Assembly: GCA_963765625.1 (NCBI GenBank)
Contig: CAVXXD010000005.1
Coordinates: forward strand, 322,008 to 386,007
Origin: an uncultured bacterium
GTDB taxonomy: Bacteria > Actinomycetota > Geothermincolia > Geothermincolales > Geothermincolaceae
DNA: 64,000 bases
Reading direction: 5' to 3'
Made by a program: the position numbers and the translations under genes
Shown: positions 1-64,000 of the stretch, piece by piece
Layout: each line of letters starts with the position of its first letter
Numbering within the stretch: position 1 is the stretch's first letter
The notes under the pieces: model-generated
The model's database searches: none
Seen by the model: the letters and a program-made list of their open reading frames with translations, nothing else
What the model was told of the DNA's origin: nothing

Positions 1-486
1 CGCGGCATCTTTGAGGCCCAGCTTCTTCGCCCAGGAAGCCCGCTTGGCCCGCGGCGCCTGCCAGGGATTGCCGTAGTTCTCCAGCGACTTGACGATGGGC
101 TCATGGGCGGGCAGGGGTGCCTTGCCGTCCAGCACCGCCTTCTCCTTTAAGGCCGTGATGGTCTTCAAGGGGTCCTTGCCGGAATAGGGGGCGCACACCG
201 ACGTACAGCCCCCGCAGGAGGTACAGGTGTACAGGGCGTGCAGCAGCTTGTCGGTGTATTCCAGTTCGCCGGTCATCAGCCCGCGGGCGATCTCCTGCTT
301 GCCGGAGGCGTAGTAGGCCTCGAAACGCCAGCGTTTGCCGGAGGGACAGATGTCCACGAAACGGGGGTCGTCGTACTGCCCCTGGTAGACGTGGATGTAT
401 TTACAGAGGCTGCACTTGCTGCAGCGGTAAGCCATCTTCTGTACCTGCATCAGGGGATTATAAGGGTCGCGTGTCATCTTGGACAT
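1..486 (-). CDS. Fe-S cluster-binding subunit (GlcF-like), 5' part only; the gene runs off the window start
   Basis: Reverse-strand translation reads MSKMTRDPYNPL...YTCTSCGGCTSVCAPYSGKDPLKT, with CxxCxxC Fe-S motifs. The ATG at 484-486 overlaps the stop of the upstream FAD-oxidase gene in an ATGA arrangement, the typical GlcD-GlcF organisation. Confidence 0.5.
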   Translation of the reverse strand, partial: MSKMTRDPYNPLMQVQKMAYRCSKCSLCKYIHVYQGQYDDPRFVDICPSGKRWRFEAYYASGKQEIARGLMTGELEYTDKLLHALYTCTSCGGCTSVCAPYSGKDPLKTITALKEKAVLDGKAPLPAHEPIVKSLENYGNPWQAPRAKRASWAKKLGLKDAA

Positions 487-1787
487 CACGCCTCACCCCC
501 TTCGGGTATCATCTGCCCGGGGTTCAAGACGCCGGACGGGTCAAGGCGGCGCTTGACCAGCCGCAGCATCTCCTCGTACTTGCCGGTCCGCCGGTAGACG
601 GCATGGGCCAGAGCACCGTGCGGGCCGGACGGGAAGGCCCCGGCGTCCAGCAGCTTTTCCCATTCCTCCAAGGCCGGGCGGACGGGCAGTTCGTACTGGG
701 TGTAAACCGAAGCGCCCCGTTTGACCGGCACCACCATCCGCGGCACGTCATTATTTAACATAGTGTCGAATTCCTCCACGCGCGAGAAGAGGGTGTAGAA
801 GCCCACGGCGCCGTCCGGCGCGTTCCATGGCCGCTTGAGGGCTTCGGCGAAGGCTGGCGCCGCGTCGGGCAACTCCGGCGCTCCTCCCAGTTCCTGGTCC
901 AGGCGCCGCCGGTAATAATCCACCAGGTCCCGCGTCCCCTCCAGTGCGGCTACTACCAGCCAGGGGGCGGCGGCCGTCTCCCCGCTCACCGCTTCCGCCT
1001 TGGCCCGGTTGAGCACCAGGCACTCTACGGCCATCTCCCGGCGGGAGATGAACTGCGCCGCCCTGAGGGCCGCCGATTCCTCCTCGAAGCCGAGGACGGT
1101 CACCCGCCTTTCTTCGAAGTGAGGATAGAGGTAGACGTAGCCCAGGTAGGCCAGCCCGAACATGTTGCGCGAGCCGAGCATGAGCCGGGAGATGTTGGGG
1201 CCGCCGTCCTCACGCCAGTTGACCCCGTGCTCCTCGGCATGGGGCAGAGCGTGCGAGCCGCTCTTGTAGATGCGGCCATCCGCCAGCACCATGTGCAGGT
1301 TGGAGAGTTGCTTGTTGGTGTAGCGCGATGCCGAAAGTAGTATCTCCCTCTCCTGGTAGGCCGGGAGAACATAGGGGTGCCGGGCGGCGGCCGGCAGGGC
1401 CATGCGCAGGCCCAGAGCTTCCACCTCGGGCAGCAGCCGGTCCCAGGTGACTCCCGGTTCGATCCGTGCCGTCAGCTTCTTTACGTCCAGTGAGAGGATG
1501 CGGTCCATGGGGGCCTGGTCCACGATCACCCCGGGGCGTTGCGGCTCCAGCCCGAATGGCATGGGCGTGTAGACTGCCAGCCCACTCCGGGCCGCCTGGG
1601 TCAGCAGGCCCTGGAGCTCTTCCAGGCTGGCAGGCTTGGCCACGGCCAGGATGTTTCCGGCGTCTGCGTGGTCCACCAGGTAAGGCATGGCGTCGGACGG
1701 CTTCTCCGACCACCTCTCCGGGGCGAAGATGACACGCTTCATCCCCGCCAGGGGCAACGAGTACTCCCTCTCCTTCACGATCTCCAT
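486..1787 (-). CDS. FAD-binding oxidoreductase (FAD-linked oxidase, GlcD / D-lactate dehydrogenase-like)
   Basis: 433-aa ORF whose C-terminal motif DPSGVLNPGQMIP is characteristic of FAD-linked oxidases. It is translationally coupled to the downstream Fe-S subunit. Confidence 0.7.
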   Translation of the reverse strand: MEIVKEREYSLPLAGMKRVIFAPERWSEKPSDAMPYLVDHADAGNILAVAKPASLEELQGLLTQAARSGLAVYTPMPFGLEPQRPGVIVDQAPMDRILSLDVKKLTARIEPGVTWDRLLPEVEALGLRMALPAAARHPYVLPAYQEREILLSASRYTNKQLSNLHMVLADGRIYKSGSHALPHAEEHGVNWREDGGPNISRLMLGSRNMFGLAYLGYVYLYPHFEERRVTVLGFEEESAALRAAQFISRREMAVECLVLNRAKAEAVSGETAAAPWLVVAALEGTRDLVDYYRRRLDQELGGAPELPDAAPAFAEALKRPWNAPDGAVGFYTLFSRVEEFDTMLNNDVPRMVVPVKRGASVYTQYELPVRPALEEWEKLLDAGAFPSGPHGALAHAVYRRTGKYEEMLRLVKRRLDPSGVLNPGQMIPEGGEA

Positions 1788-1988
1788 TCTTACACCTCCT
1801 GCTCAACGGACCTGGGCATACCGGAAGCCGGGGAAGAGTGTAAACGTCGCTGCGAAGAGGGCCCAACAGAATCAGCATGTGGCTACTGATGATTGTTGTC
1901 TTGGGATGACCGCTAGTCAACCACCGGGGCAACCGATGAGCATAACGCGAGGTAGAATCGTTGAAACAAGTCGACAATCGACCCCATG

Positions 1989-2018
1989 TAAAAAGGGGCG
2001 GACCGAAGCCCGCCCCTT
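1989..2018 (-). terminator. Rho-independent terminator downstream of the acetate-transporter gene
   Basis: GC hairpin AGGGGCGG-accgaagc-CCGCCCCT followed by a T-tract on the minus strand, placed immediately after the stop at 2040. Confidence 0.5.
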
Positions 2019-2039
2019 GTAGATGCTGAGATTTCCGGT

Positions 2040-2687
2040 TTAGAGATCTTCCGGGGCCTTGTAGGCATCCTTCTCGCCCATGGGCCAGATGGGAGCGATG
2101 ACCTTGCCGTACATCTCGTTCCACAGCTCGGCCTGGGCCAGGTAGATGGCCGAAGCGCCACAGATGATGCCGATGACACCGGCGATCTTGAGGACGGTAC
2201 CCGACTTGCCGGGATAGGAGAACCAGGCGAAGTGGACGGCCAGCAGGCCGTAGAGGGTGGTCAGGGAGAGAAACACGAATTGCAGCACCCGGTTGACCCT
2301 CAGGGTGCCTACGAACATCAGCAGGGTGAACAGTCCCCACAGCGCCAGGTACCAGGCAAAGCCCTTGTTGGCCGGTTCGAGTACCAGAAGCGTCTTTTCA
2401 CCAATCTGCCATCCCATCAGGGCAGGCTTCATGATGATGATGAACACCAGGGTCAGCCAGAAGGACCCGTAGGCGATGAAGGCGGTGGTCCCGAAGGTGT
2501 TGCCCTTCTTGTATTCCATGATCCCCGCGATGATCTGGGCGATGCCGCCCAGGAAGATGCCCATGGCCAGGATGGGCGCGTCCTGCTTGAACAGACCCGC
2601 GTTGTGCAGGTTGAGCAGGATGGTGGTCATGCCGAAGCAGGTCAGGCCCAGTACTGCCGGATTAGCCAGCTTTACGTCATCTGCCAT
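2040..2687 (-). CDS. satP: GPR1/FUN34/YaaH family acetate uptake transporter
   Basis: NPAVLGLTCFGMTT signature (the NPAPLGL motif of the family) and six predicted TM helices. I moved the start to MADDVKLANP, which has a GGAGAG ribosome-binding site (RBS) upstream. The longer ORF start looks like an artefactual extension. Confidence 0.75.
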   Translation of the reverse strand: MADDVKLANPAVLGLTCFGMTTILLNLHNAGLFKQDAPILAMGIFLGGIAQIIAGIMEYKKGNTFGTTAFIAYGSFWLTLVFIIIMKPALMGWQIGEKTLLVLEPANKGFAWYLALWGLFTLLMFVGTLRVNRVLQFVFLSLTTLYGLLAVHFAWFSYPGKSGTVLKIAGVIGIICGASAIYLAQAELWNEMYGKVIAPIWPMGEKDAYKAPEDL

Positions 2688-2821
2688 TGCTTCTTCTACT
2701 CTCCTTTCCTTTCTCTCTGCGTTTCTACTACAACCGATCCAACAAAACTTACGCAAACGGCAAGATGATAGCATGGCGCCACACTGCTAGCAACATGAAT
2801 TTTTCCGGTCACGGAAAAGCT

Positions 2822-2846
2822 TAAAGGGCGGCCTTCAGGCCGCCCT
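2822..2846 (-). terminator. Terminator hairpin downstream of dfx
   Basis: GGGCGGCC-ttca-GGCCGCCC hairpin followed by a T-rich tract on the minus strand. Confidence 0.45.
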
Positions 2847-2879
2847 CGCGCCGTATCAGGTATCCGAGGAGCTAGCGGC

Positions 2880-3257
2880 TCAGCTGCTCTTCCAGAGGCC
2901 GTGCAGGTTGCAGTATTCGCGTGCGTAGGCCCCGTCCGGCGTGGCGCCGAAAAGGGCTTCCGGGGCGCCGTTGACCTCCAGGAAGATGCGGTAGCTCAGG
3001 TTGCCCTGGATGAGCTGCGCCCACTCGATGTGGTGATCCTCGGCCATGGGGTGCGGCACACTCCCGATCTTGACCGTGATGCCTTCGGCGGTCTTCTCGA
3101 TCACCGGCACGTGCTTCTCGACGGCGGCATCCACCGAGTCCTCCACCTGAAGGGCCATGGGCTGTCCGCAACAGACCAGTTCTCCCTTGCCGGCGGTTAG
3201 CACCTCCACTATGTTGCCGCAGACCTCGCACTTGTAGACCTGAAGTCTCTCCGTCAT
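2880..3257 (-). CDS. dfx: Desulfoferrodoxin (two-iron superoxide reductase)
   Basis: N-terminal desulforedoxin-type CEVCGNIVEV...CCG domain, followed by a neelaredoxin domain carrying the HPM...HHIEW iron ligands. Confidence 0.85.
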   Translation of the reverse strand: MTERLQVYKCEVCGNIVEVLTAGKGELVCCGQPMALQVEDSVDAAVEKHVPVIEKTAEGITVKIGSVPHPMAEDHHIEWAQLIQGNLSYRIFLEVNGAPEALFGATPDGAYAREYCNLHGLWKSS

Positions 3258-3370
3258 CTGTTGTAACCTCCTTTATCAGCAAGCCTTACGTTCCAAGAGA
3301 TTCTTATACCCTCGAAGCCCGGCAGCTAAACGGCTCCGGCTCGTCCCCCCTCCTCTTCATGCCCCAACCC

Positions 3371-3396
3371 AAAAGCGGGCCGGCAAGGCCCGCCCT
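3371..3396 (-). terminator. Rho-independent terminator
   Basis: GGGCGGGCC-ttgcc-GGCCCGC hairpin followed by TTTTGGGTT on the minus strand, downstream of the 3431..3748 ORF. Confidence 0.45.
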
Positions 3397-3430
3397 CATG
3401 CACGATCGGCCTTCGCGGCCAAGACGGCCG

Positions 3431-3748
3431 CTATTCCTTGTTGAACATCTCGAAGAGCATGTGAGGTGTGATAGCATCCTCCCGCGTTTCGCTGGCATAG
3501 TCGTCGATGTAGGGTACGGCCAGCTTATTCCAGGTCTCATGGTCCCAGGGGCTGTCGTTGTTGATGATGGCCACCGTGTATCCCTCGCCGTCGTTGGTCA
3601 TGGCCTGGATCTCCTGCGTCTTGACATTTTTCTCCAGTATCTCGGTGATGGCGTCCCGTAGCAGGGTAAGCGCCGCACTGTTCCCTACGATACTGGCCTT
3701 GTCATGAAAGAAGAACTGAGAAAAAATGTGCAGCAAGGGATAGTCCAC
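3431..3748 (-). CDS. Hypothetical protein
   Basis: 105-aa ORF with a terminator downstream and no recognisable motif. Confidence 0.35.
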   Translation of the reverse strand: MDYPLLHIFSQFFFHDKASIVGNSAALTLLRDAITEILEKNVKTQEIQAMTNDGEGYTVAIINNDSPWDHETWNKLAVPYIDDYASETREDAITPHMLFEMFNKE

Positions 3749-3940
3749 CCTTGTTCACCTCCTCGTCACGCTCCAAGCTCAACGCTTCACTTAGTTCGAT
3801 GACTATTGTAACACGTTGAAGAGAATAACGTGCTTGTAAACGAGCTGAAAAATGTCGGCTCCAGGGAAGCACAAACCAGGGCGGAAAGGAATGGGAATTT
3901 GCCTTGCGCCGTGAAACCCTGCTCCTGGAGCCTGACGATA

Positions 3941-4213
3941 TTAATACTGATAAGAGTCCCGCGACTCAGTACGCCTCGGCCTGGCCTCGCTCACATTGAT
4001 GCCGCGCCCGCCTACGTCCTTGCCGTTCAAAGCTTGAATGGCCGAACGGGCCGCCTCTTCGTCGCTCATCTCCACGAAACCGAATCCCTTGGAACGGTTG
4101 GTGCTGCGATCGATGATCACCTCAGCCGAATCCACCGAACCGAATTCGCTGAAGAGCGTACGAAGCTCTTCCGAATCCGTGGAATAACTCAGATTTCCCG
4201 CGTAAATCCTCAC
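3941..4213 (-). CDS. RNA-binding protein (RRM domain)
   Basis: RNP-2 motif IYAGNL and RNP-1 motif KGFGFVEM. 90 aa, the usual size for a bacterial RRM protein. Confidence 0.8.
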   Translation of the reverse strand: MRIYAGNLSYSTDSEELRTLFSEFGSVDSAEVIIDRSTNRSKGFGFVEMSDEEAARSAIQALNGKDVGGRGINVSEARPRRTESRDSYQY

Positions 4214-4421
4214 CCTATTTCACCCCCTCCTGTCCTCATACAAAAACCGAGGATACGGTCTCCTCGGTCCTCACAGCTAACTTACCTTGAAAAACCGGAC
4301 GTGCATATCATAGCAAAAACCATGCCCCGGTTCAACACAGATTTGATAACCCATAAAGCCGCTTTCCGACAGGCCGTTCCTTGCTATTGTTAAAAACCAT
4401 TCAGCCATTATAATTGTTTGT

Positions 4422-4497
4422 GGGCCGCTAGCTCAGTTGGTAGAGCACCGGACTTTTAATCCGTAGGTCGAGGGTTCGAGTCCCTCGCGGCTCACCA
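4422..4497 (+). tRNA. tRNA-Lys (anticodon TTT)
   Basis: 76-nt cloverleaf: GGGCCGC acceptor stem, GTTCGAGTCC T-loop, CTTTTAA anticodon loop and 3' CCA. Confidence 0.85.
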
Positions 4498-4502
4498 GAA
4501 TA

Positions 4503-4535
4503 AAAGGGTTGTGACCGGCAGGTCCAACCCTTCTT
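4503..4535. terminator. Hairpin between the tRNA-Lys 3' end and the acyltransferase stop; possible bidirectional terminator
   Basis: AAGGGTTG-tgaccggcaggtc-CAACCCTT stem between convergent genes. Confidence 0.4.
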
Positions 4536-4537
4536 GA

Positions 4538-5596
4538 TTAATCAGGGGGATCAGCCATAGGGGCGAGCGCCACTCGTTGCCTCTTGCCCAGGAGCAACGC
4601 GCCGAGGACCTTGGATCTTCGCAGGACGAGAAAAGAGAGGGCGAGCGAGAGCAACACCCCCGCAACAAAAGCAGAGATGATTCTTACCCAGCCGGTTCCG
4701 AAAGAAGCCCTCATGAATATTTGATGGGCTACGTAGATATCCATGGTCACCAGGCCGAACCAGCAGAGCATCTTGTATGCGGCACCGTGCCTCAGGAGCC
4801 TGATAAAACCATACGAAGCGAAGATCCCAAGCAGCGCGATCACATATCCCATCAGGAACTCATCGGGGCTTGAAACGATCTCCCCCACGCTGAGGAAGTC
4901 GCGGACAAGCCGGAGGTCTCTGCCGGCGAGTACGACAAGAACAAGGAAGAGTGCCGAAGCGCCCGCGAGCGCCGAATTGACGATGCATGGTCTTATCCGC
5001 CTGAGCGACTCCCTGTGTTTGGCGGCAAGATATCCGATGGCGAAAAACGAGAAGAAGGACCGCAGCAGCTTGAACCCCAGAATGTTCAGGGGTGAGACGT
5101 TGAAGACAATGACCAGCAAGGCGAGAGCTATCCCTCCAAGATATTTTCGCTTCGACTCGAGGAACGTCACCGGGATGAGGCACATGTAGCAGAGAAAGAG
5201 AAACCACAGGTACCACAACGCATACTCCGGGTGCAGTAGATCTGATTTGAGCGTGCCGATGTAGACGGTCTCATGGAATACGTAATAATCAAGCAGTTGA
5301 TTGACAGGTATCCAGGCCAGGAAGGGGACGATCAGCCTCAGGAACTTGTCCACTGGCCCGATGCTCTTTCCGTAAATGACAAATCCGCTCACCAAGGCGA
5401 AAAGCGGCATATGGAAGGCGTAGATAAAGAGATACGCGGGAGAGTTGCTGTATTCCGGGTATCCATAATAGCTGACGACATGACCCAGGACGACCAACAG
5501 GATAGCCATCCCCCTCAGGGCATCGATATCCAGGTTCCGCCCCGGCACGTCGCTGACCCGGGGGATCGGCAGCGACTTGGAGATGAGAGTTTTCAA
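4538..5596 (-). CDS. Acyltransferase family 3 membrane protein (O-acyltransferase)
   Basis: LRGMAILLVVLGH motif near the N-terminus and about 10 TM helices. Confidence 0.7.
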   Translation of the reverse strand: MKTLISKSLPIPRVSDVPGRNLDIDALRGMAILLVVLGHVVSYYGYPEYSNSPAYLFIYAFHMPLFALVSGFVIYGKSIGPVDKFLRLIVPFLAWIPVNQLLDYYVFHETVYIGTLKSDLLHPEYALWYLWFLFLCYMCLIPVTFLESKRKYLGGIALALLVIVFNVSPLNILGFKLLRSFFSFFAIGYLAAKHRESLRRIRPCIVNSALAGASALFLVLVVLAGRDLRLVRDFLSVGEIVSSPDEFLMGYVIALLGIFASYGFIRLLRHGAAYKMLCWFGLVTMDIYVAHQIFMRASFGTGWVRIISAFVAGVLLSLALSFLVLRRSKVLGALLLGKRQRVALAPMADPPD

Positions 5597-5811
5597 GCTG
5601 CATCGTCTTTCTCTTATCGAGTTTTCTTAATTATATCCGGTTAAGACAAGACCACGTCCTTTAAATGGAGTTATAATTTCAGGGACTGAGAAAAATCATG
5701 TTCCAATGCAACCACAAGTGGGGATAATAAATACAGGCTGCATTGATAACCAGGTTGTTCAACCGGGAAGACAAGGAGTGGTGGGGCACTCCGCAAAGGA
5801 GGTTGGGGCAG

Positions 5812-6761
5812 ATGGCTGGAAGCACTAAGGTCGGCAAAAACCGTAGCTCCCGCGTGTTGTGGGAGATCACCGCGCTGGTGGTGGTGGTGTACCTGATCGG
5901 GGGTCTTGCGGCTTTCCTCATTGCGCGGAACTCCTACAACGACCTGTCGCGGGAGAGCGTGGACAAACTCATCGATGAGAAAGCCCAGACCATCAGCTCC
6001 AGCTACGACTACCTGGCCACCGCGGAGATGGAGATCATGCTGGAGAAGTACGGGGTCGAGAACATCGACCGCGCCCAGGCTCTACGCCAAGCTGCTGGCG
6101 GGAAACAAGAACGATATCGACCCACTGCAGGAGTACCTCGACACGACCACCCAGGGCATGGTCGAGAAGGGGCTGCTGGGGCTGCAGAAGATCTTCATCG
6201 TCGTACCGCCCAGCTCCCTGACGCCGAATCCCATCACCATCGCTTCCAACGATCCCGACCTTGTTTTCTACGACTTCCCTGAAAGCATCGACCAGGCCAT
6301 TGAGGATGGTGAATCATGGATACTGCTGGAAGAGGGCATTCCAGCGCTGGGCCTGGAGGACGAGCAGCTGGTGACCCTGACCCAGGTCACCTCCCCGGTG
6401 GCTCCCGACGTCAAAGTCTCTTTCATCGGGATCACCCCCATGCACTCAGACATCGCCGAGATCAAAGCATTCTACGATGACGAGAAGAAGGACACCATGA
6501 TGCGAGTGGGGCGTGATCACCCTGATATCTATCGTGATCATCATGGTCCTGACCTTCTTCGTCCTGCGCCTGCTCATCCGCAAGCGCATCACCGAGCCCA
6601 TCGACATCCTCTCGGCCGAGGCCGGAGAAGTAATGGAGGGCAACCTGGACATCGACGTAGTGGTGCACGAGGGAGGCGAGTTCGAAGGGCTGGAGACCGC
6701 CTTTAAAAAGATGGTGGAGAGCATCCGCACCTACATCGCCAGGAGCCTCGGAGGAGAATAG
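5812..6761 (+). CDS. Membrane sensor-like protein (TM, extracytoplasmic domain, TM, HAMP), copy 1; reading frame broken twice
   Basis: Three consecutive ORF pieces (frames 1, 2, 0) line up with the paralogue at 6783..7732. The ATG at 5812 follows an AAAGGAGG RBS. The protein ends with a HAMP-like segment (RITEPIDILSAEAGEVMEGNLDIDV...) and has no output domain. Confidence 0.55.
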
Positions 6762-6782
6762 ACACAAAGGAGGTCTGAACCA

Positions 6783-7732
6783 ATGGGTGGGAACGGTAAA
6801 CCAGGCAAGAACCGAAGCTCCCGCGTGCTGTGGGAGATCACCACGCTGGTGGTGGTGGTGTACCTCATCGGGGGGCTGGCAGCTTTTCTTATAGCGCAGA
6901 ACTCCTACAACAACCTGTCCGAGGAAAGCGTCAATAAACTGATCGAGGAGAAGGCCAACACCATCTCCTCCAGCTACAACTACCTGGTCAAGGCGCAGAC
7001 GGACATCCTCTTCAAGGAATACGACACTGCCAGCGTCGACCTGCCCACGTTCTACGCAAGGCTGGTGGCGGGCGACAAGAACGACCTCGACCCCCTGCAG
7101 GTCTACATCGACACCAAGATGGAAGCGATGGTGGAAGAAGGCCTGCTGGACCTGCAATACCTCTTCATGATCATTCCCCCCAACCCGCTCTCCAAGAACC
7201 CCATCACCCTCGCGTCCAGCGACCCGGAACTGGTCTTCATGGACATGCCCCCGGAAATATCCGATGCCATCGAGGAAGAGAAGAGCTGGGTCATCCTGGA
7301 GGACGGCATCCCGGCGCTCGGCCTGGAAGGCGAGCAACTGGTGACCTTCACCAAGATCACGTCGCCCTTCGAATCCAACGTCATTATCAGCTTCGTGGGC
7401 ATCACCGACATGAGCTGGGACATCGCCGAGATCAGGCAGTTCTACGACGACGAGAAGAAGGACGCCATGGTCGAGTGGGGCGTGATCGACCCTGCATCTC
7501 CATCGTGATCATCATGATCATTACCTTCTTCGTCCTCCGCTGGCTCATCCGCAAGCGCATCACCGAGCCCATCGACATCCTCTCGGCCGAGGCCGGGGAA
7601 GTGATGGAGGGCAACCTGGACATCGACGTAGTGGTGCACGAGGGAGGCGAGTTCGAAGGGCTGGAGACCGCCTTCAAGAAGATGGTGGAGAGCATCCGCA
7701 CCTACATCGCCAGGAGCCTGGGTGACGGTTAA
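6783..7732 (+). CDS. Membrane sensor-like protein (TM, extracytoplasmic domain, TM, HAMP), copy 2; one frame disruption just before the second TM helix
   Basis: AAAGGAGG RBS. ORFs 6783..7508 and 7475..7732 are about 60% identical to copy 1. The gene is followed by a strong terminator. Confidence 0.55.
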
Positions 7733-7765
7733 GCGCTTTACAGGTCACGAGAAAAAGGCCGGGGC

Positions 7766-7795
7766 TTCCGCCCCGGCCTTCTTCGTTGATCGATT
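7766..7795 (+). terminator. Rho-independent terminator
   Basis: GGCCGGGGC-ttcc-GCCCCGGCC hairpin followed by TTCTTCGTT. Confidence 0.55.
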
Positions 7796-7933
7796 ATAGA
7801 GCTGTTACCGGATGGTAGCGGAGTAAGGGAAGGATGATAATGGCGGACAGGGAACCTGAGGCCTTACAGCAACGCCGCGGCTTACGCCCTCAAGCTTGCT
7901 TTCGCGGCAGCGGAGACGGCGGGTGGAGCGCTG

Positions 7934-8773
7934 TTGATCAACCGCTGCGCGCCCCGGGTGGCCGGCGTGGAACGCAGGGCGCGTTACGTCGCGGGCGGGC
8001 ACCGCTTGCAGTCCGTCGACATCTTCAAGCCGCCGGGCGAACCGCCCTACCCGGTGCTGGTCTGGTTCCACGGCGGGGCCCACCACGTAGGCCACAAGCG
8101 CTTCTACGACCGGGTCTGCAAGACCTTCGCCCACGCCGGCTATCTCGTCTTCAACGTCGACTACCGCATGGCCCCGCGTTTCAAGTTCAGGGAGCAGTGG
8201 CAAGACGTCGCGGCCGCGGTGAAGTGGGCTTACGACAACGCCCACTGGTACGGCGGGGACAATTCCCGCTTCTTCCTGGGTGGGGACTCCGCCGGCGCCT
8301 CCCTCTCCTCCGCCTACGCGGTGATGACCCAGGACGAGGAGTTGAGGAGGGAGATCGGCGCGTGCGATTGCCTGCCGACGGAGGCGCTGACGGGACTGCT
8401 GCTCGTCTACGGCGTCTATGATACCGAGACCGTGCAGGAGACGAAGTTCCCCACGACCCGCTTCGTCATGACCGGCTACATCAGCCGGGACCCGGAAGAA
8501 GTGATCCGGTGCTCGGAGTACGCCTCCCCCCTGCGACATGTCCGGCCCGGCTTCCCACCTTGCTTCATCCCCTCGAGCGAGGTCGACCCGCTCCATTCCG
8601 AGACGCTGGCCCTCCTCCCGGTGCTCGAGGCAAACGGCGTCGAATACCGCTACCTCAACCTGACCCGGGACAAGTATCCCTTCGCCCAGCACGGCTACAT
8701 CAACTTCTGGTTCATGCCCGAGGCACGGCTGACCATGCGCGAAGCGCTGGAATTCCTCGAGGAAAGAAGCTGA
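7934..8773 (+). CDS. Alpha/beta hydrolase (esterase/lipase, hormone-sensitive-lipase-type)
   Basis: HGG oxyanion motif (WFHGGAHH) and GDSAG nucleophile-elbow motif. Confidence 0.75.
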   Translation: MINRCAPRVAGVERRARYVAGGHRLQSVDIFKPPGEPPYPVLVWFHGGAHHVGHKRFYDRVCKTFAHAGYLVFNVDYRMAPRFKFREQWQDVAAAVKWAYDNAHWYGGDNSRFFLGGDSAGASLSSAYAVMTQDEELRREIGACDCLPTEALTGLLLVYGVYDTETVQETKFPTTRFVMTGYISRDPEEVIRCSEYASPLRHVRPGFPPCFIPSSEVDPLHSETLALLPVLEANGVEYRYLNLTRDKYPFAQHGYINFWFMPEARLTMREALEFLEERS

Positions 8774-8794
8774 TCCGGGAGCGGGTACTCCGCT

Positions 8795-9766
8795 TCAGGC
8801 CCCCTCTTCCTCTCCCGGCTTGACATACCAGAGACCGGCGGCGTGGCCGCGGTTCCAGGCCTCCAGCATGATCATCAGGCGCCGGTCGCGACGGCGCAGG
8901 ACCTCTTCCTCGTCCATCCCGGCATACTCGTAGAACCCCTTGCCGGCCTTGACCCCCAGCTCGCCTCGCTCCACCCGCTCCCGCAGGGGGGCCGGAGGTT
9001 CAAAACCCATGGTTCGGGCGGATGCCGCCACCACGTCGAGTCCCCCCAGGTCCATGGTGGCGAAGGGCCCACCGGTGGCCAGGCGCAGGCCGATGGAGGA
9101 TTCCACGGCATGGTCGATGTCCTCCGGGTCCAGCAACCCTTCCTGGAGGATCATGTAGGCCATGCCGTTGAGGGCCAGCTGGAAGCGGTTGACTATGAAA
9201 CCGGGAATGTAGCGCTTGACCAGAAGGGGGCGCTTGCCCACTTCGTAGAGGAGGGTCATCATGGAGGCGGCCGCGGCCTCATCGGTCCTGTCCCCCAACA
9301 CCACTTCCACCAGGGGCACCAGCTGGGGCGGGTTGAAGAAGTGAGCGATGAGGACGCGGGGGGCGATCTCCTCGCCCACTTCGGCCATGACGTTGAAGGT
9401 GGAAGTGTTGGAGGCGAGTATGGCGTGGGCCGGAGCAAGGTCGCCTAACTGCCGGAAGACTTCCTTCTTCAGCTCCAGGTCCTCCGGCACCGCCTCGATG
9501 ACGTAGTCGGCGCCTTCCAGGGCCTTGGCCAGGTCGCTGGTGGACTCGATGCGCACCAGGGCTTCCTCCACTTCATGCGAGGCTATCCATCCCATCTCCA
9601 CCTGGATGTCCAGGTTGGAGCGGGCGCGCCGCAAGGCCCTCTCCAGCGACTCCCCGGAAACGTCGTGCAGCCCTACCCAATTGCCTTTCTGGGCGAACAG
9701 CTGGGCCAGCCCTCCCCCCATCACTCCCGCGCCCACGATGGTGACTTTCCTTATGCCCGCCTTCAT
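8795..9766 (-). CDS. hbd: 3-hydroxyacyl-CoA (3-hydroxybutyryl-CoA) dehydrogenase
   Basis: N-terminal Rossmann motif VTIVGAGVMGGG. The rest of the sequence resembles Hbd/FadB-family dehydrogenases. Confidence 0.85.
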   Translation of the reverse strand: MKAGIRKVTIVGAGVMGGGLAQLFAQKGNWVGLHDVSGESLERALRRARSNLDIQVEMGWIASHEVEEALVRIESTSDLAKALEGADYVIEAVPEDLELKKEVFRQLGDLAPAHAILASNTSTFNVMAEVGEEIAPRVLIAHFFNPPQLVPLVEVVLGDRTDEAAAASMMTLLYEVGKRPLLVKRYIPGFIVNRFQLALNGMAYMILQEGLLDPEDIDHAVESSIGLRLATGGPFATMDLGGLDVVAASARTMGFEPPAPLRERVERGELGVKAGKGFYEYAGMDEEEVLRRRDRRLMIMLEAWNRGHAAGLWYVKPGEEEGA

Positions 9767-9845
9767 CGGCCATGCCCCCTTTTAAGAATCCTCCGCCGCC
9801 CCACCCAGGAGGTCGAGGGCCGCCCGGTAACCTTCCTGCGTGGCC

Positions 9846-11763
9846 TCAACGAGAGAGCGCGGCTCCACCACGTCGCCCGCGGCACGGCAGAGTAAGGTTG
9901 GTCTCCCGCGCCACTTCGACCAGCCAGTTCTCGGGGTCGGACCCCACCGCCCAGACCACCGTGTCCACCTGCATCTCCTGGTCCCGGCCGTCCGTCATCA
10001 GCACCGCCGCTTCCCGGTTGACCTCGAGCACCCGGGTGTTCAGCAACAGCCTGCCCTTCCGCAACAATCTTTTATAAAGATAGTACCCCTGCGAGCTCAG
10101 CTGGTTCACCGGCGAGAAATGCCTCTCCTCCACCACGGTGACCTCGCACCCCCGGGAGATGAGGTAGTCCGCGGTCTCCATACCGACCGCCCCCGCGCCG
10201 ACCACGATGACCCGCTGGCCGGTCTCCTTTTCACCCAGGAGTACCTGGCGGGCTTCCACCAGCTTCTTGACGGATTCCTTTCCGGGGATGTCCGGCATCC
10301 GGGGGCGCGACCCCGCAGCGATGACCACGCCGTCCCACTTCACGTCGGTGAGCATCTCCGGGCCGACCTCACACCCCAGGCCGACCTCGACGCCCAGGGC
10401 CGAGAGGCGCTTCTCCATCCAGGCCACCCAGGCGGCCAGGGGTTCCTTCCCGTCCGGCCGGGAAGCCGCCCGCAGCTGCCCGCCGGGCCCGGCATTCCGG
10501 TCGCGCACCTCCACCTCGGCACCCGCTTCGCCCAGGGTCAGGGCGGCCTGCATCCCCGCCGGCCCCGCCCCCACCACCAGGTAGCGGCCCGCACGCTCGA
10601 CCCGGCGACCAACCGTCCCCTCTTCCTGCCCGCACTCGGGGTTGACGACGCAGGTGACGGGCTGGGCCTGAAAAGTCAGGCGTTCGATACAGCCCTGGTT
10701 GCAGGAGAGGCAGGCACGTATATCCTCCGGGATGTCCCGACGCCGCCTTGTCCAGGAAGAACGGGTCGGCCAGGTGCTGCCGTCCGAAGGCCACCAGGTC
10801 CGTCCGGCCTGCCGCTATTGCTTCCGCCGCCAGGCGCGGGTCGTGCATCTTGCCGGCTATGATGACCGGCACCCCCACCGCCTGCTTGATGCTCTCCGCC
10901 CTTTCCAGGTTGATACCCGGCGGGTGGTGCCAGCCGGGACAGGTGGGGTTTCCCGGAGAATCGTACACGCCGCAGGAGACGTGGAAGGCGTCCACCCCTT
11001 CTTTCTCCAGGATGGAGAGGAAGGGCAGGATGTAATCGAGTTCGTAGCCTCCCTGTACCAGCTCGGACGAGGAGAGGCGGAAGAGCACCGGGAAGTCCTT
11101 TCCGGCCTGCCGCTTGATCTCGGCGACGATCTCCCTGGCGAAGTGGAGCCGCCCCAGTGGGGGGAGGCCGTATTCGTCCTTGCGCTTGTTGCTGTAGGGC
11201 GAGAGGAACTGGTTGACCAGGTAGCCGTGGGCACCGTGTATCTCCACCGCGTCGAAACCCGCGTCGCGGGCCCGCACGGCAGCGGCGGCGAAGCAGCCGA
11301 TCAGCTCCTCGATCTCCTGCTTGCTCAACTCGCGGGGGGTCACGCCGATGGCCCGAGCCGGTATGGCGGAAGGGGCCACCGGCTCCGCCCCGATCACCTG
11401 TGGAAAGGTCTGGCGCCCGGCGTGATGGAGCTGGAGTGCCACCGCCGCCCCTTCGTGCCTGACGGCTCGCGCCAGCTTCTGCAGGCCACGCAGAAACTTG
11501 TCGTCGTAAGCGCACAGTTCCGTGGAAAACCCCTTGCCCAGGGGGTGGACGGCACAGACCTCGGTCACGATCAGTCCCACTCCTCCTTGCGCCCGGCGGC
11601 ACAGGTAGGCCAGGAGCCGATCGCTGACTTCACCATCCCTGGTCCCGTAACCGGTGCCCATGGCCGGCATCACCGCCCGGTTCTTCAGCGCCAGGCCGCC
11701 TATGCGCACCGGCCGGAAGAGATCGTTCATGTCCCCTCCTTGATGACGCGATAGTGAAGCCAT
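9846..11763 (-). CDS. NADH:flavin oxidoreductase, old-yellow-enzyme family, with a [4Fe-4S] motif and a C-terminal FAD/NAD(P) domain (2,4-dienoyl-CoA reductase / enoate reductase-like); frameshifted
   Basis: The old-yellow-enzyme TIM-barrel domain is in ORF 10369..11763. The Fe-S motif ACLSCNQGC is visible in another frame at about 10690-10735. The pyridine-nucleotide-disulfide oxidoreductase domain is in ORF 9846..10577. Together these indicate a single-base indel near 10735. Confidence 0.75.
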
Positions 11764-12398
11764 ACCGAACCACCCTCCATCCGCTCCATGCCCAGCAACT
11801 CCAGTGGGAGCGTTCCACCGGGCGCCTCCAGGTCCGAGGCCATGAAGAGATAGCGGGGCGATGTGCCCCCCACCATGGTCGGGTCAACGACCAGGCTGAC
11901 TTCGTCCACCAGCCCGGCACGGAGCAGGACCCCGCTGAGGATCCCTCCGCAGTCCGCACGTATCACCTTGACCCCGAAGCGCTCCGCCAGTTCCTCCAGG
12001 GCGGCACGCATGTCCACCTTATCGTCGCCGGCGATGATATGGTCCACCCCGGCTCGCTCGAGGTATTCCAGATGCTCTCGCGGAGTGGTGCCGGAACAGA
12101 GAGCCACCCCGGCCCGCCAATAAGGCTCGCGCAGCAGCCTGCCCCAGAAACGGACGCGTCCCCGGCTGTCCGGCACCACCAGCAGCGGCAAGCCTTCGGC
12201 CGGCTCGAACACGTCCGGCCCGTATGGTTCGTCACCGCTCTCAGCCTGTTCCACTGGCATAGGCCGACAGTATGGTCTCACTTCCCACCAGGGTGGCGTC
12301 CTCCCCGAAACCCGCGGCGATGCCATAGAAGGCTCCGAGGTCCGGCTCTATCCAGTCCAGGCGGCCGTCCACGCTGACGGCGTTGTGCATGATAACCC
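11727..12398 (-). CDS. Dihydrofolate reductase family protein (RibD C-terminal-type reductase); frameshifted near 12258
   Basis: The N-terminus MLPRVIMHNAVSVDGRLDW is in one frame and the remainder (ending ...GGILSGVLLRAGLVDEVSLVVDPTMVGG) is in the 199-aa ORF. The stop overlaps the start of the old-yellow-enzyme-family gene. Confidence 0.55.
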
Positions 12399-12484
12399 TG
12401 GGCAGCATGCTCCCCACCTCTTTTCTACATAATGTCGATAATTGCTGGTGCCTCTCCTGTGCATTTCCCGTGTATACTCATTTT

Positions 12485-12952
12485 ATGGATTATGAGGCTA
12501 TCGTGGAAGTGTGTCCGGAAGATGCCGAAGAACTTCTCGCGTTACAGAAGCTGGCCTACAGCCGGGAGGCGGAGCGATACCTCGACCACACCATTCCCCC
12601 CATGGTCCAGACCCTGGAGCAGAAGAAGGAAGACCTCTCCTCTCACCTGTACCTGAAAGTGGAGAAAAACGGCAGGATCATCGGCGCGGTCCGGGGGTGC
12701 ATGGTGGGAAGCACCTGCCTGGTGGGCCGGCTCATCGTCCACCCCGACTTCCAGGGAAAGGGCCTGGGTCAACGCCTGCTGGCCGAGATCGAGCGGCGCT
12801 TTCCGGAGGCAGAACGTTACGAGCTGTTTACAGGGCAAGCCAGCGATATCAACCTGCACATCTACGAAAAGAACGGCTACCGGCCTTTCCGGGAAGAAAT
12901 CATCCACGAGCGGCTGACCCTGATCTACCTGGAGAAGATACCTGGAAGCTAG
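12485..12952 (+). CDS. GNAT family N-acetyltransferase
   Basis: Acetyl-CoA-binding motif RGCMVGSTCLVGRLIVHPDFQGKGLGQRLL. I moved the start to MDYEAIVEV. Confidence 0.75.
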   Translation: MDYEAIVEVCPEDAEELLALQKLAYSREAERYLDHTIPPMVQTLEQKKEDLSSHLYLKVEKNGRIIGAVRGCMVGSTCLVGRLIVHPDFQGKGLGQRLLAEIERRFPEAERYELFTGQASDINLHIYEKNGYRPFREEIIHERLTLIYLEKIPGS

Positions 12953-13413
12953 TCGACGTCCACCAGGTCCCCACACTGATTACAGCGCCTGGCGCCCCGG
13001 AAGAGAGCGTGTCCGCACCGCGGGCAGCGGTACCTCTGTTCTTCCTGCTCGACCCACTTCTCCGTGCCCAGTTCCCGCCATTGGGGGATGACCCTGTGCA
13101 TCACCTTTCTGCCAACCGGCATGATGAAATCGTCGACATGCCCACAAGGCCAGTCCGTGCACTGATGGCACCCTTCGTAACCCCGCTCACGCGTGCATGT
13201 CTTGATAGGGCAGACGCGACAGTAGAAGAAGACCTTTTCCTCCTCGGCGTTGCACCCCTCGCAGCGGATGTCCTCCGCCGGCACGTTGTAGAGGGCCGCC
13301 AGGCGCTCCTTTAACTTGGGATTGTCGTCGCGGTGGGCGATGAGGATGCTGCAGACCCCGCAGTAGAGGCCGCATGGCGGCACCAGTTCCTTCTTCACTT
13401 CCATCTTCTCCAC
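12949..13413 (-). CDS. DUF3795-like cysteine-rich protein
   Basis: CGLYCGVCSI...CEGC...CRVCPIKTC...CHQCTDWPCGH spacing of cysteines. Confidence 0.55.
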   Translation of the reverse strand: MEKMEVKKELVPPCGLYCGVCSILIAHRDDNPKLKERLAALYNVPAEDIRCEGCNAEEEKVFFYCRVCPIKTCTRERGYEGCHQCTDWPCGHVDDFIMPVGRKVMHRVIPQWRELGTEKWVEQEEQRYRCPRCGHALFRGARRCNQCGDLVDVD

Positions 13414-13557
13414 CTCCCATACACGGTCGCCCCTTTCTCACACCATTCTTCCATGATACTCCCTGTCGGCAGGTTGCCGGTTTGCGGCCCGTGCGTATGT
13501 CCGCTATTCTTTTCAATGAGCAGAGATGGCTAAGAAAAGCTCGACGAACGGAGGCAA

Positions 13558-14269
13558 ATGACCAGAGGCGCAGTTTTCGCGTTTCTTATCTTCCTGGCTT
13601 ACCTGATGGTGGGGTCATATCTCGTAAAGGGATCCTCCGAGAAAAAGGAGGGGCTGGCGAGTGTCCAGGTTTCCTTCGGCTGCATCTATCTGCTGGTGTC
13701 CCTGGTCTATCTCTTCACCGGGTTGCAGCAGGTTTTCCACGAGGCGGGAAACTTCGTCGCGGACCGGGCCTTCGCCCTCTTCTCGTTCTACGCGGCATTC
13801 TGCGTCACCATCCCGGCCAGCTATTTCTGTATTTATATCATCCGGGGGGACCTCCATTATGCCCGCCGCCTGTTGGCTTTCTTTGTCGCCGTCGCCTGCG
13901 TCGGCATCGGCATGACCAGCACGGCGACCATGTACCCCCTGCATTACAGCTGGGGGTCGACCTGGGACTTCAACTCCATCCCGCTGCATGCCTACATCAT
14001 AGTGGCAGGCTGCATTCCCGCCTTGATCGCTATTGCCCTGTTCGTGCAGATCATCTTCCAGCGCCTGGAGTCGAGCCGGGTCCGCTTTCGTATCGCTCTT
14101 CATAACCCTCTCGTTTATTTTTATAGTTGCTGGCTGGGCGATCATGCCAACCGGGTATGAACCGCTGGTCCTGGCATCCCGTCTGATGCTGTTGCTGGGC
14201 GCACTGAGCGCCCTGATCGCTTATTATCCTCCTTCCTTCCTGGCGCAACGCCTGGAACGGGACGGCTGA
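13558..14269 (+). CDS. Integral membrane protein of unknown family, paralogue A; frameshifted near 14100
   Basis: Shares the motifs YLFTGLQQVFH and YSWGSxWDF with the downstream paralogue. Its C-terminal third continues in ORF 14033..14269. Confidence 0.5.
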
Positions 14270-14354
14270 ACCACCCTGGGGGGCAGGCAGGTCAACTACC
14301 CGGGTCCGACGTATAATAATCATGGATGGCAGGTTCTTTTCTGGCGGAGGAAAA

Positions 14355-15062
14355 ATGAGCAGTGGCGCGGCTTTCTCTTTCTTCATATTCCTGCTCTACC
14401 TCGGGCTTGGGATTTACCTCTCCCGCAGGTCGGCAAGTAAGGAAGGGATGCTTGCCCCTGTCCATGTCTCCTTCGGCGCCATCTACCTCATGATCGCTTT
14501 TGCCTACCTCTTCACCGGCCTGCAGCAGGTCTTCCACCAGGCCGGCCACCCCCTTCCCGATGAGGCCTGCGCCTACCTGGCCCAATGCGTTGCCTTCGCC
14601 GTCATGATCCCGGCCGCTTATTTCTCCACTTTCCTGCTTTTCGGCAATATCCGCTTGAGCTGGTACCTCCTGATCGTCTTCCTCGTCGTCTCCTGTATCG
14701 CATGCGGGCTCGCCGGCACTTCACCGCGGCACGTGGTTGAGTACAGCTGGGGTTCCGCCTGGGACTTCGATTCGGTCCTCCTCAAGGTCTACTATGCCGT
14801 GGCCGGCAGCATACCTTCTCTGGCGGCGCTGGTGGGTTTCATCATACTCATCGTCCGTCACCTCGACACCAGGGAGAGCCGGTACCGCGCCATTTTCATC
14901 GCCGCGTCTCTCGCCTGCATCCTCTTCGCCTGGATGGTCATGCCGTCCGATCGTGAGTACCTGGTCGCGGTCTCGCGGATACTGGCCATGCTGGGATCGT
15001 TCTTGGGTTATCTCGCCTATTCCCATATCTTCCTGCCAGCCCGGGACGAGGGTCCCGCCTGA
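14355..15062 (+). CDS. Integral membrane protein of unknown family, paralogue B
   Basis: About 7 TM helices and a GGAGG RBS before MSSGAAFSFF. Paralogous to 13558..14269. Confidence 0.55.
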   Translation: MSSGAAFSFFIFLLYLGLGIYLSRRSASKEGMLAPVHVSFGAIYLMIAFAYLFTGLQQVFHQAGHPLPDEACAYLAQCVAFAVMIPAAYFSTFLLFGNIRLSWYLLIVFLVVSCIACGLAGTSPRHVVEYSWGSAWDFDSVLLKVYYAVAGSIPSLAALVGFIILIVRHLDTRESRYRAIFIAASLACILFAWMVMPSDREYLVAVSRILAMLGSFLGYLAYSHIFLPARDEGPA

Positions 15063-15086
15063 ACCCTCCCCTTCTCACGCCGCACC

Positions 15087-15944
15087 TCAGGGGTACTTCT
15101 CGAGGAAGCCGAGTATCAGCCGGTTGACGGCTCGGGGCTTCTGCATGTGTACGACATGGGTCCCTCCCCACACCACGGCCATCTCCGCGCCGGGGATGGC
15201 TGCAGCCGTCTCCCTGAACACCTCGAGGGGGTCGTCCCGGAGAGAGAGGAACTCGTCGCGGTCGCAGGCGACTACCAGGGTGGGGGCGGTGATATGGCCC
15301 AGTTCCTCCAGCGTGAAGTCGGGCAGTCCCCTCCACATCCTGGACATCCGGGCGGCGAAATCCTTACCCCGTCCCGGCTCCGGCGTGAGCAGGCGCCTGA
15401 CCGCCAGTGAGGCGATCCGGTCGGGAGAGGCAGGGTTGAGAAACTTCTCGATGCCGCGCCGGGCTTGTTCCGAGTAATTGGAGATATTGAAGGGCGCGCC
15501 CAGGAGCACCAGGCCGCGCACCAGGTCCGGGCGCCGCATGGCCAGGGCCAGAGCGGTGGTGCCGCCGTCACTGTGGCCGACCACGTGTACGGGCCCCAGG
15601 CCGAGCACCTCGATCAGGGCCGCAAAGTCATCCGCCATCCGCCGGTAGGTCAGCTCGCCCGTTCCCAGAGTGGTGCGCCCGTGGCCGCGTGTATCCGGCG
15701 CGATCACCAGGCGGCTCCGGGATAGCGCCGGGAACTGCGCCGCCCAGGTCTGGGCAAACATGAAACCGCCATGGAGCAGCAACACCGGGCTTCCCGTACC
15801 AAAACGCTTGAAGAAGATGTCGATATCCCCGGCCTTTTCCCGGCCCGAGCTGAAAGGAGGGCGCGTCCACGAGAGCCAGAGCGGGTAACCGGCCATCGCC
15901 CCGGTGAAGGCCAACCCCATCTTCAGCGACTCGATAACGGTCAT
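15087..15944 (-). CDS. Alpha/beta hydrolase
   Basis: GHSDGG nucleophile elbow and LLLHGG motif. Confidence 0.7.
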   Translation of the reverse strand: MTVIESLKMGLAFTGAMAGYPLWLSWTRPPFSSGREKAGDIDIFFKRFGTGSPVLLLHGGFMFAQTWAAQFPALSRSRLVIAPDTRGHGRTTLGTGELTYRRMADDFAALIEVLGLGPVHVVGHSDGGTTALALAMRRPDLVRGLVLLGAPFNISNYSEQARRGIEKFLNPASPDRIASLAVRRLLTPEPGRGKDFAARMSRMWRGLPDFTLEELGHITAPTLVVACDRDEFLSLRDDPLEVFRETAAAIPGAEMAVVWGGTHVVHMQKPRAVNRLILGFLEKYP

Positions 15945-16069
15945 CCGCGCCTCCTTGCCTTTCCTCAATTATGACATGCCGGGGAAAGGGCATACCGGTT
16001 ATTGATTCTGACCGGTCAGTTTGTAGATAATATCCATAACATGATCCGATGGACGGAGGGGAGGAAGGC

Positions 16070-17218
16070 ATGGGTGAGAACTACGACGCGGTGGTAGCCG
16101 GGGCGGGCCCGACCGGGCTGGCCATCGCCAGCGCCCTGGTCAAACAAGGCCTGCGGGTAGCCTGCGTGGACCCGTCTCCGGAGCGCCGCTGGACCAACAA
16201 CACCTCCACCTGGGCGGACGAAATAGAACCGCTGGGTTTGGACGTATACTGCGACCAGATATGGCGCAGGGCTGAGGTCATCTTCAACGAACGTTCCTCG
16301 CAGGTGTTCGAGCGCGGCTACACCCACTTCGACAACGACGCTTTGAAGAAAGCCCTCATGCCCCCGGCCCTGGAAATGGTGGAGGGGCGGGTCGCCGGAG
16401 CCGAACACGACCGCCAGGGCAGCACCGTTGAGCTCATGGGAGGCAAGAAGCTGCGGGCTTCCCTGGTGTTCGACGCTTCCGGCCACGATCACGTCCTGCT
16501 CCCCTCCTCCCGCGAAGCCGATTCCTTCCAGAACGTCTACGGCATCCTGGCCCGGGTGGACCGGCACCCTTTCGAGCTCGACCGCATGCTGCTGATGGAC
16601 TTCCGCCACGCCTTTCTGGGTAACCGCACCTCGCCCCCCACCTTCCTCTACGCCATGCCCTGGGACAGCGACTATGCCTTCTTTGAAGAGACCTCCCTGG
16701 CCGACTCGCCCGGCGTCCCCTTCGAAGTGCTGCAGGGGCGGCTCTACCTTCGCCTGGCCAGCCTGGGAATCAAGGTGCGGAGCGTGGAGTCGGTGGAGGT
16801 AGGCGCCCTTCCCATGAACGGGCCACTGCCGGATTTCTCGTCCCGGGTCATCGGCTTCGGAGCGGCCGGCGGCTTCGTGCAAGCCTCCACCGGCTGGTGT
16901 GTCGGTCACTCGCTGCGCCTGGCCGGTCCGGTGTCCGAACTGGTCTCCGCCGGATTGAGCAAAGGCCTGGCGCCGGAGGAGATTGCCCGTCGCGTCTACA
17001 AGCTGGTGTGGACGCCGGCCCTGCTGCGCATGCGCCGCTTCCACATGCAAGGCGGGGAATTTTTCGGACGCATCGGCATCCGCACCCTGTCGGTCTTCAT
17101 GCAGCTCTTCTTCAACGCCCCGGGCGAGATGTGGAAGGTCTACCTCTCCAACGACTGCACCATCCTGGGCATCGATCACGCCCTGGCGCGCGGCATCCGC
17201 GGGATGGCCAGGAGTTGA
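16070..17218 (+). CDS. Lycopene cyclase family protein (FAD-dependent, CrtL/CruA-like)
   Basis: YDAVVAGAGPTGLA dinucleotide-binding motif plus FLYAMP motif. GGAGGAAGG RBS before MGENYD. Confidence 0.5.
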   Translation: MGENYDAVVAGAGPTGLAIASALVKQGLRVACVDPSPERRWTNNTSTWADEIEPLGLDVYCDQIWRRAEVIFNERSSQVFERGYTHFDNDALKKALMPPALEMVEGRVAGAEHDRQGSTVELMGGKKLRASLVFDASGHDHVLLPSSREADSFQNVYGILARVDRHPFELDRMLLMDFRHAFLGNRTSPPTFLYAMPWDSDYAFFEETSLADSPGVPFEVLQGRLYLRLASLGIKVRSVESVEVGALPMNGPLPDFSSRVIGFGAAGGFVQASTGWCVGHSLRLAGPVSELVSAGLSKGLAPEEIARRVYKLVWTPALLRMRRFHMQGGEFFGRIGIRTLSVFMQLFFNAPGEMWKVYLSNDCTILGIDHALARGIRGMARS

Positions 17219-17235
17219 GGCACCGCGCCCGCCAA

Positions 17236-17640
17236 TTACAGGATAAGGTTTGAAAGGTAAAGCGCCAGGGTGCTCACGGCGCCGGTGAGCAAAGCCCCCC
17301 AAGCCAGATCGACCAGGGTTACCAGCACCGGCCAGTCCTTCAGGGTGGCCTGGTTAGTGAGGTCGTAAGTGCCATAGGCTACCAGCCCCAGCAGTGCACC
17401 GTAGAAGAAGTTCTCAAGGTAGCCGGTGCCCTGGTTGAACGCCGGCACCACCACCAGGGCAGCCAGCCCCAGGATGTAGACCAGGTAGAAGGCCCCGGCA
17501 GGCAGGAAGCTGGGTTTGTCTGCCAGCAGGTGGCCGATGCGCGCAGGGTAGAAACGCTTGCCCATCACTGCCAGCCATACCGCATCGATGGGCAGCATCA
17601 CCAGCAGGCAGGCGAGATACGCGACGAAAAAAGTCTTCAT
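17236..17640 (-). CDS. DUF2177-like small membrane protein
   Basis: 134 aa with 4 TM helices, starting at MKTFFVAYL. Confidence 0.45.
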   Translation of the reverse strand: MKTFFVAYLACLLVMLPIDAVWLAVMGKRFYPARIGHLLADKPSFLPAGAFYLVYILGLAALVVVPAFNQGTGYLENFFYGALLGLVAYGTYDLTNQATLKDWPVLVTLVDLAWGALLTGAVSTLALYLSNLIL

Positions 17641-17759
17641 GCCCCTATCATGCCCCTCGGACGCCTCATTGAAACCACCCTTTTCGACTATTCCGGAACA
17701 ATAGCGAAGGGAGCCTCCTCTAAAGCCTTTTAGTATCGCCCGAAAAATGTACCGAGGAG

Positions 17760-18551
17760 GTGAAAACCATGCCGGCAAATGCTTTCATGCAACCGCTGAC
17801 GGACGCCTGGCAGGGCTTCGTCGAATACCTCCCCTTCATCGTCGAGGGACTGGTGGTGATGCTCGCCTTCTTCTTGATAGCGAAGGTGGTGCGCTTCCTG
17901 GCGGAGAGAATTATTTACAGAATGAAGAAGTCTGAGCACGCGGCGCGCCTGCTTTCGCGCCTGGTCTTCTACGTCATCATCTGCGGCGGCGCCGTGGCCG
18001 CCCTGGCGGTCATGGGGGTAAACCCCGCCCGCCTGGCCACTTCGCTGGGGCTGCTGGGCATGGGCCTGGGCATCGCCCTGCGCGAGGTCATCGAGAACTT
18101 CATGGCCGGGGTAATACTGCTGGTGCAGAGGCCCTTCACCGTGGGCGACCAGATCACCTTCGGCGACTACGAGGGCATCGTGGAGGATGTGCGGGTGCGC
18201 GACACGGTTATCCGCCTCTACGACGGGCGGCTGGTCTACGCCCCCAACGCCCAGATATTCCGGGGCCCGGTGGTCAACAACACTTCCTCCCGCCGGCGCC
18301 GGGTCGACTTCGAGGTGCTCATCAAGCACGAGGAAGACGTGCCGACGGCGCTGGACGCCGCGGCGGAGACCCTCATGGAGGTCGACGGCATCCTGACTGA
18401 GCCCGCTCCCCTGGTGGTGGCGCGCGGCCTGGAGGAGAGCGGCGTGGTCCTGCGGGCCTACCTGTGGGTGGACCCGGTCAAGACCAGCATCCTCGAGACG
18501 AAATCCTCGGCCATCGCCGGCGTCAAGGTGGCCCTGGCCGACATGTTCTAA
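17760..18551 (+). CDS. Mechanosensitive ion channel family protein (MscS-like)
   Basis: TM helices followed by the MscS beta-domain signature FTVGDQITFGDYEGIVEDVRVRDTVIR. Confidence 0.8.
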   Translation: MKTMPANAFMQPLTDAWQGFVEYLPFIVEGLVVMLAFFLIAKVVRFLAERIIYRMKKSEHAARLLSRLVFYVIICGGAVAALAVMGVNPARLATSLGLLGMGLGIALREVIENFMAGVILLVQRPFTVGDQITFGDYEGIVEDVRVRDTVIRLYDGRLVYAPNAQIFRGPVVNNTSSRRRRVDFEVLIKHEEDVPTALDAAAETLMEVDGILTEPAPLVVARGLEESGVVLRAYLWVDPVKTSILETKSSAIAGVKVALADMF

Positions 18552-18638
18552 GGGGTCAGGTCTATCGTTCATTATTTTCTGCCAGATATTGGTAATACCA
18601 GATAATGGTTGAAAATAATAAACGATGGACCTGACCCC
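18552..18638. repeat. Palindromic repeat element, family A copy 1 (GGGGTCAGGTCTATCGTT...AACGATGGACCTGACCCC)
   Basis: 87 bp with 28-bp terminal inverted repeats around an AT-rich core containing TGGTAATACCA. Near-identical to the element at 39094..39180. Confidence 0.7.
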
Positions 18639-18677
18639 CTGTATAATCGACGTGACGACTTTAAGGGGGTTTCGACA

Positions 18678-19355
18678 TTGGACAGCGCCACCGTAAAGAA
18701 GATACTCACCGGCGAAGGGGCGTCCCTCTGCGGCATCGCGCCGGTCGACCGCTTCGTGGACGCCCCCAGCGGTTTTCACCCCCTGGACATCTACGAGTAT
18801 TGCCGGAGTGTGGTGGTGTTCGCGAAACACCTTCCGGCCGGCACCCTCTCCGCCCGCAGCCGTGTTCCCTACTCCCTCGCCAATGATGTGGTGATCGAGG
18901 AGGTGGACGCCATGGGTTTCCGGGCCTGCCTGGCGCTGGAAGAGCTCGGGGCCACTTGCGTCCCCGTACCCACGGACAGCCCCGTCGAGCACTGGGAGGA
19001 GGAACGCCGGCACGGCCAGGGAATCCTTTCCCTGCGCCACGCCGGCATGCTGGCCGGGCTGGGGGTGCTGGGGCGCAACACGCTCCTCATCAACCAGCGC
19101 TACGGCAACATGATCCAGATCGGTGCGATACTGGTCGACGTCGAACTGGAAGGCGACCCCCTGGCCTCCTACGAGACCTGCGCTCCCGACTGCGGCCTCT
19201 GCCTGGAGTCATGCCCGGCCGGAGCGCTGGACGGCACCACCGTGGACCAGTCCCTCTGCCGCCCCGTTTCCATCGTCACCAACGCGCGCGGGCAACTGGT
19301 CAAGGGGTGCTACGTCTGCCGTCGTGTCTGCCCCTGTGCGCTGGGCCTCGCTTAG
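18678..19355 (+). CDS. 4Fe-4S dicluster protein (epoxyqueuosine reductase / reductive-dehalogenase-like C-terminus)
   Basis: CxxCxxCxxxCP ferredoxin motifs (CGLCLESCP, CYVCRRVCPC). Start placed at the TTG after an AAGGGGG RBS, because the longer ORF begins inside the repeat element. Confidence 0.5.
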   Translation: MDSATVKKILTGEGASLCGIAPVDRFVDAPSGFHPLDIYEYCRSVVVFAKHLPAGTLSARSRVPYSLANDVVIEEVDAMGFRACLALEELGATCVPVPTDSPVEHWEEERRHGQGILSLRHAGMLAGLGVLGRNTLLINQRYGNMIQIGAILVDVELEGDPLASYETCAPDCGLCLESCPAGALDGTTVDQSLCRPVSIVTNARGQLVKGCYVCRRVCPCALGLA

Positions 19356-19364
19356 GAAACGGTT

Positions 19365-19815
19365 ATGGATTGGATATTCTGGGTGCTGCTGGCCGCAACG
19401 GCCCTGCACGTGGTGGAGGAGTACTTCGGCGGCCGCTTCCGCCGGTTCAGCCTGAGCCTCTCCACCATGGAATTCGTCGTGATCAACGCGGCTTTCCTGG
19501 GACTGGCGGCCTCGGCCGCGTCTCATCTGGCCGGAGCACCCTGTGTACTGCCTCTCGCTCCCGGCGCTGCTGGTGGTAAACGCGTGCGTGCACCTGGTGC
19601 CGATGGTGGCTACGCGGCGCTATTCGCCCGGCTCGGTCACGGTGCTGCTGCTTTGCGCGCCGCTTTCCGTCTATGCCTTCCACGTCGCCGACGACGCCGG
19701 CCTGGGGAGCGCGGTTAACGTACTCTCGGCTTTTGCCCTGGCGGCTTTCTGGTTGCTGCTGGCCCTGGCTTTTTCGTTTTTCTGCTGGGCCCTTCGCGAA
19801 TGGACGGGCAGGTAG
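19365..19815 (+). CDS. HXXEE domain membrane protein; frameshifted near 19545
   Basis: HVVEEY motif, and the hydrophobic sequence continues in ORF 19543..19815. Confidence 0.45.
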
Positions 19816-19824
19816 CCGCTTCCC

Positions 19825-20952
19825 TTACAGGGTCACGGTGACGGACAGGTCTCCGTCGTCGCGGTATTCCCAGGTACACCCGGTCGATTCCCGGCGGTAG
19901 GCCAGCTCCGTCAAGGCCTTGAGCGTGCCCACCATGAGCAGGTGCAGGCACGAGTTGTTCATCAGGATGGTCACTCTGTTCCGGTCGCCTTCCATACTTA
20001 CCAGGTTACCCATGCCGCTCAGGCCCAGCAGGCGCTGAAAGTCCCCGGCATCACGGTTCCATCTTTCCCAGCCCCAGGCTTCCTTGATCTGAAGGTACTG
20101 GGCCTCGACGACGGTTTCCTGGAGGTCGACACCAAGTTCGGCTACCATGTCCTCAATAGCCGTGTCCAGTGAGGTGGGTCCGAAAATGGCCATGCGCCGG
20201 CCGGTTTCGGGGTTGACGATGATGCCTTTCTCCAGGTCCCACCGGTAAATGGAAATCTCCAGCGGCACGCCGCATTCCGGGCAGGAGTCGAATTCCAAGC
20301 GGCCCGGCTTGAAATCGAAACGCCTGGTTCGCATTTTATCTTTCGATTCCGGATGCCGGCCGCCCTCGTAAGCCTCTATCTCGTAGAGGTCGGTCCCCAC
20401 CTTACGGTATTCGACCTGCAGATCGCGGTCTTCGAAGGCCTCACAGCCGGCCAGGATCTCGGCCGCCATGAAGATAATCGAGTACGGGTGGCTTACGGCG
20501 GTCGAGCGCCATGCATAATCATCGCAGGCCTCCAGGCTGACGTTGGGCAGGGGGTTGCCGTATCCGTAGATCTTGACCATGTCCTGCATGGCCTCGTAAT
20601 GGCCGGTGACGACGGCACACATCTTCTCCCGCTCCTCGGGAGTCAGGGCCAAGCCGGTCCCCTCCAGGTCCAGCCCCTCGAGCAGGGGTTGGCCTTTTTC
20701 CAGGGAATATATCTTTTCCAGAAAACTCCTGGTCTCCCGGCGCCGGCTCTCGATGGCGTAATGCTCCACTTCTATACCACTGAGTTTCTCTACGCCGCGA
20801 AAGAGGGGGTCGATTATCTCCGGCTCGTAGAAGACCCAGCGGTTCCTGCTCGAGCTCCTGGAGTAAATAACGCCGTTGTCCCCCCATCTAAGCTCTCCAC
20901 TGACCAGCAGGGGTACCCCGCACTTACCGCAAACCTCTATCCTGCCCATCAT
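19825..20952 (-). CDS. Paralogue 1 of a zinc-ribbon / V4R-like domain protein family
   Basis: CGKCGVPL and CPECGVPL zinc-ribbon motifs. The C-terminal GMGNLVSMEGDRNRVTILMNNSC segment resembles a V4R (4-vinyl reductase) domain. GGGAGG RBS. Paralogous to 50656..51736 and 58692..59796. Confidence 0.5.
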   Translation of the reverse strand: MMGRIEVCGKCGVPLLVSGELRWGDNGVIYSRSSSRNRWVFYEPEIIDPLFRGVEKLSGIEVEHYAIESRRRETRSFLEKIYSLEKGQPLLEGLDLEGTGLALTPEEREKMCAVVTGHYEAMQDMVKIYGYGNPLPNVSLEACDDYAWRSTAVSHPYSIIFMAAEILAGCEAFEDRDLQVEYRKVGTDLYEIEAYEGGRHPESKDKMRTRRFDFKPGRLEFDSCPECGVPLEISIYRWDLEKGIIVNPETGRRMAIFGPTSLDTAIEDMVAELGVDLQETVVEAQYLQIKEAWGWERWNRDAGDFQRLLGLSGMGNLVSMEGDRNRVTILMNNSCLHLLMVGTLKALTELAYRRESTGCTWEYRDDGDLSVTVTL

Positions 20953-21048
20953 TATTCCTCCCGTCGCAACCAGCACGGCTCTTCTTATTATTTTAACCAA
21001 ACCGGGCCTGACGGCAATGATGCAGGTGCTTCCCGGGCCGCGGTCCGC

Positions 21049-21549
21049 TCAGTCCCTGGGGTCGTTAAGGAAGTGGCCATCGTCCCGCTTCTCGTGGATC
21101 TGGTGGTCCTTGCCTTCCATCCAGCCTATGCGGGTTTCCGTACCCGGGGAGTCCACCCTGGGGATGTGCGGCTTGATATCCAGCACCGGTGTGCCGTCCA
21201 GCAGGTCCACGTCCCGGATGTGCAGGATGTTGCCATCCACGCGGTCCAGCCGCACCACGCTGGTGCCGAGATGGTTGGGGCGGACGGGGGCGCGGGTGGC
21301 GAATACTCCGCGCGTCACTTCGTCCAGGAAGGGCTTCACCTCCAGCCTGGTCACGTCGCAGAGGTGAAAGTAGTAGACCAGGATAATGTGGGAGAAGCCG
21401 TCCAGGTCGGCCAGGCCCGGGGCGAACTCGGGCAGTACCTCCACCAATGCCTCGACGTCCTTCCCTCCCACCGGCTGGATGGGGGTGCCCAGGTTCTCCT
21501 TGAAGGGAGAGCGGATAACACCTATGGGGCTCAGAACTATATCGTCCAT
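21049..21549 (-). CDS. trmO: tRNA (m6t6A37) methyltransferase TrmO (TsaA/YaeB family)
   Basis: SPIGVIRSPF, TRAPVRPNHLG and DGTPVLDIKP motifs. Confidence 0.8.
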   Translation of the reverse strand: MDDIVLSPIGVIRSPFKENLGTPIQPVGGKDVEALVEVLPEFAPGLADLDGFSHIILVYYFHLCDVTRLEVKPFLDEVTRGVFATRAPVRPNHLGTSVVRLDRVDGNILHIRDVDLLDGTPVLDIKPHIPRVDSPGTETRIGWMEGKDHQIHEKRDDGHFLNDPRD

Positions 21550-21836
21550 GCCATTATCATATCATTCCGAAATTCCATATCATGTAGTTTGGAGATAGAG
21601 AATTTCCATAAAAGGAATAATTCATACCTTGGATAAAGATAAGCAAAGTAGCTCGCGCTTATCAATAAGTAAGCAATTCCAAAACACAATAAGGCTATGA
21701 TTGTTCCCATCTAATCAGTTTCCTTTATAGCATCATTAATGGCTCTTCACCTACGTTCCGAACCAGTAACGACCTGGACCGAAACCCGGCCCCCGCGCCA
21801 GCGGGGGCCCTTCTTCTTCATAATGGGAACAAACCG

Positions 21837-24800
21837 TCAGGGCGCGTACCCGATGGAACAGGTGCCCCAGGTCCGGCCCGCGTCGTACATGGCACGCTCG
21901 CAGACCACCCCGCCCCCACTGGAGGTGACCACGGTGGAGACATCGTAATCGCTGACGTAGTCGTTCAAGTAGACGGTGACGCGGGAGCCGGCCTTGACGA
22001 CGTAACCTTTCATGCCTTCGACCGGCCCGGACGAAGTAACGAAGGAAACGTCCACCTTGACGTCGACAGGGTTGGGATTCTGTATCAGCAGGTAGGTATC
22101 GATACCGCCGGCCGTGCAGCCCTCGGCCAGGTACCAGGTGGAAGAAGGCACGGTGGCGCCGATGGAGCAGGTGCCCCAGGTGCGGTCCCGGTTATACATG
22201 GAACGCTCGCATACCACCCATCTTCCCATAGTAGTCGTCACCACGGCGGAGACATCGTAATCGGTGACATAGTCGTTGAGCCGGAAGGAGCGGCGCCCTT
22301 TCTCCGGAACGATCACGTCCTGAAGGGCTTCAGGTTTCAATTCACCGGATGAGGTCTGAAGCGTGATGTTGATTTCGGATGAAAGATTTCCCGGGTTCTG
22401 CACCAGCAACCAGGTCTCGAAGCCCTCGCCGGTGCAACCCTCGGGCAGGTACCAGGTTGCGGCGGGAGCAGTGGCGCCTACGGATGCATGCGCCCACTGC
22501 CGTCCGTTGCCGTACATGGCCCGCTCGCAGACCACGTCTCCGCCCGAGGAAGTCACGACTGTAGATAGATTCCAGTCCACCCTTGATTCCGATAGGTTAT
22601 AGGACCTTCGAGAATGAGCCGGAACAACCAGGCCGGACTGGCCCGGTATGGGCTCTACAGGATAGGACTCGAGCCTCATCGTGCCAGGCAGCATGAACGT
22701 AATGTCCACGGTCACGTCAGTATCGCCCGGGTTCTGCACGAGAAGCCAGGTCTCGAAACCCTCGCCGGTGCAACCCTCAGCCAGGTACCACGTGGACGAC
22801 GGGGTGCGGGTGCCGACGGTCTCGGTGGCCCAGGTCCGGCCGTCGCCGTACATGGCGCGCTCCACTACTATCTCCCCTCCGGTAGCCGAGACCACGGCTG
22901 AGATGTCGTAGGAAGTGAAGAAGGACCCGGCGTTGAAGGAGACGCGTGTATTGCCGGCCAGCTCGTATCCCTGCAGCGCGGCCGGTGCGAAGAGCCCGTC
23001 GGCGGTCGGGAAGGAGATGTCCAGGGTCACGGGGTCCTGGTTGGAGTTGGCCACCAGTATCCAGGTCTCGAAGCCCTCGCCGGTGCAGCCCTCGGCCAGG
23101 TACCAGGTGTCGGTGTCGGCGGCGAAGGTGGCCACTACCTCGTGGTCTTCCCTTACGTTCGAGATGACGTAAGGACTGGAGACGGCGACCGCCGCCCCGT
23201 TATCGGTAATGCTGGCGATGTGGCAGTGGGCGGCGGGCGTGATGGCGATGGAAGCGTTGCTGCCCCACTCAACCGATTGAGTCGTCGGGGTGACGGTGCC
23301 ATTCCCATCGGCCGATGCATTTACCGTGAAGTTATCGATGGCGAAACCGGCGGTGAGATCCCAGGCAGCCTCGGCGGTGAAAGACCAGGCCGCCTCGGTG
23401 GAGACCTCGGTCCCCGCCTCGGTCCAGCCGGCGAAGTGCCACCCTTCCGCCGGAGTGGCCACCAGCAGCACGGTGTCCCCGTAATAGTACGCGCCGGCAC
23501 CTTTAGCCGTGCCGTTTCCCGAGACCGTTACAGAGACGGGGCACGGGTCCGGCTCGAAGGAAGCGACCACGTCGTGGGCTTCTTTTACATTGGAGATGAC
23601 GTAGGGATCGGCCGGGGTCACCGACACCCCGTTGTCGGTGAGGAAGGCGAGGTGATAGCCGGTGTCGGGGACTATGTCGACGGAGGCCGCGTTGCCGTAG
23701 GCCACGCTCTGGGTAGAGGGATCGGCGGCGCCGTGTCCGCTGAAAGAAGCCGAAGCGGTCACCTGGTAGAAGTCGGCGGCGAAGGTCACCTCCACGTTGT
23801 GCGCGCCCGTGACGTTGTTTATGACGTAAGTGCCGCCGGTCACCGGCTGGGCCACCCCATTGTCGCTGATGGTCTCGGTATGGTAACCCGCGTCGGGAGT
23901 CAAGGTGATGGTGGCGGTGGAGCCGTAGTCAACGCTCTGGTTGGCTGGGCTGACGTTTCCGTGCCCACCGGAGACGTAGGCGTTGACGCCGAAAGTGTCG
24001 ATGGCGTAGACCACCTGGACCTGGTGCCAGGAGGTGACGCCGGAGATGACGTAGGGGTCGGATGCCGCCTGAGGCACTCCGTTGTCGACGATGTAGGCGG
24101 GGTGATAACCCGTATCGGGGGCCAGGTCGATGGAGGCGCCGGTACCGTAAGCCACGCTCTGGTTGGCGGGGCTGACGCTGCCGTGACCGCCGGGAACCGA
24201 GGCATCCACGGCGACGTCGAAGCTCACCACGATGTCATGGGTTGCCGCCACATCTGAGACAACGTAAGGGTTTGCAACGGCTTGCGTGGTCCCGTTGTCC
24301 GTAATCCCCGCTATCGAGCAGTGCTCGCCGGCGGTGATCTCGATGGTGGCGTCGTCTCCCTGCTCGACCCACTGGCTGGCCGGGGAGACGCTCCCGCCTC
24401 CCCCGGCGACCGAGGCATTGACCACGTACCCGATATCGGCCGAATAGCGGATGCCGTCCGCCCCCTGCCATATCACGCATGGATTGCCGGCCGCGCTCAC
24501 TTCAACCTCGGGACGGACGTTCTCGGTATCGGCGGTCAAGGCATGGGGAGGGCCCCAGCCGTTTCCGCCATCGGCGGAGTAGAACACCTGAGGTACCGAG
24601 GAGACCGAGCCTTCCCAAGCCAGGTGGCGGAAGCCGGATGGATCTATTGAAAAAGAAGGATGGCCGTTGTCCGAGCCCGTGGATACCTGCTCCGGCTCGG
24701 ACCAGCCGGCCGGGGAAGCGGTACGGCAGTAGATCTGCCTGCCTGACCCCGTGTTGCCGGACCAGGCGACCTGCGCGTAACCGGAGGCGTCCACCGCGAT

Positions 24801-26852
24801 CCGCGGGTTCGAATTATCCGTACCGCTTGACAGCTGAAGCTCAGCCGACCAGGCGGAGCCTTCTTTTCGAGTGAAATAGGCTTGCATCGAGGAATCGGCG
24901 GCGATGGCCTGCCATACCACGTTGGGGCGGCCATATACGTCGACGGCGATGTCCGGGTTGTACTTGTTGGATCCCCAGGAAAGAGCGGCCGGCGAGCTCC
25001 AGCCGGGGCCGGAGTCGGTGGAATAGTAGACCTGGTCCATCATGCCGTCGTTACCCTGCCAGACCACGTGGGACCGGCCGTCCGAGCTGATGGCTATGCG
25101 GGGCAAGAGGCCGATGGTGCCGCCGGATACGGTCTCGGGCGCGGACCAGCCGGTGCCGGTATCGGAAGAGTAGACCGCCTCCGTTCCGCTCCGCCACACC
25201 GCGTGAGGATGCCCTGAAGCATCCACGGCTATGGAGGGTTCGTGGTTGTCGGCGCCGCTGGAGATAAGCCGCGGGTTCGACCAGCCGGACCCGCTGTCCG
25301 ACGAGTAGAATATCCTCGAGATATCGGCATCCTGCTCGTTGTCATGATAGAAGGCCTCCCAGACCGCGTGCCGGTTTCCCCCCGCATCGACGGCTAACGC
25401 CGGCTTCTTCTCCTCGAAGCAGTCCGACAAAGCCTGCTTGGCGGACCAGCTGCCGCCCGCCTTGGATGCATAGAAAACGTGGTAGTCCCCTCTCGCTGTA
25501 TCGTTCTCGTACCAGACCAGATGGGGACTGCCGCTCGAGTCCATGGCGATCTCGGGATTGCTGTCGAATATCCAGCCGTAAGCGAAGTCGGAGCAAGTGG
25601 AAACGAGCTCCCGCGTCCATCCCGATCCGAGATTATCCGCGTAATAAATATTAAGGGTGTCGAAATCGGCCAGGCCCCCACCAAGCCCCTCCATCCAAGT
25701 CACATGAGGGTGCCCAGCCGCATCCAGGGCTATCCGGGCATTTTCGCCCGTGCTGGCGGCGGCATCGAGCTTGACCGGCGCCGACCAGCCCGAACCGAGA
25801 TCAGCGGCATAAAAGACTCCCTCGCTAGCGCACCAGACGGCATGAGGATGACCGTTATTGTCCACGGCTATCCTGGGCTGACTGACGCTGAAAGAAGTGC
25901 CCAGGGTTGTTGGAGCAGCCCAACCTGAGCCGGAATCGGTGGAATACAGGATGTTTTTCCCTTCTTCGTCCACCCAGACGGCATGAGGGTGATCTTCCTC
26001 ATCTATCGCCAGATCGGGGGGGTCCCACAGGTAATTGCTGGTACAGGAGCCTTCCAGTTCGGAGTGGGTAAATTCGCCGGCATGCGAGTAATCAACCAGG
26101 TGAACCAGGCACTTAGCCGCCGGTTCATATGCCTTGTGCGAGTTGATGATGATATGGGGATGGTCCCCCGAATCGATGGCTATCTGGGGACAGAGGTTGT
26201 TCTCGTTGGCCCTGATGATGCGCTCTCCTATCCAGCCGTTTCCGAGATCGGCATTGTAAATAGCCACCGAATATGCCGAAAACCAGCTATCGCCCCATTG
26301 ATAGTGCCATACGACGTATGGATGCCCCTGCGAATCGACCGCCAGGTCAGGCCGCGGCGGATTGTAAGCGCCCTCATTATGGTCATCGGAAATCTGGACC
26401 GGGGCGGACCAGCCGGTGCCGAGGTCGGCGGTATAAAAAATGTTTGCGTACCCGCCTGCTTGCTGTTGCCAGACCGCATGGGGGTGGCCGTTGACATCGA
26501 TAACCAGTTGAGGATCGAGATCGTGCCTGGACTCCGTCGCCGTCGACAACCGCCGGGGATAGGACCAGCCAGCGCCGTTGTTGGTCATGTAATAGGCCTG
26601 CAGTATGCCCTGGCTGTCCTCCCCCTGCCACACCGCATGGATATTGCCGCTGGCGTCTATCTCTATCTGTGGATAACGGTTGTTGCCCGAATCTGGGGTG
26701 ATCTCCCGCGGGGATGTCCACGCCTCGGAAGAGGGCGATACGGCGGGAAAGGCTATTACGAGTAGCGCCGCTGTCAGCATCACAGCCAGAAAAACTGCCG
26801 GCCGGTAAGGTCTTGTCCAGTTTTTCCTGCGATTAAATGCCGTGAAGATCAT
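21837..26852 (-). CDS. Giant secreted/cell-surface protein (1671 aa): signal peptide, many BNR/Asp-box repeats, InlB B-repeat-like domains, then six C-terminal repeats of about 95 aa
   Basis: Start at MIFTAF after an AGGAGG RBS. Repeated SxDxGxGW Asp-boxes. GGG(S/T)VSP InlB B-repeat-like modules. Six repeats with the WYLAEGCTGEGFETWLLVQNP motif. Confidence 0.7.
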   Translation of the reverse strand: MIFTAFNRRKNWTRPYRPAVFLAVMLTAALLVIAFPAVSPSSEAWTSPREITPDSGNNRYPQIEIDASGNIHAVWQGEDSQGILQAYYMTNNGAGWSYPRRLSTATESRHDLDPQLVIDVNGHPHAVWQQQAGGYANIFYTADLGTGWSAPVQISDDHNEGAYNPPRPDLAVDSQGHPYVVWHYQWGDSWFSAYSVAIYNADLGNGWIGERIIRANENNLCPQIAIDSGDHPHIIINSHKAYEPAAKCLVHLVDYSHAGEFTHSELEGSCTSNYLWDPPDLAIDEEDHPHAVWVDEEGKNILYSTDSGSGWAAPTTLGTSFSVSQPRIAVDNNGHPHAVWCASEGVFYAADLGSGWSAPVKLDAAASTGENARIALDAAGHPHVTWMEGLGGGLADFDTLNIYYADNLGSGWTRELVSTCSDFAYGWIFDSNPEIAMDSSGSPHLVWYENDTARGDYHVFYASKAGGSWSAKQALSDCFEEKKPALAVDAGGNRHAVWEAFYHDNEQDADISRIFYSSDSGSGWSNPRLISSGADNHEPSIAVDASGHPHAVWRSGTEAVYSSDTGTGWSAPETVSGGTIGLLPRIAISSDGRSHVVWQGNDGMMDQVYYSTDSGPGWSSPAALSWGSNKYNPDIAVDVYGRPNVVWQAIAADSSMQAYFTRKEGSAWSAELQLSSGTDNSNPRIAVDASGYAQVAWSGNTGSGRQIYCRTASPAGWSEPEQVSTGSDNGHPSFSIDPSGFRHLAWEGSVSSVPQVFYSADGGNGWGPPHALTADTENVRPEVEVSAAGNPCVIWQGADGIRYSADIGYVVNASVAGGGGSVSPASQWVEQGDDATIEITAGEHCSIAGITDNGTTQAVANPYVVSDVAATHDIVVSFDVAVDASVPGGHGSVSPANQSVAYGTGASIDLAPDTGYHPAYIVDNGVPQAASDPYVISGVTSWHQVQVVYAIDTFGVNAYVSGGHGNVSPANQSVDYGSTATITLTPDAGYHTETISDNGVAQPVTGGTYVINNVTGAHNVEVTFAADFYQVTASASFSGHGAADPSTQSVAYGNAASVDIVPDTGYHLAFLTDNGVSVTPADPYVISNVKEAHDVVASFEPDPCPVSVTVSGNGTAKGAGAYYYGDTVLLVATPAEGWHFAGWTEAGTEVSTEAAWSFTAEAAWDLTAGFAIDNFTVNASADGNGTVTPTTQSVEWGSNASIAITPAAHCHIASITDNGAAVAVSSPYVISNVREDHEVVATFAADTDTWYLAEGCTGEGFETWILVANSNQDPVTLDISFPTADGLFAPAALQGYELAGNTRVSFNAGSFFTSYDISAVVSATGGEIVVERAMYGDGRTWATETVGTRTPSSTWYLAEGCTGEGFETWLLVQNPGDTDVTVDITFMLPGTMRLESYPVEPIPGQSGLVVPAHSRRSYNLSESRVDWNLSTVVTSSGGDVVCERAMYGNGRQWAHASVGATAPAATWYLPEGCTGEGFETWLLVQNPGNLSSEINITLQTSSGELKPEALQDVIVPEKGRRSFRLNDYVTDYDVSAVVTTTMGRWVVCERSMYNRDRTWGTCSIGATVPSSTWYLAEGCTAGGIDTYLLIQNPNPVDVKVDVSFVTSSGPVEGMKGYVVKAGSRVTVYLNDYVSDYDVSTVVTSSGGGVVCERAMYDAGRTWGTCSIGYAP

Positions 26853-27006
26853 TTTGCCGCCTCCTGTCCGGTCCGCGCGTGAATCATCTTTTTCTTGCAA
26901 TCATTATATCTTTAAGCAAAGCAACATAGCTTCTCGACATCATTATCGGCTCACCCTCGATTCCCATATTAAGGTTATCGGAAGTTGAGTAAGTATCCTT
27001 CAGGAT

Positions 27007-28170
27007 TCATTCCTTTTCATAGGGCTTGCCTTCGGCCAGGATGGCGTGGAGCCGGGGCATCCACTCGCTGATCCCGATGGACTGCGGGCATTTTTCCTCG
27101 CATTCGCCGCAGCCGGTGCAGAGGTCGGCTCGCTCCTCCGCGGGAATGAACCTCTCGTAACGCATGCGTGACGAGCGCATGCCGTCGTACATTACCCCGT
27201 AGTTGAGCAACTCGAAGAGGGCTGGGATGTTCACCCCGCTGGGGCAGGGCAGGCAGTAGCCGCAGCCGGTGCAGGGAACGGCGGACCTCTCCTTCAGCCG
27301 GGTGCGCACCTCCTCGACCAACGTCAGCTCCTCCGCCGTCAGCGGCTTAGCCCCCGACGCCGCAGCGATGATGAGGTTCTCCTCCACCTGGCTCATTTCG
27401 CTCATGCCGCTCAATACCACGCTAACCTCCGGCTGGTCCCACAGCCACTGCAGGGCCAGCCCGGCGGGAGTGCGCCCGGTGCCCGCGGCTTCGAACAGCT
27501 CCATCACCGGCCGGGGCGGGCGGGCCAGGCACCCTCCCAGCAACGGCTCCATCACCACCACGGCGATGCCCTTCGAGGCCGCGTATCGCAACCCCTCCGT
27601 CCCTGCCTGGTTCTCGGTGTCCATGTAGTTGTACTGGATCTGGGCCAGGGCCCAGCCGTCGTAGCCATCGATTATTTCCTTAAAAGAAGCCAGGCGGTCG
27701 TGGAAGGAGAAGCCGATGGCACCGATACGGCCGTCCCGCACCGCCGCTTCCGCTCTCTCCAGCAGGCCTTGCTCGAGCAGAGTCTTCCATCGCTTCTCGC
27801 TCAGTCCATGAAAAAGGTAGAAGTCAATGTGGCCGTCCCGCAGCTTCTTCAGCTGCTGGCCGAGGCAGTCGTCGAAGTCCTTCGCCTGCTTGATCATCCA
27901 CACCGGCGACTTGGTCGCCACCTTGACCCGGTCGCGGTAACCCCCGGCCAGCGCCTTGCCCAGCACCACCTCGCTGCGTCCACCGTGGTAGGGGTAGGCG
28001 GTGTCGATATAGTCGACGCCTTCGTCGACGGCATGGCGGATCATGGCGACGGCCTCGTCCTCGTCGATGTTCTCGCTGATGGGCATCCCATCAGTGGTCG
28101 GCAAGCGCATGCAGCCGAACCCGAGAGCTGAGACCCGGCCGCCCGATGCGCCGAAGGCGCGGTATTCCAT
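27007..28170 (-). CDS. Aldo/keto reductase fused to a C-terminal 4Fe-4S dicluster domain
   Basis: Aldo/keto-reductase core (GFGCMRL, IDTAYPYHGG). C-terminal CTGCGYCLPCP and CTGCGECEEKCP ferredoxin motifs. Confidence 0.75.
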   Translation of the reverse strand: MEYRAFGASGGRVSALGFGCMRLPTTDGMPISENIDEDEAVAMIRHAVDEGVDYIDTAYPYHGGRSEVVLGKALAGGYRDRVKVATKSPVWMIKQAKDFDDCLGQQLKKLRDGHIDFYLFHGLSEKRWKTLLEQGLLERAEAAVRDGRIGAIGFSFHDRLASFKEIIDGYDGWALAQIQYNYMDTENQAGTEGLRYAASKGIAVVVMEPLLGGCLARPPRPVMELFEAAGTGRTPAGLALQWLWDQPEVSVVLSGMSEMSQVEENLIIAAASGAKPLTAEELTLVEEVRTRLKERSAVPCTGCGYCLPCPSGVNIPALFELLNYGVMYDGMRSSRMRYERFIPAEERADLCTGCGECEEKCPQSIGISEWMPRLHAILAEGKPYEKE

Positions 28171-28229
28171 CTCGCTTCCTCCCTTCTTCACCCCTATTAT
28201 ATTAATAGTCAGCCGCGAAGGAGGAAAAG

Positions 28230-29036
28230 ATGCTCGAAGCCGACCACTTCGAAGAAGTGACCCGCATCCGCATGAGTATCGAGGCCGGCGGCAAGCCGGT
28301 CTACTGGGTGGCGGCCTACCTGGTGGACGGCCTCCTCATCGACACCGGGGCTCCCCACACCGCGGAGGAACTGGCTGGTTTTCTGGAGGGGGAAAAGCTG
28401 AGTATGGTGGTCAACACCCACTTCCACGAGGACCACGTCGGCGCCGACCGCCTTATCCGGGAGCGCTTCGGCGTGGATGTCTTCGCCCACCCCGATTCCG
28501 TGCCCCTGATCAACCGCGTGCCCGAGCTCCGGCCTTACCAGGAATACGTCTGGGGCTATCCGGTGTCCTGCGAGGTGCAACCCCTGGGACGGGTGGTCGA
28601 GACTCCGCGCTTCCGCTTCGAGGTGCTCGAGACCGGGGGGCATTCTCCCGGGCACGTCTGCCTGGTGGAGATGGAACGCGGCTGGTGCTTCTCGGGCGAC
28701 ATCTTCATCTCCGAGCGCCCCAGGGTGCTCCGGGCCGACGAGGACGCCGCCGGGCTGATCGCCTCCCTGCGTCTGCTGGCCGGGCTGGACACCGCGAGGC
28801 TGGTGCTGTTCACTTCGATGGGAAAGATCTTCGAGCAAGGGCGCGAGGCGCTCGAAGCCTGCATCTCCTACCTGGAGGAGACGGGGGAACGAGTCGGGCA
28901 GCTCGCCGCCTCCGGCCGGAGCACGGGCGAGATACGGGAGGAACTTTTCGGCGGCGGCAGCTCGCTGGCCGCACTCACCGGCGGGCACTTCTCCACCGAC
29001 AACCTCATCGCTTCTTTATTGAAGATGCGGGATTAA
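28230..29036 (+). CDS. MBL-fold metallo-hydrolase
   Basis: THFHEDH metal-binding motif. AAGGAGG RBS. Confidence 0.7.
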   Translation: MLEADHFEEVTRIRMSIEAGGKPVYWVAAYLVDGLLIDTGAPHTAEELAGFLEGEKLSMVVNTHFHEDHVGADRLIRERFGVDVFAHPDSVPLINRVPELRPYQEYVWGYPVSCEVQPLGRVVETPRFRFEVLETGGHSPGHVCLVEMERGWCFSGDIFISERPRVLRADEDAAGLIASLRLLAGLDTARLVLFTSMGKIFEQGREALEACISYLEETGERVGQLAASGRSTGEIREELFGGGSSLAALTGGHFSTDNLIASLLKMRD

Positions 29037-29046
29037 CGCACTACCG

Positions 29047-30087
29047 CTATTCCAGCACGCTTGCGGCTTCGCGCGCCTCCCAGGCCCGCTTTATACGCTC
29101 GTAAGGGACCCGGCTGAAGGGGCAGACCTTGACACAGATGGAGCAACCCAGCCAGAGGGAAAACCACGGCGCGCACTTCATATTGTCGATGGAGGTCGAT
29201 ACCCCCGGCACGTTGGGCACGGCCTGCCGGCGGATGGCCTGGCCCGGACATCGTTTCAGGCAGAGGTCGCACATGTCGCAGAAGTCGAGGATCCAGCTAT
29301 GCTCGTCCGAATCGCTCCAGGGCATGTCCGTAAGCGGCGTAAGAATCACCCCGAGGCGCTGGCGCACTCCGAACTCCGGGGTTATCAGCAGCCCCTGCCG
29401 CCCGAAATACCCCAGACCTGCCTTGGCGGCCAGGGCCGGGTAGAGGAGCAAGCCGCCCAGGGGGTGGGAAGCCTGGCAGGGTATGCCTTCAGAGCGGATG
29501 AAGGCGGCCAGGCGATTCATGGCCTCCCCAAGGTCACCGTAGACGTGCAAGGCCTCCATCCCGGCGGCGGCTCCGGGCGCCTGTTCGATGGCCGAGCGCT
29601 TCATCTCCTGGGCGCAGACGATGGCGTTGGGGTAAAGGACATGTTTACCGCGGAAGATCAGGTGCTCCGGCACCTGGGTGAAGCCGGCCAGGTCGATGCC
29701 GCACTCCCGCGCCTGCTTTTTTAACTCTCTGTAAATTCCTTCTCCGGCCGTGGTGGCATGCAAGCCCCGGTTGGCCTCCAGGGAGCGGTAGCTTCCCAAC
29801 ACACCCCGGCGCACCTTGAGGAAGGCGGAAGCGGTCTCCAGGCCGTCGTTTTTCATCCCGCGAGGATTGAAGCTGGGCCTGGCCGAGGCGTCACCTTTGA
29901 CCCCGCGCAGGATGAAGGAGGTGCTGATGTGGAAGGGCTCGTCCGCCCGGTGCGGCGCGCCGGGATCCGCCTGCACGGCTCCGGGGTGAGCTTCCGCCAG
30001 GTAGGACCCCTCGTGCTTTTCCAATCCGGCAAGAAGCCGCGTCGCCGCATGCCCCCCGTACACCGAGAGCTTGTCCAGCAAGTCCAT
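29047..30087 (-). CDS. 4Fe-4S dicluster protein (reductive-dehalogenase / epoxyqueuosine-reductase-like)
   Basis: CDMCDLCLKRCP and CSICVKVCP ferredoxin motifs. Confidence 0.5.
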   Translation of the reverse strand: MDLLDKLSVYGGHAATRLLAGLEKHEGSYLAEAHPGAVQADPGAPHRADEPFHISTSFILRGVKGDASARPSFNPRGMKNDGLETASAFLKVRRGVLGSYRSLEANRGLHATTAGEGIYRELKKQARECGIDLAGFTQVPEHLIFRGKHVLYPNAIVCAQEMKRSAIEQAPGAAAGMEALHVYGDLGEAMNRLAAFIRSEGIPCQASHPLGGLLLYPALAAKAGLGYFGRQGLLITPEFGVRQRLGVILTPLTDMPWSDSDEHSWILDFCDMCDLCLKRCPGQAIRRQAVPNVPGVSTSIDNMKCAPWFSLWLGCSICVKVCPFSRVPYERIKRAWEAREAASVLE

Positions 30088-30254
30088 GGCCCACCCTCCT
30101 TCATTCGCGACCCGTCCGATAACAATATGGTATCAGGCCGGCGGCAGCCGACGCACCACACCCCTCAGCCCCCGGTTTCTGTTAGTATTTAGGCGACGAG
30201 CAAGGCGTTCGAGCAATCACCGGTACTGTTGCTGTTCAGGGAGGGAGGAGCATC

Positions 30255-31316
30255 ATGAAGGTCGAGAAAGTAGTGGACGCCTGGGGCGGGCCGGGCGACA
30301 AGGACAGCGTCATCGTCCCCATCAAGCCCGAAGAGAACGCCCTCTACGCCCCCCAAGCCAAATTCTACGGCGAGTGGTGGTACTTCGACGCCCGCCTGGA
30401 CGACGGCCACGTGGTGGTGGGCTTCCTGCAGGCGGCCGAACTGATGACCCGCAAGCCCGGCATCGAGCTCCACGTCTACCGCCCCGACGGCGAGAAACTA
30501 TCCGAGGTGCGCAAGTTCGACAAATCAGAGTTCAATGCCTCAAAAGAAAAATGCGACGTCCGGGTGGGTGACAACTACTGCCGGGCCGAGTGGGCGGAGG
30601 GGTCGGACCTGCCGGTGCACGTCATGCACATCAAGGAAGGAGACCTGGAGGCCGACCTCAGGTTCGAGAGCGAGCTGCCGGGGTGGAAGCCGGGGCAGGG
30701 CCGCACCGACTACGGCGACCTGGGTTATTTCTTCTGGGTGGTGCCGGTCCCCCGCGCCCGAGTTAGCGGCACGGTGCGCATCGGCAACCAGGTCCTCGAA
30801 GCCAGGGGCACCGGCTACCACGACCACAACGTCATAACCGCCGACGCCCGGCGCATCATCTCCCACTGGTACTGGGGCCGCCTTTACACCGACGACTTCA
30901 CCCTGCTCTATGCCTACGTCAAGACCAAGAAGCGCTTCGGGGGAGTCGCCTCCAAGCCGCTGATGCTGGCCACCCGGGACCGCATCATCCTCTCCAGCGG
31001 GGAGATGGCCGTGACCGACTCCGGCTTCGTGTTCAACGACGTCGCCCACCGCGAGTACCCGCGGGCCCTGGAGTTGAAGATACCGGGGAACGTAACGCTC
31101 CGCTTCGACGTGAAGGAAGTCATCGACGCCCACGACCTGCTGGACGACATGCCCGGCTGGTTGATGAACCCGCTGACCCGCGCCCTGGTGCACAAGTTCG
31201 TGGGACGGCCGGGATGGTTCCGCTTCTCCTCAGGCTTCAAGCTGAAGGTCGAACACGAAGGCAGGACCTTCGAGGATGAAGGCGTCACCCTGCACGAGAT
31301 GGTGGCCTTGGAATAA
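30255..31316 (+). CDS. Lipocalin-like AttH/CrtC-family protein (carotenoid 1,2-hydratase-like)
   Basis: YGEWWYFDA motif typical of the AttH / hydroxyneurosporene-synthase N-terminal domain. About 350 aa. Confidence 0.45.
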   Translation: MKVEKVVDAWGGPGDKDSVIVPIKPEENALYAPQAKFYGEWWYFDARLDDGHVVVGFLQAAELMTRKPGIELHVYRPDGEKLSEVRKFDKSEFNASKEKCDVRVGDNYCRAEWAEGSDLPVHVMHIKEGDLEADLRFESELPGWKPGQGRTDYGDLGYFFWVVPVPRARVSGTVRIGNQVLEARGTGYHDHNVITADARRIISHWYWGRLYTDDFTLLYAYVKTKKRFGGVASKPLMLATRDRIILSSGEMAVTDSGFVFNDVAHREYPRALELKIPGNVTLRFDVKEVIDAHDLLDDMPGWLMNPLTRALVHKFVGRPGWFRFSSGFKLKVEHEGRTFEDEGVTLHEMVALE

Positions 31317-31331
31317 CCGCTTCCCCCAGGC

Positions 31332-32144
31332 TCAGTCGATGACGCTGTAGCTCTTGATGTGGCGGAGGGCCTCCTCCAGCATGGCGTTGCCGTCCGGCAC
31401 GGTCAACTCAATAGCCTTGCGCTTGCAGGTGCCGGCGCAGATACCGCAGCCCTTGCAGACGTCACCGATGACCGCCTTGCCGTCCCTTATCTCTATGGCC
31501 GAGGCGAAGCAGGCGTCCACACAGAGGCCGCAGCCGTTGCACTCGTCGTTGACCTCGATGCGCAGGCCGTCCAGTTTGTGCATGCGGTCCTTGACCGCCG
31601 GCGACCAGCGGGGCATGTTGCGCATGGCGATGCAGCAGCAGGTGCAGCAGAAGCAGAGGGTGAGGAAGTGCCTGGTGTCCTTGACTCCCAGCATCATGGG
31701 GTCGGGGTCGACCTTGCCGATCTGGGGGATGAGCCCCTGGCCGATGGCCCAGTCCATGTGGGCGATGGCCTCCTCCGGGGTTACCGCCCGCCCCACGCTG
31801 GGGTCAATATTCTTAGCCCCCTCCCCCATAAAGATGCATCCTATCTCCATGGGATAATCCTCGCAGTTACAGCCCACCCGGCAGAGGCAGATGGGCAGGA
31901 TCACCCGGTGGGCGGCCTGCCGGATGATCTCCTCCGCCACCTGGCGGGGCAGCACCGTCGACTCCCCCTGCCCGATGTCTTCGTTGATAGGCAGGAAGGT
32001 GACGTCGTAGTGGTCCTCGTTCAGGTAAAGCCCGAACCCGAAGCGCTTGCCGATAACCGGCCAGTTGGTAAGCCTGGACATGTAGTCCGTCACCGGCTGC
32101 CAGATAGGTATGAGCCAGAGTAGCCTTCTCCATTGACGTCCCAT
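31332..32144 (-). CDS. Fe-S protein with a C-terminal 4Fe-4S dicluster domain
   Basis: CNGCGLCVDAC and CKGCGICAGTC motifs, plus a Cys-rich CFCCTCCC segment. Confidence 0.45.
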   Translation of the reverse strand: MGRQWRRLLWLIPIWQPVTDYMSRLTNWPVIGKRFGFGLYLNEDHYDVTFLPINEDIGQGESTVLPRQVAEEIIRQAAHRVILPICLCRVGCNCEDYPMEIGCIFMGEGAKNIDPSVGRAVTPEEAIAHMDWAIGQGLIPQIGKVDPDPMMLGVKDTRHFLTLCFCCTCCCIAMRNMPRWSPAVKDRMHKLDGLRIEVNDECNGCGLCVDACFASAIEIRDGKAVIGDVCKGCGICAGTCKRKAIELTVPDGNAMLEEALRHIKSYSVID

Positions 32145-32234
32145 TAAATTACCTCCCCCACTTCAAACAAGCCTACACCAGATTGCAGGGACTATTCTAA
32201 CTGATTCACCGTCATTTTTAAAAAGAAGGCTGTG

Positions 32235-34649
32235 TCAGCCGGTGCGCTCGCGCAGGGCGGCCACCACGTCCATGCGGCTGGCCTTGCGGAAGTCCGGCAA
32301 CTGCATCAGCAGTACCAGGGCCAGCACCCCCGCGGCGGCAGCCACGTAGGTCGCTGGCTGCAGGTAGACCGGCATGCTCCAGTATTCGTTCTGCCACATC
32401 CCCATCATGTAGATGGACAGCAGGTATCCCAGGAGCAACCCCGGTACGATGGATGCTGCCCCCACCACCAGGTTCTCCACGGTCATAATGCCTCCCAGGC
32501 GGCGCACGCTGCACCCCATGGCCAGCATGGTGGATATCTCGCGCCGCCGCTCCAGGAAGGCGATGCTCACGGCGTTGTAGATGACCGCCATGGCCATGGC
32601 CAGGGCGAACAATATCATGACGCCGCAGAAGAGGTACATCATACCCATGTATTCCTCGCGGATGTTCTCCTCCGAGTAGGACGGCTGGACGACACTGGAG
32701 ACTGCCGCTCCGTCATAAGCGAGCAGCCGGCTCCGTAATTCTTTCCTGTCCAGCGCCGACCTGACCATCGCCCCGGTGGCCACCGCCTCCGTGCCGGGAT
32801 CGTAACCGAGCAGACCCGCCAGGTATTCCTGGCCGGCATAGACGTTCATCCCTCCCAGCTGTTCGACGAAACCCCGCACCGGCACCTGGATGGTCAAGCC
32901 CAGCAGGCTCTCCACTTCGATCAGGTCGCCTTCCTTCACACCCAGAGAGTCGCGGAAGGCGATGCTCGCCAGGGCTCCGTCCGGGGGCAGGTCCTGCAGC
33001 CGCATGTCCGAATCGTACAGGCGCAACAGTTCCTCGCCGGCCGGCAGGACGTCGAGCACTCCCTGCCCGATCACTTCGTCATCCCGGATGAAGCGGGCCG
33101 GGACCTGGGTCCGGGCTTCCGCCAGCTCCACACCGTCGATGGAGGTCAACCCTTCCACCTGCCGCAAGGTCACCGGCTCGGTGAAAGCGACTTCCGCGTC
33201 GTAGTTGATGTATTCGCTGAAGTGGAAATCGATGACGCGGTTCATGGAGTCCAGGCCACAGACGGCAACCAGGATCAGGGATATCGCGAAGATGAAGGTG
33301 ATGACGTTGAAGATGGTGCGCCGCCGGTTTCTTCCCAGGTTGCGCAGGGGCAGGGTGGCGGTGAGGGACATGTGCGCCAGGAAGGGCAGCGCCCGGTCCA
33401 GGACGCCCCGTCTCTGGTCCTTCTGATCCGCGGGCAACAGGTGGTGATGGTGCGCCCCGGCTTCATCGCCTTCGCCTTTGAGCACCTCGGCCGGCGTCTG
33501 CTTAAGCAGTTTCACCAGGGGGATCCAACCGGCCGCGACACAGATCAGCAGGGTGACCGCGCAACCCAGGGCCGCCGCGCCCCAGTCCATGCCCGCGGTG
33601 ACCAGGGGGATGCCCATGCTGTCCGCGTACATTTTGGTTATCTCCTGGGCGAGGAAATATCCCGCCACGATCCCGAGAAAGGAGCCCGCCGCCCATATCA
33701 TCAACGAGTATGAAAGATAGTGCAGAGCGATCTTGTCCCGGCTTCATACCGCAGGACATCATCGTCCCGATGGTCTTACGCTGGCTGAACACCAGCCGGG
33801 TGATGACCATGTAGAGGCTGAAAGCCGCCACTATCAGGAAGAGCAGAGGGAAGAATTCCGAGAGGTCCCTGAACATCTGTACGTCGATGTCCAGCAGCTC
33901 CCGCGCCGGGTGTTCGGACCCCAGCCCCGCGTAGGCCACGCTGCCCGGTGGCAGCGCCTCCTGGGCGGCGGCGAGCACGGCCTCCTGGTCAGCCCCTTCA
34001 CTGGTGTCGATACAATATTCGTTGACCTGCCCCGGCATGCCCATGGCCTCCTGCAGCCAGGCCTGGGGAACGAAGATGACGCCGTAGTTGTCCGCCGTGG
34101 CCAGGTATTCCGAACCTTCCGAGTAGAGCACGAAATACTCCGGGCTGGCTCCCACGCCCCTGACTTCGATCTCTCGCTCTCCCGCCGAAGTCTGGACGGC
34201 GACGACGGTCACCCGGTTCGAAGCCGTAGTATTCGTCCAGGTGGCTCTCTATGACGCCGGCAGCGCCGTCACCCGGCCGGAAGTAGTCCCCCTTCTTCAT
34301 GTAGAGGTCGTTGACCGGCGGGCGCCCCGCGGTGGGCAGGCCGATGAGGTGCACCTTGATCTCGGTACCGTCCGGCATGCGGCCCCCGGTGTCCACCACC
34401 AGGCGGCCCACCACCGCTTCCACGCCATCCAGGGCGGCCAGGCCGGCCACGCTGGAATCCGGAGCGAGAGTGGTGCGGATGAAGATGTCATTGTACTTGA
34501 GCTCCTCGCTGGTGCGCCGGTAAGACTGGTCCAGTCCCTTGTAGGAGAACCATATCGAGGTGTAGACGGTCATGCCCAGGAAGACCAGCAGGGCCACGGC
34601 GAAGTATCGCCCCTTTTCCCTGCGGATGTCCCGGGCAGCTTGCGATGGA
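32235..34649 (-). CDS. ABC transporter permease, FtsX/MacB-like; at least three frameshifts
   Basis: Three overlapping ORF pieces (33998..34597, 33502..34212 and 32235..33704) with the FtsX-like four-TM topology. The start is 8 bp downstream of the ATPase gene. Confidence 0.65.
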
Positions 34650-34666
34650 GGATGGCCATTATGCCG

Positions 34667-35395
34667 TCACCACCTGATATCCGCGGCTTCCTTGGGCGAG
34701 GGCACCTTGACCATGTCGGCGATCTCCCCCGAGTGCATGTGCACCACCAGGTCGGCCATGTCCGCCACGGCGGCGTTGTGGGTGACCAGCAGCACCGTCT
34801 TGTTGTGCTCGCGGTTGATGCGGCGCAGCAGTTCCAGGACCATCACCGCGCTGGCGTAGTCGAGTTCACCGGTGGGTTCGTCGCAGAGGAGCAACGGGGG
34901 GTTCTTGCTGACGGCCCGGGCTATGGCCACCCGCTGCTGCTCCCCGCCGGAGAGCTGGCCCGGGAGATGCCCGGCCCGCTCGGCCAGGCCCACGGAGGCC
35001 AGGGCTTCGCGGCTGGCCTGACGGGAGCTGCCACCGTTGCGGTTGCCGGCCAGCTCCACCGCGAAGGCCACGTTCTCCTCGGCCGTAAGGGTGGGGATTA
35101 GGTTGAAGAACTGGAAGACGAATCCTATGTCGTCCCTGCGGTACCCGTTGAGCTGGGCCCGCGGGAAGGAAGTTATTTCTTTCTCCCCGACCCTGATAGT
35201 GCCCGAGGTGGCATTGTCCAGGCCTCCGGCCAGGTTGAGCAGGGTGGTCTTGCCGGAGCCGCTCGGACCCAGTATGACCACGAAGGCCCCTTCCGGGACG
35301 GAGAGGTCTACTTCTTTCAAGGCAGTCACGGTGACCTCTCCCATGGGGTAAAGTTTGGATACCTTGTCGAATACGATGAAACCGCCGTTGTTCAT
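34667..35395 (-). CDS. ABC transporter ATP-binding protein (MacB/LolD-like)
   Basis: Walker [13 protein letters not shown] signature [14 protein letters not shown] and Walker B LLLCDEPT. Confidence 0.85.
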
Positions 35396-35557
35396 AGCCC
35401 TTCCTCCCTGTTCTGTTGACGCTTCTCGCCGGAGCCGGTTCCGGCGTTGCCTCAAGAAGCAACTTCATTATGCTTAACGGCCATTCCCGGGTCAAGAAAG
35501 CAACCGCTGGAGCTGTGTTATGATGTGCGATAAAGGGCTGACCAAAGGGAGGAACGC

Positions 35558-36370
35558 ATGAAAGAACTCAACGGAAAAACGGTACTGATAACCGGTGCCG
35601 CCAGCGGCATCGGGCGGCAACTGGCGCACGCTTTTGCTGCCGAAGGTTCGCGCGTGGTGGCGGTGGACATCAACGAGGAAGGATGCCGGGCTACGGCGGC
35701 GGAACTGACCGGGGCATGCTCCTACGCCCTGGACGTCACCGACGCGGCCGCGGCGGTAGAACTGGCGAAGACGGTCGAGCGTGAAGTGGGACCCCTGGAT
35801 ATCCTGGTAAACTGCGCCGGCATTGTCTTCTTGAGCGAGATAGCGGACACATCCCTCGAGGAATGGCACCGCATCATCGACATAAACCTCATGGGGCCCA
35901 TCCACCTCATCAGCGCTTTTCTCCCCGGCATGTACGAGAGGCGGAGCGGCCACGTGGTCAACATATCGTCGGGGGCCGGCCTCTTCCCCCTGCCCACTCT
36001 GGGCGCCTACACCACTACCAAGTTCGCGCTTGTAGGCCTGGGCGAGACTCTCTACATGGAAGCCCGAGGCCACGGGGTGGGCGTGACCACCATCTGCCCC
36101 TGGGGGGTATTCACCCCCATCGTCCAGAACGTCCAGGTATTCGGCTACAGACAATCCAAGAGTGATCTCATCTTCCGGCTCGTCAAACCGTTCCTCAAGA
36201 CCCCTGAGCACATCGCGGACCGGGTGGTCAGGGCGGTCAAGAAAGAACGGCCTGTCTACATGCACACCGCTGTCGGGAGCTTCATGGACATCTGGCACCG
36301 CGTCTCCCGCCGTGCCTACCTGAGATTGGGAAGCCTGATCTACCGGCATGCGCAGCGCGTGCTGAGATAG
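35558..36370 (+). CDS. Short-chain dehydrogenase/reductase (SDR) family oxidoreductase
   Basis: TGAASGIGR cofactor motif and the YxxxK catalytic dyad (YTTTK). Confidence 0.8.
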   Translation: MKELNGKTVLITGAASGIGRQLAHAFAAEGSRVVAVDINEEGCRATAAELTGACSYALDVTDAAAAVELAKTVEREVGPLDILVNCAGIVFLSEIADTSLEEWHRIIDINLMGPIHLISAFLPGMYERRSGHVVNISSGAGLFPLPTLGAYTTTKFALVGLGETLYMEARGHGVGVTTICPWGVFTPIVQNVQVFGYRQSKSDLIFRLVKPFLKTPEHIADRVVRAVKKERPVYMHTAVGSFMDIWHRVSRRAYLRLGSLIYRHAQRVLR

Positions 36371-36384
36371 AGAAAAGCTCTTTC

Positions 36385-37569
36385 TCAGTAGCCGGGAACG
36401 CCCAGGGCGCGCAGGTTTTCCAGGGCAGTGCGGTCGTTGGGATAGAGCTCCAGGGCTTCCTGAAAATCGGCTGCCGCCGCCGCGGTATCCCCCATGGCCA
36501 GGTAGAGGAAGGCGCGTTCGTCGTAATACCTGAAGTATATGGGCGTGCCCAGGCTCATCGCTGTTCCGATGTCGAGCAGGGAAGCCTGGTAATCCCCCAT
36601 CTCCCTCAGGGCCATGCCGCGCCTCATATAGGCCCGGGGCGTATCCGGAAGCTTCTCGATGCCCTGGTCCAGGCAGGACAATCCTTCATCCGTCCGGCCC
36701 AGCATCACCAGCGCGTAGCCCATCGCGGGATAAATGTCCGCCAGGCCTTCTTGTATCGCCAGCGCCCTCTCGCAATCCAGCAGCGCTTGCTGGTAATCGC
36801 CCAGGTCACAGAAGACGATGGCCCTCCTCTCGAGGGCGTCGGTCGACTCCGGGTCCTGTTCCATAACCCGGTCGAAGTCGCGCAGGGCTGCTTCATATTC
36901 CTTGAGCGCGGTGTATACGGTGCCCCGTGTTGTGAGACAGGGACCGTGGTCCGGTTTGAGTAAGAGGGCCTGGTTTATGTCGGCCAACGACTCGTCAATC
37001 CTATTGAGCATGTAATTGGCTGCGCTCCGGTGGGCAAAGTACTCCCACTTGCTCTGATCGAACGAGATGGCCCTGGAGAAGTCCGTTAAGGCGCTTCGAT
37101 AAAACTCCAATGCCATATTGCATGCACCGCGGCCGGCAAAAAGATCTGCGTTTTCGCTGTCCAGGCTGATTGCCTGGTCGAATTTGACCAGGGCCCTGTC
37201 GTATTCACCCTTCTTGTAAAGTGAAGCCCCCTGATCTGCCAGGGCAGCAGCTTCTTTCTCACCGGACTTGTCTTTCAGGTGGGGGTATGTAATCAAAATT
37301 AAAAAGGAGGCGGCAGCCAGTAAGCCGGCAACCAGCACCGTGATGAGTATAGTCACCTTGGCCTTTGACGCTTTAGCCGGCGGCGGAGGCAAAAGAGGGG
37401 CCTGGTAATACTGGTACTGGGGATACTGGTACTGGGGATACTGGTACTGGGGATACTGGTACTGGGGATACTGGTACTGGGGATACTGGTACTGAGCCGG
37501 AGGGTTCCCGCAGGACGGGCAGGCCGGCGCGCCCTCCGGCATCTCCTTCCCGCACTTTATGCAGTACAT
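36385..37569 (-). CDS. Zinc-ribbon / TPR-repeat membrane protein with a (YQYPQ)n low-complexity linker
   Basis: N-terminal CIKCG...CPSCG zinc ribbon, a YQYPQ-repeat linker, one TM helix, then at least seven TPR motifs. Confidence 0.7.
   Translation of the reverse strand: MYCIKCGKEMPEGAPACPSCGNPPAQYQYPQYQYPQYQYPQYQYPQYQYPQYQYYQAPLLPPPPAKASKAKVTILITVLVAGLLAAASFLILITYPHLKDKSGEKEAAALADQGASLYKKGEYDRALVKFDQAISLDSENADLFAGRGACNMALEFYRSALTDFSRAISFDQSKWEYFAHRSAANYMLNRIDESLADINQALLLKPDHGPCLTTRGTVYTALKEYEAALRDFDRVMEQDPESTDALERRAIVFCDLGDYQQALLDCERALAIQEGLADIYPAMGYALVMLGRTDEGLSCLDQGIEKLPDTPRAYMRRGMALREMGDYQASLLDIGTAMSLGTPIYFRYYDERAFLYLAMGDTAAAAADFQEALELYPNDRTALENLRALGVPGY
37402..37497. repeat. Perfect 15-bp tandem repeat, about six units, inside the zinc-ribbon/TPR gene
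   Basis: The unit atactggtactgggg occurs five times in perfect tandem, flanked by degenerate units. Each unit is in frame and encodes five amino acids. Confidence 0.8.
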
Positions 37570-37582
37570 TTGTCGGCTTTCT

Positions 37583-39001
37583 CTACCCGGCGGGGTGGTT
37601 CGACTTCATCAGCTTTACCAGGGCCTCGGCTGAGGCCACGGCCTGCTCGGTGCCGATGCCGCGGGCTCCCGCGTCCACTCCCACCAGGTAGAGGGCGCTT
37701 ACCGGGGTCTCCTGGGAAGGCTTCTTCTTCCCCACCTGCCCCGGCGACTGCGAGAGAGCGATGGCACTGGTGTTATCCAGCCCCGAGGCGGCCTGTATCA
37801 TGCTTTTCGTCACCACCTCGGTCGAGGTCACGTGCTTCTCCATCTCCGGGTAAATATCGTACAGCTTCTTTTTAACCATCTCGGCGATGGCTTGCTCGAT
37901 CTCGGGAGACGCGCCCTGGGGGCACGCCGTGGCGGCGATGATCAGCTGGCGCCCCGCGGGTACGATGTCGCCATCCCAGAGGTCGATCACCGGCATGAAC
38001 AGCCAGGAGTCCGAGGGCAGGCTGCCGTCCTCGAGATGGTCGAACATCTTCGCCGAAGAGAGGTTCGGGATATAAACCATAAAGGGGTCCTTGAGCACTT
38101 TGCTGTCGAGAAAGAAGCGGACGATCACCGCCGTCTCGGAGTAGTCCAGGCCGGCTGCGAACCTGGCGTAATCGGCCCCCACGGCCTCCTCCCCGGCCAG
38201 CCTTACGGTTACGGGTATGCCGGCGTTGGATATCACCACGTCGGCGGCGATGTCACCGGACGGTGTGCGGACGCCGGTGGCCCGGCCGTTCTCGACCAGT
38301 ATCTTCTGCACCGGCGTGTTCAACCGCACGGTGCCGCCGAACTTCTCCAGGCCGCGGCGGAAGGCCGCCGCGATGGAGCCGGTGGAACCCTTGATGTAAC
38401 CGAAGTCGGCCGCGTTGAACATCTCGCGGAAGCACCAGACGAACTCCCCCGCCGAGGCGCGATGGTAAGGGATGCCGAAGTACATGCTGGAGAGGATGTT
38501 CATGAAACGGTGGAGCTGTTCGTCCCGGGTGTAACCGCTCAGGAAGTCCTTCAAAGTGACGTCGTCCTTCGACTCGCAGAAAGCGTCGTCCGCGCGCAAC
38601 ATGTCCCGGAAGAGGCGGAACCCGCCCCAGAAGTTGACCGGTTTGATGCCCAGGTTCATGGCCATCCGCGCGCGCGTGATGAGAGGGCTGATGTCCAGCC
38701 GCTGGGTATAACGGTGATACTTGCCCCCTAGCCCGTCCACCACCAGCGAAGCCGGGTCATGGGAGATAAAGGTCAGCTCCTCACCCAACTCCCTGGCCAC
38801 CCTGGTATGCGGGCCTTTGCCCCCCATGGGGAAGGCGTGCGTGAAGTTGTCTATGACGTACCCGTCCCGCTCGGTCGAGCTGCACCTGCCCCCGATGAAA
38901 GAGTTGCGCTCAAGCACCTCTACCTCGTAGCCGGCTTTGGCGAGAAGGGCGCCGCAAGCCAGCCCGCCCACGCCTGCACCGATGACCACTACCTTGGACA
39001 T
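37583..39001 (-). CDS. Phytoene-desaturase-family (CrtI-like) FAD-dependent oxidoreductase
   Basis: N-terminal VVIGAGVGGLACGALLAKAGYEVEVLE...GGR motif. 472 aa. Confidence 0.7.
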   Translation of the reverse strand: MSKVVVIGAGVGGLACGALLAKAGYEVEVLERNSFIGGRCSSTERDGYVIDNFTHAFPMGGKGPHTRVARELGEELTFISHDPASLVVDGLGGKYHRYTQRLDISPLITRARMAMNLGIKPVNFWGGFRLFRDMLRADDAFCESKDDVTLKDFLSGYTRDEQLHRFMNILSSMYFGIPYHRASAGEFVWCFREMFNAADFGYIKGSTGSIAAAFRRGLEKFGGTVRLNTPVQKILVENGRATGVRTPSGDIAADVVISNAGIPVTVRLAGEEAVGADYARFAAGLDYSETAVIVRFFLDSKVLKDPFMVYIPNLSSAKMFDHLEDGSLPSDSWLFMPVIDLWDGDIVPAGRQLIIAATACPQGASPEIEQAIAEMVKKKLYDIYPEMEKHVTSTEVVTKSMIQAASGLDNTSAIALSQSPGQVGKKKPSQETPVSALYLVGVDAGARGIGTEQAVASAEALVKLMKSNHPAG

Positions 39002-39093
39002 GTCCTACCTCCCTGCTAGATGGGGCGCCGCACACCGGGCGCCATTCCCTTGAGGACATTCTAAGTGAGGAAGCGGGCACAAGCCAACCGCAT

Positions 39094-39180
39094 GGGGTCA
39101 GGTCTATCGTTTACTATTTCCATCCAGAATTTACCATTACCAGAATATGGTAAGAAATAATAAACGATAGACCTGACCCC
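39094..39180. repeat. Palindromic repeat element, family A copy 2
   Basis: 87 bp, GGGGTCAGGTCTATCGTT...AACGATAGACCTGACCCC. Lies between the stop of 39182..40474 and the start of the CrtI-like gene. Confidence 0.7.
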
Positions 39181-39181
39181 A

Positions 39182-40474
39182 TTAACGGGCGATGAGCGGG
39201 GGGATGCGGGCGGAGGTGCGGTGGAGGCGGGCCAGGAGCAGGAGCCAGGCGGATTCCCAGGGGGGCAGAGGGGCCATCCTGATGGGGTTGACCTTGCTCA
39301 GGGCAGCCAGGGATGCGATGATGTCGCGGAGGTTGTTACAGCCATCGACCCGGCGCACGTTGCGCTTGCCCAGCCGGCCGGCCAGTAAGGTGTAGGCTTC
39401 CTGTGAAGCGCAATCGCCCACGGTCAAGGCCTTGCCGCTTATCGACGCCAGGGTCCCGGGAGACCAGCCCTTTCCCATGAGAATGCTGAAGTCTCCTCCC
39501 CCCGCGAAGTCGACGTAGAGCATCTGCAGCACCGCCAGGGTATTCAGCCAGCAACCCTCGGGACAGCATCTCTCTTCTCCCTTTAGCAGCTTCACATAAG
39601 GTGGGAAAACGTCGAGCATCTCCCAGGTGTAGTTACGGAGGTAGGGCTGGAGGTCGCCAATTACTTCAATCTTCTCCAGGTCGATCTCACCCCAGCCGTC
39701 CTCCGCTGCCAGGGTCAGGTGCTCTATCTCGCGAGGGTCGACGCCCATGACGTGCGATCCCACCGCGTCCGCGGCGACGGTGTCGTCGCTCCCGATAAAG
39801 ACACCCAGCTTCTCCACGCACCGGTCCTGCAAGCCTTCCGGGGCATGATGGCCGTGGTTGAAGGCGTAAAGGCCCTCGATCAGGGTGAAGTCGGGCCTTA
39901 CCACGCTCATGATGTCCGCCAGCTTGCGGTGTAGCTTCCAGTTGTGGTCGCGTATGCGGTCGGCCTGCGTCACCAGGCCGAACTGGTTCTTTACCCCCAG
40001 GGTCACCTGGGCCATGAGGTGCATCTTCAGCTTGGGCATGTTCAGGTAAAAGACGTCGCCGCGGCCGTCAATGAGCCTGTCCCTGACCCAGGCGGAGACG
40101 CGCACGATGTCTCCCAGGCGGGGCAGGACCACCGGCAACTGGGGGCCTTCGTCCAGGTAGACGGGGATGGCCCCTTCCTGTTTAGCTGCCTTCTCCAGGC
40201 CGGAGACCCGGAAGACCAGGCGGGTGAAGTTTCCCTGGGTGCAGTTCTCGATGACGTATACCCGCCGGGCGCCGCCTTTTTTCAGGACGCGGATGACGGC
40301 GCGGAGGGCGTCGGGGTGGGTAAAGGTGTTGGGTTTGAAGTCGACGGCGTTGACCTTGATGTGAACCTCTTCGCGGCCCGCGAGCAATGTCGCGACTCCG
40401 CCGAACGGTGCGAAGACCTCCTCCACCGCCCGGTCAAGGCCGGCATCCGCCGCAGCCACCGCCACCTTGCTCAT
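39182..40474 (-). CDS. Conserved hypothetical protein (possibly DUF362-like)
   Basis: 430-aa ORF containing CCPEGC. The family assignment is tentative. Confidence 0.4.
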   Translation of the reverse strand: MSKVAVAAADAGLDRAVEEVFAPFGGVATLLAGREEVHIKVNAVDFKPNTFTHPDALRAVIRVLKKGGARRVYVIENCTQGNFTRLVFRVSGLEKAAKQEGAIPVYLDEGPQLPVVLPRLGDIVRVSAWVRDRLIDGRGDVFYLNMPKLKMHLMAQVTLGVKNQFGLVTQADRIRDHNWKLHRKLADIMSVVRPDFTLIEGLYAFNHGHHAPEGLQDRCVEKLGVFIGSDDTVAADAVGSHVMGVDPREIEHLTLAAEDGWGEIDLEKIEVIGDLQPYLRNYTWEMLDVFPPYVKLLKGEERCCPEGCWLNTLAVLQMLYVDFAGGGDFSILMGKGWSPGTLASISGKALTVGDCASQEAYTLLAGRLGKRNVRRVDGCNNLRDIIASLAALSKVNPIRMAPLPPWESAWLLLLARLHRTSARIPPLIAR

Positions 40475-40487
40475 AACGCCTCCGTAG

Positions 40488-40587
40488 GAAATTTGGGGTC
40501 AGACCCCTTCTCCACTTTCCCTGACGTTGATCATATATCAAAGCCTAAAAAGGGAGAAAGTGGAGAAGGGGTCTGACCCCAAATTTC
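40488..40587. repeat. Palindromic repeat element, family B copy 1 (GGAAATTTGGGGTCAGACCCCTTCTCCACTTTCCC ... reverse complement)
   Basis: About 35-bp inverted-repeat arms around a 30-bp AT-rich loop. Shares the GGGGTCAG terminus with family A. Confidence 0.7.
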
Positions 40588-40596
40588 CCAACCCCG

Positions 40597-43320
40597 TTAC
40601 ATGCCGGTGGGGCCTTCGGTGAGGTACTTGTCGGGGTCGGCGTCGAAGTCCTTTTTGCACCCGGGGCTGCAGAAGTAGTAGGTGTTGCCCTGGTACTCCG
40701 AAGTCGCGGCGGCCCCTTTCTTCTTGACGGTCATGCCGCACACCGGATCTATGGCTTTTCCGAGCATCTCATCCTCCTCCTTTTTCTTCTCCACTGTGGT
40801 TGTACCCGCCGGGTAGTCATCCTTAAACCTGCGGAGGCGGAGGGAGTTGGTTACCACCGACACCGAGCTGAAGGCCATGGCAGCCGCGGCATAGATGGGG
40901 TTGAGCAACCCCTCCTTGCCGAAGAAAGGATAGAGAATGCCGGCGGCGATGGGGATGCCGATGACATTGTATATAAAGGCCCAGAAGAGGTTCTGCTTGA
41001 TGGTACGCAAGGTGCGCCGCGAGAGTTTAAGGGCGGTCGGCCACCCGGCGCAGGTCCTCGCCCATCAGGGTCACGTCGGAAGCCTCGATGGCCACGTCGG
41101 TACCACTGCCCACGGCAATGCCCACATCCGCCTGGGCCAGGGCCGGCGCGTCGTTGATACCGTCCCCCACCATGGAGACGACGCGGCCCTCTTCCTGCAG
41201 GCGCTTCACTTCGGCTGCCTTATCGCCCGGGAGGACCTCGGCCAGTACCCGGTCGATGCCCGCCTGGTCCGCGATGGCCTGGGCGGTGCGGCGGTTATCA
41301 CCGGTTATCATGGCCACTTCCACCCCGAGCCCCTTGATCTCCCGGATCGCCTCGATCGCCTGGGGTTTGATCACGTCGGCCAGGGCCATCAGGCCCAGCA
41401 ACTTGCCGTCCCTCGCCAGGAAGATGGGGGTCTTGCCCTCGCCCGCCAGAAGTTCGGCCTTCTCCCCCAGAACGCTGAGGTCATACTCCTTCTCCTGCAT
41501 GAGGCGCCGGTTGCCGAGGAAGACCTCGCTTGAGCCCAGTCCGGCACGGATGCCCCGGCCGGGCAGGGCGTCAAACTCGTCCACCTTGATGAAACCTACG
41601 CCCCTCTCCTCCGCAAGCTGCACCACCGCCGTACCCAGCGGGTGCTCGCTGGCCTTCTCCACCGAAGCCGCGAGGGAGAGGAGCTCGTCCTCTTCGATGC
41701 CGTCCGTGAATATGTCGGTGACCACCGGCCGGCCGGCCGTGAGGGTCCCGGTTTTGTCGAAGACCATGGTCTGGATTTTCCCGATGCGCTCCAGGCTCTC
41801 CCCGCCCTTGATGAGAATGCCCAGTTCGGCTCCCTTGCCCGTACCCACCATGATGGCGGTGGGTGTGGCCAGGCCCAGGGCACAGGGGCAGGCGATGACC
41901 ATCACCGCCACGAAGTTGAGCAGGGCCAGGTTGAAGACCGGTTCCACCCCGGCCAGCATCCATATCACGAAGGTCAACACGGCGATGCTGATGACGGTGG
42001 GTACGAAGACGGCGGCCACCCGGTCGGCCAGGCGTTGGATGGGGGCCTTGGAGCCCTGGGCTTCCTCCACCATGCGGATGATCTGGGCCAGCACGGTATC
42101 CCGCCCCACACGCTCGGCGCGGAAGCGGAAGCTGCCGGTGCCGTTGATGGTGGCCCCCACCACCTCGTCGCCGGGGTTCTTCTCCACCGGGATGGGTTCG
42201 CCGGTGAGCATCGACTCGTCCACCGCGCTGTGCCCCTTCCAGCAACACCGCCGTCCACCGGGATCTTCTCGCCCGGGCGCACCACGATGACCTCCTGCAC
42301 CATCACTTCTTCTATGGGGATGTCCTTCTCTTCGCCATCGCGTACCACCCGCGCCGTCCTGGCCTGCAAGCCCACCAGGCGGCGGATGGCGTCGTTGGTC
42401 TTCCCTTTGGCCCGCGCCTCAAGGTAGCGGCCCAGCAGTATCAGGGCGATGATGGTGATGGAGGAGTCATAGTAGACGATCATCTCCACCCCCGCCTCCT
42501 CCACGAAACCGGGGAAGAAGGTGATGATGAGGCTATAGATAAAGGCGGCGCTGGTGCCCACGGCGATGAGGGTGTTCATGTCCGCGGTGCCGTGTTTGAG
42601 CGCCCCCCAGGCGCCCCGGTAGAACTGGGCCCCAGCCCAGAACTGCACCGGTATGGCAAGTATTAACAATATGTAATTAATAGTGTGGTGCCATTCCATG
42701 GGAAAAGACATCATGGACATGGAGAGGGGGATGGCGATGGCCGCCATCACCAGGCTGAAGATCAGCTTGCGGAGGATGTCCCGCCGCTCCTTCTCGTGGA
42801 ACAACTCCTCGGCGGCTTTGCGTTCATCGTCTGCTTCCCCCGGGGTGAGGATGTGGTAACCCGCGTCCTTCACCGCCCGGACCATGTCGCCCACCGAGAC
42901 CAGGGTGGGGTCAAAGGCCACCGTGGCCTTCTCGGTGGCGAAGTTGACATTTGCCTCCGCTACACCCGGCAGCGAGCGCAGGGCTTTTTCCACCCTGGCC
43001 ACGCAGGTGGCACAGGTCATGCCGGATACCGAGAGGATGACCTTCTCCTGCTCGGCCGTGTAGCCCAGTTCCTCGATGGTCTTGATCAGCTTCGACTGGT
43101 CCACCTGGTCTGGGTCAAAGGTCACCGTGGCCTTCTCGGAAGCGAAGTTGACCGACGCCTGGCCCACTCCGGAAATCCTGGACAGGCCCTTCTCGATGGT
43201 GGTGGCGCAGGTGGCGCAAGACATGCCGCCTACCTTGATGATGACTTTCTTCCCGCCCTCCGGCGGGGTCTCCGTCCTCATGGTCTCCTCTTCCATCCGT
43301 TCCACGCTCCCATCATTCAT
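40597..43320 (-). CDS. copA: Copper-translocating P-type ATPase with two N-terminal heavy-metal-associated domains and a C-terminal YHS domain; two frameshifts
   Basis: Two GMSCATC / GMTCATC heavy-metal-associated motifs, CPC, DKTGTLT and GDGINDAP. The C-terminal piece has the YHS/TRASH-like motif DPVCGM...YYFCSPGC. The three ORF pieces overlap near 42230 and 41020. Confidence 0.8.
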
Positions 43321-43421
43321 TTTCTAAGAAGAAGTTTATACCCCTTAGGGTATCAGCGTTATGACCCCGGACATGAATAAGGGGGCGAGCCGTCAGCCCA
43401 CCCCCGTTACGTCGGCCTTTC

Positions 43422-43913
43422 TCAGTCGATCAGCTTGAACATCTTCTTGGGGGCGCCGCAGATGGGGCACTTGTCCGGCGCTTCGCCCTCCACGGTGTTG
43501 CCGCAGACCTGGCAGACGTAGATGTCCGTCGCCACGTTGTTTCCCAGGTTGTCCAGGGCCTTCTGGTAAAGTCCGGCGTGGATCTCCTCCACGGCATTGG
43601 CGTTGGCAAAGGACATCTCTGCCGCGCTGTTCCCCTCGGCCTTGGCCTCCTCGATCATCTTGGGGTACATGCTCTTGAACTCGTGGGTCTCGCCGCCGAT
43701 GGCTTCCTTGAGATTTTCGGCGGTGGAGTTGATGCCCCCCAGCACCCGCAGGTGGGCATGGGCGTGGACGGTCTCCGCGTCGGCGGCGGCCCGGAACAGC
43801 TTAGCCGTCTGGGGGTGGCCCTCTTCGTCCGCCTTTTTGGCGAAGGCCAGGTACTTCCGGTTGGCCTGGGACTCCCCAGCGAAAGCTTCTTTCAGGTTAT
43901 CGGTGGTGCTCAC
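43422..43913 (-). CDS. rbr: Rubrerythrin
   Basis: Ferritin-like diiron ExxH motifs followed by a C-terminal rubredoxin-like CQVCG...CPICG domain. Confidence 0.85.
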   Translation of the reverse strand: MSTTDNLKEAFAGESQANRKYLAFAKKADEEGHPQTAKLFRAAADAETVHAHAHLRVLGGINSTAENLKEAIGGETHEFKSMYPKMIEEAKAEGNSAAEMSFANANAVEEIHAGLYQKALDNLGNNVATDIYVCQVCGNTVEGEAPDKCPICGAPKKMFKLID

Positions 43914-44027
43914 ATCTTCCTCCTTCTCTCAGGTCGCACTTTCTCGAGCTTGTACTTCTTGATTACAAGATTCTACCCGAAAGCCCCTCTTTTTAATCAA
44001 GGTTCCATATCATTGCTTCTTCCGGGT

Positions 44028-46616
44028 TTACGCTTTGCGGCGCCTTCGCCTTATACCTATACGGCCGAGCGAAAGCAGGCCCAGGGTACTGCCGAGCAAC
44101 AACATGGTGCCGGAGGCGCCGGTGCCGCAGGAGAAGGGCGCGTTTACGGTAAACCCGGCCGCGAGCCTGGCTTCCTTGCCGTAATTCCTCACCACCAGGT
44201 CCCAGGCTCCGAGGTTCAGGCCAGAAAGGTCGACGTCGCAGGTTATGGTATTGTCGGAAACCACTACCACCTTGCTCGCCTCTTTAACCATGCCGGACAG
44301 CTCGAGCGTGACCGTGGGTGTGACCCCGTAATCGAATCCCGTCCCGGTAAGGGTAAGGTGCGCAACCGTATACTGTGAGCCGTAGCCCGGAATGACCGCA
44401 GTGACGGTGAGCCGGACAGGAATGACGTTCACGGATGGGGCGACCGGATTGGTTCCCATCGAGGTCACCACGTAGACCTTCGAGCTTACGGCCCCTTCGG
44501 GGACGATGGCGTGGATCTCCGAGTTAGACCAGCTCGTATATCCGGCAGCCTCCAGTGACCCGAACATGACATATGCATCTCCCTGGACCTCTCCGAAATC
44601 ACAGCCGTTTATCACCAGCTCATCACCGGCATAGACGGATTCCGGGGTTACCGAATCGATCCGGGGAAGCCCGTACCCCCCGTTGGAGGTGGCGATGAAC
44701 CAGTCCGCCAGAGCCCAGGCATTCATGTCGTCGACAGCGAACACGCGTAGAGCATTTCCACTGCCATCAGGGACACACTGCTCTCGCCAGGAAACTCCCC
44801 CGTCAATTGTCTTGAGTACACAGGTGCTGTTCACGGCGCACCAGGCCGTGGTGCCGTCAACGGCAGATATGGACGTTATCGGGTTGCCATGGCCGGGATC
44901 ACACGACACCCAGGTGCTGCCTCCGTCGCTTGTTTTCGTTATAACAGACTGCTCCTGCGTGCCTCCCGCCACCCATATGTTGTTGGCATCATCACTTGAC
45001 ACGCTGTAATAATCTGTGCCGGTCAGTCCGGTTTCCACCGGCTGCCAGGTGCCACCGCCGTCCATGGTCTTCAAGACCGTCCCGGACGCTCCGACCAGCC
45101 AGGCATTGCTGCCGTCCAGAACGGACACGTCCATCAGATTGGCGGTGGTCCCGGAATCCTGCAGGCCCCAGGTCTCACCCCCGTCGGCCGATCTGATCAC
45201 GACGCCGTTGTCGCCGACAGCCCAAAGGACGTCTCCAGTCGACTTCACGCTCTGCAAGGTGGTTGAAACCCCCGAGGCGCGGGAGACCCAGCTCGCTCCG
45301 CCGTCGTCCGAACAGAAGATGGCGCCCTCGTCTCCCACTACCACCGCTTGTCCCGAACCGAGCACGGTGATTGAGCGTAAGGTGGCAGGGATGCCCGTCT
45401 TCCACACCCTGTAACTTCCGTCAAGGTTCGCTCTGGCGACGAAACCCTCCTCGCCGCAAGCCCAGGCTTCCGTCGATAATGACGATGAAAGACCAAGGAT
45501 CTTCCCGGTGACGGCAGTCTCCACCGGGCCCCAGCCCCAGCCTCCGGCGGTGGTCCTGTTCAGGGCGCTGCTGAACAATCCGCCCGTCCACGCCACCCAG
45601 GGATCCGGGGAGGAGATACAGAATTGGAGCCGCAGGTAACCGGTGGGCTGTTGCACCCAGTCGATGCCGTTGTTCGTCTTCAAGACGACCCCCTGCTCTA
45701 CTCTCAGAGAACCAGCGTCTCCTCCGGCCGCCCAGGCGGTGTTGCCGTCGCTCGAGCATATGTCGTAAATGGCATAGCCTTCGTATTGAGTGGCCCAGCT
45801 CAAGCCGCCATCGGTGGTCTTGTATATCTTGCCGCCCTGGGCATGCGTATCTCCATAAGCCACTGCGAACCAGGCCGTCTCGGAATCGACTCCGGCAACT
45901 GCGATATCCTGTCCGACGAGGGGGGTGGTCAGAAGGCTCCAGGTAGTTCCCCCGTCAACCGTCCTCAACGCGGTGCGTGGGGTCGGCCCGGTAGCGATGT
46001 AGCCCCCTCCCACCCAGGCCACCTCTGAGTTGACTGCCGAAACACATTCCAGGTTCTCTTTGGTGCCAGAGACCTGGGGTTCCCAGTTAGTGCCCCCGTC
46101 CGTCGTCTTCAAGATGGTGCCGCAGTCACCTACCGCCCAGGCGACCATGGAGTCGACGGCCGAAAGCTCATTGATGCTGTTAGTGGTACCCGAAGGCTGG
46201 TCCTGCCAGCTTATGCCTCCGTCGACGGTCTTGAGTATCCGGCTTGAGGTAGTAACCCAGGCTACGTCACGGTCGATGGCGCAGACCGAAGAAAGACTTG
46301 AGTTGGATCCGGAAAAGCTTATATCGTCCAGCCGGTATTCCATAAAAGACAAACCACCGCCCAGGATCCTGAAGATGCTCTTGCCCTTGATGGCCCAGGC
46401 TGTATCCCCGTCGACAGCCGATACGTCGTAGAACGAGAGATCGGTGGTGCTGAAGGGAGACGGCTTGGGCAGATCGTACCAGCCCAGCTCCTCGCCGGTG
46501 GCTGCCTGCAAACCCGTGCCGCCCGGAGCCAGGCCGAGCACGAGCATCGCGCACACCGCGGCCACCCACAAGACTGACAGGAACCTGGTAAAGAACGTAT
46601 TGTGAGCGCGTTTCAT
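44028..46616 (-). CDS. Secreted BNR/Asp-box beta-propeller protein (Ycf48/sortilin-like) with an IPT/TIG-like domain and a C-terminal TM helix plus Arg-rich tail
   Basis: Signal peptide after an AGGAGG RBS. Repeated (T/V)DGGxxW motifs. IPT/TIG-like segment IDSVTPESVYAGDELVINGCDFG. The C-terminus ends ...MLLLGSTLGLLSLGRIGIRRRRRKA. Confidence 0.65.
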   Translation of the reverse strand: MKRAHNTFFTRFLSVLWVAAVCAMLVLGLAPGGTGLQAATGEELGWYDLPKPSPFSTTDLSFYDVSAVDGDTAWAIKGKSIFRILGGGLSFMEYRLDDISFSGSNSSLSSVCAIDRDVAWVTTSSRILKTVDGGISWQDQPSGTTNSINELSAVDSMVAWAVGDCGTILKTTDGGTNWEPQVSGTKENLECVSAVNSEVAWVGGGYIATGPTPRTALRTVDGGTTWSLLTTPLVGQDIAVAGVDSETAWFAVAYGDTHAQGGKIYKTTDGGLSWATQYEGYAIYDICSSDGNTAWAAGGDAGSLRVEQGVVLKTNNGIDWVQQPTGYLRLQFCISSPDPWVAWTGGLFSSALNRTTAGGWGWGPVETAVTGKILGLSSSLSTEAWACGEEGFVARANLDGSYRVWKTGIPATLRSITVLGSGQAVVVGDEGAIFCSDDGGASWVSRASGVSTTLQSVKSTGDVLWAVGDNGVVIRSADGGETWGLQDSGTTANLMDVSVLDGSNAWLVGASGTVLKTMDGGGTWQPVETGLTGTDYYSVSSDDANNIWVAGGTQEQSVITKTSDGGSTWVSCDPGHGNPITSISAVDGTTAWCAVNSTCVLKTIDGGVSWREQCVPDGSGNALRVFAVDDMNAWALADWFIATSNGGYGLPRIDSVTPESVYAGDELVINGCDFGEVQGDAYVMFGSLEAAGYTSWSNSEIHAIVPEGAVSSKVYVVTSMGTNPVAPSVNVIPVRLTVTAVIPGYGSQYTVAHLTLTGTGFDYGVTPTVTLELSGMVKEASKVVVVSDNTITCDVDLSGLNLGAWDLVVRNYGKEARLAAGFTVNAPFSCGTGASGTMLLLGSTLGLLSLGRIGIRRRRRKA

Positions 46617-46707
46617 CAAATATACCTCCTGAATACCCCAGGCATATTGCATGCCCGGCCCCTTTGTATGTATCGAACAATATACATCTACCCAATCAAA
46701 TGCAAAT

Positions 46708-47794
46708 TTAAATAGCCTGCTGCTGGACGTCACCGTCAGGTGTCTTGCGCCTCATGTCCCGCAGCACCAGCAGGAAAGCGAAGCCGCCCACCAGCAGGCC
46801 GAGGTAGAAGTCGAAGAAGCGCCAGATCAGGGTGAGCAGGCCGGCCAGGTCTGAGGTGAGGAAGCTGGAGAAGATGGAGTAGAAGCCGAACTCCCCAACC
46901 CCGCTCCCGCCGGGGACCGGGACGAAGGGCATCAGCAGGTAGACCACCAGCGAGGCCACCGCCGCCTGCCAGAAGTAGCCGTGGTATCCCAGCGACACCA
47001 GGACGATGGGCATCACCAGCATGGAGGAGGCCCAGAACATCAGGGAGCAGAAGGCGGCCAGCAGGACCTGTCTTCCACCCCAGCCTGACGATCTGGCGCA
47101 GGAAGGCCGCGAAGCGCGAGGTCTCCTCGGCCAGCCGCGATGACCGCCCGGTTGACCCGCGGGCGCTCCGAGACGGCCGGGGGAAGGCGCGCGTGAACCA
47201 GTCCATGATGGTGCGGTCGGGGTTCTTCATGTAATAGAACATCAGCACCAGGAAGAGCATGAAGACGGAGAGGGCGATGTACAGTATGCCCTGCAAGGTC
47301 AGGGAGAGGTGGATCTTGCTGACTGCGATGAACACGGCCACGGGGGTAAAGAGGAAGAGGATGCCGGTGGAGATGAAGGCCCCGAAGGTTATCACCGCCA
47401 GCCCCTCGCCCGCGTCCATGCCGTAGAAGTGGAGCAGGTACGATTCCATGGCGATGCCCCCGATCTTCAAGGGGATGATGGTGTTGGTGAAGTGGCCGGA
47501 GTAGACCACCTTGACCAGGTCGGCGAAGGGTATGCGCACCTCGCCGGGGGCGGCCAGGATGCGGATGCGAAGGGCCAGCCAGAGAAAGCGGGAGAGGGAG
47601 ATGGCCAGGGCCAGTAGCAGCCAGGGCCAGCTCAGGTCGGCCAGTGTGTTCCATATCTCCTCGTCCATGGTCAGATAGGAGATCAGCACCAGCGCCGCCA
47701 CGCTTACCCCGACGGCCACGATGAGCATCAGTCTCAACTTGCGATGGCGTCGGGCCTGGCCTTCTTCGAAAGTGTGTCCATCCGTTTTCCTCAT
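46708..47794 (-). CDS. Lysylphosphatidylglycerol-synthase-TM-region / flippase-like domain membrane protein; frameshifted near 47040
   Basis: The PGGSGVGEFGF motif characteristic of the flippase-like domain is in the C-terminal piece. The multi-TM N-terminal piece is in another frame. Confidence 0.55.
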
Positions 47795-47852
47795 AATAAA
47801 GGAGGGGCGTTTGCCGCCCCTCCAGTGGTTAGTATAACTCTCTAGTTAATGT

Positions 47853-49031
47853 TTAGAGAAGCTCGATGATCATGGCCATTCCCTGGCCGCCGCCGATGCA
47901 CATGGTGGCCAGGCCGTACTTGCCGCCGACGTCCTTGAGGCCGGACATCAGGGTGACCACGATGCGGCAACCGGTGGCTCCCACCGGATGGCCCAGGGCC
48001 ACGCCGGAGCCGTAGATGTTGATCTTCTCGGGCGGGAAGTCGATCTGCGAGATGCAGTAGTAGGCCTGGGCGGCGAAGGCCTCGTTCAGTTCGATGAGGT
48101 CGATGTCCTTCAGGCTCATGCCCGACTTCTTGATGACCTTGTCGATGGCGTAGATGGGGCCGACGCCCATGATCTCGGGCTCGCAGCCGATGGCGGCGTA
48201 CTCGATCACGCGGGCCATGGGCTTCTTGCCCAGCTCGGCGGCCTTGTCCGCGGACATCATGACCACGCAGGCGGCGGCGTCGTTGAGCCCCGAGGCGTTG
48301 CCGGCGGTGACCGTCCCGTCCTTCTTGAAACCGGTCTTCAGTGAAGCCAGTTTCTCCATGCTGCTGTCGCGCACGGGGAACTCGTCGGTGTCGAACACCT
48401 TGACTCCCTTGCGGGTTTTGACCTCGACCGGGATGATCTCGTCGGCGAACTTGCCGGCATCGATGGCGGCAATGGCTTTTTTCTGGCCCGCCAGGGCGTA
48501 ATTGTCCTGCTGCTCGCGGGTGACCCCGAAGCGCTCGGCGATGTTCTCGGCCGTCTGGCCCATGATCAGCTTGGTGTAGGGGTCGTGCAGGACGTCCCAG
48601 AGGGAGTCGATGAGCACGGAGTCCTGCAGGCGCTTGCCCCAGCGCGTGTCGTTGTTGTAATAAGGCGCGGAGCTCATGCACTCCACCCCGCCGGCCACGA
48701 TGACGTCGGCGTCTCCCAGGCGCAGGCTCTGGGCGCCGGCCACCAGGGCCTGCATGCCGGAACCGCAGCCGCGGATGACGCCGTGGGCGGGAACGGTGTT
48801 GGGGATGCCGGCCAGGAGCGCGCCGTACCTGGCGACCAGGTTGTTCTCGTCGGTGCGCGGGATGACGTGGCCGAAGATGACCTCATCAACGATGTCACCC
48901 TCGATGCCGGCCCTTTTCATGGCCTCTACGATGACCAGGCGGGCCAGTTCGCCGGGCATGACGTCCTTCAAACTCCCTCCGAAACTGCCGATGGGTGTGC
49001 GGCAGCCGCTTACAATAACTACGTCCTTCAT
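47853..49031 (-). CDS. Acetyl-CoA C-acetyltransferase (thiolase)
   Basis: N-terminal VIVSGCRTPIGSFGGSL and the thiolase active-site Cys/His/Cys signature regions (GLKDVGGKYGLATMCIGGGQG). Confidence 0.9.
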   Translation of the reverse strand: MKDVVIVSGCRTPIGSFGGSLKDVMPGELARLVIVEAMKRAGIEGDIVDEVIFGHVIPRTDENNLVARYGALLAGIPNTVPAHGVIRGCGSGMQALVAGAQSLRLGDADVIVAGGVECMSSAPYYNNDTRWGKRLQDSVLIDSLWDVLHDPYTKLIMGQTAENIAERFGVTREQQDNYALAGQKKAIAAIDAGKFADEIIPVEVKTRKGVKVFDTDEFPVRDSSMEKLASLKTGFKKDGTVTAGNASGLNDAAACVVMMSADKAAELGKKPMARVIEYAAIGCEPEIMGVGPIYAIDKVIKKSGMSLKDIDLIELNEAFAAQAYYCISQIDFPPEKINIYGSGVALGHPVGATGCRIVVTLMSGLKDVGGKYGLATMCIGGGQGMAMIIELL

Positions 49032-49162
49032 CGGGTACCTCCTCTTGTCGCGATGTATGCTGACTTTTTCTGTCTTCCAGGGTGCTGCTGTATGCACAGC
49101 CATATTATTTTACTATAAGATGAATCCCACACCAGCATTTTTTAAGAAATGGAGTGATGCAC

Positions 49163-49345
49163 ATGGAATGCGTGAACCGTGACAAGAACCTCAAGAGGTG
49201 CAACTGCACCTACGAGCCCTGCTCCCGCAAGGGCTGCTGTTGCGAATGCCTTCACTACCACCGGGTGCTGGGGGAGCTGCCCGCCTGCTACTTCACGCCC
49301 GAGGCCGAGCGCTCTTACGACCGCAGCATCGCCAACCTGCGTTAG
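49163..49345 (+). CDS. Small conserved cysteine-rich protein (CNCTYEPC...GCCCEC motif)
   Basis: 60 aa with an AATGGAG RBS. The Cys pattern resembles a widespread small cytosolic protein family. Family name uncertain. Confidence 0.45.
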
Positions 49346-49435
49346 GAAAGTTGGGGTCAGACCCCTTCTCCACTTCAAGCCCAGCCACGTTCTGAGATGG
49401 GAGAAAGTGGAGAAGGGGTCTGACCCCAACTTTCC
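49345..49435. repeat. Palindromic repeat element, family B copy 2
   Basis: GGAAAGTTGGGGTCAGACCCCTTCTCCACTT...AAGTGGAGAAGGGGTCTGACCCCAACTTTCC. The arms extend to include the stop codons of both flanking convergent genes. Confidence 0.7.
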
Positions 49436-50232
49436 TAACGCGTAAATATCGTCACCAGCTCAAGCGGCCGCACGTCAGCCCGGGCGGCCAGGTCGCCCTC
49501 CCGCAAGGCCAGCCCCAGCCACCCTGATGAGTCGGTGTAGAGCAGGAGTTCGCCCCGGCCCACATCCCCGTAGGTCGATGCCACCATCGATTCCCAGATG
49601 GTTTCGCCTATCTCCACCACGACCTTGTCTCCCGCCGCGGCCCGGCCTTCCAGCTTGGCGGCCTCCACGCCCAGGCGCAGATTGCCGAAACGGTCCACGT
49701 CGATGACCTGGCAGCAGAGCGCGCCAGGGACTTCCCACGCCTCCTTCCAGGGTGATGGGGCCAGACAGGAGACATCTACCCGAGGGCCCGCCTGCCCGGC
49801 TGGCCACCCCCCGGCCAGGCGGGCCGCCGCCGGCGCGAAGACGTCCCGGCCGTGGAAGGTGGGGTGGACCGGCTCAAGAAAAAGTTCCTCCGCCTCCACC
49901 GACCAGGCGGCGCTGATCCCGCCCAGCCGGCCGGCCGCCGGTAAGAGCAAACCGTTGTCCGGCCCCAGCAGCAGGTCTCCTCTGCCACATTCCAGTAAAA
50001 GGACCCGGCGCTCCGTGCCCACGCCAGGGTCCACCACCGCCATGAACACACCTGGCTCGAACCAGGGTGCGGCGGCGGCAAGAGTCACAGCGGCCTTGCG
50101 GATGTCGAAGGGTGGTATGTCGTGGGTTATGTCGAAGGTCACAATCCCGGGTGCCGCGGCACGAATGACCGCCTTGACCACCGCCACGAACTCGTCGGCG
50201 GTGCCGAAGTCCGTCAGGAGGTAGACGGGGAG
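49435..50232 (-). CDS. SAM hydrolase / SAM-dependent halogenase family protein (DUF62, S-adenosyl-L-methionine hydroxide adenosyltransferase-like)
   Basis: YLLTDFG N-terminal motif and VVDPGVG motif. Possible GTG start. The ORF as called overlaps the YjbQ gene. Confidence 0.55.
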   Translation of the reverse strand, partial: LPVYLLTDFGTADEFVAVVKAVIRAAAPGIVTFDITHDIPPFDIRKAAVTLAAAAPWFEPGVFMAVVDPGVGTERRVLLLECGRGDLLLGPDNGLLLPAAGRLGGISAAWSVEAEELFLEPVHPTFHGRDVFAPAAARLAGGWPAGQAGPRVDVSCLAPSPWKEAWEVPGALCCQVIDVDRFGNLRLGVEAAKLEGRAAAGDKVVVEIGETIWESMVASTYGDVGRGELLLYTDSSGWLGLALREGDLAARADVRPLELVTIFTR

Positions 50233-50624
50233 CACGGCAGGACTTCCACTATCACGGTACGCGTGCGGGGACCGTCGAACTCGCACAAGAACACGCCCTG
50301 CCAGGTACCCAGGACCATGCGCCCTTCCCGCACCGGGATGGTCTTAGACGACCCGGTTATGAGTGCCTTGATGTGGGAATCGGCATTGCCTTCGCTGTGG
50401 CGGTAGCCGGCGTTGCGGGGCACCAGCCTCTCCAGGCCCGCCAGTATGTCCTTCACCACGTCGGTGTCGGCGTTCTCGTTGATGGTTATCCCTGCCGTGG
50501 TGTGGGGGACATAGACCAAGCATGCACCATCGCTGATGCCGCTCTGTTCCACCGCTTTCTTGACCCGGCCGGTGATGTCGACCATCTCGGCCCGCCCGCT
50601 CGAGACAACCTCAAAAGCAAGCAA
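50214..50624 (-). CDS. YjbQ-family secondary thiamine-phosphate synthase enzyme (UPF0047)
   Basis: VYVPHTTAGITINENAD...GTWQGVFLCEFDGPRTR is characteristic of YjbQ. Confidence 0.7.
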   Translation of the reverse strand: MLAFEVVSSGRAEMVDITGRVKKAVEQSGISDGACLVYVPHTTAGITINENADTDVVKDILAGLERLVPRNAGYRHSEGNADSHIKALITGSSKTIPVREGRMVLGTWQGVFLCEFDGPRTRTVIVEVLPCSPSTS

Positions 50625-50655
50625 TAGCTCCTCCTTCCGCCCGGAACCGCCCGGC

Positions 50656-51736
50656 TCAACCGGCCGGTTCCACCCCGATGACCTGATAACCCTCTTCGCT
50701 GGTCACCCAGGTGACTCTGCTCTTGACCTTCTCGACCGCCTCGTAATAGCCGGCGATCCTCCCGGCCATCAGGGCGTCGTTGAAGGGGTTCTCCACCTTT
50801 ACCTTGAGCTGCTTCCCGGCTTCCTCCACCTCGACGGGATTGCCCATGCCCCGCATTCTCACCTCGTCGAAGAGGCGCATGATGCCCCCTTCTTCCTCCA
50901 GGTTTCGCTTGGACATGCGCTCCCGCATCAGTTCAGCCTGGCGCTGCGCCACCATGTTGGAGACCTTTTCGCCCAGTTCCCTCTCCATCTCGGCGAAGAT
51001 GGCGTTGATGCCCTGCACCGAGAGGAAGGCTTCCCTGTAAGCGGTGCGGCGGTTGGTGATGATGCCGTTGACCGTGTCCCAATTGAAGTGTTCCGACACC
51101 GACAGGGGCACCTTGCAGGCCGGGCAGAGCGGCAGGTCGACCACCCCCGGTATGAAGTCCGACCGGGTGATGGGTATGTCGTAGGGCTGCTCGTCGGTCT
51201 GCTTGAACTCGATGAGCGTGGTGCCGTTCTCCTTCTTCCAGGTAACGGCCATATTCACGCCCTGCATAACCTGGAAAGCGCCTATGCAGTCGCCGATGAT
51301 CAAGGGAAGGGAGTGGGCGTTGCGGATCCGTACCAGGGCTCGGCGCTTCCCCTCGAACTCGATGAGGGTTGTGCTGCCGTAGCCCATGCACCTCGCGTAG
51401 GCGGAGACACGGGAAAAGACCGCGTTGACGAAGACCTGGAGCTGGAACGGTTTGGGGATGCCCCGAGTGATACTGGCCAGCCTCGGGGGGAAGGTGGACT
51501 CCAGCAGTTCCTGCCCGATGGGCCTCTCCGCCGCGATGAGGATGTTGTCGATGGGTATGCCCAGCAACTCGCTCAAGTAAGAAAGCAGGTTGAGCAGCTC
51601 ATCTATTTCGATGAAGAATAGGCGCAGGTCCGTGATTCTTCCGGAGACGATGGTGCCGCCACCCGTCCAGACGACGTTCCGGGCGAAGATCAGTGGGGTT
51701 TCACATTGCTTGCATCTCTTGACGGCTTTGATAAGA
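50656..51736 (-). CDS. Paralogue 2 of the zinc-ribbon / V4R-like protein family, immediately downstream of a receiver-domain gene
   Basis: CKQCETPL and CPACKVPL zinc-ribbon motifs. C-terminal GMGNPVEVEEAGKQLKVKVENPFNDAL V4R-like motif. The start is uncertain because no canonical ATG follows the AAGGAG. Confidence 0.45.
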
Positions 51737-52180
51737 TCAGCTCCTTTTCGGTTCCGCGTCAAGGCCGTCAAGCCGGGCCAGCTCACTACGCCGGCGTGCC
51801 TGGCGTTGTTCGGGCGTGGTCTCCAGCAAGCCCTTGACCTGGTCGGAGAGGACCTTGGGGTTGAAAGGCTTGACGACATAGTCGTCGGCCCCCATCTCCC
51901 ATCCCCGCATGAGGTCCTGCCGCTGTGCCCTGGCGGTCAGCAGGACGACGGGCAGCCCGGCCAGCTCGCGGTTCTCCCTGACCCGTCTCAGCACCTCCCA
52001 GCCGTCCGTGCCGGGCATCATCAGGTCCAGGACCATCAAATCGGGCCCTTTCTTTTCCAGAGATTTCAACGCCGAATCGCCGTCCCAGGCTTCCTCCACC
52101 AGGAAGCCGCTCAGTTCGAGGTTTATCTTGACCAGCCGGGTCAGCATGGGGTCGTCGTCGACCACCAGTATTTTTTTCAT
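51737..52180 (-). CDS. Single-domain response regulator (CheY-like receiver)
   Basis: VVDDDP, phospho-acceptor Asp in LMVLDLMMPG, and the KPF motif. Confidence 0.85.
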   Translation of the reverse strand: MKKILVVDDDPMLTRLVKINLELSGFLVEEAWDGDSALKSLEKKGPDLMVLDLMMPGTDGWEVLRRVRENRELAGLPVVLLTARAQRQDLMRGWEMGADDYVVKPFNPKVLSDQVKGLLETTPEQRQARRRSELARLDGLDAEPKRS

Positions 52181-52314
52181 CCTCCACCCTTCCTCAAGGT
52201 AATTCTCATTCTATCGCATCATGACTTCTTCATCCAAACCGCTACGGGCGCGCGAGGTTAATGTATAATCTTTATGTTTGTTCAGTATTGTTACTAGGGA
52301 TAAGGGAGGTAGAT

Positions 52315-53454
52315 ATGAGCATCGAGTTCCAACCCATCCATGACGACTTGAGGAAATCGTACCGGGAATTCGTCGAGAACGAACTCCTGCCCCATGCCGA
52401 CGAATGGGAGGAAGCCGAGGATTTCCCGTACGAGTATTTCAAGAAGATGGGCGACCTGGGATACCTGGGCATGCAGTTCCCGGAGGAATACGGCGGAGAC
52501 GACGACATCCTGGCCGAAGTCGTGGTCCAGGAGGAGCTGCCGCGCTGCGGCTCCGGCGGCGTAGCGGCCTCGGTCGGCGCGCACGTCAGCATCGCCATGC
52601 CGCAGATCAGCAAGTTCGGCACCCCGGAGCAGAAAGAGAAGTATCTCGTCCCGGCCATCAAGGGCGAATCCATCGGCGCCCTGGGCATCACCGAGCCGGG
52701 GGCCGGCTCGGACGTCGCCGCCATCTCCACCTACGCGGTGCGCGACGGTTCCGACTGGGTGATCAACGGCTCCAAGACCTTCATCACCAACGGCTGCAAG
52801 TGCGACTGGATAGTAGTGGCCGCCAAGACCGACCGCGACAAGGGATTCGGCGGCATCTCCCAGTTCATCGTGGAACGTGGCACCCCGGGCTTCGAGACCT
52901 CCAAGAGGCTGAAGAAGCTGGGCTGGAAGGCATCCGACACCGGCGAACTCGCCTTTATGGACTGCCGCGTACCCGCCGACGCCCTGCTGGGCACGGAGAA
53001 CAAGGGGTTCTTCCAGATCATGGCCAACTTCACCTGGGAGCGGCTGACCCTGGCCCTGGGTTCCATCTCCGGGGCCCAGATGGTTATGGAAGAGACTATC
53101 GCGTACGCCAGGGAGCGCCAGGCCTTCGGCCACCCCATCAGCCAGTTCCAGGTGATAGCGCATTACTTCGCGGACATGGCTACCAAAATAGAGGCGGCGC
53201 GCCAGCTCACCTATTACGCCCTCGAACTCCACATGCAGGGAAAGAACCCCATCAAGGAGGTCTCCATGGCCAAGCTGTTCGGCTGTGACGTCGCCTGTGA
53301 AGTGGTCGACCAGTGCCTGCAGATCTACGGCGGCTACGGCTTCATGGACGAGTACCCCGTCTCCCGCACTTTCCGGGACATGCGCCTGGGGCCCATCGGC
53401 GGCGGCACCCGCGAAGTGATGCGCGAGATCATCGGCAAGACCATGGGGCTGTAG
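52315..53454 (+). CDS. Acyl-CoA dehydrogenase (butyryl-CoA dehydrogenase-like)
   Basis: Acyl-CoA-dehydrogenase N-terminal, middle and C-terminal domain signatures, and the catalytic-base region YGGYGFMDEYPVSRTFRDMR. AGGGAGG RBS. Confidence 0.9.
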   Translation: MSIEFQPIHDDLRKSYREFVENELLPHADEWEEAEDFPYEYFKKMGDLGYLGMQFPEEYGGDDDILAEVVVQEELPRCGSGGVAASVGAHVSIAMPQISKFGTPEQKEKYLVPAIKGESIGALGITEPGAGSDVAAISTYAVRDGSDWVINGSKTFITNGCKCDWIVVAAKTDRDKGFGGISQFIVERGTPGFETSKRLKKLGWKASDTGELAFMDCRVPADALLGTENKGFFQIMANFTWERLTLALGSISGAQMVMEETIAYARERQAFGHPISQFQVIAHYFADMATKIEAARQLTYYALELHMQGKNPIKEVSMAKLFGCDVACEVVDQCLQIYGGYGFMDEYPVSRTFRDMRLGPIGGGTREVMREIIGKTMGL

Positions 53455-53481
53455 CCCAGCGAGCTCCCGCAACGGACACAA

Positions 53482-53512
53482 GCCCTGGCGGTTCTGCCGT
53501 CAGGGCTTTTAT
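53482..53512 (+). terminator. Rho-independent terminator after the acyl-CoA dehydrogenase gene
   Basis: AGCCCTG-gcggttctgccgtc-AGGGCT followed by TTTTATTTT. Confidence 0.55.
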
Positions 53513-54498
53513 TTTACCGGGGCGCCAAGCGCCTTCCGCCTCTCCCCCAGGCCCGGTTGGGGGTTCCATCCCTTCACCTGGAACCAGGCTTCGGGGTCGA
53601 CGAAGTAGGACTTGCGCAGTTTGACCGGTCCTGTCCAGACGCTGACGTCGAAGGCGGACGTGCCTGCTTCCGCCATCCTCTCCTCCACCTTGTCGAACAC
53701 CGAGGCCATGGCCTCCGCCCCACCGGGGACGGACGCCGCTTCACGGTCGGCTGCCAGAACCCGCTTGCGCCAGTCCACCGTCCGCAGCAGCCCGACCAGC
53801 GGCAGTGACGCCAGCAGGTTGACGAGGAGGGTGGTCACCATCATCAACGAGGGCATGCCCAGGACCAGGAAGGCCCGGCTCCATCCGGGAGAGTCCGCCT
53901 CCAGCAGCAGCCCCAGCCAGAAGGCGGCAAGCAGCACGATGTTGCCGAAGAAGAAAGCCCGTCCGGCGGCCCCCTTCTTCCCGACCAGCCTGGAAAAGAG
54001 GGTGGGGGCGAGGGAGAGCCGGGCATAGGTCGACCAGATGGCTGCATCTCCCCAACGCAACCTGGCCATTTCACAGGCCAGCAGGGCCTGCGTCTCGCCA
54101 CGGTCCAGACCCTCCAGGACACCGTCGGTCAACACCAGGAAGCCATTCCCTTCCCGCCCCAGGGCCAGGGCATTGACGTTCCGGCTGGAGGTGCGCATGA
54201 AGGCCGGCGGACCCTGCATGCCGGCGCCGCGATTTGCCTTGAACGCTTCGGTCACCTTGGGGTGCAGCGACAGGTCCAGGGGGAAGGCTTTGATCTGCTG
54301 GAGGATCACGTCGGTGCCGCGCAGGAGGCAGTAGGCGGTGAAAGCGATATAGGCCACTTCCAGCAGGCCGAAGGCGACCGGCCACGGGAGGCCGGGGCTG
54401 ACCAGGCAAGCCAGGCCCGTCGAAACCGCCAGCGATACCAACAGGTCGGTCAAGAGCAGCAGGGCGTTGAACGAGGCCGTCCTGGTTTTCATGCTCAC
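53509..54498 (-). CDS. M48/HtpX-family peptidase homologue with a degenerate active site (probable pseudo-protease)
   Basis: HtpX-like TM topology. The position of the HEXXH zinc motif reads LACEMARL. Confidence 0.5.
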   Translation of the reverse strand: MSMKTRTASFNALLLLTDLLVSLAVSTGLACLVSPGLPWPVAFGLLEVAYIAFTAYCLLRGTDVILQQIKAFPLDLSLHPKVTEAFKANRGAGMQGPPAFMRTSSRNVNALALGREGNGFLVLTDGVLEGLDRGETQALLACEMARLRWGDAAIWSTYARLSLAPTLFSRLVGKKGAAGRAFFFGNIVLLAAFWLGLLLEADSPGWSRAFLVLGMPSLMMVTTLLVNLLASLPLVGLLRTVDWRKRVLAADREAASVPGGAEAMASVFDKVEERMAEAGTSAFDVSVWTGPVKLRKSYFVDPEAWFQVKGWNPQPGLGERRKALGAPVK

Positions 54499-54604
54499 TT
54501 CCTTTCACGGCGCGGCTACGCGGTTTCCGGGACGTGTCCGCAGTGCTCGGACGCTTGCCGGGCACCTCAATAAATCGTACCATGGTAAATACAAGCAAGG
54601 GGGT

Positions 54605-55559
54605 ATGAGCATGAAACACGGCAGCTGTCCGAACTGCGGAGCACCGGCTGGATCCGGCTTCTTCTGCGACGAATGCGGCGGCCCGCTCTTCGAGGACGCG
54701 AGTTCCTCGAACCGGGCGGATAACACCACCGGCGATCCCGTACCCGGCGGTGCTTCCCGCCGGGTTCGCCGGGCATCCCCAGGAGGCTACCCGGTCGGGC
54801 CCCGCTTCCTTCCCGGGGGGCATGCCCCCAGGCCCGGCAGGGACCCGGTTACCCGCCTCCCGCAGGTCCTGGCTACCCGCCGCGGAGGGGGTTACCCGCC
54901 CCGGCCCTCTTATTACATGCCGCAGCGCCAGGTGCCGCAGGGCTTGAAGGTGAGCCGCAATGCTTTCCTGGCCGTCGCCATACCCTTCGCCGTCCTGATG
55001 ATCGCCGCCCTGCTGGTGCTCTACGTGTGGAAGCCCTTCGAAGCGCCCAAGATGATCGTGCCGCTGCCGGAAGGCTGGACCGACTCCGCCGGGTTCACGA
55101 GGGACTCGGTCGAGGACAGCGTCGAGGACGTAGCCGAGGGCACGGGGCTGGATGCCATGTACGAGAACACGGAAGAGACTTACGACTTCATCATCGCCAT
55201 GCACATGAACATGAAAGGCGCCGATGGTGTCCCACCGGGGGGTGCCGACCAGGCCGAGATGGAGAAGTTACCTGGAGGAAAACGGCGACGAACTGGAGTC
55301 GGGTTTCCTGGCCGGGTTCGCGATGGGCATGGGGGATTCCGACATCGAGTCTATCGAGGCGGAAGAAATGGGCAACGGCGACGGCGTCGTCCACATCACG
55401 GCGGCCAACTCCACCCCCATGTCCGCGGACTACATGGCCATGCACATTCTTCTTCTCACCAAGAAGAACACCACCTATATGGTCATGGTATTCTGTTCGA
55501 CCGACGCCGAGGCCGAAGAGACCCTGGAATTCCTCAAGCAGAACATAAGCTTCGAGTGA
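54605..55559 (+). CDS. Zinc-ribbon membrane protein, hypothetical; frameshifted near 55260
   Basis: N-terminal CPNCG...CDECG zinc ribbon, a Pro/Gly-rich linker, one TM helix, and an extracellular domain that continues in ORF 55224..55559. Confidence 0.45.
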
Positions 55560-55605
55560 CGTCCAACCTTCTTCGCCCGGCATTATTAAAACGAAAGGAG
55601 CAGGC

Positions 55606-56368
55606 ATGGAATACGAGACCCTCATATACGAAGTCGAGGGAGAGGTCGGCGTTCTCACTTACAACCGGCCGCGCGTGGTCAACGCCATCAACAAGCAGAT
55701 GATGGACGAGCTGACCGATTTCTGGCAGGCACGCCAGCGGGACTTCGACACGCGCGTGCTCATCGTGCGCGGCGGTGGCGAGAAGGGCTTCTGCTCGGGC
55801 CTGGACATGAAGGCCGCCGCGACGGAGTTCCACGAAGGCATCCCCACGGCGGAGAGCGTCTACAACGGCCAGAACCAGTTCTCCGGCGTTATCCGGCTCA
55901 TGCGCACCTGCCCCCAGCCCATCATCGCCGCGGTGCACGGGCCGGCCATGGGAGCGGGGCTGTCCTTCGCGCTTGCGTCAGACGTCCGCCTGGCCAGCCC
56001 CGACGCCATGTTCTGCGCCCAGTACATCAACATCGGGACGGGAGGGGCGGACATGGGCTCGAGTTTCTTTCTTCCCAAGATAGTCGGTTGGGGGCGCGCC
56101 GCCGAGATGTGCCTGACCGGCGTCCGGGTCGATGGGCCGAGGAAGCCTGGCGTATCGGCCTGGTCAACCACCTCCACCCCCTGGAGGAACTGCTACCGGC
56201 GGCCAGGGCCATGGCCGGGTGATGGTGGGAAAGACCAGGCTGGGCCTGCGCCTGACCAAGGACGCCTTCAACGCGGCCTTGAACGGCTCCAGCCTGGAGG
56301 ACGCCAACCGCATGGAAGACCGGAACCAGGCTTTCTTTATCTCCAGTGGTTTGATGCAGTCCTGAGGG
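55606..56368 (+). CDS. Enoyl-CoA hydratase/isomerase (crotonase family); two frameshifts near the 3' end
   Basis: GGEKGFCSGLDMK oxyanion-hole region and AAVHGPAMGAGL. The C-terminus is recovered from ORF 56132..56365. Confidence 0.8.
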
Positions 56369-58578
56369 TCAGGGCAGGAGAAAGCTGAAGATGGAGCCGC
56401 CCTCCGGGTTGGGCTCGTACCAGATGAGCCCCCCGTGGGCCTCGACGATCTTGCGGGCGATGTACAGGCCCAGCCCGATGCCGGGCACGGAGTGGTAGAT
56501 GGCGTCCCCCACCTGGTACAAGCGGTCGAAGATGCGCTTCCGCTCCTCCACCGGCACCCCGGGCCCCCGGTCGGTCACGGAGACTATGACCGTCTCGTTC
56601 TCCTCCCGAGCCTCCACGGTTATGGCGCTTCCCGCCGGCGCATACTTGACGGCGTTCTCCAGTAGTATGACCAGTAGCTGGGTGAGCTTCTCGGGGTCGG
56701 CGCCGCAGACCAGCGGAGGGTCCGGCAGTTCCAGTTCGAAGTAGTGGGGGCTGCCCTTGATGAGCATCTCCTCGACCACTTCTTCGATCAGCCTCACCAG
56801 TTCGACATCTTTCCTCTGGACCAGGAAGCTCCCCCGCTCGATCCGCGAGGTGTCGAGCAGGGCCGACACCAGTTTTTCCAGCCGTATCGTTCCCCTGTCG
56901 ATGGCGTTGAGGGCCTTGCGGCGGGTCTCCTCGTCCAGGTCTTCCCCGAAGCTGTTGAGCACCTCCGAATAACCCTTCATCAGGGTGATGGGATGGCGCA
57001 GCTCATGTGAGGTGATGTTGATGAAGTCCCTCAGGGCTTCCTCGTAAGCCCAGCGCTCCTCCTCGATGGAGATGGAGCGGGCAAGCATGCCCATTATCTC
57101 GGTCTCCTCCCGGGTGAAGACCTCTTCCTCCCGGTCCAGGAGGCAGAGGAACCCGGTAAGCCGGTCTTTCAGCATCACCGCGCAGGCCATCAGGCGCTTG
57201 ATGCCGAACCTGGCCAGGTCGGGCATGAGCGCCTCGTATTCGCTGCCCTCGATCCCCTCGACGATGTAGGGCCGGCCGGCGCCCCGGGCGCCCACTTCCT
57301 TCATCAGGCGCTCCCGCACCAGGCCGGAGATGTAGAGCCCGTCCTCCGACCAGGCGGCGAAAGCGTTGGCGAGCTTGTCGTCGGAAGGGCGGTAGTAGAC
57401 CAGCAGCACCCCGTCCAGGATCTCCCGCCCCGAAGCCACCAGGACCTCGATGTTGTCCCTGAAGTCGGCGCCCAGGCTGAGGAAGCAGCCGTTGAGCCTG
57501 GCCAGCCTCTCCTCGGTGCGCTTGCGTTCGGTGATGTCGCGCGTCCCGATGATGGCCCCGGTTATCTCTTTTCCCTCATCGTCGAAGATGGGGTTGGCTA
57601 TCGACTCCATCCAGAGGTAACGCCCGTCGGCGTGGCGGTAGCGGTAATCGACCTTGAGCGATACCCTCTCCTCGATCCCTTTGAGGTACCTGTCGACGAT
57701 ATATTCGAGGTCGTCCGGGTGGACGAACTCGAAGACGGTCCGCCCCAGCATCTCCCGGGGCTCGTAGCCGAGGTGCTCGCGGTGGGACAGCCCTATGAAT
57801 TCGTATTTCCCTTCCCTGCTCACCTGGCTGACCATGTCCATCATGTTGTCGGTGACGAAACGCAGCTTCTTCTCGCTGGCGCGCAGGGCTTCCTCGTATT
57901 CGCGGCGCTCGGTGATGTCGGTGGAGTTGATGACCACCCCGGCCACGGCCGGGTCGGCAAGGAGGTTCTTCCCTTTTACCTCGACCCAGTGCCAGCTGCC
58001 ATCCTTGTGCATCACCCGGTAGGTCGCGGTGACGGTGTGACCTTCCTGCGTCAAGCCGTCCGGAAGATCTTCGCCACCATTTTCGCGGTCGTCCGGGTGG
58101 ACCAGTTCGAAGGCGTCGGTGCCATTCACCTCGTCCAGGCTGAAACCGTAGGTGCGCTCGAAGGAAGGGCTGGCGTAGCGGATGCTCCCGTTGCCGGTCC
58201 AGGACGACGATGACGTCGTGGGCGTTCTCAATGAGGGAGCGGAAATAGGCCTCGCTTTTCCGCAGAGCCTCGCGTGCCTCCACCTGTTGCGGATATTCGG
58301 AGATGACGCCGAGCATGCCGACGACTCCGCCGCCGCTCCCGGTTACGGCGGAAGCCTTGAAGCAGGGCCGGCATGACGTCACCCCGGATGTTCTTCAGCT
58401 CGACCTCTCCCACCCATTTCCGGCCGGCCAGGACCGCTTCAATGATCTCGTCCTGGATCTCTGGATGGACGTAGAGGGTGGACGTGCCGCCGCTGGCGTT
58501 GAACTCCTCCACGGAACAGCCCATGTACCTCTCGGCTGTTTTGTTCTGGTAGACCAGGCGGCCGGAGAGATCCGCCAC
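56369..58578 (-). CDS. PAS-domain sensor histidine kinase; frameshifted near 58230
   Basis: Multiple PAS folds, H-box HELRHPITLMKGYSEV, and ATPase G-box GIGLGLYIARKIVEAHGG. The N-terminal PAS piece is in ORF 58228..58578. Confidence 0.8.
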
Positions 58579-58691
58579 CGAGATGCTGTCGGGCGCGAGG
58601 TCGAGGACCCCCGCGAGGTTATCGATATAGTGTCTTCAGTTCGTCGGCCTGGACCGTCCGTTCCAATGGACCGGGGGTTCCGCTTGCGCCT

Positions 58692-59796
58692 CTAGACCGC
58701 CATCACCTGGGTGGACCTGCGTGGGGTGATGCTGAACTTGATGGTGGCCTCGTCCAGGTATCCCCAGTCGACGTTGGAGCGCCGTCCCTCGCCCAGTTCG
58801 TACATGCCGGAGAGGTGCCCGGCCAGGATGTGTTCGTTGTAAGGGTTCTCCACGACAATGGACATGGCGCCGTCGTCGTTGGAGAAGCTCACCGGGTTGC
58901 CCTGGCCGCGCAGGGCCACCGTCTCCAGCACGGCCGCGTAGAGCCGGTCCTTGTTGACGTACTGCTCCTGGTCCTTTTCCTCGAGGAACTCGGCCTTGAG
59001 CCACTTGAGAGAGAAGCTCTTCATGGCGTCCACTACCGTGGGGTAGACCAGTTCCCCGAACTCCCGGCTGAGCTCGCGGAAGACCGCCTGGGGGACGTAG
59101 GCATCGATGAAGACCATCCGCACGCCACGGCGCATCTCCATGATGATACCCTGTATCCTCCTGCCAGTCCAGCCCGGAGAGGCCGAGGGGCACGCCACAG
59201 TCCGGGCATCGCTCGAAGTTGCGGTTACCCGGCTTGGACTTGGCGCGCTCGACAAACTGGTTCTCGTTGATGAGTGAGCGGGCGGGATCGGGGCGCACCA
59301 GGATGAGCTCCTCGCCCCGTTTGTTGACCCAGGTGTACTTGAAGGGCCTCTTCTCCAGGCCCTCGAAGGCGCCGACGATGTTGGCGGCCAGCAAGTCCCG
59401 GTTGAAGGCGTTGCGCAGGATGGCTTCACCGTACTTCTTGGGCTTGTAGACCACCGTCTCGGCATAACCCATGCCGGTCCAGATGGACAGGTTGCAGAAG
59501 ATGTTGATGGCGATGTTCTTGTTGGGGCCGATGCGTCCGGCCGCGAAGATGCCCTTGATGTTGGAGTTGATCACCGCTTTGGAAGCCGCTTTCTGCGCCT
59601 CGAAGACGATGTGGCCGACGGAGACGCCGAGGTCGTCCTCGATGCGTTTGAAGATCTCGCTCAGGAAGTCCGCCTCTACCAGGACCGCGCGGAAGTTCTT
59701 GTCCAGGCGCTCGGTCATGGTGCCGTTGTCGTTGAAGTGTAAGAACGTGGAAAGTTGTTTGCAGAACCCGCAGACCTTACACTTCCAAACCTTCAT
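58692..59796 (-). CDS. Paralogue 3 of the zinc-ribbon / V4R-like protein family, immediately upstream of the PAS histidine kinase; frameshifted near 59170
   Basis: CKVCGFC and CPDCGVPL zinc-ribbon motifs. C-terminal GQGNPVSFSNDDGAMSIVVENPYNE. GGAGGGGG RBS. Confidence 0.5.
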
Positions 59797-59941
59797 CGGT
59801 ATCCCCCTCCATGTCCTTGTAACCAGTAGTCGGTCGCATACGGACGAATCCACTTTTGATAAAAATTATAGCATGTTTTTTATTCTTATAGGCAAGAATA
59901 AGAAGGATAAGCGCGTCCCTGGACGAATCATTAAAGTTGGC

Positions 59942-60508
59942 TCATTCGAAGAGAGAGGTCTGGGGCTTGCGCGGTGGTTGCTGGGGCTGGGGTGGCCGCA
60001 CGCGGCGGGTTCCCCTCTCGTAATCGTCCAGGGCCTGGTTGGCGAGGCTGTCCGCCTCCTTGTTTTTCTCCCGGGGCACGTGGTCGATGCGCCATTTCGG
60101 GAAATTTCCCAGCATGGAGGTCACCTGGGAGTGGAGGCTCTTGAGGTGGGGCTCCTTGACCCGGTAGTTTCCCTTGACCTGCTGGACCATGAGATCGCTG
60201 TCGGAGAAGAGACGCAGGCTCTCGAGGTCGAAGGCGGAGACCAGGCGGAGGGCGTGCATCAGGGCGGTGTACTCCGCGAAGTTGTTAGTGGTCTCCCCGA
60301 TGTACTGGTTGAAACTGGCCACCACGTCTCCCTTCGGGGTGGTGACGTAAACCCCGATGGACGCCGGCCCCGGGTTTCCCCGCGCCGCGCCGTCGGTATG
60401 CACGTGGAGTTCGTCGAAGGCCAGCCGGCCCTGCAGTTCCGGATCTAACACCGAATTTCCCCCTTCCGGATTCAAGACCTCACCACTCCGCTCGCCGGGT
60501 TCCGTCAC
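59942..60508 (-). CDS. rnhA: Ribonuclease HI
   Basis: HTDGAARGNPG, TNNFAEYTAL and DSDLMVQQ catalytic motifs. Probable GTG start overlapping the upstream stop in a GTGA arrangement. Confidence 0.75.
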   Translation of the reverse strand: MTEPGERSGEVLNPEGGNSVLDPELQGRLAFDELHVHTDGAARGNPGPASIGVYVTTPKGDVVASFNQYIGETTNNFAEYTALMHALRLVSAFDLESLRLFSDSDLMVQQVKGNYRVKEPHLKSLHSQVTSMLGNFPKWRIDHVPREKNKEADSLANQALDDYERGTRRVRPPQPQQPPRKPQTSLFE

Positions 60509-61211
60509 TTCACCAGGATACGCCGGCAGTTGGAACAGCGGAAGAGGACTTCGCTCTTCAGGAAGCGGTCGTACTCCTGGGCGGGAAGGGACATATGGCA
60601 TCCGAGACAGGCCCCGTCGACCACCTTGGCCACAGCTACGCGGTGGCGGCCGGCGACGAGGTCGTCGTAGACCTTGAGGCTGGCGGCGGAGATGCGCGGG
60701 CGCAGGGCGTCACGCCTGGCCTCGGCGTCGCGGCGCAGGGCCGCGATCCTCGTAATCTCGGCTTCGAGGCCGGCGCGGCATTCCTCCAACCTCTCCGAGT
60801 CCGCCCTTACTCCTTCCTCCCGTTCCCGATGGAGTTTTCAAGCCCCTCCACTTTTTCCATCAGTTCCAGCAAAGCCGTCTCCTCCTGGTCCCGCTTGCGC
60901 CCGATGGACTGCACCTCGGCCTGGATGGACCGGAGTTCCTTGGGGTTGGAGACCTTACCGCTATAGAGCTTGTCTTCCTCCCCGGTTATCTTGGCCGAGA
61001 GGTCCTCGATTTTAACTTCCTGCTGGCGCTGACTCTTCCTGGTTTCCTCCAGCAATCCCCGGAGCTTGTCGAACCCCTCCCGCAGAGACGCCAGTCCGGC
61101 TTCCAGCTCCTCTACCTCCTGGCGCAGGGGAAGCGATTCCTCTTCCTGTTCCAGCTCGAACAGTTCGGCGTCGACCTGCTGCAGTTCGTAAAGATCGTCC
61201 CACTCGCTCAT
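60505..61211 (-). CDS. COG1579-type protein: coiled-coil N-terminus plus C4 zinc-ribbon C-terminus; frameshifted near 60800
   Basis: Coiled-coil half in ORF 60807..61211. The zinc ribbon CLGCHMSLP...CSNCRRIL is in ORF 60505..60789. It lies between the Nif3 and RNase H genes, as in actinobacteria. Confidence 0.6.
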
Positions 61212-61212
61212 T

Positions 61213-62313
61213 TCAGCCCTCCGCCCGCCAGGGAGTCATCTCCGAGCTGGAGACGATGACTTCCACTCCCTGTCCGGCCAGCCTCTCCGCGAGGAAGGAG
61301 GCCAGGCGGGGCAGAACCACCTTCTCGGTGGCGGCATGCCCGGCATCTATGACGTGCAGGCCCAGGTCGAGAGCCCGCAGGGCGGCGTGGTACCTGATGT
61401 CCCCGGTGACCAGGACGTCGGCCTGCTCGGCCGCCGCGTCAATCACTTCCCCACCGCTGCCCCCGCAGACCGCCACCCTTTCCAGGTGGCGCCCGGCATC
61501 GCCCACGAAACGCAGGCCCCTCGCCTCCAGGCGTTCACGGCAGATGTCCCCCAGTTCCTTGAGGGTCATGGGGCGGGGCAGTCTGCCCACGCGGCCCAGT
61601 CCGGCTTCCAGGTCCTCCAGGGGATAGACGTCTATGGCGGGCTCCTCGTAAGGATGTACTTCTTTTAACCTCTGCATAACCTGGCTGAGACGGTCCTTCT
61701 CCAGCACCACCTCCAGGCGGGCTTCCTCCACCCGGTTGAGCCTCCCCGCCTCGCCCACGCTCGGGCTGGCGCCGGGCCCCGGCTCGAAGGTGCCCTCCCC
61801 CGCCACCTGGAAGGTGCAGCACTGGTAGTTGCCGATGCGTCCCGCCCCGCCCTCGCAGAGGGCATGGCGCACTTCTTCCACCTGGTCCCGGGGAACGAAG
61901 GTCACCAGCTTGACGCGGTGGGGCAGGCTCATGTGGGTGAGAGGCCTGACTTCCTGCAGTTCCAGCGCGTCCGCCAGGGCCACGCTCACCCCTCCCTCGA
62001 CCACGTCGAGATTGGTGTGGGCTACGTAAAGGGTGACGCCCTCCGCCAGCAGTTCGCGGACCAGTCGGGCGACGGGTTCCTTGAGGTTGAGGCTGCGCAG
62101 CGGCTCGAAGATGAGGGGGTGGTGGCTGACGATGAGCCCTGCCCCGGCCGCGGCGGCTTCTTTGACCACTTCGGCGGTGACGGTGAGGGTGACCAGCACC
62201 TTGCCGGTTTCTCCACTTTCGTCACCCACCTGCAGCCCCACGTTATCCCACGAGGCCGCATATTCCTCCGGCGCGAGTTCGCGCACGTTGTCGACGATGT
62301 CCTTGATCTTCAA
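61213..62313 (-). CDS. Nif3-like dinuclear metal centre protein (GTP cyclohydrolase I type 2 homologue)
   Basis: N-terminal WDNVGLQVG...LIVSHHPLIF and C-terminal VTGDIRYH...IDAGHAATE halves of the Nif3 fold. Confidence 0.85.
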   Translation of the reverse strand: MKIKDIVDNVRELAPEEYAASWDNVGLQVGDESGETGKVLVTLTVTAEVVKEAAAAGAGLIVSHHPLIFEPLRSLNLKEPVARLVRELLAEGVTLYVAHTNLDVVEGGVSVALADALELQEVRPLTHMSLPHRVKLVTFVPRDQVEEVRHALCEGGAGRIGNYQCCTFQVAGEGTFEPGPGASPSVGEAGRLNRVEEARLEVVLEKDRLSQVMQRLKEVHPYEEPAIDVYPLEDLEAGLGRVGRLPRPMTLKELGDICRERLEARGLRFVGDAGRHLERVAVCGGSGGEVIDAAAEQADVLVTGDIRYHAALRALDLGLHVIDAGHAATEKVVLPRLASFLAERLAGQGVEVIVSSSEMTPWRAEG

Positions 62314-62367
62314 AATCGCACTCCTCTGTCCGCGGAGCCTGGTCCCTTTCCTGATATTCTACCACGC

Positions 62368-63274
62368 TCACTCGAAACGGCAGGCGCCGTGCAGGCAGGA
62401 GCCGCCCTCGATCTCCAGGGTGGCGTGGGCCATGCCGAACTGCTCTCGCAGCATCTCCTTGATATCCCGGAGGATGTCCTGGCACTCCCCGACGCTGTCG
62501 GAGTCCATGGCCACGTGCGCGCTCAAGGCGTAGATGTTGGAGCCGATCTCCCAGACGTGGAGGTCGTGGACGTCGTTGACCCCCGTAAACCCCAGCATGG
62601 CGTCGAGGATGTCCTGGATGTCAAGGCCGCGGGGGACCGCCTCCATGAGGATGTTCACCGACTCGCCGATGATACGGAAGGCGCCGGCCAGGATGACCAG
62701 CCCGATGACCATGGTCATGATGGGGTCCACTATCCACCAGCCCGTCAGGAGGATGACGATGCCGGAAGCGACCACGCCCAGGGAGACCAGGGCATCCGCC
62801 ATCAGGTGCAGGAAGGCGCTGCGGATATTGAGGTCCTGGCGGCCGCGCAGCAGGAGGAGAGCCACGCCCCCGTTGACCAGGAAGCCCAGGGCGGCCACGA
62901 TCACCACTATCCCTCCCTTGACCTCGGGAGGTTCGCTCAAGCGCATTATCGCTTCGTAGAAGAGATAGAAACAGATCAGTACGATGATCATGGAGTTGAA
63001 GAAAGCCACCAGTATGCCGGTGCGGTGGTAGCCGAAGGTCCGCTTCTTGTCGCTGCGACCTGGCCATGATCAGGACCGCGACAAGAGAGAGGGCCAGGGC
63101 CAGGGAATCGGTGAAGTTGTGCCCGGCGTCACCCAGCAGGGCCAGGCTCCCCGCTACCAGGGCGAAGGCCACCTCTACGGCCATGAACATCGTATTGGCG
63201 GCTATGGCGAAGATGAGCCTGCCGCGCGCCTGGAATTCGTGCCCGTGGTGGTGCCCGTGTGCTTTCTTGTCCAT
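62368..63274 (-). CDS. Cation diffusion facilitator family transporter (CzcD/ZitB-like); frameshifted near 63040
   Basis: His-rich N-terminus, the cation-diffusion-facilitator TM signature in two overlapping ORFs, and a C-terminal cytoplasmic domain. Confidence 0.75.
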
Positions 63275-63316
63275 CCATCTAGATTATTCCATTTGAGAGA
63301 ATGAAACCACGGGTCT

Positions 63317-63344
63317 TTGAACGGCCGGAGGGATGTTGTATAAT
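63317..63344 (+). promoter_or_regulatory. Sigma-70-like promoter for the bS22 gene
   Basis: TTGAAC, a 16-bp spacer, then TATAAT, placed 45 bp upstream of the ATG. A GAAGGAG RBS is at 63376-63382. Confidence 0.5.
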
Positions 63345-63388
63345 TACCGAGTTCGTCAGCAGAGTCTGATCCGTAGAAGGAGTGATGA

Positions 63389-63484
63389 ATGAGCAGCGTA
63401 GTCAAGAAACGCCGTAAGAAGATGAGGAAGAAGAAGCACAAGAAGCTTCTCAAGCGTACACGCTGGCAACGGCGGAACAAGTAG
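63389..63484 (+). CDS. 30S ribosomal protein bS22 (AURKAIP1-like small basic protein)
   Basis: The 31-aa sequence MSSVVKKRRKKMRKKKHKKLLKRTRWQRRNK closely matches mycobacterial bS22. Good promoter, RBS and terminator. Below the 60-aa ORF-track threshold. Confidence 0.7.
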   Translation: MSSVVKKRRKKMRKKKHKKLLKRTRWQRRNK

Positions 63485-63537
63485 TACCGCGGGTGGCGGA
63501 CGCGTTGTCCGCATACCCGAGCTTAACCTGATAAGAA

Positions 63538-63570
63538 GGACGGGCCCTCACGGGTCCGTCTTCTTCTCTA
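63538..63570 (+). terminator. Rho-independent terminator after the bS22 gene
   Basis: GACGGGCCC-tcac-GGGTCCGTC hairpin followed by TTCTTCTCTATCTTTCTTCTT. Confidence 0.5.
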
Positions 63571-63658
63571 TCTTTCTTCTTATGCTATTCGATTGAAGGC
63601 ACAGACCCGCTTCAATATAATGTCATAACAGTACCGGCCCTGAAGAACGGCGGAAACA

Positions 63659-64000
63659 TGAGACGGATCGCGAAGTGCCTGGTGATGGCGGCAGCAGCCG
63701 CGGCCCTGCTGCTGGCGATGCTGCCGTCGGTACCGGTTGCCGCGGGCTCGAAAGTCGTCAGCTACCGGGTGGCGTACGAACAGAGCGGCAGGTCTTTCTC
63801 GGTATCCGTGACCTTTGACGCCGCGGGCGACTCAACCTCCCTCAACATGACCAGGAACTGGGGAAGTGGCCCGGACCTGGCGCTCCCGTACGGCTATTTC
63901 CTGATCAAGGAGGCGTCCTCTTCTCAAGGCTCCGTTTCGTTGGCCGAGACGGATGAGGGCTGGGATGTCAAAGGCCAGGGGGAGATCAATGTCATCTACC
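63659..64000 (+). CDS. Secreted hypothetical protein, 5' part only; the gene runs off the window end
   Basis: Signal-peptide-like N-terminus MRRIAKCLVMAAAAAALLLAMLPSVPVAAG. The ORF is open at the window end. Confidence 0.4.

Follow-up and report, generated by a model that had tools for sequence, protein, structure and literature searches.

The question raised by this locus is what kind of element an 87-bp palindrome is when it occurs twice in the window (the whole 64,000-nucleotide stretch of Actinomycetota DNA analysed here), has no coding capacity, and lies each time against the end of a gene. The two copies, which we call family A, have the length and the coordinates given to them in a first-pass annotation of the same DNA:

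18552-18638, no strand: family A copy 1, an 87-bp palindrome with arms at 18552-18584 and 18606-18638 and an AT-rich core
39094-39180, no strand: family A copy 2, palindromic over 87 bp, with arms that pair as far as 39092-39120 / 39154-39182

Both copies start with GGGGTCAGGTCTATCGTT and end with its reverse complement, and this 18-mer, at up to three mismatches, is found four times in the window, once in each family A arm, against 0.03 occurrences expected from dinucleotide-preserving shuffles of the window. Aligned without gaps, the copies agree at 70 of 87 positions (80%), slightly below the approximately 85% first reported; each outer arm matches at 25/28 positions and the core at 20/31. 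The inverted arms, described earlier as about 28 bp long, extend over 33 nt with 88% complementarity in copy 1 and over 29 nt with 97% in copy 2. They enclose, as the same annotation held, an AT-rich core (element positions 19-69; 27% G+C, compared with ~40% for the whole element and 62% for the window) with small inner palindromes that are also present in the predicted folds. RNA folding of both strands, a check that had been proposed at the outset, predicts one long and stable hairpin per copy (-46 to -53 kcal/mol, z ~ -11); as single-stranded DNA the elements fold at -28 to -30 kcal/mol, and at both copies the sense strand folds better by ~4 kcal/mol. The copies lie 20.5 kb apart and each is a palindrome in itself, which agrees with the initial judgement that they are not CRISPR repeats. 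A search of the window with an nhmmer profile of 291 arms, drawn from the superfamily described below, found no additional degenerate copies.

A second pair of palindromes, family B, is present in the same window:

40485-40592, no strand: family B copy 1, with arms GGAAATTT-GGGGTCAGACCCC-TTCTCCACTTTC
49339-49441, no strand: family B copy 2, with perfect 37-nt arms, the arm including the TAG stop of the upstream gene

Family B arms read GGAAAKTT-GGGGTCAGACCCC-TTCTCCACTT in both copies, are 94-100% complementary to their partners, and each contain a 13-nt palindrome of their own; these elements also adjoin stop codons. All four A arms and all four B arms have a common core, GGGGTCAG, and eight of the nine occurrences of this core in the window are arms of the two A and two B elements. 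Di Nocera, De Gregorio and Rocco described genes for RAYT-like Y1 transposases that carry long terminal inverted repeats and not GTAG REPs, named the units "TIRtrons" and the transposases "TIRYTs", and found that some TIRYT-flanking repeats share the motif GGGGWSAS and also occur as families of dispersed dimers (Di Nocera et al., 2013, BMC Genomics 14:522; PMC3733652). The GGGGTCAG core is an exact instance of this motif, and the 64-kb window contains two A and two B dispersed dimers. We consider family A to be, with good probability, a non-autonomous REPIN-like element in which two inverted TIRYT-type recognition arms of ~28 nt, tagged with GGGGTCAGGTC, surround a short and variable AT-rich core, and which would be moved in trans by a Y1 transposase.

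The genes around the two family A copies are the following:

17769-18551, plus strand: MscS-type mechanosensitive channel gene (Pfam MS_channel domains; P0121, a recorded protein of 260 aa, is identical)
18678-19355, plus strand: gene for a Cys-rich (Fe-S-like) protein of 225 aa, with a TTG start at 18678 and an AAGGGGG ribosome-binding site at 18663-18669
37583-39001, minus strand: amine-oxidase gene (Pfam)
39058-39087, minus strand: promoter-like site for the amine-oxidase gene, TTGGCT-18-TAGAAT (consensus match only)
39182-40474, minus strand: DUF362 gene (Pfam), whose stop codon is 1 nt from copy 2

Copy 1 is directly 3' of the MscS TAA stop (18549-18551), and the placement at gene boundaries that was first remarked upon holds to within 0-1 nt of the MscS and DUF362 stop codons. 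The suspicion that the downstream open reading frame had been wrongly started inside copy 1 also proved sound: the mechanical start at 18609 is spurious, and the N-termini of three orthologues (M-D-S-A-x-V-K-K-I-L) align from the TTG at 18678. For annotation of the window, this means that the Fe-S-like gene starts at 18678 and that the two A and two B palindromes are not genes but repeat DNA, selfish or domesticated. On the other side, the promoter-like site lies 6 nt beyond copy 2, so that copy 2 exactly fills the space between the DUF362 stop and the putative promoter. A search for intrinsic terminators at both A copies revealed no terminator-like site, and neither copy is followed by a canonical U-tract; judged from position and predicted stability, a role as terminator or mRNA stabiliser is possible.

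Homologues of the proteins encoded next to the elements place the organism in Actinomycetota, near groups of the Geothermincolia type. Evidence that such elements come and go was obtained from the site after the MscS stop, which was compared in four relatives with the same gene order:

L187 905-970 (MscS 85% identity): empty site, TAG-CCGATTCCAA-TATAATCGA, where the window reads TAA-(element)-CTG-TATAATCGA
L188 4786-4885 (L188/L189, MscS 75% identity): a different 97-bp palindrome, AGGGCCGTGTCTTGTTTTTTGCATTAT..., with AGGGCCGTGTC termini
L190 4790-4820 (MscS 81% identity): a 26-bp mini-palindrome of fused termini, TAATAGGGTCAGATCTGACCCTATTA

Comparison of the empty L187 site with the filled site of the window reveals no duplication. 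The 97-bp palindrome of L188 and L189 has an inner arm like that of other superfamily members, and the L190 mini-palindrome is equivalent to a GGGGTCAGATCT-type element minus the interior between its two palindromic AGATCT hexamers. A site that is empty, occupied by a different member, or collapsed, depending on the relative, supports mobility and turnover. Copy 2 is found at the same site in L001 (99.5% nucleotide identity overall), where it measures 89 nt with an indel in the loop, and in L184 (94.7% nucleotide identity overall), where a single one of its 87 nt differs. Family B copy 2 keeps its position in L184 and L185, the family B site at the convergent gene pair being at the same position in both with different inner arms, and family B copy 1 has lost its arm complementarity in L184.

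These comparisons bear on whether the elements are still mobile, since the same REPIN/TIR class could be represented here by inert relics, kept by drift in a lineage with no active transposase left. With only 80% identity, the two A copies are not products of recent transposition and may be relics, and the broken arms of family B copy 1 in L184 and the collapsed mini-palindrome of L190 are what decay would produce. Furthermore, a search for TIRYT and RAYT genes in the 64-kb window and ~90 kb of related contigs, together ~150 kb of the lineage, found none. However, these ~150 kb are a small part of the genome, copy 2 is nearly unchanged between strains that differ far more overall, and the family B arms in the window are still matched almost throughout. 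We regard complete inertness as possible but doubtful.

To place family A in a wider setting, the pattern GGGGTCAGGTC-N50-80-GACCTGACCCC (22 fixed bases, 31 spacings) was scanned against 596 Gb of contigs representing one genome per species. At least 120 loci were found, where ~1 match is expected by chance (our estimate, assuming uniform composition), and about 12 phyla are represented among the matches listed. These matches include Acidobacteriota, Methylomirabilota/Rokubacteria and several classes of Pseudomonadota, the latter with many Duganella, Massilia and Janthinobacterium isolates, as well as Desulfobacterota, Elusimicrobiota, Nitrospirota, Atribacterota, Actinomycetota, Gemmatimonadota, Planctomycetota, Omnitrophota, Bacillota and one Uhrbacteria genome. 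Conservation is not limited to the bases of the pattern (T12 in 83% of 281 arms; A16, T17, T18, C23 and A24 are enriched), and the arms have the consensus GGGGTCAGGTCT-tgMATT-nnGACAttt, from which the family A arms depart after position 12 (TATCGTT vs TTGMATT). Superfamily interiors vary in sequence by genome and keep their palindromy, and among eleven copies from Oxalobacteraceae 19 of 41 stem pairs have undergone compensatory double changes. Pairing continues outside GGGG by one base in 63% of elements, by two in 41% and by three in 25%, so that the conserved block is frequently subterminal, and the outer paired bases are clade-specific (CTCC...GGAG in Oxalobacteraceae, for example). Nested, concentric copies were seen in L106, L105 and L083; like the prophage copies and the arm-supplied stop codons described below, they speak for mobility and turnover.

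Several further scans delimit where such elements occur. The single matching contig in a viral scan, L122 (IMGVR_UViG_3300029286_003067), carries a Mu-like prophage fragment at 1871-7279 (gpT major head, Gp36, Gp37, tail tube) and five short 55-nt copies in intergenic gaps, with loops in both orientations. A scan of JGI metagenomes with the family A 18-mer gave no further true palindromic copies among 61 matches, most of which are a conserved coding start (ATGGACCTGACCCCACGCGAAAAA) or chance. The reverse complement of that gene start is the 18-mer GGGGTCAGGTCCATCGTT, present in many soil and freshwater contigs (L125-L183); these matches are unrelated to the repeat and are a trap for pattern searches. 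A tandem 75-nt unit beginning GGGGTCAGGCCTTGGCATTGACAGG, which may or may not be related to the family, occupies L186 16270-16600, where it is broken by a run of N and has no inverted partner. A full-text literature search with the core strings and their variants returned nothing but primers and eukaryotic or viral sequences with no relation to the repeat.

A classical MITE, a DDE-type insertion sequence that has lost its interior and is moved by cut-and-paste acting on its terminal inverted repeats, would also be small, intergenic, and free of open reading frames, with long terminal inverted repeats. As described in the 2013 paper on TIRtrons, DDE-type bacterial MITEs (Correia/NEMIS, ERIC, RUP, Nezha) are 70-300 bp, non-coding elements with terminal inverted repeats that are co-transcribed as hairpins (PMC3733652). 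The window elements resemble them in size, inverted repeats and lack of coding capacity, but MITEs duplicate their target site on insertion and descend from DDE insertion sequences, and neither holds for the window elements. The duplications that the first-pass annotation suggested looking for were absent from all 126 superfamily elements examined at lengths of 3-10 bp, whether the flanks were taken directly next to GGGG or beyond the extended palindrome, or the longest common flank substring was compared with shuffled pairings. The often subterminal position of the conserved block, with clade-specific paired bases outside it, also speaks against a MITE. All-against-all clustering of the 2,909 open reading frames within 3 kb of 124 elements revealed no recurrent neighbour beyond the ubiquitous ABC, SDR and GGDEF families, and no transposase of any DDE type recurred there; the elements are therefore dispersed in trans and not bound to one type of locus. 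Additionally, two representative superfamily elements (not the window copies) had no BLAST match among 72,556 plasmids, and the only gene found between arms of this kind encodes a Y1 transposase. Descent from a DDE element is very improbable.

The strength of the predicted structure might instead suggest a structured non-coding RNA gene, or the processing signal of a known RNA family. The Rfam search recommended for these elements found no family at the gathering threshold, and a permissive run likewise yielded only sub-threshold matches to generic plant and animal miRNA-precursor hairpins, far below gathering. The element is symmetric on both strands, and its loop and inner stem are conserved neither between the copies nor between genomes. 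Such an RNA is very improbable.

More can be said for a host cis-regulatory hairpin (a bidirectional or U-tract-less terminator, or a barrier to 3'-exonucleases) that is under selection in transcripts, its repeat nature being secondary. Superfamily elements lie close to stop codons: where a side has a converging open reading frame of at least 150 aa, the stop of that frame is -1 to +9 nt away in ~43% of cases, many elements occupy the entire gap between convergent genes, and seven open reading frames enter the arm by 15 nt and end at a TGA that the arm supplies (GGG GTC AGG TCT TGA). The very stable folds, the compensatory changes in Oxalobacteraceae and the better folding of the sense strand at both window copies are also consistent with selection on a transcript. 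However, among 44 elements that have a gene end on a single side, the sense strand folded better in 17 and the antisense strand in 21 (p = 0.70), which argues that the symmetry is a property of the DNA and not strand-specific evidence for RNA. A terminator would have no need of an 11-26 nt sequence kept across phyla, the window copies have no U-tract, the orthologous L187 site is empty, and family B copy 1 is decaying in L184. Placement next to stop codons is, moreover, what selection against insertions into promoters and coding sequence leaves behind when insertion is random, and the distribution seen here matches that reported for REP elements (PMC3733652). A primary function in host transcripts is accordingly unlikely.

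Direct evidence for the link to transposases comes from genes that lie between arms of the same type. All open reading frames of every fetched locus were compared with E. coli RayT, whose sequence was confirmed in Additional file 5 of Di Nocera et al. (PMC3733652), and two matched: L058:358-1176(-) and L178:10053-10955(-), the latter from a contig that had entered the set through the metagenome scan with the family A 18-mer. Both contain PF01797 Y1_Tnp (E 6.5e-15 for L058 and 1.6e-11 for L178) and exceed the 80-bit cutoff of NF047646, the REP-associated tyrosine transposase model (93.3 and 84.2 bits, respectively). At least 8,000 candidate homologues of the L178 protein were found at E <= 1e-20, several of them named RayT by their sources. 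Altogether, inverted GGGGTCAGGTCTTG... arms lie on both sides of a Y1 transposase gene in four genomes, two of them (L191 and L192) being the isolate genomes fetched for homologues of the L178 protein:

L058: arm GGGGTCAGGTCTTGCGTTTTGCC at 310, with the end of its complement at 1208; at 2874-2966, 1.7 kb from the transposase gene, the same 27-nt arms form a palindrome that encloses no gene
L178: a perfect 23-nt pair of arms at 10049 and 11016
L191 (Marinobacter bohaiensis): arms at 2906 and 3840-3850 around a transposase homologue
L192 (Gilvimarinus sp. DA14): arms at 2970 and 3870-3880 around a transposase homologue

Compared with the long TIRYTs in the alignment of Di Nocera et al. (pfs 148A, aba 2776, sml 4509, hch 1378), the bracketed proteins reach E 1e-28 to 1e-40; their matches to classical RAYTs are far weaker, at E 1e-6 to 1e-16. 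Because arms with the GGGGTCAG core of family A also bracket RAYT-type transposase genes in other bacteria, family A is most probably an ordinary member of a known and very widespread class of miniature mobile DNA. In the original description, TIRYTs were judged "less productive" than RAYTs (Di Nocera et al., 2013; PMC3733652).

By analogy with the IS200/IS605-RAYT enzyme family, in which hairpins of single-stranded DNA are recognised and cleaved by HUH/tyrosine chemistry, we propose that the single-stranded element would fold into a hairpin, and that a TIRYT encoded elsewhere in the genome would recognise the arm, cut, and rejoin without leaving a target-site duplication. Copies would survive where they are harmless, in the short space that separates a stop codon from the gene or promoter after it. 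An inserted element would be co-transcribed with the upstream gene and add a very stable 3' hairpin, which may incidentally end transcription or protect the mRNA. Under this mechanism, the arm core would be conserved across phyla because one transposase clade is widely distributed together with its recognition sequence. RAYT and TIRYT enzymes are not known from experiment to move REP-like DNA, nor any TIRYT to move these repeats.

How the elements relate to described systems can now be stated more closely. The first-pass annotation had offered a REP/MITE-like or structured-RNA-encoding family; the REP-like part is retained on the GGGGWSAS arms and the link to Y1 transposases, while a DDE MITE is set aside on the missing duplications and a structured RNA on the lack of an Rfam match and of strand bias. 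With TIRtrons the elements have in common the arm motif and the dispersed dimers; arms of this type surround long Y1 transposases, most similar to TIRYTs, in four other genomes, and the ~150 kb searched in the lineage of the window yielded no such gene. The repeats described for TIRtrons were moderately abundant in a limited number of genomes, whereas the GGGGTCAGGTC subclass occurs here in at least 120 genomes of ~12 phyla, and the family A arms differ from the common TTGMATT consensus of the inner arm (PMC3733652). The resemblance to REPINs includes two inverted units around a short spacer that form a long hairpin, and a non-autonomous, intergenic element with no target-site duplication that is associated with a Y1 HUH transposase whose gene lies between the same repeats (Bertels and Rainey, 2011, PMC3116915; PMC3337134). 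Family A arm ends have neither the GTAG nor the CGTC tag of REPINs, however, and family A thus does not consist of classical GTAG REPs. Its arms, unlike those of family B, are also not strong palindromes themselves, and the enzyme associated with these arms is of the longer TIRYT type. Classical REP sequences are lineage-specific, whereas the superfamily arm core is conserved across phyla. E. coli REP/BIME elements are similarly extragenic palindromes downstream of genes and between convergent genes, but REPs are 20-40 bp units with GTAG, and their sequence is unrelated. The roles proposed for REPs include mRNA stabilisation, termination and gyrase binding (PMC3733652).

Three other candidates were considered and rejected; Xer/dif sites, CIRCE-type operators and gyrase sites were also considered and set aside. 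Integron attC sites are imperfect palindromes of 57-141 bp that follow stop codons, have conserved ends and a variable middle, and are recognised as folded single strands; the RYYYAAC / GTTRRRY core sites are absent here, as is a cassette array, and the genes on either side have housekeeping functions. Tn3-family repeats start with GGGG and were dropped for the 5-bp duplications that they make. The 9-mer GGUCAGGUC is shared with helix 8 of SRP RNA, but the loops and the partner strand do not match.

A feature seen only at some superfamily ends may give direct access to how the elements move. Of 292 ends, 27 carry two to four tandem copies of a unit made up of the closing 6-7 nt of the arm, (T)GACCCC, and 4-13 nt of flank, where far less than one such end would be expected by chance. 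The repeat of the Marinobacter transposase gene itself has this stutter, GACCTGACCCC GCGCATGT GACCCC GCGCATGT GACCCC GCGCATGA..., and the window copies have none. Examples are found at:

L122 7175-7300
L109 790-970
L191 3840-3910
L105 2400-2590

The stutter could result from replication slippage at the foot of the hairpin, or could be a footprint of repeated cleavage and rejoining at GACC^TGACCCC; if it marks the cleavage site, it provides a concrete prediction for RAYT/TIRYT biochemistry. We suggest, tentatively and as a proposal that may well prove wrong, that the GGGGTCAGGTC elements are a single REPIN-like lineage that has travelled with one long-TIRYT clade through at least a dozen phyla with an 11-26 nt core nearly unchanged, the stutter then being a cut-and-rejoin footprint. 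If both the single lineage and the footprint are real, the chemistry by which RAYT-family enzymes transpose could be tested directly. Only the wide distribution of the GGGGTCAGGTC subclass and the stutters at element ends exceed what we found described, and the rest belongs to a known class. The analysis nevertheless ties a metagenome-assembled genome from Actinomycetota to repeats that the 2013 description knew from a limited number of genomes, adds verified pairs of transposase and repeat, and reveals the GGGGTCAGGTC subclass to be far more widespread than that description suggested.

The window also contains other features, distinct from families A and B. A tRNA gene at 4422-4494 is its sole match at an Rfam gathering score. 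A 15-nt unit (CTGGGGATACTGGTA) is repeated seven times in tandem at 37387-37521, near the 5' end of the minus-strand open reading frame 36385-37569. A long run of diverged internal repeats with periods of ~310-450 nt (families D1, D4, D5, D7, D9-D11 and D16) extends over 21850-26435 and probably encodes a large protein of repeated domains. Finally, two adjoining segments of ~970 nt at 5794-7722 (families D2, D6 and D8) are 73-94% identical, which suggests a tandem gene duplication.

Follow-up and report, generated by a model that had tools for sequence, protein, structure and literature searches.

The 64-kb window, the whole stretch of DNA analysed here, contains two copies of a palindromic element, family B, which is a doublet of short inverted palindromes placed at stop-codon junctions. 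The element is polymorphic for insertion, absence and exchange among relatives, has invariant arms around a hypervariable loop, keeps a fixed polarity, and belongs to a wider class defined by a 13-nt core. The explanation that we favour, with a confidence somewhat above even, is that family B is a dispersed non-coding palindrome of the REP-doublet type (REPIN- or BIME-like), a non-autonomous mobile hairpin that would also shape the 3′ ends of mRNAs.

The two copies of family B are located as follows:

40487-40588: family B copy 1 (site 1), a perfect hairpin with arms at 40487-40519 and 40556-40588 and a loop at 40520-40555

49339-49441: family B copy 2 (site 2), a perfect hairpin with arms at 49339-49375 and 49405-49441 and a loop at 49376-49404

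Arm complementarity is 100% in both hairpins; the arms measure 33 bp at site 1, around a loop of 36 nt, and 37 bp at site 2, around a loop of 29 nt. The segment of site 2 that is common to site 1 spans positions 49345-49435. A first-pass annotation had placed two hairpins here, and both are present, with limits slightly wider than it gave. It had also described the arms as nearly identical between the copies and the loops as unrelated, which agrees with our comparison: the arms match at 32/35 and 33/35 positions, and their sole internal difference, T versus G at position 6 (GGAAATTT versus GGAAAGTT), is compensated in the opposite arm. The description of the arms as GC-rich has to be corrected, since their GC content of 52-54% is below the 62% of the window and GC-richness is confined to the core. 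The arm 23-mer TTGGGGTCAGACCCCTTCTCCAC has four occurrences in the window, against 0.00 expected. The 60-nt flanks of the two copies are identical at 14-18 of 60 positions and are thus unrelated; therefore, the arm similarity does not stem from a local segmental duplication, a recent event of which kind had been named as its possible source.

No other local inverted repeat in the window comes near the length of the two B hairpins and of two hairpins of another family, A. No further copies of either family, degenerate ones included, were found in the 64 kb at up to three mismatches, and the count is thus two B and two A elements. For the B hairpins, RNA folding predicts energies between -70.7 and -84.8 kcal/mol, with z-scores from -11 to -14.6. 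As DNA, the full B element is predicted to be stable, at -44 to -51 kcal/mol; one B arm alone has a predicted energy of -4.3 kcal/mol (z ~ -0.2) and forms no stable structure. No Rfam family matches the hairpins, and the sole match in the window above the gathering score is a tRNA. At relaxed thresholds, the hairpins are matched by generic miRNA-precursor models alone, far under the cut-offs.

The B element is small (~100 bp), consists largely of its 33-37-bp inverted repeats, and its reading frames are broken by stops. The small open reading frames called over the elements, previously taken for artefacts of the palindrome, have no support as genes: three frames meet stops, and a search of 5.8 billion protein clusters with the arm translations yielded practically no such proteins. 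The search of protein space, for which the arm translations were concatenated, returned 41 candidates, with one match, which led only to another assembly of the same locus.

Inverted repeats are places where long-read sequencing or assembly may create false structures, and the related assemblies are noisy, with 48-199 gap openings per ~20 kb; one related contig (L069) begins with a fold-back duplication. The B arms recur, however, at these sites in three other independent assemblies drawn from two samples, which rules out an assembly artefact, and the same class of element is present in JGI short-read metagenomes and GTDB genomes. The probability of an artefact is therefore negligible, and this reading is effectively refuted.

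A 13-nt mini-palindrome, GGGGTC(A/T)GACCCC, is embedded in each B arm, as the A form on the 5′ side of the hairpin and as the T form on the 3′ side:

40495-40507: core GGGGTCAGACCCC (A form), 5′ arm of copy 1

40568-40580: core GGGGTCTGACCCC (T form), 3′ arm of copy 1

49353-49365: core GGGGTCAGACCCC (A form), 5′ arm of copy 2

49415-49427: core GGGGTCTGACCCC (T form), 3′ arm of copy 2

With a short palindrome in each arm, the B element is an inverted doublet around a spacer. The 13-mer core with up to one mismatch has 10 occurrences in the window, against 0.48 expected, and all copies in the window lineage are A-first. The two copies of family A are positioned as follows:

18552-18638: family A copy 1 (GGGGTCAGGTCTATCGTT...AACGATGGACCTGACCCC), beginning with the base that follows the stop codon of an MscS-like gene

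39092-39182: family A copy 2, overlapping by one base with the stop codon of a DUF362 gene (39182-39184, minus strand)

The sequences GGGGTCAG/CTGACCCC are common to families A and B and occur in both with the polarity GGGGTCAG...CTGACCCC. The window has nine GGGGTCAG sites, eight of which fall inside the four A and B elements. The first-pass annotation had regarded this sequence as a terminus shared by the two families; the sharing holds, but in B GGGGTCAG is internal, 8 nt into the arm.

All four elements are situated 0-8 nt from stop codons. The neighbouring genes are:

17760-18551, plus strand: MscS-like gene, with family A copy 1 directly after its stop

39182-40474, minus strand: DUF362 gene, with B copy 1 on its 5′ side and A copy 2 on its 3′ side; used as the synteny anchor

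40597-40770, minus strand: YHS domain, which makes up the C-terminal portion of a CopA-like ATPase divided among three open reading frames; its stop is 8 nt from B copy 1

49154-49345, plus strand: gene of a DUF6485 small Cys-rich protein, ending CGT TAG in the stem of B copy 2 (TAG at 49343-49345)

49435-50286, minus strand: SAM hydroxide adenosyltransferase (SAM_HAT) gene, ending CGT TAG in the stem of B copy 2 (stop at 49435-49437)

On the minus strand, site 1 is ordered into TAA (40597-40599), 8 nt, the hairpin, 3 nt, GGAGG (40479-40483), 4 nt, and ATG (40472-40474), where GGAGG is the Shine-Dalgarno sequence of the DUF362 gene. Site 2 lies between convergent genes, and both stop codons are within the outer stem. 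Pfam scans of 38 open reading frames of the window (roughly half of the gene calls) identified ordinary genes of an anaerobe chromosome and no transposase.

The lineage of the window is rare, and its protein clusters have one to four members. Among named organisms, the closest homologues of the DUF362 protein, with 60-64% identity, are from Actinomycetota MAGs, including Candidatus Solincola tengchongensis and Geothermincolales/Geothermincolia, and two of those Actinomycetota genomes are syntenic with the window. By this one protein family and the synteny, the organism is probably Geothermincolia-like. The content of the orthologous sites in relatives, listed with identity to the window, is:

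L011 (98.5% nucleotide): B at site 1, B at site 2, A at the site of A copy 2

L071 (94.5% nucleotide, noisy): B at site 1, B at site 2, A at the site of A copy 2

L069 (83-96% nucleotide): A-like element at site 1, B at site 2, truncated A at the site of A copy 2

L072 (83% amino acid): A-like element at site 1, site 2 empty, site of A copy 2 empty

L073 (76% amino acid): none at site 1, none at site 2 (an unrelated spacer of ~50 nt), none at the site of A copy 2

L074 (74% amino acid): no element at site 1, a different doublet, B′, at site 2, site of A copy 2 empty

L076 (72% amino acid): none at site 1, site 2 or the site of A copy 2

L075 (62% amino acid): none at site 1, site 2 or the site of A copy 2

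The A-like element that occupies site 1 in L069 and L072 reads GGGGTCAGGTCTCGAWTATCGA...CTGACCCC. Family B had been proposed to be a second dispersed palindrome family related to A, and the replacement of B by an A-like element at the same intergenic site, together with the common polarity, bears this out. At the empty site 2 of L072, the two stop codons overlap in GGTTAACG. The doublet B′ of L074 reads CTAACTGAATTTGGGGTCAGACCCCAAATT...; it has the same core as B with other flanks, its termini differ from those of B, and each of its arms is a stable local palindrome. The distant syntenic loci L073, L075 and L076 contain no such hairpins over 14-21 kb. Judged by these comparisons of orthologous sequences, the elements are gained, lost and exchanged among close relatives and are not ancient fixtures of their loci.

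The loop changes while the arms stay fixed. In the alignment of site 2 from four assemblies, 12 of the 26 loop columns vary and all arm and flank columns are invariant, with the exception of two single-base indels in the noisy assemblies. Although overall identity between the window and L011 is 98.5%, ~10 positions of their loops differ. L069 is more distant than L011, but its loop is nearly the same as that of the window, so the L011 loop represents the derived state. This loop has a novel 7-bp inner pairing, CTCGGCC/GGCCGAG, of the kind that template switching inside a quasi-palindrome would be expected to leave, and we infer this mechanism from it. The perfect complementarity of the arms may be kept by selection for the hairpin, by template switching inside the palindrome, or by both, with the loop left free to change. 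Similarly, it was reported that the spacers of any two REPINs differ, and the hairpin structure is nonetheless kept in all of them (PMC3337134). Invariant arms next to a hypervariable loop in near-identical strains offer a natural system for the study of palindrome maintenance.

The core is not restricted to the window lineage. The exact arm 19-mer has 10 scattered matches in 185,579 GTDB species genomes, and is absent from close relatives among them. One of the matches, in a Vicinamibacterales MAG, is a true doublet, and another, in a Coprococcus, is a hairpin with a 32-bp stem that has 25 consecutive bases as in the B arm. The plasmid and phage collections gave zero matches in blastn searches. 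A scan of metagenomes with the pattern GGGGTCAGACCCCTTC-N30-60-GAAGGGGTCTGACCCC identified GGGGTCAGACCCCTTC...GAAGGGGTCTGACCCC doublets at 54 loci, ~45 of which are distinct, chiefly from soil and rhizosphere. Six loci from one sample have matching coverage, as if a single genome carried six or more copies. The extensions of the stem differ by lineage yet pair, on average at 7.9/10 inner and 6.4/10 outer positions, against ~2.5 by chance; the first three inner pairs of the metagenome doublets are fixed by the search pattern. The palindrome of 16 doublets, out of 58 in the wider class, stops precisely at GGGG...CCCC, which is also the case in family A. The 3′ end of a gene is usually 1-20 nt from the core, and the 44 doublets with classified gene context comprise 25 in tandem, 18 in convergent and 1 in divergent arrangement. 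An orthologous set of soil loci has the order tsaD-element-folB-folK and flanking proteins with 54-100% identity; its arms are invariant, its loops have diverged, and the tsaD frame extends into the element, where the TGA within the core terminates it.

The wider class was searched for other regularities. Clustering of the open reading frames of the 54 loci revealed no recurrent neighbouring enzyme, only orthologous sets, and the collected loci contain no sibling families of other palindromic 13-mers. The core sequence has no mention in the searchable literature. The "multicopy nucleotide sequences" of Geobacter genomes were rejected as the identity of the elements, since nothing alike is listed in PMC2700814 and the organism is probably Geothermincolia-like. 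A CsoR/copper operator, considered because site 1 follows a copper ATPase, was also rejected, as neither site 2 nor any of the 54 other loci has a connection with metal genes.

An A-first polarity is also seen outside the window lineage. Among IMG/VR sequences, A-first doublets occur at 7 loci (3 + 4) and T-first doublets at 0 (0 + 0), and three composition-matched control palindromes occur at 1, 0 and 0 loci. These counts, small as they are, point to a specific, polar unit. Capsid, portal and terminase genes mark the viral matches as genuine phages.

The core is itself palindromic, occurs in pairs, and is conserved within variable surroundings, as would suit paired sites in duplex DNA for a dimeric protein, either nucleoid-associated or a regulator, that recognises GGGGTC-N-GACCCC. 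Such a protein is nevertheless a very improbable explanation. The spacing from core to core ranges from 18 to ~73 nt without phasing, and a symmetric dimer bound to duplex DNA would give no reason to expect the strict A-first polarity. Furthermore, the surroundings of the core co-vary so that the hairpin is preserved, and divergent promoter regions are avoided (1/44 classified doublets).

The distribution of the core also raises a broader reading. Besides the probably Geothermincolia-like actinobacterium of the window, it is found in Vicinamibacterales, in many soil lineages, in phages and in a Coprococcus. The polar GGGGTC(A/T)GACCCC, always in the A form on the 5′ arm and carrying neither a GTAG nor a CGTC tag, might be the recognition module of an undescribed cross-phylum class of hairpin repeats, with a mobilising or binding enzyme of its own and rapid rewriting of the loop by template switching that keeps the arms perfect. 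We regard this as a minor possibility.

Stable stem-loops at gene ends could have evolved in the host as terminators or mRNA-stabilising structures, bidirectional at convergent genes and immobile, the copies being alike through convergence or gene conversion. The position of the elements, always at gene 3′ ends, agrees with such a role. The phage copies of the core are flanked by A- and T-runs that resemble bidirectional terminators, one of them just 3′ of a capsid gene, and the arms are conserved at the orthologous soil site over deep divergence. In the window, by contrast, no U-tract or T-run follows either arm on either strand, a terminator scan flags neither hairpin, and the majority of gene ends have no such hairpin. 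Unrelated loci share 32-33/35 arm positions, including sequence that is not relevant to pairing, and one and the same site differs among close relatives in the presence of an element and in the family to which it belongs. An immobile terminator or stabiliser is thus an unlikely account of family B.

The boundaries of site 2 allow the insertion to be described base by base: L072 reads T-TA-A where the window reads T-TA-[GGAAAG...CTTTCC]-TA-A. B′ in L074 is also TA-flanked. Window site 1 is flanked by TG and TA instead of TA on both sides, and a TA duplication is therefore tentative only. These flanks bear on the reading of family B as a MITE, an internally deleted DDE transposon with terminal inverted repeats of ~33 bp that would be moved in trans by a TA-targeting transposase of the IS630/Tc1 type, as in Correia/NEMIS. 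A DDE transposase gene bounded by GGAAAKTTGGGGTCAGACCCC-type repeats would then be expected in the genome or in related MAGs. The composition of the element, two inverted repeats around a short non-coding centre, the clean empty site in L072, and the TA on both sides of B′ are in line with a MITE, and TA targeting in a genome of 62% GC would alone account for the position at stop codons. The flanks of site 1 and of the wider class are not: TA at both boundaries occurs in 1 of 58 doublets, and for the wider class TA target duplication could be rejected as a general rule. No consistent target-site duplication was detected. Moreover, what is conserved is the core, placed midway along the arm or at its very foot, and not a common terminus, and the ends of B and B′ differ. 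No autonomous parent element with the same ends was found by the 19-mer scan of the 185,579 GTDB species genomes, or in plasmids and phages. Altogether, we consider a MITE quite unlikely.

The preferred reading, a REP-doublet-type element, calls for an enzyme acting in trans. A REP-associated tyrosine transposase-like enzyme had been suggested in the first-pass annotation. A search with E. coli RayT identified no RAYT-like (Y1) open reading frame, either in the window or across related loci totalling ~0.5 Mb; it was a single-sequence phmmer search of limited sensitivity, with E<=10, covering all frames of at least 60 amino acids in the window and ~70 loci. In canonical RAYT-associated REPs, the stem is preceded on its 5′ side, at a distance of 0-2 nt, by the tetranucleotide GTAG or GTGG (PMC6006769). 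In family B, no GTAG or GTGG guide is present 0-2 nt 5′ of the core stem, which is preceded by GGAAAKTT, and B is therefore not classed as a RAYT-associated REP. GTAG is found 7 nt upstream of the core stem at one of four B arms. In the wider class, GT[AG]G precedes the core by 0-2 nt at 4/116 ends, which is about the chance level. The proposed link to a RAYT thus did not find support in either the gene search or the guide tag. The fixed polarity and the missing canonical GTAG tag suggest an enzyme specificity unlike that of known RAYTs.

The proposed mechanism starts from the structure of the ~100-nt element, in which two inverted short palindromes around a free spacer would form a single 33-37-bp hairpin in DNA that is single-stranded or in RNA. 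As DNA, B behaves, judged by the comparison of orthologous sites, as a non-autonomous insertion that lands, is lost or is exchanged in the short gap that separates a stop codon from the following gene. The polar core hairpin is probably recognised by an enzyme encoded elsewhere in the genome. The leading candidate would be a RAYT-like HUH/Y1 transposase, as a best guess made in spite of the missing tag and linkage. As RNA, B may be co-transcribed with the upstream gene, and its stable duplex may mark or protect the 3′ end of the mRNA or be cut by RNase III, as suggested by its position and by the known biology of REP and Correia elements. The hairpin could thereby uncouple the expression of the neighbouring genes, and stop codons in the stem or within 8 nt of it could interfere with the termination of translation. 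A role of REPs in regulating translation has reportedly been described by Liang et al. (2015, Mol Cell). The effect is said to depend on the closeness of the REP to the stop codon. The mismatches on the sense strand comprise 7 G:U and 9 A:C, with no excess of G:U that would speak for selection at the RNA level. The long retention at the orthologous soil site is a counter-point to mobility, as it also fits an element maintained by the host.

If confirmed, the preferred reading would extend REP/REPIN-like elements to an uncultured anaerobic actinobacterial lineage, and it would define a sequence family with the core GGGGTCWGACCCC, absent from the literature, that recurs in soil bacteria and phages. 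The elements also matter for annotation. They create spurious small open reading frames, supply or displace the stops of real genes (both genes at site 2, and the extension of tsaD in the soil loci), and mark likely transcript boundaries.

Several known systems resemble family B in part. Integron attC sites (RYYYAAC...GTTRRRY, with extrahelical bases) can be rejected, since site 2 reads GTTAGGA...TCCTAAC, in the opposite order, and its stem is perfect. Intrinsic bidirectional terminators are similar to B in that a stable stem-loop is located directly after stops, and similar to the phage and Firmicute versions of the core in their flanking A/T runs. They differ from the window copies, which have no U-tract, whose stems of 33-37 bp are several times longer, and whose sequence is repeated at unrelated loci. 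The Correia/NEMIS elements, a MITE of Neisseria, are like B intergenic and composed of long inverted repeats over ~100-150 bp, and the possible TA duplication at window site 2 adds to the similarity. They are co-transcribed, and RNase III binds or cleaves the RNA hairpin that they form, which alters the expression of the neighbours (PMC2649163). B shows no sequence similarity to them and no conserved internal core with an IHF site or promoter elements, and the TA flanks are not general.

The REPs tagged with GTAG or CGTC (Di Nocera et al. 2013, PMC3733652) differ from B, which has neither tag, and GGGGTC(A/T)GACCCC is absent from PMC3733652. Their distribution is like that of the B class, with convergent copies less than 20 bp from the ends of both open reading frames and unidirectional copies near the end of the upstream one. 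The gene context of the wider class thus matches the distribution reported for REP dimers (PMC3733652). In addition, both have spacers of 20-100 bp that may be structured, and both insert occasionally into coding ends. One dimer polarity, head-to-head, dominates among these REPs, and one, A-first, dominates here.

The closest resemblance is to the REPINs and BIMEs of Pseudomonas and Enterobacteria, which are mobilised by RAYT/TnpA_REP. REP doublets and REPINs consist of two short inverted palindromes around a variable, hairpin-forming spacer, have an asymmetric centre that gives them polarity, and are found near gene 3′ ends (PMC3337134, PMC3733652). B differs from them in having no GTAG/GTGG guide 0-2 nt 5′ of the stem, no RAYT was found nearby, and its REP unit is a 5-6-bp stem that is unstable alone. 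Their hosts are proteobacterial, whereas the host of B is probably a Geothermincolia-like actinobacterium, and they have tens to hundreds of copies per genome, compared with two B and two A in the 64 kb of the window, which is part of a contig of 460,508 bp. Like B, REPINs are imperfect palindromes inverted around a spacer that together form a near-perfect hairpin of ~90-100 nt (PMC3337134, PMC3116915, PMC3733652). Their spacers are never alike yet capable of forming a hairpin, and the asymmetric base in their centre leads to one main orientation. Furthermore, like the B class, they are extragenic, located by the 3′ ends of tandem or convergent genes, and long-lived at orthologous sites. The kind of element is well known, from REP, BIME and REPIN sequences and MITE-like palindromes, and what is new is the sequence family, the likely host lineage, the missing canonical tag and the polar core that crosses phyla.

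The family A hairpins of the window have AT-rich interiors, and stop codons directly adjoin them. In two relatives syntenic with the window, L069 and L072, the position of family B site 1 is filled by a sister form of family A, and an exact TATAAT lies in the interior of the copy in L072.

Window 18552-18638 and 39092-39182: family A hairpin, starting GGGGTCAGGTCTATCGTT
L069 14482-14587 and L072 9878-9986: family A sister form, starting GGGGTCAGGTCTCGAWTATCGA
L069 1-3750: 3.5-kb inverted copy of adjacent sequence, at the start of Contig_68685

The inverted copy that opens L069 is probably a fold-back assembly artefact; the contig has inverted-repeat arms of 161 nt, at positions 3331-3491 and 3589-3749.

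Upstream of family B site 1, a CopA-like P-type ATPase is divided among three ORFs. The ATPase of the relatives is encoded by a single gene for 829-832 residues, with the YHS domain located C-terminally. The split in the window reflects either a pseudogene or indel errors of long-read assembly.

Window 40597-43320, minus strand: CopA-like P-type ATPase, in ORFs 41974-43320, 41027-42223, and 40597-41010
Window 37387-37521: CTGGGGATACTGGTA unit of 15 nt, repeated in tandem about seven times, in a TPR protein gene on the minus strand
Window 21837-26900, minus strand: 1687-residue protein with BNR, InlB-B-repeat, and DUF5719 domains
Window 5794-7722: about 970 bp duplicated in tandem, copies 71-94% identical

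The 15-nt repeat translates to (YQYPQ)n, close to the N-terminal end of the TPR protein. The 1687-residue protein consists of numerous internal repeats that have diverged and whose periods are approximately 310-450 nt. A tRNA gene (4422-4494) and an acyltransferase lie upstream of the tandem duplication, whose ORFs had no Pfam match.

Loci outside the window also hold doublets, tandem arrays, and hairpins, some with the 13-nt mini-palindromic core.

L015 9184-9254 (orthologues L028, L038, and L040): soil doublet between tsaD and folB
L032 769-885: soil doublet with an extra mini-palindrome in its arms
L073 16270-16600: tandem array with a 75-bp unit, starting AAGCGGGGTCAGGCC
L002 2639-2953 (Actinomycetes MAG): tandem array, 13-nt core in 8 direct copies
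L010 7541-7611 (Coprococcus MAG) and L005 2044-2099: GC-rich hairpin with a 32-bp stem
L077-L080 (IMG/VR phage contigs), e.g. L078 2995-3025 and L077 3855-3917: core-stem hairpins

The arms of the tsaD/folB doublet are invariant among the orthologues, whereas the flanking proteins are only 54-78% identical. The tsaD reading frame crosses the doublet and ends at the TGA of the core, and the folB ribosome-binding site begins about 3 nt past the doublet. The second mini-palindrome in the L032 arms, GGGGACCGTCCCC, has the same design and adjoins GGGGTCAGACCCC. Both tandem arrays contain GGGGTCAG motifs.

The Coprococcus hairpin comes from a gut Firmicute of AT-rich composition, where a gene 3' end lies upstream of it. 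A stretch of 25 consecutive bases, GAAGTGGAGAAGGGGTCTGACCCCA, is common to this hairpin and the family B arm. The phage contigs belong to real phages, carrying capsid, portal, and terminase genes. In their hairpins the 13-nt core itself forms the stem, with A- and T-runs flanking it, and the core occurs eight times within 13 kb of L078, including one copy just downstream of the capsid gene.

Follow-up and report, generated by a model that had tools for sequence, protein, structure and literature searches.

A predicted tandem V4R-like protein family with an invariant four-cysteine pattern in Candidatus Geothermincolia

Three genes, here called P1, P2 and P3, represent an unannotated protein family in the window, by which we mean the whole stretch of 64,000 nucleotides that was analysed. 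Going by the named loci, Candidatus Geothermincolia (Actinomycetota) is the sole group in whose genomes the family has been seen. Sequence comparison strongly supports that a module of about 180 aa was duplicated in tandem to give each protein of about 360 aa. An earlier note on this DNA had proposed a general signalling module in which such proteins are coupled to histidine kinases and response regulators. This proposal does not hold, because a signalling gene is the usual partner in just one branch of the family.

The three paralogues and their tandem architecture

The genes and the cysteine knuckles of P2 are the following.

19825..20952, minus strand: P1, 375 aa, intact; belongs to the largest subfamily; 365 homologues
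50656..51762, minus strand: P2, 368 aa, intact, TTG start; 21 homologues
51703..51714, minus strand: N-terminal CxxC knuckle of P2 (Cys17, Cys20); both cysteines kept in all members that include the N-terminus
51115..51126, minus strand: second knuckle of P2, CPxC (Cys213, Cys216), where the second module begins; invariant in 293/293 members
58692..59796, minus strand: P3, 367 aa after removal of one extra base at ~59150

That the three are clear paralogues was well seen in the earlier note. They find one another by phmmer and align along their whole length with a pairwise identity of 22-24%, and the order of shared motifs is as described: CxxCG.PL, G(Y/M)G, CPxCGVPL..W and G(M/Q)GN.V...NP. 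Two of the gene limits had to be revised. The P2 locus was correctly placed, but a start at 51736 is out of frame; the sole canonical start is the TTG at 51762, so that the receiver gene, at its end, shares 26 nt with P2. P3 is a paralogue as claimed but not a single open reading frame, as it carries a +1 frameshift at ~59150 (GGG-T-ATC). Its orthologues in two related loci (L040 and L055) are intact. One homologue, P0022, is ~100% identical to P1; exact look-ups of P0012 and P0303 gave no record.

The family comprises ~540 clusters at 50% identity and is uniform in length (~350-380 aa). Related genomic loci were retrieved with narrower family alignments, and all 35 come from metagenome-assembled actinobacterial genomes, including Ca. 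Solincola, Geothermincola and Anoxymicrobiaceae. Candidatus Geothermincolia are uncultured anaerobic actinobacteria. There are several copies per genome and tandem arrays of up to four. Such arrays suggested a defence system, which was rejected since there are no PADLOC matches and the neighbours are metabolic.

The earlier note took the architecture to be undescribed, and this was borne out: P1-P3 match no family in scans of Pfam, NCBIfam and PADLOC, nor any PDB sequence, and a set of 66 members matches none in Pfam. The lone profile match among PDB sequences, rubrerythrin (E ~0.4), was driven by the CPxCG motif and was dismissed as noise. The duplication is seen when the profile of the N-terminal half is aligned to that of the C-terminal half (hhalign 99.5%, E 2.7e-22, 157 columns).

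Structure prediction gives strong support to the view that the module folds like V4R/Bet3 and like the aromatic-sensor domain of the XylR/DmpR type. The AF2 model of P2 (pLDDT 92.9, pTM 0.90) has its best Foldseek matches in PoxR, MopR and DmpR at 12-17% sequence identity, and its likeness in three dimensions to V4R, XylR-type sensor and Bet3 structures places it in the V4R/Bet3-like fold superfamily. The V4R-like segment suggested from the letters alone is thus supported as to fold, but it is not confined to the C-terminus, as the two halves are homologous copies. The Pfam model V4R (PF02830), which had been named as a further check, matched neither P1-P3 nor any of 66 diverse members at E<=1. 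Two glycine doublets (G-x3-G) are conserved in V4R/Bet3-like proteins, where they lie in helices alpha2 and alpha5, which pack together (PMC2253512). One (G/A)-x3-(G/A) pair per module is found in the helix following the NP motif (at 334/338 G in 97%, then A or G; at 157/161 A or G, then G in 85%), and no second doublet per module was seen in the family alignment.

Two zinc ribbons with four cysteines each, as first suggested, are not present. There is only one CxxC per half, at the start of each module, which makes four cysteines per protein with the two knuckles ~193 residues apart in the sequence, and all zinc-ribbon Pfam matches of P1-P3 and the 66 members are below threshold. The pattern CCCC is found in 274 of 293 members; the remaining 19 merely lack the N-terminus, so there are zero substitutions, and no conserved His or additional Cys was found in the 293 members besides those at the module starts. 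Since the four cysteines are never substituted and each half has one knuckle, they probably form one Cys4 site and not two Cys4 ribbons. This single predicted site, binding Zn (or Fe), would join the modules into a pseudo-dimer. In the model of P2 the pTM across the modules is 0.90 and both knuckles score >90 in pLDDT, which fits such a site indirectly.

Gene neighbourhoods

A kinase or regulator lies within three genes of a family member in 2 of the 35 genomic loci (a response regulator in L013, a kinase in L019), and the same numbers are found further away. Across these loci two-component neighbours are not enriched for the family as a whole, and the comparison of neighbourhoods across genomes, proposed earlier as a check, therefore speaks against two-component linkage as a trait of the family. 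P1 has no two-component neighbour within the window; it is flanked by TrmO upstream and small membrane ORFs downstream. The P3-kinase adjacency is confined to one syntenic block, outside which P3-like genes have no adjoining kinase. The kinase near P3-like genes in L045 and L046 was rejected as linkage: it is on the opposite strand, two genes off and of a different type (HisKA_7TM).

The situation is different for P2, which is part of a conserved block.

47853..49103, minus strand: thiolase, on the same strand as P2
49435..50286, minus strand: SAM hydroxide adenosyltransferase (SAM_HAT); follows YjbQ downstream as a conserved neighbour
50214..50624, minus strand: YjbQ/UPF0047 gene, directly downstream of P2 in every P2 locus reaching there
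51737..52180, minus strand: stand-alone receiver (REC only, 147 aa; Pfam Response_reg 1.3e-28, 110/111 positions)
52261..53454, plus strand: acyl-CoA dehydrogenase, 81% identical to the L040 orthologue, divergent from the receiver-P2 operon
53509..54498, minus strand: Peptidase_M48-like membrane protein
55606..56365, plus strand: enoyl-CoA hydratase (crotonase), in three frames, with one-base gaps in G-runs at ~56136 and ~56216

The orphan receiver directly upstream of P2 and co-directional with it was correctly recognized in the earlier note, as were the acyl-CoA dehydrogenase and crotonase between the two signalling pairs and the thiolase nearby. The receiver has the full set of phospho-acceptor residues (D8/D9, D52, T82 and K104, as read in its sequence) and no output domain. 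The receiver-P2 pair recurs in relatives down to 53% identity and is present in 6/8 loci (the window, L053, L040, L050, L041 and L052); L053 carries a second, paralogous dehydrogenase/receiver/P2-like module. Because the receiver is missing from two otherwise syntenic loci (L049, L055), P2 does not depend on it. The acyl-CoA dehydrogenase, which adjoins P2 divergently in 7/7 loci, is the more constant neighbour; its true start is probably at ~52315, since the alignment with the orthologue begins at 52327. The intergenic regions between dehydrogenase and P2 contain two conserved -10 boxes and, by eye, no conserved operator-like repeat besides these.

Possible functions

We hold, with moderate confidence, that the proteins are ligand-binding adaptors acting in trans, with P2 possibly the partner of a receiver and linked to beta-oxidation. 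V4R domains are considered to be binders of hydrophobic ligands that signal in cis or in trans (PMC2253512). The family is read in this way because its members have no output or catalytic domain: they would bind small, probably hydrophobic or acyl, ligands and act on partner proteins, and each genome would maintain several diversified copies, often arranged in tandem. The P2 orthogroup would have been fixed beside the beta-oxidation cluster (divergent acyl-CoA dehydrogenase, crotonase, thiolase), co-transcribed in most genomes with the stand-alone receiver and probably serving as its partner or effector. The PAS-GAF kinase of the same block is a likely phosphodonor. A co-sensor or output partner of this kind had been foreseen in the earlier note; the pairing of P2 with a receiver (6/8 loci) agrees with it, the general coupling to kinases and regulators (2/35 loci) does not. 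A more specific and unlikely version is that receiver and P2 form a split response regulator whose output part is the Cys4-stapled double V4R-like receptor, and that phosphorylation by the PAS-GAF kinase and binding of an acyl ligand would be combined on P2 to control the neighbouring beta-oxidation genes. A fused AF2 model of receiver and P2 gave a pTM of 0.69 and thus no confident docking, with a receiver part that had no alignment depth.

Alternatively the proteins could be accessories of metabolism, either carriers or chaperones of acyl or other hydrophobic compounds, in parallel to the role proposed for the V4R protein BchJ, or Fe(Cys)4 redox partners of the acyl-CoA dehydrogenases; the receiver and kinase adjacencies would then be incidental. 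A dehydrogenase is the most frequent neighbour and adjoins members of all three subfamilies, but its enrichment (7/147 genes within three positions, 2/123 farther) is weak and not significant in a small, non-independent sample, and most loci have no dehydrogenase nearby. Among the loci with a dehydrogenase, L006 and L009 have two of them together with a PaaK-like ligase and a nitroreductase-ferredoxin, L042 also has two, and the P2 block has one in 7/7 loci. P2 persists in L049 and L055, where the receiver is missing. The knuckle motifs CxxCG and CPxCG moreover match what we take to be the rubredoxin pattern. On the other hand the characterised relatives of the fold act as sensors or scaffolds rather than as enzymes or electron carriers, and the receiver-P2 operon is kept in several genera and also in the paralogous module. 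We consider an accessory role rather unlikely.

For the preferred reading the P3-kinase adjacency would be inherited as part of the same block and may or may not be functional. The multi-PAS histidine kinase that the earlier note placed after P3 does lie directly downstream of it:

56369..58671, minus strand: cytoplasmic histidine kinase, PAS-PAS-GAF-HisKA-HATPase_c (HisKA 2.2e-14, HATPase_c 1.9e-25)

As assembled, the kinase has frameshifts at ~58350 and ~58195 and an in-frame stop at 58636-58638 near the N-terminus, its N-terminal third is spread over three frames, and one PAS unit of the 883-888 aa orthologues is missing from it. With five indels and one in-frame stop between 56136 and 59150 it could be argued that P3, kinase and crotonase are decaying in this genome and that the P3-kinase pair is a relic; the missing PAS unit would fit with this. 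We find such decay improbable. The translated pieces are still 57-92% identical to intact orthologues, both crotonase indels are gaps of one base in G-runs, a P-type ATPase (41027-43320) and a Zn-ribbon membrane ORF in other parts of the window are broken by frameshifts as well, and a near-identical ENA contig bears a long-read-style name and fragmented gene calls. These observations combined indicate indel errors of the assembly.

A new type of ligand-responsive transcription factor, with a Cys knuckle and beta-hairpin that bind DNA and with the divergent dehydrogenase as target of P2, would account for the back-to-back promoters of a regulator/target layout kept in 7/7 P2 loci, for the many paralogues per genome in varied contexts and for the frequency of V4R domains in transcription regulators (e.g., XylR/DmpR, MsvR), but is very improbable in view of the lack of an HTH or known DNA-binding domain detected by Pfam in P1-P3 and 66 members, of DNA-binding structures among the credible fold matches and, by eye, of a conserved operator-like repeat, and of the four-paralogue tandem arrays, which are unusual for regulators.

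Related systems and significance

The XylR/DmpR-type sensor domains function as dimers, with small hydrophobic molecules as ligands, as in the PoxR and MopR structures. One module of the family corresponds to one complete sensory domain (XylR_N + V4R) of XylR, DmpR, PoxR or MopR, and the tandem duplication would mimic the sensor dimer. The zinc site of these sensors consists of Cys, Glu, Cys and His inside the V4R part (MopR and PoxR structures); the family differs by having its cysteines at the module N-termini, one CxxC each. It further differs by its low sequence identity (that of the Foldseek matches above), by the lack of a Pfam match and by having no AAA+ or HTH output.

The stand-alone V4R proteins (COG1719; MJ1460, PDB 2oso/2osd) and BchJ likewise have no output domain, and they have in common with the family the pattern G.G, then a strand, then N(P/S). 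Stand-alone V4R proteins are presumed to bind hydrophobic ligands (PMC2253512). In contrast to them the family is a double module with the invariant Cys4 pattern, is missed by the Pfam V4R model and is restricted to one actinobacterial class. Bet3/TRAPPC3, YslB (DUF2507), BcsD and H-NOX have no sequence similarity to the family, come from different biological contexts and have neither CxxC knuckles nor the tandem duplication.

The closest precedent for the pairing of receiver and P2, likened by description, is MetOD1, a V4R/HNOB-like, Cys-containing domain fused to REC in archaeal (methanogen) regulators (PMC5847659). Receiver and P2 would be a split analogue of these: REC-MetOD1 is fused and archaeal, whereas P2 is a separate gene product, bacterial, and its receiver is dispensable in some genomes. 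MetOD1 is absent from the Pfam tables of P1-P3 and, for the 66 members, from the 25 most frequent of 50 families at E<=1.

Taken as modelled, the tandem V4R/XylR-sensor-like pseudo-dimer with its invariant Cys4 pattern appears to be a new architecture, with a confident model and a sharp taxonomic range. Candidatus Geothermincolia gains a signature gene family, which is a tractable case for the role of stand-alone V4R-like proteins, a question since the naming of the domain. If receiver and P2 are functionally linked, the link would be a bacterial equivalent of the archaeal REC-MetOD1 regulators. If the reading as a split regulator should be true, the wider family would amount to a set of small-molecule receptors that act in trans and are particular to this lineage, and to a signalling currency undescribed in bacteria.

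Reading frames of the three genes

An ORF listing and a six-frame translation bear out the three related minus-strand genes reported in the earlier note, here called P1, P2 and P3; their paralogy also holds, with pairwise identities of 22-24% in a full-length alignment. The Pfam domains of the two signalling genes, a receiver and a kinase (PAS, GAF, HisKA and HATPase_c), agree with the earlier description, and the receiver residues D8/D9, D52, T82 and K104 are all present. L040 and L055 in the list, like the L numbers below, are homologous loci from other genomes or contigs.

19825-20952, minus strand: P1, 375 aa, intact
50656-51762, minus strand: P2, with the end at 50656 and the start at TTG 51762, the sole canonical start
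51737-52180: receiver, a REC-only protein (Pfam 1.3e-28)
58692-59796, minus strand: P3, two frames, one extra base at ~59150
56369-58671: kinase, two frameshifts and an in-frame stop as assembled
L040 3395-6061 and L055 11129-13780: intact kinase orthologues, 883-888 aa
41027-43320, minus strand: heavy-metal P-type ATPase (HMA, E1-E2_ATPase and Hydrolase), two overlapping ORFs in different frames
54600-55700, plus strand: Zn-ribbon membrane ORF, which appears split (ORF translations only)

The P2 start had been placed at 51736, which is out of frame; the TTG at 51762 makes P2 overlap the 3' end of the receiver gene by 26 nt. The extra base in P3 lies in the context ACA GGG T ATC ATC, and when it is deleted the protein reads '...DWQEDTG IIMEMRRG...' and is colinear with P1 and P2. 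The crotonase gene has two one-base gaps, both in G-runs. The gene at 54600-55700 has an N-terminal double CxxC (CPNCG...CDECG), a transmembrane segment and no Pfam match; it seems to run on in another frame (55224-55559), and this stretch of ~1.1 kb is missing at the syntenic position of L040. The frameshift that splits the P-type ATPase lies away from the focal region and points to indel errors throughout the assembly. A near-identical contig in ENA is named in long-read style, and its gene calls are fragmented. Because of the G-run gaps, the split ATPase and Zn-ribbon ORFs and the long-read-style contig we think that the indels of P3, the kinase and the crotonase are mostly assembly errors. 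A less likely alternative, which concerns this genome alone, is that the P3 and kinase genes are decaying; apart from its frameshifts the window kinase is ~120 aa shorter than its orthologues and has one PAS unit fewer.

A duplicated module and its fold

The three proteins had been described as carrying two Cys4 zinc ribbons and a V4R-like C-terminal part. These two ribbons are absent. CxxC occurs exactly twice in each protein, once per half: at the N-terminus (CxxCG.PL) and again ~193 residues further on (CPxCGVPL). Profiles of the N-terminal and C-terminal halves match with 99.5% probability (E 2.7e-22, 157 columns), so that each protein is a ~180-aa module duplicated in tandem. The module is built, in this order, of one CxxC knuckle, W..G.I and R..F.E, three helices, G.G, a strand, N-P and a (G/A)xxxG helix.

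Among 293 full-length family members the pattern of four cysteines is found in 274, the remaining 19 lacking only the N-terminus; there is no cysteine substitution and no conserved histidine or further cysteine in these 293. The simplest reading is that the four cysteines form one putative metal site, to which each module contributes one knuckle. Since the CxxCG/CPxCG pair is the pattern of rubredoxins as well as of zinc ribbons, the metal could be zinc or iron.

An AlphaFold2 model of P2, built with an alignment of 66 sequences (pLDDT 92.9, pTM 0.90), has two similar halves. Foldseek against the PDB gave as top matches the phenol-sensor domains of PoxR, MopR and DmpR (E about 1e-3, target TM 0.5-0.59), which supports the guess of a V4R-like fold, and the model places this fold in both halves of P2. 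Membership of V4R at the sequence level did not survive: PF02830 matches 0 of 66 members, even at E<=1. Searches of NCBIfam and PADLOC gave nothing and a profile search of PDB sequences gave noise only, which bears out the suggestion that the architecture is undescribed. The family is a variant within the V4R/Bet3-like fold superfamily with a previously undescribed architecture.

Gene neighbourhoods

The earlier note saw two-component genes each paired with a member of the family, in operons with two of the three paralogues. In 35 genomic loci, from a scan with one genome per species, phmmer detects a single response regulator and a single kinase no more than three genes from a member; beyond that distance it detects one response regulator and no kinase. 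Acyl-CoA dehydrogenase (7), EamA (5), biotin carboxylase (4) and AMP-binding (3) lead the Pfam counts among 135 neighbours, where Response_reg is outside the top 25 families. A HisKA_3 kinase with a NarL-type regulator (L013) and a kinase with an FMN reductase (L019) lie upstream of members. These counts speak against a general two-component module; linkage across the family is absent in the 35 loci. The earlier observation is largely real once its anatomy is corrected, and its interpretation is supported in part: for the V4R-like fold and the undescribed architecture, not for a general signalling module.

P2 and P3 belong to one conserved block, found in the window, in L040 (P2 68% identical) and in L055 (Ca. 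Geothermincola secundus). Its order is NIF3, Zn_ribbon_9, RNase H, (oxidase), P3, kinase, crotonase, M48-like and acyl-CoA dehydrogenase, then, divergently, (receiver), P2, YjbQ, SAM_HAT and thiolase. The adjacency of P3 and kinase is limited to this block in three genomes, because P3-like genes elsewhere lie beside different genes: L042 has two dehydrogenases, L045-L048 have UDG and C_GCAxxG (with tandem family copies in L047 and L048), and L054 has a deacetylase and an MFS transporter.

In the P2 orthogroup the dehydrogenase is a fixed neighbour, divergently adjacent to P2 in 7/7 informative loci, and the receiver is facultative. It occurs in the window and in L053, L040, L050, L041 (Ca. G. 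primus, 53%) and L052; in L049 and L055 there is neither space for the gene nor a tblastn trace. L053, a near-identical strain, has a second divergent module of dehydrogenase, receiver and P2-like gene (117-2794, read with frameshifts; identities 57%, 70-78% and 44%, respectively) where the window has crotonase, kinase and P3.

In L006 (3210-4763 and 7262-9073), L009 (6129-7628 and 9300-11111) and L008 (408-1913 and 3985-5736) genes for two conserved proteins, one of about 500 aa and the other of about 600 aa and neither with a Pfam match, alternate with tandem P1-type genes. Upstream of them lie a PaaK-like ligase, a nitroreductase-ferredoxin and two dehydrogenase-like genes, and the whole may form an uncharacterised catabolic cluster. 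The window has, immediately upstream of P1 and TrmO, a 1687-aa ORF (21837-26900, minus strand) with many internal repeats, in the order 'GW..P'-type propeller-like units, repeated Ig-like units and four 'WYLAEGCTGEGFETW' repeats; related large proteins occur near members in L020, L021, L023, L028 and L037. A 901-aa protein with BNR/PSII_BNR (Ycf48-like) and TIG domains (44028-46733, minus strand) adjoins an LPG_synthase_TM gene.

Proposed function and distribution

By word-indexed search P2 has 21 homologues, P1 has 365 and the P3 type has 36, and an exhaustive profile search gave 540 clusters at 50% identity; the full-length matches listed are about 340-390 aa, with no recognisable fused domain. 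All 35 genomic loci are actinobacterial MAGs, including Ca. Solincola and Ca. Geothermincola, both genera of the class Ca. Geothermincolia, and Ca. Anoxymicrobiaceae. Genomes have several copies (7 in MAG SURF_21 and 6 in Ca. Solincola sediminis with a single search pattern), often in tandem arrays, the longest of four (L006, L018).

The family combines a sensor-like fold, an invariant Cys4 pattern and a lineage-specific expansion, and its proteins have no output or catalytic domain. V4R domains are generally thought to bind ligands and act on partners in trans (PMC2253512). From this we infer that the family proteins are trans-acting ligand binders; the ligands would probably be hydrophobic or acyl, and the tandem modules might mimic the dimeric XylR-type sensor domain. 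The partner of P2 would be the stand-alone receiver; such a pairing comes closest to the REC-MetOD1 regulators of methanogens, in which the output domain is V4R- and HNOB-like with conserved cysteines (PMC5847659). An AlphaFold2 run of fused receiver and P2 gave a pTM of 0.69 and no confident docking, the receiver part having no alignment depth.

Alternatively, the proteins could be metabolic carriers or redox partners of acyl-CoA dehydrogenases, the fixed neighbour of P2. In a further proposal P2 would be a DNA-binding regulator of a new kind, transcribed divergently from its target. The region between the dehydrogenase and the receiver or P2 gene (window 52181-52330 and its equivalents in L040, L041, L049, L052 and L055) has conserved back-to-back -10-like boxes, TATAAT(C)TT on the dehydrogenase side and (G/T)ATA(G/T)AAT on the P2 side, and inspection of these six regions by eye revealed no further conserved element. 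Of these readings we prefer trans-acting ligand binding. The proteins make up an unannotated signature family of Ca. Geothermincolia, and one of its branches may be linked to a receiver and beta-oxidation.
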